In this document: one piece after another, positions 1 to 34,564 of the stretch | Layout of the letters: the number at the start of each line of letters is the position of its first letter | Position numbering within the stretch: the first letter of the stretch is position 1 | Origin: a virus | Lineage: Duplodnaviria > Caudoviricetes | DNA length: 34,564 nt | Virus record (IMG/VR): IMGVR_UViG_3300037722_000464 | Span: 1-34,564 of that record | Direction: 5' to 3' (one strand) | Notes under the pieces: generated by a model | Databases searched by the model: none | What the model saw: only the letters and a program-made list of their open reading frames with translations | Told to the model about the DNA's origin: nothing | Program-made: the position numbers and the translations under genes

Positions 1-118
1 TGCCGTTTCACAACAAGAAATTGCAACAAAATACATGGCAATAAAGGCAGAGTTGAGAGAATACACCCGGCGCGCATCACTATCTGAACTTGACGAGATG
101 TTGAATAATCTTGTTTAG
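1..118 (+). CDS. 3' part of a small cassette-borne ORF (AVSQQEIATKYMAIKAELREYTRRASLSELDEMLNNLV*)
   Basis: Frame is open from 2 to TAG at 116-118, 1 nt before the attC-like R box GCCTAAC (120-126). It is in frame with the ATG at 34560 if the window ends are joined. Confidence 0.55.
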   Translation, partial: AVSQQEIATKYMAIKAELREYTRRASLSELDEMLNNLV

Positions 119-119
119 C

Positions 120-224
120 GCCTAACGATCTTAGATCAGCGCACGGCGACGAGCCATGCGAGGATCGGCGAATTGAACGAGGAGCACAGCCGCCAATTCC
201 GTTCGCTGAATTGGATGGTTAGGG
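120..224 (-). other. attC-like recombination site A
   Basis: GCCTAAC (120-126) to GTTAGGG (218-224). Inner arms TCAGCG 136-141/CGCTGA 204-209 and ACGG 143-146/CCGT 199-202. 5-nt spacer GGATG before GTT. Intergenic; the most degenerate of the three sites. Confidence 0.72.
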
Positions 225-438
225 TGCGGGAGGTACGTATGGCAGAGTCTAGCTGGAAACCTTTCCCTGAAAGTTGCCCCGAGTGTGGGGAGGATTCGGA
301 GATATTCACAACCTCAGGCGGATATGGGTATGACGCCGACCCGGTAAGGTGCGCCGATCCTTCTTGCGGGGCAAGGGGGTACTGGTCGGGGGATTCAGAA
401 TCCGAGTTTTATGTTAATTGGGACGTTTAACACCCTAA
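126..438. mobile_element. Putative gene cassette 2 (site A body plus Zn-ribbon ORF)
   Basis: GTTAGGGTG (218-226) is the exact reverse complement of CACCCTAAC (431-439), as expected if the unit circularises at AA/C. Confidence 0.75.
239..430 (+). CDS. Small Cys-rich Zn-ribbon protein (63 aa), cassette-borne
   Basis: GGAGG at 229-233 then ATG 239. CPEC...CADPSC motifs. Stop immediately before site B. Confidence 0.7.
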   Translation: MAESSWKPFPESCPECGEDSEIFTTSGGYGYDADPVRCADPSCGARGYWSGDSESEFYVNWDV

Positions 439-517
439 CGGTTGAAGTAACCGGCGGCGTCGTGCTGCAACTACGAAGCACTCGTGTGGACCCGTCCGGT
501 TCACTGATGGGTTCGTT
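433..517 (-). other. attC-like recombination site B
   Basis: CCCTAAC (433-439), 6 nt, AGTAACC (446-452) ... GGTTCACT (498-505), 5 nt, GTTCGTT (511-517). The hairpin leaves C502 and T495 unpaired on the + strand, the canonical attC geometry when read on the minus strand. Confidence 0.82.
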
Positions 518-553
518 TTTGCCATACCCGCAAGACCCCGCTTTTGCAAACTG

Positions 554-1468
554 ATGGAGGATCAATTGAATGAGCTGGCACTTTTCGCAGGCGCTGGAGG
601 CGGAATACTTGGAGGCAAACTGCTTGGATGGAGAACCGTTTGCGCCGTGGAAGTCAACACCTTTTGCGCCCGACGACTCATGCAGCGCCAAAATGAAGGA
701 CACCTGCCACCGTTCCCCATTTGGGACGATGTTCGTACCTTCGATGGACACCCCTGGCAAGGAGTTGTTGACGTTGTTTCTGGTGGCTTTCCCTGCCAGG
801 ACATCAGCGCCGCCGGGACGGGAAACGGGATTGACGGGGAACGGTCTGGATTGTGGCTGGAAATGGCGCGAATCATCGGTGAGGTACGACCTCGCTTTGC
901 GTTTGTGGAAAACTCGCCAATGCTCACTTCTCGGGGACTCGGAACCGTACTCGGAGACCTGGCCTCGATGGGGTACGATGCGGAATGGGGAGTGTTGGGA
1001 GCGGCAGATGTGGGCGCGAATCACCAGAGAGACAGGATTTGGATTGTGGCCTACCGTGACTGTTTGCGGAAACTACAATCGAAAAGGTTTGAGCAAGAAC
1101 AGCGGGGACGGATTGGCGACGGCGGTGGCATATTGGCCGACTCCAACGAAATCGGACGGCGGCGGCGGGCCGGGATGTTCGGGCAGGGAGGGCGGATTGA
1201 ACCTAAGAACGGCTGTAACGAAATGGCCGACGCCGACTGTCAACGACTCAAAAAACAGCACCTTGCCACCATCTCAAGTGAAACACGACAACATCTCTGG
1301 GGCGCTGCTGCGTATGGGCGAGAAAACTGGTGGGCAACTGAACCCGGAGTGGGTCGAGTGGCTCATGGGGTGGCCTCTCGGGTGGACCGACTGCAAGCCC
1401 TTGGAAACGGACAGGTGCCACAGTGCCATGCCGAGGCTTGGCAACGCCTGATTTTGCGGGGTAGTTAA
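554..1468 (+). CDS. DNA (cytosine-5) methyltransferase, alpha polypeptide (probable start TTG 566)
   Basis: Motif I LFAGAGG, IV SGGFPCQD, VI ENS, VIII HQRDRIWIV, X RLQALGNGQVP. No motif IX in this frame. SD GGAGG at 556-560. Confidence 0.92.
   Translation: MEDQLNELALFAGAGGGILGGKLLGWRTVCAVEVNTFCARRLMQRQNEGHLPPFPIWDDVRTFDGHPWQGVVDVVSGGFPCQDISAAGTGNGIDGERSGLWLEMARIIGEVRPRFAFVENSPMLTSRGLGTVLGDLASMGYDAEWGVLGAADVGANHQRDRIWIVAYRDCLRKLQSKRFEQEQRGRIGDGGGILADSNEIGRRRRAGMFGQGGRIEPKNGCNEMADADCQRLKKQHLATISSETRQHLWGAAAYGRENWWATEPGVGRVAHGVASRVDRLQALGNGQVPQCHAEAWQRLILRGS
570..1451 (+). CDS. Overlapping alternative-frame ORF, probable methyltransferase beta polypeptide
   Basis: 293 codons open inside the MTase gene, with three WPT(P/V) repeats and the motif IX-like GQLNPEWVEWLMGWPLGWT. 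Confidence 0.7.
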   Translation: MSWHFSQALEAEYLEANCLDGEPFAPWKSTPFAPDDSCSAKMKDTCHRSPFGTMFVPSMDTPGKELLTLFLVAFPARTSAPPGRETGLTGNGLDCGWKWRESSVRYDLALRLWKTRQCSLLGDSEPYSETWPRWGTMRNGECWERQMWARITRETGFGLWPTVTVCGNYNRKGLSKNSGDGLATAVAYWPTPTKSDGGGGPGCSGREGGLNLRTAVTKWPTPTVNDSKNSTLPPSQVKHDNISGALLRMGEKTGGQLNPEWVEWLMGWPLGWTDCKPLETDRCHSAMPRLGNA

Positions 1469-1480
1469 GCGGGCGGCAAA

Positions 1481-1502
1481 AACGAACCTTTGATTAGACG
1501 GA
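1481..1502 (-). other. attI-like simple site heading the cassette array
   Basis: Minus strand reads TCC-GTCTAAT-CAAAG-GTTCGTT (L box, 5 nt, R box) with no partner hairpin arm. Resembles, from memory, the attI1 CCCTAAA-ACAAA-GTT and attI2 CTAAT-AAAAT-GTT cores. Confidence 0.6.
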
Positions 1503-1517
1503 CCGTGCAAGGTTGCC

Positions 1518-1832
1518 ATGTACCGTAAACGCACCAAGGGAAGTCGAAAATTCAACGAACGCATGGCCGCCGCCCGTGCAGCAAAGGAGCGTCTCCGCCT
1601 CGAAGGAGACGCTCCTGATTACCCCGCTGAACCTCTCCTGATCCGCCGGCGGGTGATCATCGAGGATTACGACGGCGGCCAGGTGGTGCGGCACGAGTTT
1701 ACGCTGGCCCGATCCGGGCGGATTGACAGCTACGATGTTTCGGCCGATGGGGTGTCCCTCGGTCGCATGGGGTGGGCGCGGGCTCTTGTTTTTGTCCGCA
1801 AGGCGTTTATCCGCACCGGTCGATTCGATTGA
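1518..1832 (+). CDS. Hypothetical basic protein
   Basis: 104 aa ORF, co-oriented between the attI-like site and the activator. Confidence 0.65.
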   Translation: MYRKRTKGSRKFNERMAAARAAKERLRLEGDAPDYPAEPLLIRRRVIIEDYDGGQVVRHEFTLARSGRIDSYDVSADGVSLGRMGWARALVFVRKAFIRTGRFD

Positions 1833-1864
1833 ACCTTTTATGCAAACTTGTCAGGGAGGAACAG

Positions 1865-2122
1865 ATGGAAAACGCCGAGATTCTGAGGGAGTTTTATGGT
1901 CGTCTGCACCGGGAGTTCGATCACCTGGCCCCGGTGATCATCGCGGTGATCGTGGAGGAGTTGGGCGGGCAACGGTTGACGTTTCCCGACCGGCGCACCA
2001 TGGACCGCATGGAGCGGGACCGCAGGATACGCACCCGTTTCAACGGCTGCAACGGTCAGGAGCTGGCTCTGGCGTTTGATCTTTCTCCCCGGCAGATCCG
2101 CACCATCGTCTCCGATAAATAA
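1865..2122 (+). CDS. Mor/C-family transcription activator (probable late-gene activator)
   Basis: GGAGG then ATG 1865. LGGQRLTFP...RDRRIRTRFNGCNGQELALAFDLSPRQIRTIV matches the Mu Mor/C pattern. Lies directly before the structural operon. Confidence 0.85.
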   Translation: MENAEILREFYGRLHREFDHLAPVIIAVIVEELGGQRLTFPDRRTMDRMERDRRIRTRFNGCNGQELALAFDLSPRQIRTIVSDK

Positions 2123-2245
2123 TTAGTGAAGGCTATTGGCAGAAGGCTTCCCCCGGTTATGATAAAAGGTTGTCCGTATGCAACTCCCTCCTGTCCCGGC
2201 TGCCCGGGCCCGGCTACCCGGGCAGCCAATTTTTAAGGAGGGGCA
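2123..2245 (+). promoter_or_regulatory. Probable activator-dependent late promoter and leader hairpin
   Basis: -10-like TATGAT 2158-2163 with no good -35. GAAGGCT repeated at 2128 and 2142. Hairpin GGCTGCCCGGG 2198-2208/CCCGGGCAGCC 2217-2227 with outer CCCTCCT/AGGAGGG. Confidence 0.5.
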
Positions 2246-2270
2246 GGATCAATCTACCCAGGGGTGACAC

Positions 2271-3953
2271 ATGACCGGTGCCGATATCGTCCGATTTCAT
2301 GAATCCCTGAAAGCCTCCCGCCTCCCCCTCGAACATCACGTTCGCCAGTGTTACCAATATTCCCACCCCATCCGTGGCGTTGAATTCGGCGCCGGTAACG
2401 ACATCACCCCTGAAGTAGCCCAACAGCAGGCCGCGCAGATGCAGGCCGGTCTCAATGACAGTACCGTAACCGATTCGGCCAATATTCTGGCCAGCACTCT
2501 GGTCTCCGGCATGACCCCGGCCAATTCCCTGTGGTTCGGGTTCGGTGCCGGAGACGATGCCAGCGGCGAGGTCAAGGCCTGGCTCGATGGCGAGGCAACG
2601 GAGATCCACAAGGGCATTCATTCGAGCAACTACGATTCCGCCGGGTTCGAAGCCATGCTCGACGTGGTGGACGCCGGATGGTGCGCCCTCTACATCGAGG
2701 AGGGCGAAGAAACGGACTACATGTTCGAGACCTGGCCCCTGGCCTCGTGCTGGTTTGCGACGACCAAAAAAGGCGGTCTGGTTGATACGGTCATTCGCCA
2801 GTTCACGCTGACGGCACAGCAGGCGGTGCGCGAGTACGGCAGTCGCTGTCCGGAGAAGATTGTCGAGGCCGTGGCAAAAAATCCCTATCAGCGTTTTCCC
2901 TTTTTGCAATACATCGCGCCGAAGTCCCTGGAGAAGGGGAAGCCGAAGGCGACAAAGGATGCCCTGCTGCCGTTCGATTCTTTCCATGTCTGCACCACCA
3001 CCAAGCGGATCGTGCGCAGCGGCGGTTACGCCGAGTTTCCGGTGGCCGTTCCGCGTTGGCTGAAGCTGCCGAACAGCGTCTATGCTCAGGGCCCGGTGTC
3101 TTTTGTGCTGCCGGACGCCAAGACCCTGAACGAGGTGGAGCGGTTGAGTCTGGCCAACGGAGACATGCAGATTTCGGGGATGTGGGGCGCGGTCGATGAT
3201 GGCGTACTGAATCCGAAGACGGTCCGGATCGGCCCGAAAAAGATCATCATGATGAAATCGAAGGATTCATTTTTCCCGATCAATCCCCCGGGAAAGATGG
3301 AATTCGGCTCGATCAAGGGGGAGGAAAAACGCTCCACCATCCGCCGCATGATGATGGCCGATCAGCTCGGGCCTCTCAACGAGCAGGGCCCGGCCCGCAC
3401 GGCGACCGAATGGCACTACCGCGTCAATCTGCTGCGCCAACTCCTCGGGCCGATGTTCGGCCGGATGCAGAGCGAGTTTTTACAGACCGTGGTCTTTCGC
3501 TGTTTTTACATCAAGCTGCGCAAGGACATCAAAAACAAGAAGTTTCCGCCCGAGCCTCTGCGTCAGCAGCCCCTGCGGCTGCGCTACATCTCGCCGTTGG
3601 CCCGGGCGCAGCAGATGGAAGACGTGGCGGCGATGGATCGTTTCGAAATGGGGCTGCTGGATAAATCGAAAGTTCGCGCCGAGACAATGGATGTTTACGA
3701 CTGGGACGCCGCCGAACGCAAGCGCGGCGAGCTGCTGGGTGTGCCGCAGTCGCTGATTCTCACCCCCGAAAAGATCAAGGAACTCCGCAAGGTGCGCGAG
3801 GATCAGGCCGCCAAAGCTGCCCAGGGCGCTCAGGCCGCCGCCACTCCCGGAGCCGGGGCGATGATGCCCGCCGGAATGCCGGGACCCGGACAGCCGGGCG
3901 GCAAGCGCGTTGCCGCTCCCTCTCCTTCCGAGTTGGGAGGCCTGAATGTCTGA
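2271..3953 (+). CDS. Portal (head-tail connector) protein
   Basis: 560 aa with T7 gp8/BPP-1-type motifs: DSTVTDSANILASTLVSGMTP..WF, FPVAVPRW..YAQGP, RTATEW, LLGPMFGRMQSEFL, YISPLARAQ. Confidence 0.93.
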   Translation: MTGADIVRFHESLKASRLPLEHHVRQCYQYSHPIRGVEFGAGNDITPEVAQQQAAQMQAGLNDSTVTDSANILASTLVSGMTPANSLWFGFGAGDDASGEVKAWLDGEATEIHKGIHSSNYDSAGFEAMLDVVDAGWCALYIEEGEETDYMFETWPLASCWFATTKKGGLVDTVIRQFTLTAQQAVREYGSRCPEKIVEAVAKNPYQRFPFLQYIAPKSLEKGKPKATKDALLPFDSFHVCTTTKRIVRSGGYAEFPVAVPRWLKLPNSVYAQGPVSFVLPDAKTLNEVERLSLANGDMQISGMWGAVDDGVLNPKTVRIGPKKIIMMKSKDSFFPINPPGKMEFGSIKGEEKRSTIRRMMMADQLGPLNEQGPARTATEWHYRVNLLRQLLGPMFGRMQSEFLQTVVFRCFYIKLRKDIKNKKFPPEPLRQQPLRLRYISPLARAQQMEDVAAMDRFEMGLLDKSKVRAETMDVYDWDAAERKRGELLGVPQSLILTPEKIKELRKVREDQAAKAAQGAQAAATPGAGAMMPAGMPGPGQPGGKRVAAPSPSELGGLNV

Positions 3954-4143
3954 GCATCACGCCGTCCCACAGTCCGCCTGGTGCCGCATTTTTCAGGATG
4001 ACCCGGACGGTCGGGCGATCCTCGAAGAGCTGGCGATGGAAAACCTTTACCTGTCGACTTTTGACCCCGATCCGCTGCAGATGGCCCGCAAGGCCGCCCG
4101 CGCGGAATTGATTCTGGAGATCATGGCCAAGGTCGGCCAATAG
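3946..4143 (+). CDS. Small Bbp19-like protein downstream of portal
   Basis: IF..PDGRAILEEL...DP..MA pattern and position. GGAGG SD; overlaps the portal stop. Confidence 0.7.
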   Translation: MSEHHAVPQSAWCRIFQDDPDGRAILEELAMENLYLSTFDPDPLQMARKAARAELILEIMAKVGQ

Positions 4144-4157
4144 CAAGGAGGAAGAGT

Positions 4158-4643
4158 ATGACACGCACGCGCTCGATCATGCGGTTTGTCGAAGGCAAGG
4201 GTCACGTCATTGAAGAAGTGCCCGTGGATGATCCCCAAACGCCCGGCACCAAACAGGTGGCAGGCCTTCCCGGGCCGCCGCCCCGCTCCGTGATCCTGGC
4301 TCTCGGGTCGGTCTCTATCGAGGAACTGGCCAAAGAAGCCGGCACCCGCGGGCTGATGCTGGTGGATACGACCGATTATCAGGCGATGCTCGACCGGCTC
4401 TCCGAGCTGGAACAGAACCGCGACGCCCGCGCCGTCGACTCGGCTGTTGCTCCGGCCCCGAAAAAGGGCGGCAAGAAACTGGTGGCCAAGGATGCCGCCA
4501 CCTTCGCGGCCCTGATCGAGGAGAGCGCCACCCTTGAAGAGCTCACCGACCTGATGCAGGAAGAAACGGATCCGGCCCTGCTGGCTCTGGCCGAAGCCCG
4601 CGCTGGTGCGATCGTTGCCGGGGAGAAGGGCGGGGCCGCGTGA
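4158..4643 (+). CDS. Hypothetical head-module protein
   Basis: AAGGAGG SD; GTGA coupling to the next gene. Confidence 0.7.
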   Translation: MTRTRSIMRFVEGKGHVIEEVPVDDPQTPGTKQVAGLPGPPPRSVILALGSVSIEELAKEAGTRGLMLVDTTDYQAMLDRLSELEQNRDARAVDSAVAPAPKKGGKKLVAKDAATFAALIEESATLEELTDLMQEETDPALLALAEARAGAIVAGEKGGAA

Positions 4644-5509
4644 AGCGTATCCTTTGCAACCCGTTTCCCCTCCACGTCGACCTGCTCCCCCGCGAGGGAG
4701 AAGCCGCTGCCGCAGCCGGTGCCGCCGCCGGTGAAGGTGATCAGGCCGCCGCTGCTGCTGCCGCCGAGAAGGCCCCCGGGGTCGCGGGCGGTCTGCTGAC
4801 CGGCAAAACCGCCGAAGGCAAACCGGCCGAAGTCAAGGGCGACGAATTCACCATTCCCGAGAAGTTTCTCGTGAACGGTGAAGACGGCAAACCCAACTGG
4901 GAAGCCATTGCCCGTAAGGCGATTCCCAGCTATGGCAACTTGGAAAAGCGCTTCGGCTCGGGGGACGCTCCTCCCGAGACGCCCGACAAGTACAAGATCG
5001 AGAATTATCTTCCCGAAGGGTACGAGCGCAACCCCGAGGGCGAGAAAAAGGTTTTGGCCTCCCTCCATTCGGTCGGGCTGAACAACAAACAGGCGCAAGG
5101 GGTGCTGGCGCTGTACGGCAGTCTCCTCGGCGAAGGGCTGGCCGCTGAAAAGGCCAGCATGGAAAAAGCCTCCGCAGAGCTCAAGACCGAATGGGGCGCC
5201 GACTATGACAAGCGGATGAGCCGCAGCAACTTTGCCCTGTCTCAGGCGCCCGAGACGCTGACCAAGGCCATCACCACCAAGCCGCACCTGATGAACGATC
5301 CCGACGTGATCCGGCTTCTCGATTTCGTCGGAGAGCAGTTCGAAGACGACAAGAGCGCCAACGAAATGGGCGCCGGAGAGATCGAGGATGTGGACCAGCT
5401 GCGCCGCAGCCCCGCCTACATGGATGAGAAACACGCCGACCACGGCCGCGTGGTGGCCAAGGTGAACGCGGCCTATGCCCGCGGCTACAAGGACAAGACC
5501 GGGGGTTAA
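4640..5509 (+). CDS. Capsid scaffolding/assembly protein
   Basis: Ala-rich N-terminus, IPEKF, YGNLEKRFG..PETPDKY, LKTEWGADYD, C-terminal AY.D.KHADH..VV. Immediately upstream of the capsid gene. Confidence 0.85.
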   Translation: MKRILCNPFPLHVDLLPREGEAAAAAGAAAGEGDQAAAAAAAEKAPGVAGGLLTGKTAEGKPAEVKGDEFTIPEKFLVNGEDGKPNWEAIARKAIPSYGNLEKRFGSGDAPPETPDKYKIENYLPEGYERNPEGEKKVLASLHSVGLNNKQAQGVLALYGSLLGEGLAAEKASMEKASAELKTEWGADYDKRMSRSNFALSQAPETLTKAITTKPHLMNDPDVIRLLDFVGEQFEDDKSANEMGAGEIEDVDQLRRSPAYMDEKHADHGRVVAKVNAAYARGYKDKTGG

Positions 5510-5716
5510 TACCCCCTAGGGACCTGCGGCCGAAACCCGTGCGATACGAGGGGCGAACCTCTACGCCCCGGCAGCAAAGAAAAGGTGACAGCCGGAGAGA
5601 CGGCCGCAGCGGACAAGGCGAGAGCCCCCGCACCCCAACAGTACAGCAGGCCCGCCGGGCGGCGGACAACCTGGGATGTCAGACCTTCGACCCCCCATTG
5701 TAAAGGAGACGCCGCC
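5510..5716 (+). ncRNA. Candidate structured cis-regulatory RNA in the capsid 5' leader
   Basis: CTGCGGCCG 5524-5532/CGGCCGCAG 5601-5609 enclosing a GGGGCG/CGCCCC stem, then two hairpins with the same ACAA/C internal loop (5609-5631, 5647-5673). Confidence 0.5.
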
Positions 5717-6649
5717 ATGAAAATTCTTCTGGCCACCCTGTTCCCGCTTCACCTCGACCTCCTCCCCCGCGACGACAGCACCATCCCCAACCACTACGTC
5801 ATCAAGTACGACGACGACGTGCGCCTGGTCGCCCAGCAGAAAAAGTCCCGCCTCGAAGAGACGGTGACCCCGCATCCCGGGATCGTCGGCGCCAGCAAGG
5901 CCATCGACCGCTACGGCGACACCGAAGCCGAGGAGGTCATTGACCGCCACGGCGACACCAACACCTCCGAAGGGGCGCACCTGCGGCGCTACATCGACCT
6001 GCGCGATTACGACAAGGCGACCCTCCTCGACCAGGCCGACACCATCAAGATCCTCGACAATCCGAACAACCGGTATGTCCAGGGATCGGTGGCGGCCATG
6101 AACCGCAAGAAGGATAAGGTCATCATCGCCGCCCTGAACGGCTCGGCCCGCAACGTCGACAACACCCTGGTGGAGCTCCCCGCCGGTCAGATCATCCTCG
6201 ACGGCGGCACCAACATCTCCATGGCCAAGATCCGCGGCGCCATCGAGATTCTGAACGCCAACGAGGCCGACGCTCCCGAAGAAGAGGGCGCCCTGCGCAC
6301 CTTTGTCTATACGGCAAAGCAGCTCACCATTCTCATGGCCGATGCGACCCTGACTTCCGCCGACTACAACACCCTCAAGGCGCTGCAGGACTACACCATG
6401 AGCAACCGCATGTTCATGGGGCTGCTCTGGAAGCGCGTCGAGTTTCTGCCCAAGGTCGGAGACATCCGCTCCTGCTTCATCTACGGCAAGAGCTACATGG
6501 GCCTCGGCACCGGTCGCGACATCCAGAACAAAGTCGCCGAGCGTCCCGACAAGCGGCATGCCATCCAGACCTACACCCAGATGTCCATCGGTGCCGTGCG
6601 CATCGAGGACGAAGGCGTGGTCGAGATCAAGGTGGACGAAACCGCCTAA
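5717..6649 (+). CDS. Major capsid protein
   Basis: AAGGAG SD then ATG 5717 (the ORF-track start at 5585 lies in the RNA leader). V..Y...V.L.AQQKKSRL, AAMNRKKDKVII, GAVRIEDEGVVEI. Followed by a hairpin. Confidence 0.9.
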   Translation: MKILLATLFPLHLDLLPRDDSTIPNHYVIKYDDDVRLVAQQKKSRLEETVTPHPGIVGASKAIDRYGDTEAEEVIDRHGDTNTSEGAHLRRYIDLRDYDKATLLDQADTIKILDNPNNRYVQGSVAAMNRKKDKVIIAALNGSARNVDNTLVELPAGQIILDGGTNISMAKIRGAIEILNANEADAPEEEGALRTFVYTAKQLTILMADATLTSADYNTLKALQDYTMSNRMFMGLLWKRVEFLPKVGDIRSCFIYGKSYMGLGTGRDIQNKVAERPDKRHAIQTYTQMSIGAVRIEDEGVVEIKVDETA

Positions 6650-6663
6650 TCCCGACAGCAAAC

Positions 6664-6686
6664 GCCCCCGGACGACCGGGGGCTTT
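6664..6686 (+). terminator. Hairpin or weak intrinsic terminator after capsid gene
   Basis: GCCCCCGG-ACGA-CCGGGGGC-TTT. Confidence 0.6.
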
Positions 6687-6710
6687 CCCCTCCAACGTAA
6701 GGAGCCGACC

Positions 6711-7262
6711 ATGAAAACCCTTTTTTCGCCGTTCTTCTTTCTCTTTGCCTGGCTGGCGATGGCACTGACCGTGTTCTTCACCCCTCGTCGCAGCTTCCCC
6801 ATGGTGGTCGACCCCCTCCCCCGGGGGGATGTCTACGGCACCAGCTCGACCAAGCTGCGCACCAATCCGGTGCAGCGGGTCGGGGTCATCGACCTGGGCG
6901 CCCGGGTGCGTTACATGAATGAGGTCTACACCCAGGGGGCGGCTGACGGCACCCTGGGGGATGTGCTGCACCTGCCGCCCCTTCCCACGGGGGCGCAGAT
7001 CCTCGCGCACCTGTGCCAGGTCACCAACTCGGCCGGTAACGCCGCGGCCACCCTGGCGCTCGGCAAAACCGGCGCCGCCACCGCCCTGCTGGCGGCGACG
7101 GCGATCACCGACGCCGGGACCCGGGCCTGCACTCCTCCGGCTGACGGCGCCGCCGACGTGACCCTGGCCGACAGCGAGGAACTGATTGCCACCAACGCCG
7201 GCGCCGCGATCAAGGCCGGGCAGGTGATCCGCTTCCGCATCGCCTTTGTCGAAAATTCCTGA
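6711..7262 (+). CDS. Probable capsid decoration/cement protein with hydrophobic N-terminal extension
   Basis: AAGGAG SD then ATG 6711. Ala/Gly/Thr-rich beta-type body (GDVLHLPPLPTGAQIL...GQVIRFRIAFV). Position after the capsid gene. Confidence 0.65.
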   Translation: MKTLFSPFFFLFAWLAMALTVFFTPRRSFPMVVDPLPRGDVYGTSSTKLRTNPVQRVGVIDLGARVRYMNEVYTQGAADGTLGDVLHLPPLPTGAQILAHLCQVTNSAGNAAATLALGKTGAATALLAATAITDAGTRACTPPADGAADVTLADSEELIATNAGAAIKAGQVIRFRIAFVENS

Positions 7263-7271
7263 GCATTGAAT

Positions 7272-7301
7272 GAACGGGGGAGGTTTCTCCCCCGTTCTCT
7301 T
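7272..7301 (+). terminator. Intrinsic terminator after head genes
   Basis: 11-bp stem GAACGGGGGAG-GTTT-CTCCCCCGTTC then TCTT. Confidence 0.65.
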
Positions 7302-7327
7302 GAGTGCTCACCCCGAGGGAGGTTCCT

Positions 7328-7885
7328 GTGGAAAACCAGCTTGAAGTTGTCAACAACGCCCTGATCTACCTTGGGGAGCCGCCGCTGCAGGAACTCGGCC
7401 TCGAAAAACCCGGCGCCTCGGCCGCTGCCGGCGCCCTGTGGAACGGCGCCTTGAAAGAAGTCTTGCGCAGCCATCCGTGGAACTTTGCCGTTCGGCGGGT
7501 GCAGCTGGCGCCGCTGGCCGTGGCCCCGTCCTACGGGTTCAGTTATCAGTATCAGCGCCCCGCCGACTGGCTGCGCACCCTCGAAACCTCGGCCCGCGAC
7601 TATCGGCACGAGGGAAAGCTGATCCTCTGCGACGCCTCGGCGCTGAACCTGCGCTACATCGCCCGCATCGATGACCTCACCGTGTGGGACGCCCTGGCCT
7701 GCGCCGCCCTGGCCCGCAACCTGGCCGCCAAACTCGCCTATCCCCTGACTCAATCGACCAGTCTGCAACAGGCGCAGTGGGAGATGTACGTGGCCCTGCT
7801 CAACCAGGCGCGCGGCGTCGACGCTCAGGAAGAGCCGTCCGAAGATTTTGAAGAGTCGAGCCTGATCACCGCGAGGTATAGCTGA
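7328..7885 (+). CDS. Tail adaptor (tail tubular protein A, T7 gp11-like)
   Basis: GGAGG then GTG 7328. VVNNALIYLGE, LRSHPWNFA, YQYQRPADWLR. Confidence 0.88.
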   Translation: MENQLEVVNNALIYLGEPPLQELGLEKPGASAAAGALWNGALKEVLRSHPWNFAVRRVQLAPLAVAPSYGFSYQYQRPADWLRTLETSARDYRHEGKLILCDASALNLRYIARIDDLTVWDALACAALARNLAAKLAYPLTQSTSLQQAQWEMYVALLNQARGVDAQEEPSEDFEESSLITARYS

Positions 7886-10182
7886 TGGCCAAGCTGACCG
7901 TCCAGCAAAGCAGCCTCAACGGTGGTGAAATCTCCCCCCTGCTGCACGGCCGCATGGATATCCCCCGGTATCAATCCGGCCTCGAGCTGTGCCGCAACGC
8001 CCTGCCCAAGGTCACCGGCGGTGTCTCGCGCCGCGCCGGATCGATGCTGGCGGCGACCGAACCGGCCTTTACAGTGCTGCTCCCCTTTCGGCCGATCATC
8101 GGCGGCAAGGTCAAGGGGTACGGGGTGGAGCTCTCCGACCTGGCGGCGCGGTTCGTGGTGCACCGTACCCCCATCGAAACCGCCCCCGGGGTTCGCTATG
8201 AAATCGTAACCCCCTACACAGAGGCGCAGCTGCGGGACGTGGTGCCGCAACAGATCGAATCGACGCTGTATCTGTTTCATCCGGATCACTTCCCCCGGCG
8301 GTTGATCCGCAACACAGATACGGATTGGACCTTGGAAGCGGTGCCGTTTTACGAGCTGCCGCAATATCGCCCCGTCGAGTCGACCTTATTAAGTATGCAG
8401 CTGGCCAGTAACGTCTCTCCGACAACCATGACCACCACTGTTCCCTTTTTTGAAGATAAGCATGTCGGCGCCGTTTTTCACGTTCTCGGTGGGTTGGCCG
8501 AGGTCACGGCTATTACCTCCCCGACTGTGGCTGAGGTGGATATTGTCGGTGATTTCCCGACCACGATCCCGATCGGCCAGATCCGCAAAACATTCTCCCT
8601 GGCGATATCGGCTGGATTGATGACGATTCCTGCTGAATTCGTTTTTGAAGGGGCTTCCAAATCTGCACTGGGTCTGGTTTATAAACTCAACCCCATTTCG
8701 GCGCCGGCTGGCATTACCGTGACAGCTGTTTTTACTCATAGAATTTTTGTTCCTAGTTTTTGGACAGTAACCGTCAATATCGATCCGGCCGGTCTGATTG
8801 GTGACGAGGTATTCGAAGTCAGTTTTGAGTGTACCGGCGTTTCTGCCGATTTACTGGTGGGCTTTTCTGGCGCGGCGGCCGGAGTGGTTCTCACCCAGAC
8901 GGAAGCAACCTTTGAAACGGTCGGGATCACACCCGATTTTGACTGGACAATCGACGCATGGTCCCCCCTCTTCGGCTACCCCCGCACCGCCACCGCCTTC
9001 GAGCAGCGCCTGGTCATGGGCAGCACCTACGAACAGCCCCTGTCATGGTGGACCAGCGGCAACGGCAACTCCCTCAATGTCATCGCCGGCACCCTTGATG
9101 ATGCGCCCATAACCGCTTCCCTGGCCGCCGGTGGTTCCCAGCTCCATCACCTCATCGCCACCAACCAGCTCCTGGCCCTTCTTGCCGATCAGGAATTCAC
9201 CATCAAGGGGAGCAACGATGCCGCCCTGACACCGACCAATATCCAGATTCGCGGACGCACCGGGCACGGCACCAGCTCCCTGGCCAAGCCGGTGAAGTCC
9301 GGAGATGGGGATGTGCTCTTCGTCGGCTTTGACGGCAAGTCGCTGCGGTCCTTTCGCTACTCGCTGACCGATGACGATTTTGTCGCTCCAGATATCGCCA
9401 TTGTCGCCGAGCATCTTCTCGGCGCCGGGCTGGTGGGGATGGTCTGGACGCGCTCCCCGCAGCCGTCAATCTGGGCCTGGACCGTCGAGGGGTGGCTGGT
9501 CTCCCTGGTCTATGACCGTACGCAAGAGGTGATTGCCTGGAGCCGTCACTATTCGGACGCATCGGAAACATATCTTTCGGCCGCCGTCTGGCCCGACGAG
9601 AACGGGACTGACCGGGTCTGGGTGACGGTGGAGCGCACGGTGAACGGCGTGCCGACTGTCTTTCTCGAATATTTTGACGAGGCGCTGCAGGTCGATTGCG
9701 GCCTGATCGCCGAAAGCGACCCGGCCACGGACACCTGGGCGGTGGCGCACCTCGAAGGGATGACCGTCGACGTGGTGGCGGACGGCTTTGTGCATCGCCC
9801 CGTCGTCGTCGCCGGCGGGCAGATCGTCCTCGATTATCCCGCCGCGTCGGTGCAGATCGGCCTGCACTACAAGACGATCATCAAGGATTTGCCACCCTAT
9901 CTGCAGGGGGCCACCGGCGCCGCCGCCACCTGCAAGGGGATCCGCGTTTTGCTGCACGAAAGCCAGGGGTGCACCATCAACGGCGAAGAGGTTCCCTTTG
10001 CCGCCTTCAGCGAGGTGCTGCTCGACCAGCCCCTGGCGCCCTTCACCGGCTGGAAAAAGGTGGGGACCATGACCGGCTGGGGAACCGACGGCACCACCAT
10101 GCAGGTGACCATCGAGCAGGACGTGCCGCTGCCGCTCACCGTGCTGTCCATCGTCAAGGAGATCGCCGTCAACAATGGTTAA
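7885..10182 (+). CDS. Tail nozzle (tail tubular protein B, T7 gp12-like)
   Basis: QSSLNGGEISPLLHGRMD..RY, GGVSRRAG, GYPRTATAFEQRL, QEVIAWSRH, PLPLTVLSI. Confidence 0.9.
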   Translation: MAKLTVQQSSLNGGEISPLLHGRMDIPRYQSGLELCRNALPKVTGGVSRRAGSMLAATEPAFTVLLPFRPIIGGKVKGYGVELSDLAARFVVHRTPIETAPGVRYEIVTPYTEAQLRDVVPQQIESTLYLFHPDHFPRRLIRNTDTDWTLEAVPFYELPQYRPVESTLLSMQLASNVSPTTMTTTVPFFEDKHVGAVFHVLGGLAEVTAITSPTVAEVDIVGDFPTTIPIGQIRKTFSLAISAGLMTIPAEFVFEGASKSALGLVYKLNPISAPAGITVTAVFTHRIFVPSFWTVTVNIDPAGLIGDEVFEVSFECTGVSADLLVGFSGAAAGVVLTQTEATFETVGITPDFDWTIDAWSPLFGYPRTATAFEQRLVMGSTYEQPLSWWTSGNGNSLNVIAGTLDDAPITASLAAGGSQLHHLIATNQLLALLADQEFTIKGSNDAALTPTNIQIRGRTGHGTSSLAKPVKSGDGDVLFVGFDGKSLRSFRYSLTDDDFVAPDIAIVAEHLLGAGLVGMVWTRSPQPSIWAWTVEGWLVSLVYDRTQEVIAWSRHYSDASETYLSAAVWPDENGTDRVWVTVERTVNGVPTVFLEYFDEALQVDCGLIAESDPATDTWAVAHLEGMTVDVVADGFVHRPVVVAGGQIVLDYPAASVQIGLHYKTIIKDLPPYLQGATGAAATCKGIRVLLHESQGCTINGEEVPFAAFSEVLLDQPLAPFTGWKKVGTMTGWGTDGTTMQVTIEQDVPLPLTVLSIVKEIAVNNG

Positions 10183-10516
10183 GCTCGAAAGCCGACAACA
10201 GGGGACGTGCTTCATCTTCTCGGCGTATATCGACGGCGCCGAGGTCGCCACCATGACCGCCGAATTTCACGGGGACAACGTGATGATCCACAACACCGTT
10301 TTCCGCTGGGGTCCGCAGGTGTTGAGAGCGCTGCGCCTCCTCTTTGCCGACGCCCGCACGACGTTGCGCGAGGCCGGGGCCAAGCTCCTGATTGCCAGCG
10401 CCGTCAACGAGCCGCACAAGCGCCGTCATTATTGGAAATTGATCGGGTTCGAATGTTTCGGCACCTGTGAAGAGCAACCCGGGCGCATTGCCCATTTCGC
10501 CGTCATGGAGGCCTGA
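10175..10516 (+). CDS. GNAT-fold-like small protein at the T7 gp13 position
   Basis: 113 aa ending RHYWKLIGFE; position after the nozzle. Confidence 0.55.
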   Translation: MVKLESRQQGTCFIFSAYIDGAEVATMTAEFHGDNVMIHNTVFRWGPQVLRALRLLFADARTTLREAGAKLLIASAVNEPHKRRHYWKLIGFECFGTCEEQPGRIAHFAVMEA

Positions 10517-11071
10517 ATGGGTGTAGCAGAAGTCGCAGTCATCGGCTTGATTATCTCCGCCGCCGGGGCCGCGTATTCGGGGCACAAGGCGATGATCGCC
10601 GGCAAAGACGCAAAGAGCGCCGCCAACGATGCCGCTCGAGGTGAAGAAGAAGCCGCCGCCGCCGAGGCCGCCAGCATTCGCGACAGGGCGCAGCGGGTCA
10701 AGGCGACCCAGCGTGCCGCCCTGGCCGGTGCCGGGGTCAAGCTCGGCGAAGCGGGGACCGGGGCCGAGATCCTCGGCGAGACGGACCGCCTCTCCGAACA
10801 GGACGCCCTGGCCGTGCTCAAAGAAGGCGCCAACCGGGCCGCCCTGCTGCGCAAGCAGGGGGATCAGGCCGCCGCCACCGGCCGCAGTCAGGCCACCGCC
10901 TCGGGAATCAATGCCGCCGGCTCCGCCGTGAACGGTGCCTCAAAGATCCGCGCCGCCAACGCCCCGGCCCGCACCACGGCCGCCGCCCTCGACGGGGCCG
11001 CGCTCACGCTGGCCAGCCGCGCCGCGCCGCGCTATTCGCTGATCGATTCTAAAACCACCTCCCAGCCCTAG
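10517..11071 (+). CDS. Small internal virion (ejection) protein, gp14-like
   Basis: Ala/Gly-rich, hydrophobic N-terminus, QRAALAGAGVKL..GT motif. Confidence 0.8.
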   Translation: MGVAEVAVIGLIISAAGAAYSGHKAMIAGKDAKSAANDAARGEEEAAAAEAASIRDRAQRVKATQRAALAGAGVKLGEAGTGAEILGETDRLSEQDALAVLKEGANRAALLRKQGDQAAATGRSQATASGINAAGSAVNGASKIRAANAPARTTAAALDGAALTLASRAAPRYSLIDSKTTSQP

Positions 11072-11079
11072 AGGGACCC

Positions 11080-11319
11080 ATGGAAAAACAGACCCTCAAT
11101 GAGGCCGACCTGGAGGCCATTAAGTCCCGGCTCGCCGGTCATTCCTGTCAGTTCGATCTGACCCAGGAGGACGCCATTTTTCTCAAGAAGCTAAATCACG
11201 GCACCAATGCCACGGCCTGGCTGCTGTTTAAAGGATTTTTGGCTCTGGTCTTCATCGGTCTGATCTTTTTCGCCGGTTTTGGGCTCTTCGCCAAGATCGT
11301 CGCCAGCGGGGTGCATTGA
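11080..11319 (+). CDS. Small single-TM membrane protein
   Basis: GAGG SD. Acidic N-terminus, HSCQF, C-terminal hydrophobic helix. Confidence 0.65.
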   Translation: MEKQTLNEADLEAIKSRLAGHSCQFDLTQEDAIFLKKLNHGTNATAWLLFKGFLALVFIGLIFFAGFGLFAKIVASGVH

Positions 11320-13262
11320 TGGCGCGGATTCCAGACGCATATTTTGCCGCCGGTTTCGGCCAGAAACTGGCCCAGCCTCAAGGCGTCGTCGGGCCCGACC
11401 CCAGCGGCGGCCAGGCGATCGCCGCGGCCGCGCAGAACCTCGGCGGTGCGGTGACAAATTTCGGCACCGATCTGGTCTATGAAAAAAGCCAGGCGAAAAA
11501 AGCCCAGATGGATGAATTCGAGCGCCTTGAAAAACTGCGCCGCGACAGCGAGGCCCGCAGCTCTCTCTTTACCCACGAGAACACCCTGGGGCAGGTGGTC
11601 GACGAGCTGGCCCGGGACAAGGAGCTCACCCCCAAAGAAAAGCGCGATCAGTTCAAAGAGCAGTCCGACAAGGTGCGCACCAGCTTCGAGCAGACGGTGC
11701 CCGAAGAATATCGCTACGCCTTCGGTCCCGCCTTTGACGAGCACCGCACCCGGGCCGAATCGGCCCTGGACGGTCACCTGCGCAAGGAACTGCAGGACGG
11801 CACCCGGGCCAACGGTCTGGTGGCCAGAGAAGCGCTGCTGAATTCGGCCAAGCCGCTCGGGGAAAAGCTCGCGCTCATCAAAGACCCCGACGCCTTCGAC
11901 TGGGAGGCCGAAGGGTACAGCGAAGAAGACCGGGCCAAGGTCGTCGCCAGCCTCGCCGAACAGGCCACCGAAGGCGAAGTGGCCCAGCGCCTCAATCAGG
12001 ACGATCCCCGCCAGGTGCTCAAGGCTCTGCGCGAGACGACCGGCGAAGGGGGCGATTATGCCCGCTACAACGACCTGACCCCGAAGACCCGGCAGGCGTA
12101 CATCCGCACCGCCAAGGCGATGATCGATCAGCAGGAGGCCGACGCCGCCCGGCGGGCCAAAGAGGGCAAGACCGCCCGGGACGATGCCGCCAAGAACGCC
12201 TTCGAGCGCTACAAAGAGATGCGCGAGGGGCTCTTTCCCATCGATCCGAAACAGGAGGCCGCATTCTGGAAGACGGTCGGCGGCACCGATTATGAAGACA
12301 GAGCCCGCGACGTGCGCAAGACGACCGGCGCCCTCGGCTTCGTGACCGACAAAATCAGGACGGACCCCCTCAAATACGGCGCCGCTCAAATGGGGTTCGA
12401 CGTGCCGCAGCTCTCCCTCGATGATCCGACGAGCTGGCCCGAGCAGCTGACCGCCCGGGCCGAGATTGCCGCCTCCATCAAGGCCTCGGCCGGGTTGCCG
12501 TACCTCCCCGTTTTGACCAACGACGAAGCGGCCGGACTCTCCGGGATGTTCAAGACGCAGGCGCCGCTGGCTCAAATCAACACCATCAAGGCGCTGCAGC
12601 AGGGGCTCGGCACCGATTCGGTGAAGCAGATGGCGCGGCAGTTCGCCGCTTCCGACCGCGATCTGGGGATGATCGTCGGACTGGTGACCGCAGGCCGCGC
12701 TCCGGCGGCCTATCACGTCGCCGAAGGGCGCCGCCTGCTCACCGAAAAGGCGGTGCCGATGACCGCCGCGCTGCAAGTTGACATGAGGACCCGCTTTGAC
12801 AACACGGTGGACGATGCACTGACCGGGCTCCCCCAGGTGCGCGAAGGGTTTCACGACGCGGTGACCGCCGCTTATCTGTCGCTGCAGTCCGGCCGCGAGG
12901 TTGCCGACGGCACCCTGAACAAAAAAGCCTATGACGAGGCGTTGCTGATGGTCCTCGGCGGCGAACCGGCCAAGGTCAACGGCAAGAAGGTGCTCCTCCC
13001 TGACGGTATCAGCGAGGCGCAGTTTCTCACCAACATCAAGCGCATCGATGCCGCAACGGTGGAGAGTGCCGGCGGGGTGTTGGGGTTTGCCAGCGCAGGG
13101 GAGGCCGCCGAGGCGATCCGCGATGATGCCGAGTTGTGGGAAGCGGGAAACGGCCGCTATCGGTTCGCCGTCGATGGCCGGTTTCTCATGACGCCTGAAG
13201 GCAAAACCTTCGAGCTCAACCTGGCCGACATGGCCGGGATGAAGTTTCCGGTGAGGAGATAA
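11316..13262 (+). CDS. Internal virion/ejection protein (gp15-like position)
   Basis: 648 aa helical protein starting MARIP, located among the ejection genes. Confidence 0.75.
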   Translation: MMARIPDAYFAAGFGQKLAQPQGVVGPDPSGGQAIAAAAQNLGGAVTNFGTDLVYEKSQAKKAQMDEFERLEKLRRDSEARSSLFTHENTLGQVVDELARDKELTPKEKRDQFKEQSDKVRTSFEQTVPEEYRYAFGPAFDEHRTRAESALDGHLRKELQDGTRANGLVAREALLNSAKPLGEKLALIKDPDAFDWEAEGYSEEDRAKVVASLAEQATEGEVAQRLNQDDPRQVLKALRETTGEGGDYARYNDLTPKTRQAYIRTAKAMIDQQEADAARRAKEGKTARDDAAKNAFERYKEMREGLFPIDPKQEAAFWKTVGGTDYEDRARDVRKTTGALGFVTDKIRTDPLKYGAAQMGFDVPQLSLDDPTSWPEQLTARAEIAASIKASAGLPYLPVLTNDEAAGLSGMFKTQAPLAQINTIKALQQGLGTDSVKQMARQFAASDRDLGMIVGLVTAGRAPAAYHVAEGRRLLTEKAVPMTAALQVDMRTRFDNTVDDALTGLPQVREGFHDAVTAAYLSLQSGREVADGTLNKKAYDEALLMVLGGEPAKVNGKKVLLPDGISEAQFLTNIKRIDAATVESAGGVLGFASAGEAAEAIRDDAELWEAGNGRYRFAVDGRFLMTPEGKTFELNLADMAGMKFPVRR

Positions 13263-13265
13263 ACG

Positions 13266-16200
13266 ATGCTCGATCTGTTCGGCGAAACAGAAAAGCCCCT
13301 GACGGGAGAAGTCTACACCGGACCGGAGCCGGGGCTGCTGGACCTATTCAAGCAGGGCGCCATGGCGGTGCCTCGCGGGGTTCTGCGCCTGGCCTCGGCG
13401 GCCGCCATGACCGTGGCCCCCGTCTTTCCTTCAGAAGACGAGGCGACCTTTGCCGCCAAGCGGGGGCGCCCCCTGTCGGAGAGTCGCGGGTTTCCCAGCC
13501 AGGAAGACTTTTATCGCTTCACCGAGCAGCGTATCGACCCGGCGATTAACTATCTGACTCCCGATCCGGAAAGCCAGGACACGGCAGGTAAGATCGTCTC
13601 GGCCCTGTTTGAGCTCCCGGGTCAGCTGATTGCCGGTCCGGCTGGAATTATCGCCACCCCCTCGATGACGGTCGGCAAGGAATTAATCGAACAGGGCGTC
13701 GATTCAACCACCGCCACCCTGGCCGCCGCCGCTACCGGCGCCGCCATGGCGGCCGCCATTAAAATTCCCGCCTCCGGTAAGACCCTCAAGCAGACCCTCG
13801 GTCTGATCGCCGCCAACCCGGTGGTCGGAGCCGCGCAGGATTTCGGGACCTCCGAGCTGTTGAAACTGCGCGGGTACGAAGATCAGGCGCAGATGTTCGA
13901 CCCCTTCGACCCGGCCGCCCGGTCCATCGACCTGGTGCTGGGCGGGTTCTTCGGGGGCCTCGCCGAATACGGCCGGTGGCGCAAGACCCGCGCACCGCAA
14001 GAAGTGGTCGACGCCATCGACACCGTGGAGACGGTGAAGCAGCAATCAAGCCTTTCCCCCTTCGTGGCGCAGTACAGCAACGAACATCGCTCTGCCATCG
14101 CGACAGCCATGCAGAACCTTGCCGAAGGCAAACCCGTCGACGTGGCCCGGCAGATCGAGACGACCCGGCCCAAAGCCCCCGAACCAAGCTACACCGCCGA
14201 GCGATTCAAGACCGAAGTTAAAGAGGTCTTCGGCCTGAGTGCCGATCACGCCGACGCCGCCCTGGCGCTGGTGGCGGCCCGCGCCAAAGTGGCCGGCGAA
14301 AATGTCGACGCCTACATTAATAAGCGCATCGCCGGAGTGACCCGGGATCTTCCCGCCGAAGAGGCGCTGCTGTATCAATATCCCAACGTCTCCCGCGAGG
14401 ACGCCCTGGCCGCCAAGTCGATGGTCATCGAGCGCATGGCCAAGGTCGAGCCCGACAGCGAAGCCTCCATGCGCCTCGAAATCATGCTCGAGCAGTACAA
14501 CAGCATTATCGCCGGCACCGCCAGCTATGCCGATTATCAGCCCGCCGCGCTCTTTCAGGGGCGCGAGCTGGTGCAACCCTTCTACTCCAAGGTGCTCGCC
14601 GAAGTGCAGGGGCTCACGCAAGAGAAGTGGAACGGCGAGCAGCTGCTGGGCAAACTGCGCAAGACGCCCGGGGTCAAAGGGGAGGAACTGGCCTGGACCG
14701 GCCTTGATGAGTTTCTGGCCGGGAAAAAGAGCGTGACCCGGCAGGAGGTGCAGGGGTTTCTGGAGGAGAATCAGGTGCGGGTTCAGGAGGTGGTGAAGGG
14801 GGGGCAGGGGTTTGCTTCTCTGACCGCGCTTAATCAATTCCGGTCAGATATGGGCAAAAAATATAAAACTGAATATTCGTATGAGTGGCCGAGTGATGTT
14901 CAGAATGAGTTATTGCGGCTTAAAGCTTTGGCCGATAACCCTCCAGAAGTCACCAAATATGAAAATTATGTTTTGCCGGGTGGTAAAAACTACCGCGAAC
15001 TATTGCTGACCCAGCCGGGGAAATGGACGGAAGCAATTCACGATGAATATAGCAAATTGGTGGCTGAGAAGATTTCTCGCCAATCTGTGGCTAAAGAAGA
15101 TTTGTCGCCAGAGAAACAGCAGCGGTTGGAAGAACTGGCCGCCAAAAAGAAAGCTTCTTTTCGCTCCGGTCATTTCGATGAACCTGACATCCTCGCCCAC
15201 ATCCGCTTCAACGAACGTACCGGAGCGGGCGGCGAGAAGATCCTGCACCTCGAAGAAGTGCAAAGCGATTGGCATCAGGCTGGACGATCCAAGGGGTACG
15301 CGGCCGAGGGCGGCAAGATCCCCGACGCTCCGTTTAAAAAGACCTGGCACGAACTGGCCTTTCGCCGGGCGCTACGTCATGCCGCCGAGAACGGTTTCGA
15401 CCGGCTCACCTGGACGACCGGAGAACAGCAGGCGGGGCGTTACGATCTGAGTAAGAAGCTTGATTCGATGAGCTACGAGTACCGCGATGGACAGTACCAC
15501 ATCACCGGTGAGCCAAAGGGCGGCGAATCACAGGATTTTGGCACCTTCCGCGAGGCGCAGCTGGAAGACGCTATCGGTAAGGAAATGGCCGAGAAAATCC
15601 GGGCGCAACGGGCGGAGGGAAAAAATAGCGCGACCTTCAACGGCGACGGACTCAAGATCGGCGGCGAAGGGATGCGCGGTTTTTATGACAAGATCCTGCC
15701 GAACTACGCCGAGAAGTTCGGCAAGAAGTTCGGGGCGAAGGTTGAAAATGCAACCTTGAAAACCAGAGATATGGAGTTTTCAAAATTTGAAGCCCAACAT
15801 AAAAAGATGTATCCGAAAGCAACCCCGGAAGAGATAGAACGTGCTTTTTCAAATTACACCATGCCTGAAACCGTGCACAGCCTGCCGATCACCGACGCCA
15901 TGCGCGACGCCCTGCTCTACGAAGGGCAACCCCTGTTCCAGGGGGAAAAGGGCGCCGTCTCTTTTCTCGCCGATGGTCGGGCGCTGATCCATGCCCTGGA
16001 GGCGCCCGACTTCTCCACCGTGGTCCACGAGCTGGGGCACATCTTCCGGCGCGATCTGGCCCGGCCCGAGCTGGCGCAGCTGGAAACCTGGCTCCTCTCG
16101 AAGGTGCCGGGGAGCAAGTGGGAGGTGGCCGACGAAGAGAAATTCGCCCGGGCCTTCGAGCGGTATCTGGCCGAAGGCAAGGCGCCGGACGAAAGCCTGA

Positions 16201-17192
16201 AGCCGGTCTTCGACAAGTTTCGCACCTGGCTCATGGAGATTTACCAGCGGATCACCGGCACCGCCATTGACGTGCAGCTCTCCCCCCAGGTGCGGGCGGT
16301 CTTCGACCGGATGCTGTTCACCCAGGCGCTCAAGGCCGAAGTCTCCCCCGATGTGACCCGGGCGCGGACCCGGGTGCAGGCCGATATGGCCGAGATGGTG
16401 GACGATCTGCACCGCGATCTTGACTTGCCGGTCGAAGCGCCCGCCGTTCGGCAGGCGCCGCCGCTCACCCTCCCCGAAGGGCCCGACGCCGTGGCCGGGT
16501 TTTTGCGCTCTCCCGAAAATGTCGGCAAGGCCTTGGCCGATGTCCTCGAGGCCGAAGCGACCGCGTTGGAGAATTCACGCGCCGAGACGATGGCCGCCGA
16601 TGGTCAGGCCCTCAGCGGCATGGTCTCCGATGCCCCTCAGTGGTACATCGAGGCCAACCGGTCGATGCGCGGCAGCGGTGCGGCTATGGGGAAAAAGAGC
16701 GTGGTCAACGCCCTGCGCAGCGCCGCCCGGGGGGATTTCGCCCGCCTCACCGAAGGGCAGCAGCAGATGGCCCTGGCGGGGATCGACGCCGTGGGGAGGC
16801 AGCTGCAGGGGGAGGCTCGCAGCATCGATGCGCAGGATCTGAAGATAGGCGACCGCTACACCACGGCCGACCTCGGGCAGCGGGTGGTGATCGGCGAACG
16901 GGACGGCACGCTCTATCTCGATAACGGCCGCACCCTCGACCTGGCCGAAACGGTGAAAATCCTCGGCGAGATCGACCGCAAGGCCTTGGCCGAAGGCGGA
17001 CCGCAGAGCGCCGCCGAGCATTACCTGGCCGAAGGGGGCGACATCAAGATGGAGACCGGCACCGACAGCGAGGGAAACCCGATCCAGCGCAGCGCCCGCG
17101 AAATGCTCAATGAGTCCCGGGCCGAGCTGGCCAAGACCGAAACGCAAGAATACCTCTACAAGCGGGCGGCCTTCTGCCTGCAGATGGGTTAA
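13266..17192 (+). CDS. Large ejection protein with polyvalent-protein-like modules including an HExxH metallopeptidase-like domain
   Basis: 1308 aa. FYSKV...GVKGEELAWTGL...LPGGKNYRELLL...HF...AHIRF...EEVQSDWHQ module, and STVVHELGHIF...EEKFARAFERYLAEGKAP. Confidence 0.8.
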   Translation: MLDLFGETEKPLTGEVYTGPEPGLLDLFKQGAMAVPRGVLRLASAAAMTVAPVFPSEDEATFAAKRGRPLSESRGFPSQEDFYRFTEQRIDPAINYLTPDPESQDTAGKIVSALFELPGQLIAGPAGIIATPSMTVGKELIEQGVDSTTATLAAAATGAAMAAAIKIPASGKTLKQTLGLIAANPVVGAAQDFGTSELLKLRGYEDQAQMFDPFDPAARSIDLVLGGFFGGLAEYGRWRKTRAPQEVVDAIDTVETVKQQSSLSPFVAQYSNEHRSAIATAMQNLAEGKPVDVARQIETTRPKAPEPSYTAERFKTEVKEVFGLSADHADAALALVAARAKVAGENVDAYINKRIAGVTRDLPAEEALLYQYPNVSREDALAAKSMVIERMAKVEPDSEASMRLEIMLEQYNSIIAGTASYADYQPAALFQGRELVQPFYSKVLAEVQGLTQEKWNGEQLLGKLRKTPGVKGEELAWTGLDEFLAGKKSVTRQEVQGFLEENQVRVQEVVKGGQGFASLTALNQFRSDMGKKYKTEYSYEWPSDVQNELLRLKALADNPPEVTKYENYVLPGGKNYRELLLTQPGKWTEAIHDEYSKLVAEKISRQSVAKEDLSPEKQQRLEELAAKKKASFRSGHFDEPDILAHIRFNERTGAGGEKILHLEEVQSDWHQAGRSKGYAAEGGKIPDAPFKKTWHELAFRRALRHAAENGFDRLTWTTGEQQAGRYDLSKKLDSMSYEYRDGQYHITGEPKGGESQDFGTFREAQLEDAIGKEMAEKIRAQRAEGKNSATFNGDGLKIGGEGMRGFYDKILPNYAEKFGKKFGAKVENATLKTRDMEFSKFEAQHKKMYPKATPEEIERAFSNYTMPETVHSLPITDAMRDALLYEGQPLFQGEKGAVSFLADGRALIHALEAPDFSTVVHELGHIFRRDLARPELAQLETWLLSKVPGSKWEVADEEKFARAFERYLAEGKAPDESLKPVFDKFRTWLMEIYQRITGTAIDVQLSPQVRAVFDRMLFTQALKAEVSPDVTRARTRVQADMAEMVDDLHRDLDLPVEAPAVRQAPPLTLPEGPDAVAGFLRSPENVGKALADVLEAEATALENSRAETMAADGQALSGMVSDAPQWYIEANRSMRGSGAAMGKKSVVNALRSAARGDFARLTEGQQQMALAGIDAVGRQLQGEARSIDAQDLKIGDRYTTADLGQRVVIGERDGTLYLDNGRTLDLAETVKILGEIDRKALAEGGPQSAAEHYLAEGGDIKMETGTDSEGNPIQRSAREMLNESRAELAKTETQEYLYKRAAFCLQMG

Positions 17193-17195
17193 TCC

Positions 17196-19874
17196 ATGGC
17201 CAAGTGTGTAGACGATCTGATCAAGGCGGCAGGCGGCGCGGTCACCCGCAAAGAAGCGCAGGAGATCATTGCCGAGATCGAGCGGCGCTTTAACCGCAAG
17301 ATGCCCAAAGAAAAGCCGGTCACCAAGTTTCCCAGCAAGCGCGACTATGAAAAGGCCAAAGCCGAAGGGCGGGACCCCACGGCCCTGAGCCCCGAGGAGC
17401 GCATGGTGGAGGCCGCCACCGAAGCCTTTGCCGAAGCGGTGCAACTCAAAAAAGAGAAGCTGCGCCGCCAGGAGCTGCAGATTGAAAAGCAGGTGATCCG
17501 CCAGACGCAGTTGATGCGCCTCGGCGGCAACGTCAAGGCGGTGGAATCGATGCTGGTCGATCCGCAGGGAGAGTTGACCCTGCAAGGGCGGATCCGCTCC
17601 ACTCGCGAGGGGTATCTGGCGCGGCTGGCCGAACCGATGGACAACCTGGCCGCCGACCCCGAATGGCGCCGGCTCGATCCGGTGGTGCGCGAGACGCTGC
17701 TGGCCGAAGCGCTGCTCAACGACACCGCCAGCGTCGACAAGAACCACAAGGGGCCGATCACCCGCACCGCCATCGAAGAGCTGGCCTACGCCTTTCGCAC
17801 CATGGACAACGACGCCTATCACCGCAAAAACGCCGCCGGTGCCGATATCCATTACACCCCGGGACATGTGCCGCAGATGTGGAACCCCTCGGCGGTGCGC
17901 CTCTTCGGCCTGTCGGCGGCCGACAAGGCCCGGCTGGTGGTGGCCACCGAAGCGACCCGCAAGGCGCTGGTCACCAAGGCACAGGCCCGGTGGGTCGAGT
18001 ACGTGCTGCCGCGCATCGATCCGGCCCGCTACGTCGACCAGAACACCGGCGCCCCGTTGATGGACGAGGAGCTGCGCGAGGTGCTCTCCGGCATCTGGCG
18101 CACCATCGCCAGCAACGGCCTGACCGGGGAACCGTCCGTGGGGCAGGCGGCCTTAGCGACTCAGCTCGGCGCCCGGCGCGAGGTGTGGTTTCTCGATGCC
18201 CAGGGGTTTGTCGAGGCCAACCGCGAATTCGGCGCCCGCGATCTGTTCTCGGCCCTCACCGGCGAGGCGGTGCGTCACGCCCGGGAGATTGCCCTGCTCG
18301 AAACCTACGGCCCCAATCCGGCCATGGGTTTCAAGACCGACCTGGCGTGGTCGATGGGGAATCAGGCCGAAGTCAATCCCGGCGCCGGGCGCAAGGGGAG
18401 CCACCGGGCACAGATCATCTTTGACGAACTCAGCGGCAAGGGGATGGGCGCCCCGGAAGATCGGGCGGCCGTCGACTCTCTGGCCAAGTACGATCTGGTT
18501 TCCCGCTCGATGAAGGGGCTGCGCAACCTGATCGTCAGCGCCAAGCTGGGGATGCTCCCCTTCTCGCAGATCAATGACCTGGCGACCTTTCGCGCCATGG
18601 CCCGGGCCGATGGCCTCGGCACCGGCAAGACGATCAAAAGCGCCCTGTCGATGTTCAACCCGGCCAACGTCGCCGACCGCAAGTTGGCCCGGCGGCACGG
18701 CATCCTCTCGCAGATGGTCCTCGGAGACGCGGCCCTGCGTTACGGCGGCGACACCGGCAGCGGCCAGGGGTGGACCAGTCAACTGGCCAACGCCACGGTG
18801 AAGTGGAGCGGCGCGCAGCACTGGACCGACAGCCTCAAACAGGCGTACCAGGTCAATATCGGCTGGCACCTGGCCGAGGCCCGGCACCTTGCCTTCGATG
18901 CGCTGCCGAAAGACTTCGGCGCCATGGTGCGCCGCTACGGGATCACCGCCGACGAGTGGGAGGTGATCCGCCGCGCCGAAACGGTGGAGATCGCCGGGGA
19001 ACAGACCGTCACCCCGCACACCGTCGCCCGGGCACAGACACCCGATCTGCTGCGCCCCGAGCTCGGCGGCGGCAAACGGCTGCGGGGGGTCGAGTCGGCC
19101 GAACAGATCAAGATCCGCGAAGCGGCCCTCAAGGTCGGGGCGATGATGGCCGAAGAGGCTGACATTGCCATTTTGCAGCCGGGCGCCAAGGAGAAGGCCA
19201 TTGCCTCCGGCGGCACCCTCGAAGGGACGATTTCCGGGGAGCTGATGCGCAGCGCTTTCTTCTTTAAAACCTTCTCGGTGGCCATGCTCACCAAGGCACT
19301 GCCGCGCATCGCCGAAAGCGGCCAGGGCTTGGGCAAGGTGCGGGTGATGACCGAATTCATGCTGCTGAACATGGTCGCCGGCGCCATGACGATCCAGCTC
19401 AAGGAGATCGTCAAGGGGCGCAATCCCCGCGATATGGAAGAGCCCGAGTTCTGGGCCAGCGCCTTCATGCAGGCGGGGGGGCTGGGGATCTTCGGGGATT
19501 TCTTCTTTGCCGATCAGAACCGCTTCGGCGGCGGACTGGCCGAGAGCGCCGCCGGGCCGGTAGCCGGTTTTTTCGCTGATCTGCAGCGCCTGACGGTGGG
19601 GAACATGCAGCAGGCCGCCGACGGCAAGGACCCCCGTTTTGTCGCCGAGGCCATCCAGTTCGGCAAGAACTACACGCCGCTGATGAACCTCTGGTACACC
19701 CGCCTGGCCCTCGATCACGCGATTTTCTTTCACGTGCAAGAGGCGGCCAACCCCGGGTATTTGCGCCGCAGCCGCCGCCGGATCGAGAAGGGAAATCAAT
19801 CGTTCTGGTGGTCCCCCGACGACAACCTGCCCGAGGGTCCGCCGGATCTGTCGCAAGCCTTTGGAGGTGACTGA
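17196..19874 (+). CDS. Internal virion/ejection protein
   Basis: 892 aa. GELMRSAFFFKTF, QLKEIVKGRNPRDM, AFMQAGGLGIFGDF, NLWYTRLALDH...QEAANPGYLRR, typical of epsilon15/BPP-1-like core proteins. Confidence 0.82.
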   Translation: MAKCVDDLIKAAGGAVTRKEAQEIIAEIERRFNRKMPKEKPVTKFPSKRDYEKAKAEGRDPTALSPEERMVEAATEAFAEAVQLKKEKLRRQELQIEKQVIRQTQLMRLGGNVKAVESMLVDPQGELTLQGRIRSTREGYLARLAEPMDNLAADPEWRRLDPVVRETLLAEALLNDTASVDKNHKGPITRTAIEELAYAFRTMDNDAYHRKNAAGADIHYTPGHVPQMWNPSAVRLFGLSAADKARLVVATEATRKALVTKAQARWVEYVLPRIDPARYVDQNTGAPLMDEELREVLSGIWRTIASNGLTGEPSVGQAALATQLGARREVWFLDAQGFVEANREFGARDLFSALTGEAVRHAREIALLETYGPNPAMGFKTDLAWSMGNQAEVNPGAGRKGSHRAQIIFDELSGKGMGAPEDRAAVDSLAKYDLVSRSMKGLRNLIVSAKLGMLPFSQINDLATFRAMARADGLGTGKTIKSALSMFNPANVADRKLARRHGILSQMVLGDAALRYGGDTGSGQGWTSQLANATVKWSGAQHWTDSLKQAYQVNIGWHLAEARHLAFDALPKDFGAMVRRYGITADEWEVIRRAETVEIAGEQTVTPHTVARAQTPDLLRPELGGGKRLRGVESAEQIKIREAALKVGAMMAEEADIAILQPGAKEKAIASGGTLEGTISGELMRSAFFFKTFSVAMLTKALPRIAESGQGLGKVRVMTEFMLLNMVAGAMTIQLKEIVKGRNPRDMEEPEFWASAFMQAGGLGIFGDFFFADQNRFGGGLAESAAGPVAGFFADLQRLTVGNMQQAADGKDPRFVAEAIQFGKNYTPLMNLWYTRLALDHAIFFHVQEAANPGYLRRSRRRIEKGNQSFWWSPDDNLPEGPPDLSQAFGGD

Positions 19875-20269
19875 TGAGCATCGACAAGAAAAAGAAACAG
19901 CGGCTCCTCGACCTGCGCGAAAAGCTCCTCGACGTGTACCTGGACGAAGCCGACCCGGACAACTGGATTGACGAGGCCAAGGCGCTGGAAATTGCCGCCG
20001 ACCTGGACGGCAAAGAAGCCGCCAAGGTCGCCGCCGGCTGGAAGGGTGAACGCTACTGGGAGAAGAAAAACGCCAATCAGACCATGGCGCTTCTGGTGGG
20101 GATTCATCGCTTCATTGATCTTTCCGAAGGGGCCGATGCCGAAGAAGGCGACGACGGCAAGGCGCTGGCCAAGGAGATCCGCGCCGCCGAAAAAGAAGTG
20201 GAGAAACGTCTGGCCCGTACCCGCCCGCACCGCGCCACGGTCACGGCGATTACCGGAGGCAAAAAATAA
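19874..20269 (+). CDS. Probable terminase small subunit
   Basis: 131 aa helical protein (EADPDNW, GERYWEKKNA) immediately upstream of TerL. Confidence 0.65.
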   Translation: MSIDKKKKQRLLDLREKLLDVYLDEADPDNWIDEAKALEIAADLDGKEAAKVAAGWKGERYWEKKNANQTMALLVGIHRFIDLSEGADAEEGDDGKALAKEIRAAEKEVEKRLARTRPHRATVTAITGGKK

Positions 20270-20271
20270 CC

Positions 20272-21921
20272 ATGTCCCGCGCCAAGGTCTCCTTCCCTGC
20301 TTTTTATCTCAAGCAGGCCCAGCTCTCCGGGTGGGCCGTGCCCGACGAGCATATGGAGGTGTGCGACTGGCTTGAAGGCGGCCGCAAGGGGCGGGTCGGA
20401 GTGCTCAAGGCGTTTCGCGGTTTTTCAAAGAGCACCATCGCCGGGCGCTATGTGCCGTGGAAGCTGCGGCATTCGCCGACCTGGCGCTTTCAACTCCTCT
20501 CGGCCACCGATACGGACGGCGCCAAGATGTCGAGAGACAGCCGCAACGTCATCGACCGGCACCCCTGGTGCCAGGGGATGCGCCCCGAGCGGTTCGGCCT
20601 GTGGAAAACGCACCGCTACGAGGTCACCGGCGCCGACGATCCGCGCAATCCGTCCGTCTCGGCCTATGGCGTCATGTCCAACATCACCGGCGGCCGCGCG
20701 GATGAGTGCATCAATGACGACGTGGAGGTTCCGAAGACGATCCGCACCCCGGCGCTGCGCGAGGCGCTGCGGGAACGGCTCTCCGAGCAGACCCATATCA
20801 TCGTCCCCGGGGGGAAGATCCTCTATATCGGCACCGACCACTGTCTGGATTCGATCTACAAGGAGCAGATCGAGGACGGCGCCGACCTGCTGGAAATCTC
20901 GCTCTTTCGCAAGGAGGTCACCCACATCGCCAAGACGGTGGCGCGGGACTTCCCTTTTTCCTGGCGGATTCAGACCGAAAACGATTTGTTCATTGTCGTC
21001 GGCGGCACCCGCCCCCGGTTGCTCGACCGGGAAGAATATCTGGTGGAAGGGGTGCGCGATTACCGCGGCGGGCATGTACGGTTGCGCAAGGCCTTAAACC
21101 CCGAGGAGCGCATCAGCATCTACGCCGGGCACGTCTGGCCGGAGCGCTTCACGCGCGACGAGGTGAAATTCCGCGTCGGGCGCTGCCGCAGCTGGGGCGC
21201 CTGGGACAGTCAATATCAGCTGCACGCCGCCCAGATCGGCGACGTGCGCCTGGACCCGGCCCGCATGATCGAGTACAGCCCCGAGCCGGAATTCCGTGAA
21301 GTGAATGGAGAACTCACCTGCTGGCTCAACGGGATCCGCATGGCCGGAGTCTCCACGGTCTGGGACTGCAGCCTGGGCAAGGTCAAGAGCGACACCAGCG
21401 CCTTGGTGGTCATCTTCACCGACAGCAGGGGTTATCTCTTCTGGCATGTCGCCGAGGCACTGACCGGCGACATCGATGAGCAGTGCCTGTCCGTGGTCAA
21501 AACGGTGAAGCGCCTGCGCCTGCCTGCGGTCACGGTCAAAACCGCATCCCTCGGCGGCTTTGTGCCGACGATCCTCAAGGGGCACCTGCAGCGCGCCGGG
21601 GTGCCCTGCGGGGTGATCGAGCAGCAGGAGCGCGTCAACAAGAACGTGCGCATTCTCGACGCGCTCGAGCCGCCCCTTTCTGGGCTCTTTCTCTATGCGC
21701 ACCAGTCCGTCAAGCAGGGACCGGCCGCGGTGCAGATGGGGCAATGGAATCCGAAGATCCTCGATCAGCCCGACGACTACCTGGACGCCGCCGCCGGGGC
21801 CGTCGCTGAAACCCCGATCCGCATCGGCAAAATCCCCGGCGGTGTGGTCGAGCCGCCCCGCGACGAATGGCGCCCCAATCAGCAGGGTAATTTTGAAGTG
21901 CAAGTGGACTATGGCCGATAA
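20272..21921 (+). CDS. terL: Terminase large subunit
   Basis: Walker A AFRGFSKST, ITGGRADECINDDVE (Walker B), YIGT coupling motif, nuclease WDCS..SD and DDYLDA. Confidence 0.92.
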   Translation: MSRAKVSFPAFYLKQAQLSGWAVPDEHMEVCDWLEGGRKGRVGVLKAFRGFSKSTIAGRYVPWKLRHSPTWRFQLLSATDTDGAKMSRDSRNVIDRHPWCQGMRPERFGLWKTHRYEVTGADDPRNPSVSAYGVMSNITGGRADECINDDVEVPKTIRTPALREALRERLSEQTHIIVPGGKILYIGTDHCLDSIYKEQIEDGADLLEISLFRKEVTHIAKTVARDFPFSWRIQTENDLFIVVGGTRPRLLDREEYLVEGVRDYRGGHVRLRKALNPEERISIYAGHVWPERFTRDEVKFRVGRCRSWGAWDSQYQLHAAQIGDVRLDPARMIEYSPEPEFREVNGELTCWLNGIRMAGVSTVWDCSLGKVKSDTSALVVIFTDSRGYLFWHVAEALTGDIDEQCLSVVKTVKRLRLPAVTVKTASLGGFVPTILKGHLQRAGVPCGVIEQQERVNKNVRILDALEPPLSGLFLYAHQSVKQGPAAVQMGQWNPKILDQPDDYLDAAAGAVAETPIRIGKIPGGVVEPPRDEWRPNQQGNFEVQVDYGR

Positions 21922-21940
21922 CAAAAAAAGGAGCGAAACA

Positions 21941-24370
21941 ATGAAGATGAGATGGTTCCCCTGGCCGCTGTTGGCCCTGCTGCTGTGCTTCTGTGCGCCG
22001 ACCTGGGCGACGGTGCCGGTTGTCACCCCGGAGATCAGCTATACCGCCACCGGCGCCGCCACCGATTATGCGTTCCCTTTCCGGATCTTCGCCGCCACTG
22101 ATCTGGAGGTGACTGTCAGCGACGTGGTGCAGACCCTGAATGTCGATTACACCGTGACCGGCATCGATGTCCCCGCCGGCGGAACGGTGGTCTTTACCAC
22201 CCCTCCGGCCGACACCCTGGCGGTGCTGATCTCGCGGATCACCCCGATTGATCGGCAAACCGATTATTCGACCGGCGGGCCGCTGCGGGCCGCCACCCTG
22301 AACCGCGACCTTGATCGCATCGTTACGCAGGTGCAGGACGTGGACCGCCAGGCCACCGCCAACGCCGACGCCGCCGGGCGCGCGATCAAGTTCCCCCCTG
22401 GAGACTCGGCCGTCTCGGTGCTGCCGGATGCGGCGACCCGGGCCAGCAAAATGTTGGGGTTCGATGTCGCCGGCGGGGTTGTGCCGGTGGATGTGGTGGG
22501 GGATTTGTCGGGGTATGCGCTGAGTTATACCCCGTTGGCGGATGCTCTCGCTCGGTATGATTCGGATGGGGTGATTCAGGGCACGTCGATCATTCACAAA
22601 GTCGACACCATCGCCGATCTGCGGCTGATCACCGGCTCGCCGGGACGGTCGGCGGTTCAGGTCCTCGGCTACTATGCTGCGGGGGATGGCGGCGGTGGTC
22701 CTGTTCGGCACTGGGTGAGTGGCAAGGCGGTCGGTTATTACACGGCTGTGACCGGTGTCGAGCCAGATGATGGAGGGTCGGTCATTGTGCCGACTGGAGG
22801 GGATGGGAGCGCTGCTTGGCTTTGGGAATGGAGCAGGCCGATTAACGTGCGCTGGTTCGGGGCTGTTGGTGATGGGATTACCGATGATGGGCCCGTTATC
22901 CAAGCCACACTAACCGCAGGGAATAATAATGCTTTGCCCATTTACATCCCAAGGGGGAAATATCTCATTACCGACACCCTGAATATTTACAGAGGGCAGG
23001 AAATCAGGGGAGATCGTGACCATATTTACGCTTATGGGAAACTTGGACCATTTGCAACCGAGTTGGTGTTTGCTCCGACGTCAGAAAAAGACCTTCTCCA
23101 TATTGTTTTCGACGCTTCCCTCGATGGAGGTACTGCACCTGATCAGGGGTACACTTATGGCGTTAAAATTTCTAATATGCTCTTGACGGGAAACTCTACT
23201 GGTGGAGGATCCTTTAGCCGCTATGGTCTTGATGCTAATCAAGCATCTACGGGAGTTTTCGAAAATATTTCGATTAGATACTTCCAGTATGGTGTGAACT
23301 GCGCCTTTACTATAACTTGCAAATTTAACAAGATACGGATCATTAACTGCGTTAATGCTTGTGTCAGGTATGGGTCAAGGACAAGCACAACCGACGTGTG
23401 GTTTGAGTGTTATTTTGGTAGCTCTCCCTGGGCGGCTATCATCGGTGGCACGTCAGTAGGTATACAATTTCAAAACTCTCTCTTTGAGTCGCTTTCGGTT
23501 GGTGCCATAGATATTTATAGGGAGGCGTCGGGTGTTCAGGTCAACAACTGTTATTCAGAGAACGTTCCAGCTACCGCTAACGTGAACTTGAACGTCTTCC
23601 GAGTCGGTGTAAATGGCGCTACTAGTGCAGTAACAACGGCTTTACAGATCAATGGTGGTTTCTTTGCCGGGTATAATGGTGGTGGGGTTTACGGTGCTTT
23701 CGTTGATCTTGATTATGCATACAAAGTCATAATCAACGGAGTGCATGTTACCAGATTCACCAACTATATCAGGACAACCGGAAACACATCTGGCTGGGCT
23801 GTTTATGTGGCGGGGGGCGCAAGGCAGAGTGTAACCACCTTTGCGAATGATATAACTAAAGTCCACGGAAATTATATTAATGCTGATCTCAACGGGGCAC
23901 AGGGACCGAGAGTTAGAGCAGAAGTTGTTCAGGCAAACACAAGAGTCGAGACAGGGTATATCGACTTAAGCTATCTACTTGTTGCGAACAATAAAATTGG
24001 ATACGGTTCCGCCGCCCCAACATCAGGAACTCATGTTCAAGGCGAAATAGTTCTAGACTCAACACCATCGGCCTCGGGTTTTCTCGGGTGGGTTTGCACG
24101 TCAAGCGGTACATTCTCGGCGGCCACTGATGCCACTGGGGATACTGATGGATTAACTGCCGTTATCACTGGTATGGCGGACACGAGTGATTTTGTCGCTG
24201 GTAATTATATCACCATTAGTGCGGGTTTCCCGGCTGGGTACATCACAGTTGTGTCTGTTGACGGGCCTACTCAGATCACGGTGAGCGTATCATCTAACTC
24301 AGCACAGTCAAACGTAACTGTTGCAACCGTAGACCCGGTGTTCAAAACTTTTGGAGCTATATCACCATAA
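21941..24370 (+). CDS. Tailspike/tail fibre: T7-type N-terminal anchor domain plus pectin-lyase-like beta-helix
   Basis: AAGGAG SD then ATG 21941. YTATG..TDYAFPFRIF...DL.V...DYTVTG...LNRDLDRI anchor; INVRWFGAVGDGITDD beta-helix start; AT-richer distal part. Confidence 0.88.
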   Translation: MKMRWFPWPLLALLLCFCAPTWATVPVVTPEISYTATGAATDYAFPFRIFAATDLEVTVSDVVQTLNVDYTVTGIDVPAGGTVVFTTPPADTLAVLISRITPIDRQTDYSTGGPLRAATLNRDLDRIVTQVQDVDRQATANADAAGRAIKFPPGDSAVSVLPDAATRASKMLGFDVAGGVVPVDVVGDLSGYALSYTPLADALARYDSDGVIQGTSIIHKVDTIADLRLITGSPGRSAVQVLGYYAAGDGGGGPVRHWVSGKAVGYYTAVTGVEPDDGGSVIVPTGGDGSAAWLWEWSRPINVRWFGAVGDGITDDGPVIQATLTAGNNNALPIYIPRGKYLITDTLNIYRGQEIRGDRDHIYAYGKLGPFATELVFAPTSEKDLLHIVFDASLDGGTAPDQGYTYGVKISNMLLTGNSTGGGSFSRYGLDANQASTGVFENISIRYFQYGVNCAFTITCKFNKIRIINCVNACVRYGSRTSTTDVWFECYFGSSPWAAIIGGTSVGIQFQNSLFESLSVGAIDIYREASGVQVNNCYSENVPATANVNLNVFRVGVNGATSAVTTALQINGGFFAGYNGGGVYGAFVDLDYAYKVIINGVHVTRFTNYIRTTGNTSGWAVYVAGGARQSVTTFANDITKVHGNYINADLNGAQGPRVRAEVVQANTRVETGYIDLSYLLVANNKIGYGSAAPTSGTHVQGEIVLDSTPSASGFLGWVCTSSGTFSAATDATGDTDGLTAVITGMADTSDFVAGNYITISAGFPAGYITVVSVDGPTQITVSVSSNSAQSNVTVATVDPVFKTFGAISP

Positions 24371-24464
24371 AAACATGGGTATAGTGCCAAACCAACCGTC
24401 AGCCGGTGCCAAAGCAATCGGCGCGGTACGGGGCAATAATCAACAGTGATAGAAAGGCGATCCC

Positions 24465-24947
24465 ATGATTAAAAAACTATTGATTTTCCATGAAGGATTG
24501 CGGCTTGAGCCCTATCTTTGCACTGCGAAGAAATGGACCATCGGCGTCGGGTACAACTATCAGGCGCATGGGTTCGATACCGACACTTTGACCCGGATTC
24601 TGCGTGAAGGGTTCAGCCAGGAGTTGGCGCTGGAACTTCTCGGACGGCAGATTGAAGAGACCCGCTTTTTGCTGACGCAAGACTTCTATTGGTTTACTAC
24701 CCTTGATTCGGTCCGCCAGGCGGTGCTGATCGATATGGCCTATAACATGGGGGTGCCGGGGCTGAAGAAATTTCATCGCACTCTGAACGCCTTTCGGGAT
24801 AAGCGGTGGGAAGAGGCCGTGACGGAGATGTTTAACAGCAAATGGGCGTTTCAGGTGGGGGATGGACCGGGGAAACGAGAGGACCGGGCAGATCGGCTGG
24901 CCCGGATGGTGAGGACGGGGCGTTGGCCCGACGAGATTTTAACCTGA
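24465..24947 (+). CDS. Endolysin, GH24 (T4-lysozyme-like)
   Basis: HEGLRLEPYLCTAKKWTIGVG (E-x8-C-x5-T), RQAVLIDMAYNMG, SKWAFQVG..RA.RL. Confidence 0.92.
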   Translation: MIKKLLIFHEGLRLEPYLCTAKKWTIGVGYNYQAHGFDTDTLTRILREGFSQELALELLGRQIEETRFLLTQDFYWFTTLDSVRQAVLIDMAYNMGVPGLKKFHRTLNAFRDKRWEEAVTEMFNSKWAFQVGDGPGKREDRADRLARMVRTGRWPDEILT

Positions 24948-24968
24948 GTCAAAAAGGAGGCAAAGATC

Positions 24969-25190
24969 ATGGCAGATTCGTGGAAGGTTTCATTGGTGTG
25001 GGGGCGCGTCGGCGCTGCCGTTATGGCGATCGTGGCCATGGCGTTGGGGTTCTTCGGTTACCAGATGGGCGCCGAGGAGCAGAGTCAGGTGGTCGAACTG
25101 GGCACCTCCATTCTCGCCGGGTTGGCCGGTGTGTTGGCCCTCGTCTCCAAGATCCGCGAAGGGATCAAGGCCAAGAAAGCCACCGCCTAA
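24969..25190 (+). CDS. Putative holin (2 TM)
   Basis: AAGGAGG SD; two hydrophobic helices and a basic C-tail; next to the endolysin. Confidence 0.7.
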   Translation: MADSWKVSLVWGRVGAAVMAIVAMALGFFGYQMGAEEQSQVVELGTSILAGLAGVLALVSKIREGIKAKKATA

Positions 25191-25415
25191 ATGTCGACCC
25201 TGTGGGTCGTCGCCGGAGCGGTGCTGCTGTTGGTATGCCTGGTCGCCCTCGTGGTCGTCCAGGCCTACCGCCGCGGCCGCCAGGAGGAAAAACAACGTGC
25301 CAACACCGCCGCCGAAACCCTGCGCCGCAACCGTGCGCAAGTGGATGATGACGTGCGCCGCACTCCTGGCCCTGATGTCCATGAGTGCCTGCGCAAGAAC
25401 TGGAGCCGCGACTGA
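25191..25415 (+). CDS. Inner-membrane spanin (Rz-like)
   Basis: N-terminal TM, short coiled region, ends LRKNWSRD; overlapped by a lipoprotein ORF. Confidence 0.7.
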   Translation: MSTLWVVAGAVLLLVCLVALVVVQAYRRGRQEEKQRANTAAETLRRNRAQVDDDVRRTPGPDVHECLRKNWSRD

Positions 25416-25524
25416 TTGCCTGTGGATCAAACCGATCTACATCAGCACCCAAGACCAGCTCACCCTCGAAACCGCCCGCCAGATCCTCAGCCACAATATC
25501 GCCTGGGAAAGAGCCTGTCGATAA
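25345..25524 (+). CDS. Outer-membrane spanin lipoprotein (Rz1-like)
   Basis: MMTCAALLALMSMSA-C lipobox; DCLWIKPI...DQLT.ETARQILSHN..W...C; overlaps the i-spanin in another frame. Confidence 0.78.
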   Translation: MMTCAALLALMSMSACARTGAATDCLWIKPIYISTQDQLTLETARQILSHNIAWERACR

Positions 25525-25545
25525 GGTGGACGTTGGTGGACGCCG

Positions 25546-25585
25546 AAAAAGAAAAAGGGGTTACGGAATTAAACCGTAACCCCTT
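25546..25585 (-). terminator. Intrinsic terminator downstream of the tRNA fragment and int
   Basis: 12-bp stem AAGGGGTTACGG (25555-66)/CCGTAACCCCTT (25574-85) followed by a U tract on the minus strand. Confidence 0.85.
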
Positions 25586-25593
25586 GTATTTTC

Positions 25594-25639
25594 TGGTGCC
25601 CAGAGACGGAATCGAACCGCCGACACGAGGATTTTCAGT
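25594..25639 (-). other. attP: attP core: 3' half of tRNA-Phe(GAA)
   Basis: Minus strand ACTGAAAATCCTCGTGTCGGCGGTTCGATTCCGTCTCTGGGCACCA contains the anticodon loop, T arm, acceptor 3' strand and CCA. The 5' half is absent; abuts int. Confidence 0.92.
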
Positions 25640-26840
25640 TTTTAGTTTGTTTCTTGGGGGCTGGTGGGGTGGCGGGTTTGCGGGGGGTTGGGTTGTCCCG
25701 GGTGGACTTTGGTTCTACGAAGGCGCTGAATTTTTCGGATTCGGTTTGGAGGAAGGGGGCCATGTGGGTGTAAATCTCGGTGGTCTTGATGGTGGAGTGG
25801 CCCATGATTTCTTGTACGGTGCGCAGGTTCATGCCGGAGGCTACGGCGTGGGTGCCGAAGTTGTGGCGCAGGAGGTGATGATAGACCCGCTTGTCGATGC
25901 CGGCTTTTTCGGCGGCTCGGAGTAGGGCCTTGCGGATGCTGTACCAGGGTTTGCCGGTGTGGGGATTGATGCAGAGGTGGCCGGTTCGGTTGGTCTGAAG
26001 GGCGTCTTCGAGGGACTGGCGCAGCCGGCGGGTGGTGATCGGGACGATTCGCTCTTTGTCGCCTTTGCCGCGGACGTAGAGGAGCCCGAAACCCAGGTCG
26101 ACATCCTGGGCGCGGATGCCGAGGTATTTGCCGCCGCCGAGGACTTCGGCGCGGCGCAGACCGCCGTCGTTGTAGAGGAGGAAGGTCAGGCGGTACTGCG
26201 GTTCGAGATGTTCGAGGAGGGTGTTGACTTCATCGGGGTGCAGCGGTCGGGCCCGGGCGGCGGTGGTTTGTTTGACGGGGAAGAGTTTGACGCGGATCGG
26301 GTCGCAGTAGCGGTGCTCGGCGGCCCACTTGAAAAAGCCGGAGAGGTAGGAGAGTTCTTTGTTGATGGTGCGCTTGCTGATCGTGCGGGTCTGTTCGGTG
26401 TGGCGCAGGGCATAGGCGGTGTCGCTTTCGCCCTTGCGGCGCTTGGGCTCGACGCGGGTGGCCAGGCGCTGGCCCTTGTATTGTTCGATGAGGCTGGGGG
26501 TGATTTCGGCGAGGTAGAGAGGCCCGAAGAAGGGGACCAGGCGCACCAGGGAGCAGTTGAGATCTTTGCAGGTGCTGGCTTCGTGATCGTTGGCGTATTC
26601 CTGTTTCCAGTCGCCGAGCAGATCATAGACCTTGGGATTGATCATCGACACCGGTTCACGCCGGGAGAGACGGCGGAGCTCCATCTCGAGGGCGAGGGCT
26701 TCGGCCTTGGTGTGCGGGTGGTCGACGCTGCCGAATTCGCGGCGGAGCCGGGGCCCTTTGCGTCCCTGGGGGCGGTAGTCGATGATCCAGACGCCGGGGA
26801 TGCTTTCGCCGGCTGGATCGGTTTTGGGTTTGACAGCCAT
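25635..26840 (-). CDS. int: Tyrosine integrase
   Basis: GLRRAE, GKGDKER, HLLRH, MGHS..TTEIYTH catalytic residues; N-terminal arm-binding-like domain; ends in attP. Confidence 0.95.
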   Translation of the reverse strand: MAVKPKTDPAGESIPGVWIIDYRPQGRKGPRLRREFGSVDHPHTKAEALALEMELRRLSRREPVSMINPKVYDLLGDWKQEYANDHEASTCKDLNCSLVRLVPFFGPLYLAEITPSLIEQYKGQRLATRVEPKRRKGESDTAYALRHTEQTRTISKRTINKELSYLSGFFKWAAEHRYCDPIRVKLFPVKQTTAARARPLHPDEVNTLLEHLEPQYRLTFLLYNDGGLRRAEVLGGGKYLGIRAQDVDLGFGLLYVRGKGDKERIVPITTRRLRQSLEDALQTNRTGHLCINPHTGKPWYSIRKALLRAAEKAGIDKRVYHHLLRHNFGTHAVASGMNLRTVQEIMGHSTIKTTEIYTHMAPFLQTESEKFSAFVEPKSTRDNPTPRKPATPPAPKKQTKN

Positions 26841-26846
26841 ATTGTT

Positions 26847-27182
26847 TTATAAATGTCGGTTGAATAAAAGAGTGTAAAAACGAGACATCGTGCCAATTTT
26901 AATAAAAAATGTAACAATCATGAAAATGATAAAAGGTATCCAAAAAATAAAATCTTCATAAAACCACCTATCAAGTTCAAATAGGTGATATGCACCGATT
27001 GACATTAGAATACTTGAAACAATTCCATATAACGGTGTAAGTGATAAACCAAGACAAGAAATTATCGGATTTCTGGATAGGCCGAGGAGGCAAAGAAAAA
27101 GACATAAGAGACATGTGATAATTGTACCTGTGCAGAAACCAATTACACTAGAACCTAAAATCTCATTCACAATATCCTCCAC
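26847..27182 (-). CDS. AT-rich multi-TM membrane protein in the lysogeny operon
   Basis: About three hydrophobic segments; strongly AT-rich relative to flanks; between repressor and int. Confidence 0.7.
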   Translation of the reverse strand: MEDIVNEILGSSVIGFCTGTIITCLLCLFLCLLGLSRNPIISCLGLSLTPLYGIVSSILMSIGAYHLFELDRWFYEDFIFWIPFIIFMIVTFFIKIGTMSRFYTLLFNRHL

Positions 27183-27183
27183 C

Positions 27184-27588
27184 CTAGCCGTTTGACTTCC
27201 GCTCTAAGTTCAACCCCTTCGATTCCTTTTCCTGCCCTTCTCTTCCGTGTGATTCGCGTAACGCCAACAGCATATCCTCGATGCTTTCCATGATTCTCTC
27301 CTGCCTTCGTTCGTCCAGTTGGCTGAACGCAGAGAGAAGTTGTTCTTCTTTTTTAGATAGTCCCCTTCCCGCGGTCTTGTCCCACTGTGGGGCGTCCCCT
27401 TCTGCGACAAACTCGGAAATAGGCAGGTGGTAGGCGTTGGCCAGTTTTACGATGATATCGAGGGTTGGTTTTGTTTCGGTGTAGAGCAATTTGTAAATGG
27501 TTCCCTGGCTGATCCCCGCCTTGCGGGCTATGTCAACCTGCTTTTCTCCCTCCTGAACCTTCTTCTTTACCAGATCGCGAATGTCCAT
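27184..27588 (-). CDS. CI-like repressor (XRE HTH)
   Basis: QVDIARKAGISQGTIYKL..PTLDIIVKLA; divergent from cro; no S24 peptidase domain seen. Confidence 0.85.
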   Translation of the reverse strand: MDIRDLVKKKVQEGEKQVDIARKAGISQGTIYKLLYTETKPTLDIIVKLANAYHLPISEFVAEGDAPQWDKTAGRGLSKKEEQLLSAFSQLDERRQERIMESIEDMLLALRESHGREGQEKESKGLNLERKSNG

Positions 27589-27616
27589 TGTCCCCCCTAA
27601 AATCAGTGTTGGGATT

Positions 27617-27677
27617 TTACTACATTATTTGTATTGACATCGTATTTACTCTGTAGTAATTTCTGACTACACAGCAA
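27617..27677. promoter_or_regulatory. Immunity switch: rightward promoter and operators
   Basis: TTGACA (27634-39), 17 nt, TAATTT (27657-62). Operator-like TTACTCTGTAGTAA (27646-59), TGACTACACAGCAA (27664-77) and a half site at 27617. Confidence 0.75.
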
Positions 27678-27687
27678 CGAGGACGCC

Positions 27688-27882
27688 ATGGAATTTCATT
27701 CTGAAAAGATCCGCATGTTGCGGAAAAAAAACCATCTGAGCCAGCAAGCTCTGGGCGAGTTGTCCGGGATAGATCAGCGCCAACTCAGCCGGTATGAGAC
27801 TGGGGTAAATGTCCCGACTAAGAAGAATCTGCATCGCCTGGCCTCGGCCTTGAATGTTCCCGAACGCATTTTTTTTACGTAG
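27688..27882 (+). CDS. Cro-like XRE HTH protein
   Basis: LSQQALGELSGIDQRQLSRYETG..P; first gene of the rightward operon. Confidence 0.88.
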   Translation: MEFHSEKIRMLRKKNHLSQQALGELSGIDQRQLSRYETGVNVPTKKNLHRLASALNVPERIFFT

Positions 27883-27939
27883 TCAATTTACTGCGTGGTA
27901 AACAGGCCGTCACAGGCAATTCACCGGACAGGGGGCACC

Positions 27940-28248
27940 GTGGAACAGCAGCTGATCGAGGCGATCAAAAAGACCGTTGACGAGTGTTTGAGATCGTACC
28001 GCCGGGGCAAGCAGTATCTGGACGGGCGGGCCAACGGTATGGAGATGTATCTCTTCGTCTTTCATGACGTTTTGGGCCGGTTGGATGGCGTGATTATGGT
28101 CGTGCATTACCTTCCGGAGACGCTCCAGACAGATGTTGGGGAGCTTATTACGGCGGCGCAAAAGACGATTTGGGCTGAGGACTCCATTCAGATCGGGGCG
28201 ACGGTCGAAGAGAAACGGGCGTTGGCTCTGAAGGCGGTGAGCGCATGA
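27940..28248 (+). CDS. Hypothetical early protein
   Basis: AGGGGG SD then GTG 27940; ATGA coupling to the next gene. Confidence 0.65.
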   Translation: MEQQLIEAIKKTVDECLRSYRRGKQYLDGRANGMEMYLFVFHDVLGRLDGVIMVVHYLPETLQTDVGELITAAQKTIWAEDSIQIGATVEEKRALALKAVSA

Positions 28249-28628
28249 CACCGAACGAGATCAGCGACGAGTTGGTGAGGGAGCTGCCGGACTTTCGCGC
28301 GGCGATCCGGGCCTGTCTGTTGTTTTCGGGAAAGCAGATAAAGGGGGTGGCTTTTGATCTGGGGATCGAGCCGAGCCACCTGTCGAAGATGGTGAACGCG
28401 GGGGAGGAACCGCGGCACTTCCCTCCTGAAAAAATCCCGTTGCTGATGTCGGTGTGCGGCAACGAGATCCCGCTGCGCTGGCTGTCGCTGTCGCGTGGTT
28501 ATCCCTCTCCGGCCCGGGTGTTGTCCCTGGAGGCGGAACTGGAGCGGCTGCGGGCGGAGAACGCCCAGCTGCGGGGTGAGAGCAAGGTTCTGATCAACGT
28601 CTTTAAAACCGTGGAGATTGGCAAATGA
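28245..28628 (+). CDS. CII-like HTH regulator with C-terminal coiled coil
   Basis: KGVAFDLGIEPSHLSKM...RHFPPEKIPLLMSVCGNEIPLRWL; CII position. Confidence 0.7.
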   Translation: MTPNEISDELVRELPDFRAAIRACLLFSGKQIKGVAFDLGIEPSHLSKMVNAGEEPRHFPPEKIPLLMSVCGNEIPLRWLSLSRGYPSPARVLSLEAELERLRAENAQLRGESKVLINVFKTVEIGK

Positions 28629-28810
28629 CGACGGAGCAGAGACTGAGGGCGATGGAGAAGCGCCAGGAGGAGCTGGCCAACGAGGTTGCACGGCTGCGGT
28701 CGCGGCTTGGTGAGGGTGAACTGACGGCGATGCAGCAGGTGAACGTGCGGGAGTTGGCTCGGGAGATCCATCTGCACGGCTGGCCGCAACGGCAAAGGGG
28801 GCAGAAATGA
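28625..28810 (+). CDS. Small coiled-coil protein
   Basis: ATGA-coupled on both sides. Confidence 0.65.
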   Translation: MTTEQRLRAMEKRQEELANEVARLRSRLGEGELTAMQQVNVRELAREIHLHGWPQRQRGQK

Positions 28811-29145
28811 AATCAGGCTTTTGGATATTGGCGCTGGTGACGGTGTTGTTGTGGCTGGCGGTGGGTTTTTTGGCTGTCGAAGCGATGACTAATCCTCCCG
28901 AAAACAGGGACAGCGCCGAGCGTCGTCAGGTGGCCTTGCTTTGCTTCGAATCGGGTTCTCTTTCGCGGGAGGAGGCTGTGGATAAGTCTGTGTATAGCCC
29001 ATGTAATCCCGTGTCCAACTTGTTGGACATAGATCAGGCTCTTAAAGCTAAGCATCCAGGGGGCGGGATCAAAACCCCCCGCCGCCCCCTGTGGAAGAAC
29101 CTTAAAAGTTCATTGAAGCAAGCTTCAACGGACAAAAGCATTTGA
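28807..29145 (+). CDS. Hypothetical protein with N-terminal TM; 3' half overlaps candidate origin
   Basis: ATGA coupling; hydrophobic residues 5-24. Confidence 0.5.
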   Translation: MKSGFWILALVTVLLWLAVGFLAVEAMTNPPENRDSAERRQVALLCFESGSLSREEAVDKSVYSPCNPVSNLLDIDQALKAKHPGGGIKTPRRPLWKNLKSSLKQASTDKSI

Positions 29146-29230
29146 GAGCGCAGAGGCAACAAGGCGCTTGTCTCTAATTTGATGGTGTTCGTGTTTTTTC
29201 AGCACAGGGCAAGACCGCGCAAGACCGCGT
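28977..29230. other. Candidate replication origin
   Basis: Perfect DnaA box TGTGGATAA 28977-85, near-box TGTGTATAG 28989-97, palindrome 29012-29, GC hairpin 29057-91 and tandem GCAAGACCGC repeat, all upstream of a wHTH gene. Confidence 0.5.
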
Positions 29231-29277
29231 GAAGAAAGATCACGCCCCGTGCCAAGTGCTGATTCAGGAGGTTTTAC

Positions 29278-29733
29278 GTGACGACAGCAGTTTTCGAGCC
29301 GAATAAAACCAGCTTTGCCATCATGAAGCTGGTGAATGGTTATTTTTGCAAGACCCGCAAGCCCTGGACCCTGATGAGTCAGGTGTGGATTCTCGAAAAG
29401 TTGGACGCCTGGCACGGGATCAAGATTGCCCGCTCGACCCTCAATTACAACCTGAAGATTTTGAGAGAGCAGGGCCTAATCGAGACGGTGACGCGCCATA
29501 AGCGTGACCAGGTGTCGGGTGAGTTCGTGTGTCGGGTGACGCTGTATAAGGCGGCGAAAAAGTTGAGGAAATTCTTTGCCCGTCTGGCTACGTATTTCAA
29601 GCGCTGCAGTTGGATACCGGATATCAAGAGTTTGCGCCAGGGGGCCGTTCCGGTGGTGGGGGCAGCGACGACGCAGGTTGAAGTTTTCGATAAATACGTT
29701 GAGGAAGTCAGGAGACGAAGAAAGAAGAAATGA
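29278..29733 (+). CDS. Winged-HTH protein, candidate replication initiator
   Basis: AGGAGG SD then GTG. SQ..ILE.L...HGIKIARSTLNYNLKILREQGLIE...RH......G......LY pattern; replication-module position. Confidence 0.6.
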   Translation: MTTAVFEPNKTSFAIMKLVNGYFCKTRKPWTLMSQVWILEKLDAWHGIKIARSTLNYNLKILREQGLIETVTRHKRDQVSGEFVCRVTLYKAAKKLRKFFARLATYFKRCSWIPDIKSLRQGAVPVVGAATTQVEVFDKYVEEVRRRRKKK

Positions 29734-30149
29734 CCGGTCCGGATATTCTTGAAATTTTTGCGCGGTTGCAGGCGAAGTTTGCCGATCGCAGGTACAAGGG
29801 CGCCGAGGTGAATGCGGTGTGGGCCGGTCTGTTGCCGTGCTGCCGGGAATCGATGGAGTGGGCGGCGGGTGTGTTGATGAAGAGCGCAAAGAGTTTGCCG
29901 CAGGCCTCGACGGTGCTGGAGCTGACGGTGGAGCAGGAGCGGCGGATGGTGGGGAGTGCGTCGGCTGCGCCATCGGTGAATAAGGATGACCGGGGCCGGG
30001 AAGCCTTGAGACTGATGATTCGATTCAATACCGGGGAGATCAGCGAGAAGGAGTGGATCGCCGAGATGTACCGGATGAGTGAGAAATACAGGGACAGCGA
30101 GTTTGCCGCTGCGGCGCGTGGCCGCGATTTGTCGAGACAGGAGGTTTGA
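29730..30149 (+). CDS. Hypothetical protein (replication-module partner)
   Basis: ATGA-coupled to the wHTH gene. Confidence 0.65.
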   Translation: MTGPDILEIFARLQAKFADRRYKGAEVNAVWAGLLPCCRESMEWAAGVLMKSAKSLPQASTVLELTVEQERRMVGSASAAPSVNKDDRGREALRLMIRFNTGEISEKEWIAEMYRMSEKYRDSEFAAAARGRDLSRQEV

Positions 30150-30150
30150 A

Positions 30151-30465
30151 GTGATGAGTGATCGAATCTGTATTTTTGGGGAGAAGAAGTCTGACGAGGA
30201 GTTTGCCGGGCGGTTTCATGACCTGGTGGCGGCGTCGCCGTTTGATGGTGTGATCATCGAGCGCTCGAGCGTATATCAGTCGGAGGAGAAACCGGGGGCT
30301 TACTTCCGGCTGCGCCTGCTCGGGCATCGTCTGAAGATGAATGTCGTCGTGTTTGTCGATGGCGAAAGGCTGACGGTGGAGGGTGTTTTGAAGGTGATTC
30401 GCAAGCAATTGATGCTCTGGGGCTCGATGGAAGCGCGGAAAAAAATTTACCTGAAAGCCTGCTGA
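30151..30465 (+). CDS. Hypothetical protein
   Basis: AGGAGG SD before GTG 30151/ATG 30154. Confidence 0.6.
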   Translation: MMSDRICIFGEKKSDEEFAGRFHDLVAASPFDGVIIERSSVYQSEEKPGAYFRLRLLGHRLKMNVVVFVDGERLTVEGVLKVIRKQLMLWGSMEARKKIYLKAC

Positions 30466-30566
30466 TACCTAGTGGAAACAATTTGGAAAAAGTATTAGCC
30501 AACTCTTTGATTCACCGGCTCTCAACGTATGAAAAATAATTATCAGTGGAAAGGGGGAAGGGGATT

Positions 30567-30947
30567 ATGGCGGAAATCAGAATGCTCTGTGACAACAGAA
30601 TTGAACTGCAGCGATGGAGCAAGGGATTCGGTGTGGTTGTCGAGTCGCAGGGTGTTGAAATCATGATCGTTGTGCCCGATTTGGCGGCACTTGATCTGTT
30701 GCAGAATGTGCTACCGGGGGCGGTCAGTAATGCCGAATCTGGCTTTGACGTGGTGTTCTATCCGACGACCAGGTTACCCGCTTCAGTGACTCTCTCCTCG
30801 CGCGCGCGGTTGGGAGGAGTGGCGGCGGCAGGCAGCGTGCCGGAACGGGTCCTCGTGCGGTTGGGAGTTGGACACGGAAACCGTGCCGAATTGGACAGAG
30901 AACAAGACGAAATGACACGGATACCGTGCCAAGGGGAAGAGAAATGA
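30567..30947 (+). CDS. Hypothetical protein
   Basis: Purine-rich SD, ATG 30567, ATGA coupling to the next gene. Confidence 0.5.
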   Translation: MAEIRMLCDNRIELQRWSKGFGVVVESQGVEIMIVVPDLAALDLLQNVLPGAVSNAESGFDVVFYPTTRLPASVTLSSRARLGGVAAAGSVPERVLVRLGVGHGNRAELDREQDEMTRIPCQGEEK

Positions 30948-31228
30948 CGGGCGCTGAGTTCAAACAGGCGAGAAACGAGCGGTTGGGGGTGAGTCAGGGG
31001 ACGCTGGCGAAGATGATCCATACCCCGAAACGGACGATTCAGGACTGGGAGACGGCGGAAAGAGTGCCGGGCGTGGCGGCGATGGTGATGACGCTGCTGC
31101 TGCAGCGTGACCGGTGGGTGTTGGAAGGGATCAAGGCGAAGGTTGCCAAGGATATTGACGCGGCGGGAATGATCGTGAGCGAACCGGATCCCGCCTTTAG
31201 CGACGAGGAGGAAGAGGCCCATGGGTAA
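30944..31228 (+). CDS. XRE-family HTH protein
   Basis: MTGAEFKQARNERLGVSQGTLAKMIHTPKRTIQDWE..P. Confidence 0.82.
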   Translation: MTGAEFKQARNERLGVSQGTLAKMIHTPKRTIQDWETAERVPGVAAMVMTLLLQRDRWVLEGIKAKVAKDIDAAGMIVSEPDPAFSDEEEEAHG

Positions 31229-31499
31229 AATCAGTGCCGATCAGCTGCGCGAGTTGATTATTGCCATCATCATCGAGAATGCCGAAGTGCGGGCGTCGGT
31301 GGGGCCGGTGTGGCATCCGCCGTTTATCGACCTGGAGGATCTGCCGGCGGAGTTCGACACGGCCCTGGATGAGATCAACGAGGTGCGGACCGGGCAGAAG
31401 CTGGCGCGGGTTGAGGTGCTGCAGGATTTCAAGACGGCGGTGATCGATACCTTGGTGCGCCGAATGGAGTCGGCGGGCCGTGTTCTGGTCAGGGGGTGA
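31221..31499 (+). CDS. Hypothetical acidic protein
   Basis: Overlaps the previous stop; GAGG SD. Confidence 0.6.
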   Translation: MGKISADQLRELIIAIIIENAEVRASVGPVWHPPFIDLEDLPAEFDTALDEINEVRTGQKLARVEVLQDFKTAVIDTLVRRMESAGRVLVRG

Positions 31500-31502
31500 G
31501 GG

Positions 31503-32582
31503 ATGGCGGCGATTCGGCGGGATGTGCTTAAAAACGGCAAGTCGCGATATCGGGTGCGGGTGCGGGTGAACGGCGGCTATCGCAGCGCCACGAAGCCGAA
31601 CCGGGCCGAGGCGCGGCGCTGGGCTGATGCAACGGAGCGGGAGCTGACGCTGAACCGGCTGTCTCCGTTGGGGCAGTCGGAGATTCTGACCTTCGGCGAC
31701 CTGGTGGATAAGTACCGCCGCCAGGTGCTGCCTTACAAGAAGTGGCGCACTCAGCGGCAGCAGGAGCAACAGCTGCGGTGGTGGGTGGAGTACCTGGGGG
31801 CCGACCGGCCGCTGGTGCGTATCTCGCCGCCGGTGATCAGCGACGCCAAGGAGGCGCTGCTGCCCTTGTCGCCCGGCACGGTCAATCGTTATCTGGCGAT
31901 TCTTTCGCACCTCTTTGCGCAGGCGGTGAAGGAATGGCGCTGTGTCGACAGCAATCCGGTGGCGTCTGTCGGTCGGTTGCCGGAACCTCGAGGGCGGACG
32001 CGCTGGCTGAAGAGCGACGAGCGGCGCCGGTTGATGGACGCCTGCAATGCCACGGATAACCGGTTTTTGGGGACGATTGTTACTCTGGGACTGGCAACGG
32101 GTGCGCGGTCGTCGGAGATTCGGCGGATGCGCTGGGACATGCTCGATCTGTTCCGCTCGATGATGGTCGATGGACGGCAGGTGGAGGTGGGCCGGTATTA
32201 CCTCGAGGAGACGAAGACCGACGAGGCCCGGGCGCTGATCATCTTCGGCGAGGCGCTGCAGCTGATGCGCCGTTTGTATCGAGAGCGTCGCCCGGGGTCG
32301 GTCTGGTGTTTCCCTTCGAGTCGCGAGACGCACCAGCCGATTGATTTTCGGTATGCCTGGGAGCAGGCGCTGATTGCCTCGCGGGTCGAGAACTTCTGTT
32401 TTCATGACTTGCGGCACTCGGCGGCCAGTTATCTGGGGGAGCAGGGGGCGTCTCTGGCACAGATCGGGGCGATCCTCGGTCACAAGACGGCCAACACGAC
32501 GAAGCGCTACACCCATTTTACGAGCAGCGGCACGGAACATCTGGTGGCAAAGATGAACGGTTCTATTTTCGGGAGGGTTTGA
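31503..32582 (+). CDS. Second tyrosine recombinase (phage integrase/Rci-like)
   Basis: TGARSSEI, ETKT, FHDLRH, LGHKT..TKRYTH all intact; N-terminal YRVRVR...EARRWA...E. Confidence 0.93.
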   Translation: MAAIRRDVLKNGKSRYRVRVRVNGGYRSATKPNRAEARRWADATERELTLNRLSPLGQSEILTFGDLVDKYRRQVLPYKKWRTQRQQEQQLRWWVEYLGADRPLVRISPPVISDAKEALLPLSPGTVNRYLAILSHLFAQAVKEWRCVDSNPVASVGRLPEPRGRTRWLKSDERRRLMDACNATDNRFLGTIVTLGLATGARSSEIRRMRWDMLDLFRSMMVDGRQVEVGRYYLEETKTDEARALIIFGEALQLMRRLYRERRPGSVWCFPSSRETHQPIDFRYAWEQALIASRVENFCFHDLRHSAASYLGEQGASLAQIGAILGHKTANTTKRYTHFTSSGTEHLVAKMNGSIFGRV

Positions 32583-32583
32583 A

Positions 32584-33075
32584 GTGGCAAAAATGTTTGT
32601 ACATCGAGTGCATCAACCGAATGACTGGTCTTGCTTTGCCGCGGTGGCGGCAATGATCACCGGGGACGATCTTGAAGATTTCGTGGCACATGTCGGTCAC
32701 GACGGGTCGGCCATAGTCGAGGACGGTCCTTTTGAGGATGGCCGGCAGGGGTTCGCGCTCTGCGAAGTGATCGGGTATCTGGCCAGTCGCGGGTTTGTCA
32801 TGGGGGTGAGCGCCCCGGTGAAGACCAAAATCTCGCGCGTTGGTTGGGCTGGGATACCGATCAGGGTTTTCGTTCCGGCATGGGAGCCCGCTATTCTGAT
32901 CGTGCAGGGGGCCAGATACAATCATGCTGTTTTTTGGACGGGGAGAGAGGTTATTGACCCGAACCCCGAACGATTGAACGATGTCGAGACTCGCAACTAT
33001 GACGTGCTTGAGTGGTGGCCGGTGAAAAGATCAACGACGGGAGCGGGAGGGAAGCATGATGGAACGAGTGCTTGA
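32584..33075 (+). CDS. C39-like (papain-fold) cysteine peptidase
   Basis: Q-PNDWS-C-FAAVAAM, NHAVFW, VIDP (Q/C/H/D set). Confidence 0.65.
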   Translation: MAKMFVHRVHQPNDWSCFAAVAAMITGDDLEDFVAHVGHDGSAIVEDGPFEDGRQGFALCEVIGYLASRGFVMGVSAPVKTKISRVGWAGIPIRVFVPAWEPAILIVQGARYNHAVFWTGREVIDPNPERLNDVETRNYDVLEWWPVKRSTTGAGGKHDGTSA

Positions 33076-33340
33076 ACGATGTCGGCAGATTTACAACCGG
33101 CACAATGAAGAAGAGCAGTTTCGCAAGTTTGCCGAGGAGGTTGACGAGCTGCGGGAGGAGTTCGAGATTGCGCGATTCAAAGGGCGCGGTTTGCACCTGG
33201 CGGGAGAGATGGCGGATGTCTGCATCATGGCGCTGCAACATGCCATGGCCATGAATGAGATGGGCCTGATGATTCGCCAGGTGATCATCGAGAAGCTGGA
33301 CCGGCAGGATCGCCGCGACGGTCTGGCCGGAGGAGAGTGA
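33056..33340 (+). CDS. MazG-like nucleotide pyrophosphohydrolase
   Basis: KFAEEVDEL...LAGEMADV (EExxE...ExxD). Confidence 0.7.
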   Translation: MMERVLERCRQIYNRHNEEEQFRKFAEEVDELREEFEIARFKGRGLHLAGEMADVCIMALQHAMAMNEMGLMIRQVIIEKLDRQDRRDGLAGGE

Positions 33341-33558
33341 CCATGAACGTTACCTTGACTTGTGGCACCTGTGGCCACAAAGGGGAATTTGACGATTTTT
33401 GCAAGACGCCGGTCGGCGGGGATCTTCCCCGTGGGGTTTATCAGTGTCCGGTTTGCAATCGGGCGGTCCGCGTGACGGCTGGCCCTGGCGTTCGCTTTCC
33501 TTCAGGGCTGTATGTGCCTGGGCCGATCACCCTTGTCCCTGTTGATGCGAGGCTGTGA
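33337..33558 (+). CDS. Zn-ribbon protein
   Basis: CGTC...CPVC; GGAG SD. Confidence 0.7.
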   Translation: MTMNVTLTCGTCGHKGEFDDFCKTPVGGDLPRGVYQCPVCNRAVRVTAGPGVRFPSGLYVPGPITLVPVDARL

Positions 33559-33559
33559 G

Positions 33560-33823
33560 ATGACCGAGGGGATGCGGCAATTGCCGTTAAGCGATATGCC
33601 CCTGAACGTGGACGCCAAACAACTGCTGGACAGATTGGCGACTTGGTCTGCGGGCGGTGTCGGAGGGATGTCTTTCGGGACCCTGATCTATCAAACAGGT
33701 TGGGTGCGTGATCGAGTAAGCGAGGGAGTTCAGGAGTTGCTCGATGCCGGTGTGATTATCAAGCAGGGACCTTGCGGAGAATATTATGTCAGAGCCAAGT
33801 GGGAACACTTCTTTGGAAAATAA
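33560..33823 (+). CDS. Small winged-HTH-like protein
   Basis: GAGG then ATG 33560. LIYQTGWVRDRVSEGVQELLDAGVI......YY. Confidence 0.55.
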   Translation: MTEGMRQLPLSDMPLNVDAKQLLDRLATWSAGGVGGMSFGTLIYQTGWVRDRVSEGVQELLDAGVIIKQGPCGEYYVRAKWEHFFGK

Positions 33824-34016
33824 TCTAGGGTCGAATCTGGCACGAATACGAAAAGAGGAGCGTCTTTCTGTCGACGGCCTGGCGTATCTCTGTGGCGTGT
33901 CGCGATGCACGATCTACAACATCGAGAGTGGGCACAAAGGAACTAAGGTCCCTCTGTTACTGAAAATCTGCAAAGCACTGGAGAAATCGCCCAACGAGTT
34001 GATTGGGTGGGTATAA
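33786..34016 (+). CDS. XRE-family HTH protein
   Basis: LGSNLARIRKEERLS...LA...GVSRCTIYNIESG....LLKICKALEKSPNELIG. Confidence 0.85.
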   Translation: MSEPSGNTSLENNLGSNLARIRKEERLSVDGLAYLCGVSRCTIYNIESGHKGTKVPLLLKICKALEKSPNELIGWV

Positions 34017-34028
34017 GGGGGGGATTTA

Positions 34029-34451
34029 GTGGAACAACTTGCGATAGCGATAACAGGGTGCGTTGCGATCTGGCTGGCAAACGATCAGCGCCAACCGTGG
34101 CGCAAGTGGGCCAGCGTATTCGGGTTGGTTGGACAACCGTTCTGGTTCTATTCGGCGTTTATAGCTGAACAGTGGGGGATTCTGGCGTTGTCGTTTGTTT
34201 ATACGGCAGCGTGGGTGCGGGGGCTGGCGGCATTTATTACGGAGGATGTTGTGGAAAAGACAAAGAGACCTTACATGGACATGGCTGGGAACAAATGCAC
34301 CGTCTCGGAAATGATGAAGGCTGAACCGGAATGGGCCATGAGCCGGGTTTTGTTGGCACAAGAGTATGAAGATCTTATTTTTAAAATCAATCGGACGATG
34401 GGGCCGGATTGGGTTCAGCGAATGGCAAATTGTTTGCCTGATATTGGGTAA
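34029..34451 (+). CDS. Membrane protein (hydrophobic N-terminal half) fused to a small soluble domain
   Basis: Hydrophobic residues 1-70 (GLVGQPFWFY...QWG). Stop TAA 34449-51 lies inside the R box of site D. Confidence 0.75.
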   Translation: MEQLAIAITGCVAIWLANDQRQPWRKWASVFGLVGQPFWFYSAFIAEQWGILALSFVYTAAWVRGLAAFITEDVVEKTKRPYMDMAGNKCTVSEMMKAEPEWAMSRVLLAQEYEDLIFKINRTMGPDWVQRMANCLPDIG

Positions 34452-34531
34452 CGCCACTGATAACCGGTGGCGACGGATGGAACGGCAAGGGCACTGCGAC
34501 CCATTCCATCCGGTTGATCAGATTGTTAGAA
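34446..34531 (-). other. attC-like recombination site D
   Basis: GGGTAAC, 6 nt, GATAACC-GG-TGG ... CCA-T-CC-GGTTGATC, 5 nt, GTTAGAA. The fold leaves G34516 and T34509 extrahelical on the + strand, the canonical G and T. Confidence 0.87.
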
Positions 34532-34564
34532 ACACAAACCACAACAGGAGAATACGAAGATGAC

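Follow-up and report, generated by a model that had tools for sequence, protein, structure and literature searches.

How can a phage that encodes no integron integrase hold a row of integron gene cassettes, and how would new cassettes reach it? The window, that is, the whole stretch of DNA analysed here (34,564 nucleotides), is a 34.6-kb linear virus record, approximately 93% complete, and the phage sequence is present in sediment metagenomes. Its genes include portal, capsid, nozzle, T7-like terminase, tail fibre and lysozyme, as well as a repressor, a CII-like protein, a Mor activator and two tyrosine recombinases, an integrase at 25635-26840 and a second, non-IntI enzyme at 31503-32582 within the early operon. 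Given the repressor and integrase genes, the phage is most likely temperate; its host was sought and none was found. The early region runs rightward from 27895 to 34564 and resumes at 1-1832. Outside the array, 214 nt at 33570-33785 (most of one small early gene) are absent from a related phage in run X2, and two low-GC stretches are seen, one with a membrane-protein gene beside the repressor (26847-27882) and one in the C-terminal part of the tail fibre (22900-24400). Also, two short pieces of the window (32834-32866 and ~2654-2685) match public contigs with repeat-like flanks and are probably CRISPR spacers targeting the phage. The surrounding repeats, which we take to be type I-E-like and Geobacter-type I-G, were used in a literature search that found nothing.

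A sequence-only reading had placed attC sites at 120-224, 433-517 and 34446-34531, along with an attI-like site; all were found at these positions, and the four sites are confirmed as real. A geometry scanner applied to the whole window (score at least 13.5) retrieves no attC sites but these three, each scoring best on the minus strand; among 20 shuffled windows, 17 had no match and the set as a whole had four. Likewise, a covariance model trained on 32 attC sites from integrons of bacterial chromosomes (one of 33 candidates was dropped for a doubtful end) ranks the three sites first to third, all on the minus strand, with rough E-values of 9.5e-5 for 34446-34531, 0.0057 for 120-224 and a weak 0.39 for 433-517, the next match being partial (E 1.1). 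An Rfam search gave no match. The sites show AAC/GTT cores, L boxes spaced 5 and 6 nt, and an L'' one base longer than L'. The 7-6-7...8-5-7 spacing described earlier is present, but its canonical reading lies on the minus strand, antiparallel to the plus-strand genes: 433-517 and 34446-34531 fit 7-5-8...7-6-7 on that strand, and the second spacer of 120-224 has 7 nt. With the canonical spacing on the minus strand, each attC precedes, and belongs to, the gene on its right.

The crossovers fall at 34451/34452 in the outermost site (whose family recurs in loci L032, L038 and L312), at 125/126 in the attC of the Zn-ribbon cassette, where the recombinogenic (bottom) strand is the plus strand of the window, and at 438/439 in the attC of the methylase cassette. 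The best predicted fold of 120-224 is a full hairpin on the plus strand (z -2.95). In the array form, the canonical fold has a predicted probability of 0.0015 for 433-517 and 2.4e-5 for 34446-34531; for the 433 site in its circle form, the canonical hairpin is predicted as the best fold (-26.0 kcal/mol).

Each unit is laid out as attC, gene and AA, with the crossover at the AAC left of each site. The Zn-ribbon cassette (126-438, plus strand) holds its attC and a 63-aa CxxC Zn-ribbon gene (239-430; a PF14354 match below cut-off), and the methylase cassette (439-1486, plus strand) its attC and a C5 cytosine methylase, open in two overlapping same-strand frames (554-1468 and 570-1451) that both match PHROG methylase families; the unit lengths of 313 and 1048 bp given earlier are correct. 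In circular form, the ends of the methylase unit are complementary over 13 bp (1475-1487 with 511-523) and those of the Zn-ribbon unit over 9 bp (431-439 with 218-226). Such complementary R''/R' ends in the circle form and the sharing of whole units between phages identify these units as gene cassettes. Of 77 relatives of the methylase, two have an attC-like site immediately in front, one of them convincing; the covariance model with default filters found no attC in 79 methylase loci, default filters having missed one site that was recovered with filters off. This scarcity marks the methylase as an ordinary phage gene that is carried in a cassette only in some cases. For the Zn-ribbon gene and the window end, exact pattern searches retrieved no other viral contig. 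The contigs carrying the Zn-ribbon cassette have a much greater depth than the phage body (180 versus 12-15 in X1, possibly the source sample, and 76 versus at most 3 in X4, as summed contig depths, which are not copy numbers), and this suggests that the cassette is shared with other elements.

At its distal edge, the array abuts a 140-aa early-operon gene (34029-34451, plus strand), and the TAA stop of this gene shares bases with the AAC of the outermost attC. The cassette that begins there (34452-34564, plus strand) is cut by the contig end, and public contigs starting at 34453-34460 run ~400 nt. Positions 1-125 (plus strand) are the end of another truncated cassette, with the C-terminal part of a 61-aa gene and its stop at 118. 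The 34446 site had been joined to the window start, a join that does not hold, the ends not being contiguous: in locus L311, window 1-126 lies inside the 61-aa gene and the DNA upstream is unlike the window end. In the same locus, the attC of the 61-aa-gene cassette is complementary to 118-126 and a different right-hand neighbour begins at AAC. Since the contig breaks inside the array, part of it is missing, and it comprises at least four cassettes. A 40-aa ORF in a 238-bp unit across the joined window ends was rejected as an artefact because the ends do not join. In L312 (reverse strand), from ~2024, a cassette that matches window 1-67 is split by unrelated DNA that begins with an apparent insertion-sequence end.

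The other end of the array is the attI-like simple site (1481-1499, minus strand), with a G/TT core whose crossover lies at 1486/1487, a 5-nt spacer and a degenerate L box, TAAT (1493-1496); the same TAAT-5 nt-GTT spacing is described for a Shewanella attI (PMC9892861). Cassette breakpoints fall at its G/TT. No cognate intI adjoins it; in that place stands the gene of a 104-aa basic orphan protein (1518-1832, plus strand), followed by a Mor-family activator (1865-2122, plus strand; PF08765, E 5e-12), the first gene past the platform and outside the array. The proposal that the early operon ends in a landing site for cassettes is supported.

The polarity of the array is common to its relatives. 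All 60 covariance-model matches in 16 related loci lie on the minus strand, and in 67 of 72 units it is the plus strand that carries the longer ORF; bacterial controls show this in 2 of 19 cases, the other 17 being canonical. PHROG matches fall on 20 of 69 plus-strand ORFs and on none of the 63 minus-strand ORFs; they include methylases, a Mom-like protein, PAPS-reductase-like and radical-SAM proteins and a tRNA-His guanylyltransferase, and they bear out the phage-type cargo suggested before. A simple sigma-70 scan found no promoter-like site on the minus strand of 1-2300. A crude longest-ORF test on 49 intI-bearing viral loci gives 33 inverted versus 26 canonical units, so that inversion is not universal among viral contigs; 13 of the 26 canonical units belong to L143 and L137, and the IntIs of these two loci group with an IntI from a Luteimonas chromosome.

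At this locus, neither an intI with the IntI-specific insertion nor a Pc with cassette genes co-oriented with attC is found, and the attC sites are clustered (at least two) with the integron integrase absent. Judged on these sequence features, the locus is a CALIN whose attI looks functional; it does not amount to a complete integron.

A comparison of related phages reveals the variation by whole cassettes, with breakpoints at AA/C, that the sequence-only reading had put forward as a check. A search with the 104-aa gene gave ten viral loci (L031-L040). Similarity to the window starts at 1485-1487 in five of them (L031-L034 and L037) and at 1490 in L035; in L036 it starts inside the 104-aa gene. 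L038 forms a case of its own, and L039 and L040, beyond the reach of blastn, keep the attI motif. In the window and L031-L034, a 326-nt module of attI plus gene is 93-98% identical, and upstream of it stand five unrelated first cassettes (7-32% ungapped identity). Moreover, whole cassettes recur beside new neighbours at AAC, in L035 and L126 (99.7%), L121 and L126 (100%), L121 and L312 (98%), and the window and L311; the cassette of 100% identity is the first in L126 and internal in L121. In L165, a methylase cassette 76% identical to that of the window lies directly at attI-intI, and one sequencing-run contig joins a 120-224-type attC via other DNA to 1485. Arrays among the related loci reach up to 11 sites (L206). 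For 72 units in 13 arrays, a count that still includes the rejected 238-bp junction unit (match 5), the mean circle complementarity is 8.25 bp and 56 units match over at least 7 bp; permuted controls give 4.56 bp (global) and 5.36 bp (within locus), with none of 5000 reaching 8.25. The mean match of each site to its own array partner is 4.7 bp, and bacterial arrays in circle form give 8.8 bp.

The claimed absence of an integron integrase stands for the genome as assembled (~93% complete), and no IntI was found in seven other whole records with the 104-aa gene (34-91% complete). In sibling phages, the place of this gene is taken by intI. Six of seven viral IntI proteins tested are intact and above the TIGR02249 cut-off, the seventh being a deleted copy in L038. 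The intI gene is followed by terminase or portal genes in L122, L126 and L165 and by a capsid gene in L170, and in all four it sits between the inverted array and the head/packaging genes. L035, with the 104-aa gene, and L126/L123, with intI, are 95-96% identical over 1478 nt downstream; further pairs with this exchange are L037/L165 (69%) and the window/L121 (99% over 114 nt). In L035, the final 11 nt of intI remain behind the 104-aa gene, a remnant suggesting that the small gene took the place of intI. Both genes occur together only in the L038 contig: an IntI match is found at one of 37 small-gene loci and the small gene at one of 52 intI loci. Sibling phages with an intact intI share cassettes and attC families with the intI-less phages. 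In a quick IntI tree, the viral IntIs cluster (6 label changes against 13.6 when shuffled), with sampling biased by the use of phage IntIs as queries and by a genome scan of 1/64 of the collection.

In L038, an intI copy with an internal deletion and a frameshift closes the array, and the DNA beyond it matches the start of the window Mor gene at 99% identity. A search with this intI fragment gave 180 viral matches, of which 80 were kept. In the same stretch (L038 5351-6180), the Mor N-terminus is joined through an 11-bp microhomology to the C-terminal half of the small gene, a fusion that may be a natural recombinant or a misassembly.

From the sites, their polarity, the AA/C breakpoints, the sharing of cassettes and the exchange of intI and the 104-aa gene in one slot, we consider it likely that the window carries an integrase-less phage platform, with genes running backward to attC, at whose attI cassettes are inserted by an IntI acting in trans, most likely that of a sibling phage or prophage, or of the host. 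IntI joins the folded bottom strand of attC to a double-stranded attI (PMC8946536). Here, a circular cassette would fold its attC on the coding strand, and IntI would join it to the double-stranded attI at G/TT 1486/1487. As the bottom strand is the coding strand, cassettes would enter aligned with phage transcription, at the far end of the operon; the array would then grow at the promoter-distal end of the early operon with its genes in line and no Pc, and the gene order suggests transcription from the phage early promoter. A cassette of the host type would be inserted antisense and remain silent, and the polarity would separate the phage pool from that of the host. Finally, this lineage would have swapped its attI-intI for another attI with the small gene and would still receive cassettes. 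Near-identical intI-less modules with different first cassettes suggest that IntI acted in trans after their divergence, and because near-identical phages have their own intact intI at the slot, a co-resident phage is as good a source of IntI as the host. According to a review (PMC8946536), attI sites and IntIs that are not cognate recombine poorly; this is a weak point of the model and a reason to suspect an accessory role of the 104-aa protein.

Alternatively, the array could be a fossil whose cassettes were gathered while intI was present, its variety now arising from homologous recombination in the module or in attC repeats. The 104-aa module adjoins different late regions, the breakpoint lying within the gene (window 1813) as in ordinary homologous exchange, attC families repeat between phages at 80-89% identity, and the intI of L038 is internally deleted. 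Also, the predicted excision circles did not appear: no circle joint was present over 1-3000 in the contigs of four runs, contigs being prone to drop rare forms. Nonetheless, exchange downstream of attI cannot create new first cassettes, and the five near-identical modules have five different ones, each ending at AAC; moreover, 10 of 12 first cassettes at attI of the window type keep at least 8 bp of circle complementarity. A fossil array is therefore unlikely.

The site at 1481-1502 could also be a secondary, attG-type insertion hotspot beside an unrelated gene and not a maintained attI. IntI inserts cassettes at non-att genomic sites, which are recombined as double strands (bioRxiv 10.1101/2022.09.11.507474), and the distal end of the array lies on a stop codon, as in a secondary insertion. 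A third attI-like array end is common to L311 (~5180-5240) and L312 (reverse strand, ~4850-4910), with different genes next to it in the two phages and neither intI nor the 104-aa gene beside it, which would also suit a hotspot. However, a two-box motif, AAC-N4/5-(ATTA or AATA), stands before the 104-aa gene in 28 of 32 loci, where chance would give 5.6%, the motif having been written after seeing the data and six loci excluded (duplicates, truncated loci and L038). The motif is kept in homologs down to ~40-55% protein identity and at different genome positions, and the site occupies the exact slot of attI-intI, which makes such a hotspot quite unlikely. A second conserved motif, TGCAAGGT (1506-1513), is present in 23 of the 28 loci with the attI motif and lies 21-22 nt from AAC regardless of the distance to the start codon, extra DNA included. 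The attI next to the 104-aa gene is unlike the one in the sibling IntI group L122-L130, and its likeness to the attI of L163, L165 and L167 is confined to the core. No SOS-box-like motif was seen near attI or intI in eight loci.

Recombination of the sites by one of the phage's own tyrosine recombinases (31503-32582 or 25635-26840) is highly improbable: although the enzyme at 31503-32582 is co-transcribed ~1.9 kb upstream of the array, both are without the IntI insertion and far below the TIGR02249 cut-off, and one search of five related records with the 104-aa gene, most of them incomplete, gave no match of any strength (0/5).

For the 104-aa protein, 29 homologs were found. In different phages, the module precedes terminase, initiator, xis/int or Mor genes, neighbour labels that are mostly our own reading of N-termini. 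The gene tracks attI and not a phage module, and this speaks against a late regulator of the Q type and in favour of a role at the platform. The protein has no match in Pfam, NCBIfam or PHROG, and searches of GenBank phages and plasmids and of 301 genomes from a single phylum also gave nothing. Its AlphaFold model (pLDDT 84.5) predicts a basic N-terminal helix and a four-stranded sheet, with no Foldseek match in PDB or BFVD at E 0.001; the best Atlas match (0.80) is unnamed. Its link to attI makes the gene a candidate accessory factor for attI recombination, which in some integrons is thought to need one (PMC8946536). A bolder and rather doubtful proposal is that the protein acts as a specialised integron accessory, binds its own attI motif and helps an integrase-less phage to hijack the IntI of another phage or of the host, such phages being satellites of a phage-run, mirror-polarity cassette network.

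Integrons are known as bacterial gene-capture devices; here, the phages of one community share a cassette pool of mirror polarity. The pool is rich in DNA-modification genes (methylases, Mom-like and PAPS-reductase-like), which would help to evade restriction, and it offers a site-specific route to phage mosaicism with exact and predictable breakpoints. L035 and L126 provide a near-isogenic comparison of a phage without intI and one with it. Tools that assign a gene to its downstream attC would likely mis-assign inverted cassettes.

Integron parts in phages have been described before, although the first reading noted that integrons are normally described on chromosomes, plasmids and transposons: phage CALINs, methylase cassettes and IntI1 activity have been published (PMC9892861). 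In that work, Qi, Rajabal, Ghaly, Tetu and Gillings (2023) found three complete integrons, one In0 and 17 CALINs in 10,705 phage genomes, with five methylase cassettes, and IntI1 recombined five of six phage attC sites. The array described here resembles those phage CALINs in its attC clusters without intI and its DNA methylase cargo. In the passages of PMC9892861 compared here, phage CALINs are treated as rare captures (21 of 10,705 genomes), and nothing is said of genes running against attC, of a landing site that is conserved while its first cassettes vary, or of another gene in the place of intI. Within the same set, TJE1 is canonical, its three model matches all being co-oriented with the genes, and in the CALIN of MW202573 (L229, 2069-3738) all three model attC sites are reversed among plus-strand early genes; the inverted layout thus occurs, unremarked in those passages, within the published set. 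On phage integrons, the relevant part of a 2026 review cites only PMC9892861 (PMC13492144), and the portion of PMC8876359 considered adds nothing to the comparison. A literature search, with most subscription journals outside it, found no paper on inverted phage cassettes or on a gene replacing intI.

With canonical bacterial integrons (class 1 and sedentary chromosomal), the phage array shares the attC box geometry, the G/TT crossover, single-gene cassettes, a circle complementarity of 8.25 bp against their 8.8 bp, and an attI at the intI end. In those integrons, bottom-strand selectivity orients the genes towards Pc (PMC8946536, 10.1101/2022.09.11.507474), whereas here the genes are antiparallel to attC, attC precedes the gene, intI is absent, no Pc was found and the newest cassette lies farthest from the inferred promoter. 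The array also resembles SALINs and attG insertions as described by Loot et al. (bioRxiv 10.1101/2022.09.11.507474), in which cassettes lie outside a complete integron and are expressed from resident promoters. Unlike the insertions described there, the phage site is conserved across a gene family and reused to build arrays. What would set this platform apart from the published phage CALINs is its mirror polarity together with a conserved orphan gene in the slot of intI.

Follow-up and report, generated by a model that had tools for sequence, protein, structure and literature searches.

Integron attC sites are described by Bouvier et al. 2009 (PMC2727003) as carrying an unpaired G and an unpaired T on the bottom strand's R''-L'' arm, and the two ends of a cassette usually pair over 9-11 bases. 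Arrays with two or more attC sites lying on the same strand within 4 kb, and with no nearby intI, are CALINs as defined by Cury et al. 2016 (PMC4889954), who list the origin of CALINs as open and state that attI cannot be searched for in most integrons. Phage CALINs with methyltransferases were described by Qi et al. 2023 (PMC9892861), together with recombination of phage attC sites by IntI1. The locus analysed here resembles these phage CALINs in having at least two attC sites, no intI, and methyltransferase cargo, and it fits the CALIN definition. However, the main text of Qi et al. reports neither a systematic reversal of the genes nor a conserved integrase-less attI with a small gene. A literature search, which had most subscription papers outside its reach, found no paper on reversed phage cassettes or on the 104-residue module described below; the reversed, integrase-less arrangement is thus a variant not found in print.

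The window, i.e. the whole stretch of DNA analysed, is an entire virus record of 34,564 bases. Its genes include those for a head-tail adaptor, major head and tail proteins, terminase, endolysin, and integrase, as well as a repressor-like gene, and by this gene content it is a temperate, podophage-like genome. The terminase gene (20272-21921) lies between virion and tail genes and matches PHROG 38 in part only (positions 290-727 of 760). No terminal repeat of at least 5 bases was found in the contig; it is probably circular, as judged from a 40-codon ORF on the + strand which crosses its ends (34560 to 118). From about 27.9 kb, across the contig ends and on to 24.9 kb, the genes predicted are on the + strand. 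Two tyrosine recombinases are encoded, which score 100.9 and 33.7 bits against the IntI model TIGR02249 (cut-off 265), and the window is not a full integron, in which intI adjoins the array. The integrase occupies 25635-26840. A stretch adjoining its stop codon (25597-25640) resembles, by eye, the reverse complement of the 3' half of tRNA-Phe and is presumably a candidate attP; ARAGORN and Rfam were both blank there. The second tyrosine recombinase (31503-32582, + strand) lies within the rightward gene run, about 2 kb from the nearest attC site (site Z), and has no counterpart in five related records except a weak match to an intI fragment.

Three attC sites, annotated on the - strand, were recognised: site Z (34446-34531), site A (120-224), and site B (433-517). 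In each of them a hairpin that has an L stem and spacers of 5-7 bases links the AAC core to the GTT core, and unpaired bases lie on the R''-L'' arm in all three. These sit on the + strand's 3' arm throughout and are G and T in site Z, C and T in site B, and A in site A; site Z therefore starts with the usual unpaired G, from which the other two depart. Since the unpaired G and T of site Z lie on the 3' arm of the + strand, that strand is the recombining (bottom) strand. Compared with the usual attC layout, site A lacks one base. Relatives of site Z were found in loci L112 and L121, and relatives of site A in L111, L118, and L121. With the integron attC sites described by Bouvier et al. (PMC2727003) and Nivina et al. 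2016 (PMC5027507), the window shares the AAC/GTT core, the L stem with two unpaired bases, the unpaired spacer, the hybrid nature of sites within an array, and end pairing over more than 7 bases.

Sites Z, A, and B scored 26, 21, and 24 with a site descriptor; the opposite strand gave 0, as did shuffled versions of the region. The descriptor is our own rather than IntegronFinder and misses some sites; at its strict threshold it returns no sites in L110, L111, L120, and L129. Intrinsic terminators and known structured RNAs were considered as other identities of the hairpins. Five terminator-like matches occur in positions 1-2400, none of them at site A, B, or C (site C being the array end, see below), and Rfam gave no match at gathering score in the window. 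The initial annotation had argued that the hairpins are not terminators or REP-like repeats, and this agrees both with the terminator scan, which flags neither site A nor site B, and with their attC layout, which matches that of class 1 integron sites run through the same descriptor.

The initial annotation started from the observation that boxes on either side of each gene are perfectly complementary while the outer boxes within a site match poorly. At 218-226/431-439 and 511-523/1475-1487 the pairing is indeed exact, over 9 and 13 bases, and the outer boxes within a site pair less (3 bases in site B, the poor match that the annotation had pointed out, and 6 in site A). Perfect pairing across each gene holds for two of the three cassettes; in the third unit, which crosses the contig ends (34452-125), the ends pair over only 5 bases. 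Given GTT and AAC, the chance of the extra 6 bases is about 2.6e-4 and that of the extra 10 bases about 1e-6. There are 7567 pairs of GTT and AAC 150-1500 bases apart in the window, and seven of them reach at least 9 paired bases: the two already named, one nested in the 13-mer, and four unrelated ones elsewhere, with only the 13-mer exceeding 10. A 9-base pairing is therefore not rare by itself, and its weight comes from its position at the feet of two attC hairpins.

Folding with DNA parameters gave a probability of 0.001 for the AAC:GTT stem of site B in the array and 0.93 when the unit was circularised, whereas the stem of site A rose only from 0.978 to 0.985. In-silico circularisation, which the annotation had proposed for these two units, thus gave a large gain for site B and a slight one for site A. 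No gain was seen for site Z, which was added in the present work; the probability of its R box is about 0.01 (0.012 as a circle), and the site mostly folds into a different shape.

In 51 intervals from 15 phage loci, the median pairing was 9 bases across genes and 4 within sites (Wilcoxon p 3e-7, the loci not being independent). Ordinary integrons gave medians of 9 and 5 (25 intervals, four loci), and the end pairing of the two groups did not differ (p 0.75). Intervals longer than 1600 or shorter than 60 bases were skipped, and the control loci L136 and L140, which had no sites, were left out. Some of the surveyed intervals span missed sites, and the pairing counts are therefore lowered. The paired-end signature is a textbook, ordinary mark of integron gene cassettes and adds nothing alone. 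It shows that both ends of each unit come from a single site, which falls short of direct evidence for a circle. Longer pairing nearer attI, an age gradient suggested by the series 13, 9, 5 in the window and 12, 11, 10, 9, 8 in L112, was not supported (Spearman -0.07, p 0.6, 51 intervals). A 10-base end pairing in L010 has no adjoining attC and was taken as chance.

The crossover is predicted to lie between AA and C of AAC on the + strand, which would delimit three units, all annotated on the - strand. Cassette 1 (439-1486) comprises the body of site B and a C5 methyltransferase gene and adjoins the attI-like site. Cassette 2 (126-438) comprises the body of site A and a 63-codon gene. Cassette 3 would begin at 34452-34564, with the body of site Z and the start of the 40-codon ORF, and continue at 1-125, with the rest of that ORF (stop at 116-118 on the + strand) and the end box, a continuity which assumes a circular contig.

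The two units named in the annotation, 126-438 and 439-1486, are borne out by related phages, which diverge exactly at AAC, and by the polarity of the sites. In four IMG/VR contigs (L110-L113, the last of which is that of L081), the match to the window sets in exactly with the AAC at 1485 and extends rightwards, and the sequence on the other side is different. Pairwise among these contigs and the window, 96-100 of 100 bases are alike to the right of AAC, against 3-10 of 25 on its left. Arrays of their own, again with paired ends, are present in L110-L112 (five ends in L112, with the lengths listed above), and L113 extends no more than 29 bases to the left of the site. A match to the window that starts at 1485 was likewise found in assembled contigs of runs X3 and X4. 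The left boundary of cassette 1 is marked by an X3 contig which holds site B and the start of the methyltransferase gene beside another left neighbour. For cassette 2, contigs of X1, X3, and X4 over the 63-codon gene end at 440, and for cassette 3 an X2 contig runs past 127 into a different hairpin arm. The standard boundaries, with each gene joined to the hairpin on its right (219-511), were rejected, as relatives diverge at AAC and the polarity of the bulges is opposite.

An exact DNA scan of IMG/VR and JGI found the window's own cassettes nowhere else, and a protein search with the 63-residue product gave only four weak partial matches. The same units beside different neighbours, which the annotation had suggested looking for, were accordingly seen only as the short loose ends of assembled contigs. 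Homologs of the methyltransferase occur both with and without such boundaries and beside different neighbours, rather than always with the same neighbours and no boundaries, the pattern the annotation had named as contrary to its reading. Among the contigs of the four runs, which drop rare forms, no circle or deletion joint is listed at the predicted points. Of the claim that the units were inserted as circles, then, the part that stands directly is that the ends of each unit belong to one site. Contig depth in run X1, which may be the sample that the window comes from, was 180 over the 63-codon gene, 101 over the 40-codon gene, and 12-14 over the phage backbone, as if the cassettes of window positions 1-440 were present in several genomes of that sample, contig depth being a weak measure.

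Ordinary cassettes carry their gene on the top strand and have the attC downstream of it, a layout that the window cassettes do not share. The recombining-strand layout of the sites lies on the coding strand of all three genes, whereas the class 1 control (L139) has the same hairpin layout on the + strand and its genes, aadA2 and dfrA12, on the - strand. Because all three genes lie on the bottom strand, the window cassettes are a variant of integron cassettes and not plain members. The annotation did not mention that its unit boundaries imply such reversed genes, and it missed the third cassette and the attI-like end of the array. Over the 15 phage loci, 39 sites have this polarity on the + strand and 4 on the - strand, against 1.0 in shuffles. 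The longest ORF is on the + strand in 43 of the 51 phage intervals (5 on the - strand, 3 ties) and on the - strand in 21 of the 25 intervals of ordinary integrons. The wrong-way insertion described by Nivina et al. (PMC5027507) would flip gene and attC together; in the window, the attC sites keep their normal direction towards the attI-like site, and the reversal is confined to the genes.

At the head of the array lies site C (1485-1513, - strand), which consists of AAC, a 5-base spacer, an ATTAGAC box, and a TGCAAGGT box at 1506-1513; its predicted crossover is between 1486 and 1487. The crossover triplet, the spacer, and the L box at the array head are those of an attI, and the site is fixed while the cassettes vary. 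The attI1 of L139 and a Shewanella attI (L141, also quoted by Qi et al.) have the same crossover triplet, 5-base spacer, TTAG-type L box, and array-head position, but site C is without intI and has the TGCAAGGT box and a 104-residue gene instead. In another phage locus, L001 (also L125), a site identical to site C in 14 of 16 bases is followed by a full IntI on the same strand. The motif AAC-N4-ATTA is present in all six phage intI loci with upstream DNA (L125, L126, L127, and L129-L131); the spacer is 4 bases long at these intI-linked sites and 5 at site C. Four further IntI proteins tested were all above the cut-off, and the linked enzymes beside like sites elsewhere are IntI. In L121, an intI lacking its first half lies between the array end and a counterpart of the leader at 1823-1946 of the window (97.6%). 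No full IntI was found in the window or in nine related phage records, several of which are fragments. No sigma-70-like promoter, the one promoter type scanned, leads into the array on the - strand in 1-2400. A broken attC was rejected as the identity of site C, as the GTT after the box is not conserved. By its layout and these likenesses, the best reading of site C is that of an attI which lacks its integrase.

The 104-residue gene (1518-1832, + strand) belongs to no known family, lies in the slot where related phages have intI, and is tightly linked to site C. Ahead of the gene, AAC stands 17-18 bases before a [TC]GCAAGGT (TGCAAGGT) box in 22 of 24 distinct loci, a pattern drawn from the same loci in which it was counted, and T is found at the L-box position in all 22. 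In the other loci, the same pattern has one match in a total of 1.77 million bases. The 24 loci omit duplicates of one contig, L119 (which starts inside the gene), and L121 (which has half the gene). Even where protein identity falls to 35%, the site is still kept beside the gene. Among the loci are 15 genome-collection contigs, with labels including Geobacteraceae, Desulfobulbaceae, Pyrinomonadaceae, and Anaerolineaceae, that is, several phyla, the assignment of prophage contigs to MAGs being unreliable. No intI was found within the fetched stretch of the 14 genome-collection contigs checked, and six of ten tested MAGs holding the module have a full IntI elsewhere.

The 104-residue family has 247 representatives at E 0.001, and no Pfam family was found for 21 of its members. 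The many conserved arginines suggest that the protein may bind nucleic acid. Its structural model is confident (pLDDT 84), but neither Foldseek at E 0.001 nor VIA-align at Z of at least 5 gave a match; WGR and integrase arm-binding domains reached only Z 2.9-3.5, and the best Atlas value of 0.80 is a lead only. Longer matches to the protein carry unrelated domains, and a complex prediction with IntI scored 0.00, which carries no weight either way. The gene was also considered as a cassette itself and rejected, since relatives diverge inside its end, near 1813. In L121, at 4890-5167, a short shared stretch joins the start of a Mor-like gene to the latter half of the 104-residue gene; the fusion follows the truncated intI and is either a natural rearrangement or an assembly chimera.

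The gene on the left of the site in L143-L145 has its start 25-35 bases away from GTT and is oriented normally, and no attC scored above the descriptor threshold there. Longer sites with three copies of the TGCAAGGT box occur in these loci (L143 572-644, L144 5929-6001, L145 2550-2622) and in L150 (about 5940-6000); two copies are inverted around 6 bases and two form a palindrome. The box form of the window looks like a collapse between direct copies of such a longer site. Genes left of the longer sites have the normal cassette direction, and in L144 and L150 they gave matches to models of defence systems (partial PD-Lambda-1/PDC-S57; PDC-M01A/B). L148 has two AAC...TGCAAGGT sites, at 5961 and 10087, 4.1 kb apart. 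In L155 (1-2060), near tRNA-Leu, a normal first cassette is followed by reversed phage-type ones with the same attC polarity.

Of the cargo genes, the C5 cytosine DNA methyltransferase (554-1468, + strand; PF00145) is reversed relative to its attC. A second open frame of 293 codons (570-1451, + strand) overlaps it and matches PHROG 1008, 'DNA methyltransferase' (E 2e-31); the overlapping frames presumably resemble two-frame C5 methyltransferases such as M.EcoHK31I. Two cysteine pairs are present in the 63-residue protein (239-430, + strand), which weakly matches restriction-alleviation Lar (PF14354, E 2.4e-4), though the match falls short of the curated cut-off. A 140-codon gene (34029-34451, + strand), the stop of which overlaps the left box of site Z, is possibly a distal cassette minus its attC or resident phage DNA; no partner box was found for it. 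Eight of 40 proteins scanned in relatives have Pfam matches, including Mom, MT-A70, C5 methyltransferase, and PAPS reductase (as a domain). Such cargo as could be identified (DNA methyltransferases, Mom, and a Lar-like protein) would plausibly protect against host restriction. Among the best 80 of 436 methyltransferase homologs, 78 were scorable and 77 of these have fewer than 8 exactly paired end bases, from which the family appears to be mostly an ordinary phage gene. Both the window and L001, which has the closest methyltransferase (70%), carry the gene in reversed cassettes with different ends; L001 is within the 77 only through one early mismatch, as its ends pair over 19 of 20 bases.

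Given the end pairing, the attC layout and polarity, the divergence of relatives at AAC, and the likeness of site C to attI and to the sequence in front of phage intI genes, it is likely that in each cassette the paired boxes make up the two sides of an attC end stem belonging to that cassette, and that the units were inserted as circles by IntI at site C. IntI would cut between A and C of AAC on the + strand, and a unit would leave and return as a circle with its end stem fully paired, new units entering at site C (1486/1487). As no IntI is encoded in the window, the enzyme would likely act in trans, from a host chromosomal integron or a co-infecting intI-bearing phage. The genes were probably built reversed so as to share the direction of the phage's own rightward genes, and would then be readable from phage promoters.

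The lack of IntI in the window, and of a full one in the nine related records, would also fit a frozen array, in which the cassettes entered while an ancestor still had intI and the present differences arose by homologous recombination between phages. L121 shows intI decaying in the same slot, like attC bodies recur across phages and offer homology, and no circle was seen in the contigs of the four runs. However, five contigs with a 96-100% identical site and gene have different DNA flush against AAC, namely four full first cassettes and one 29-base stub, and the 5-base spacer is the same in all five, whereas homologous crossovers with intI-bearing phages would import their different spacers. 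The site is moreover kept beside the 104-residue gene at the low protein identities given above, and we regard a frozen array as rather unlikely. Still less probable is that site C, instead of being an attI, is a hotspot for secondary (attG-type) insertion which lies in an ordinary phage gene's leader. IntI inserts cassettes at many genomic GWT sites, as described in the preprint of Loot et al., and the TGCAAGGT box has no counterpart at intI-linked sites and could be a control element of the gene. Yet attG sites have only a 3-base consensus, whereas at site C the AAC is fixed in its distance from the box and accompanied by the L-box T in 22 of the 24 loci counted above, and the core has the spacing of attI1 and the Shewanella attI as well as 14 of 16 bases of a phage intI-linked site.

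That the phage moves the units with a tyrosine recombinase of its own other than IntI is the least credible of the explanations weighed, and there is very little room for it. The window does encode two such enzymes, and the second (31503-32582) is close to site Z; but four of five related records, one of them 91% complete, have no PF00589 recombinase at all, the fifth has only an intI fragment, and sites like site C precede true IntI genes. Insertion of the units by IntI at site C is thus the preferred reading.

A broader proposal is offered as speculation that we consider doubtful as a whole: the attI-like core, the TGCAAGGT box, and the 104-residue protein might together form an integrase-free gene-capture platform shared by phages and by chromosomes of several phyla. 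Within this same doubtful proposal, the small basic protein would bind the box and either let a borrowed IntI use the site or set the direction of insertion. Phages might stock the platform with their own anti-restriction genes as reversed cassettes, if the proposal holds at all. Chromosomes, equally conjecturally, would hold normal cassettes, defence-like in L144 and L150, and the array of L155 would mix both kinds.

The setting suggests that integrase-less phages keep a working cassette dock and swap anti-restriction genes via bacterial integron machinery, and in that view the reversal of the genes suits the phages' own transcription. The methyltransferase, mostly an ordinary phage gene and yet a cassette here, bears on the unsolved question of how cassettes form. 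Since the short conserved site is tagged by a recognisable small gene, the question of CALIN origin becomes directly testable. If the platform proposal were true, it would explain concretely where many CALINs come from and offer a way to study how ordinary phage genes become cassettes.
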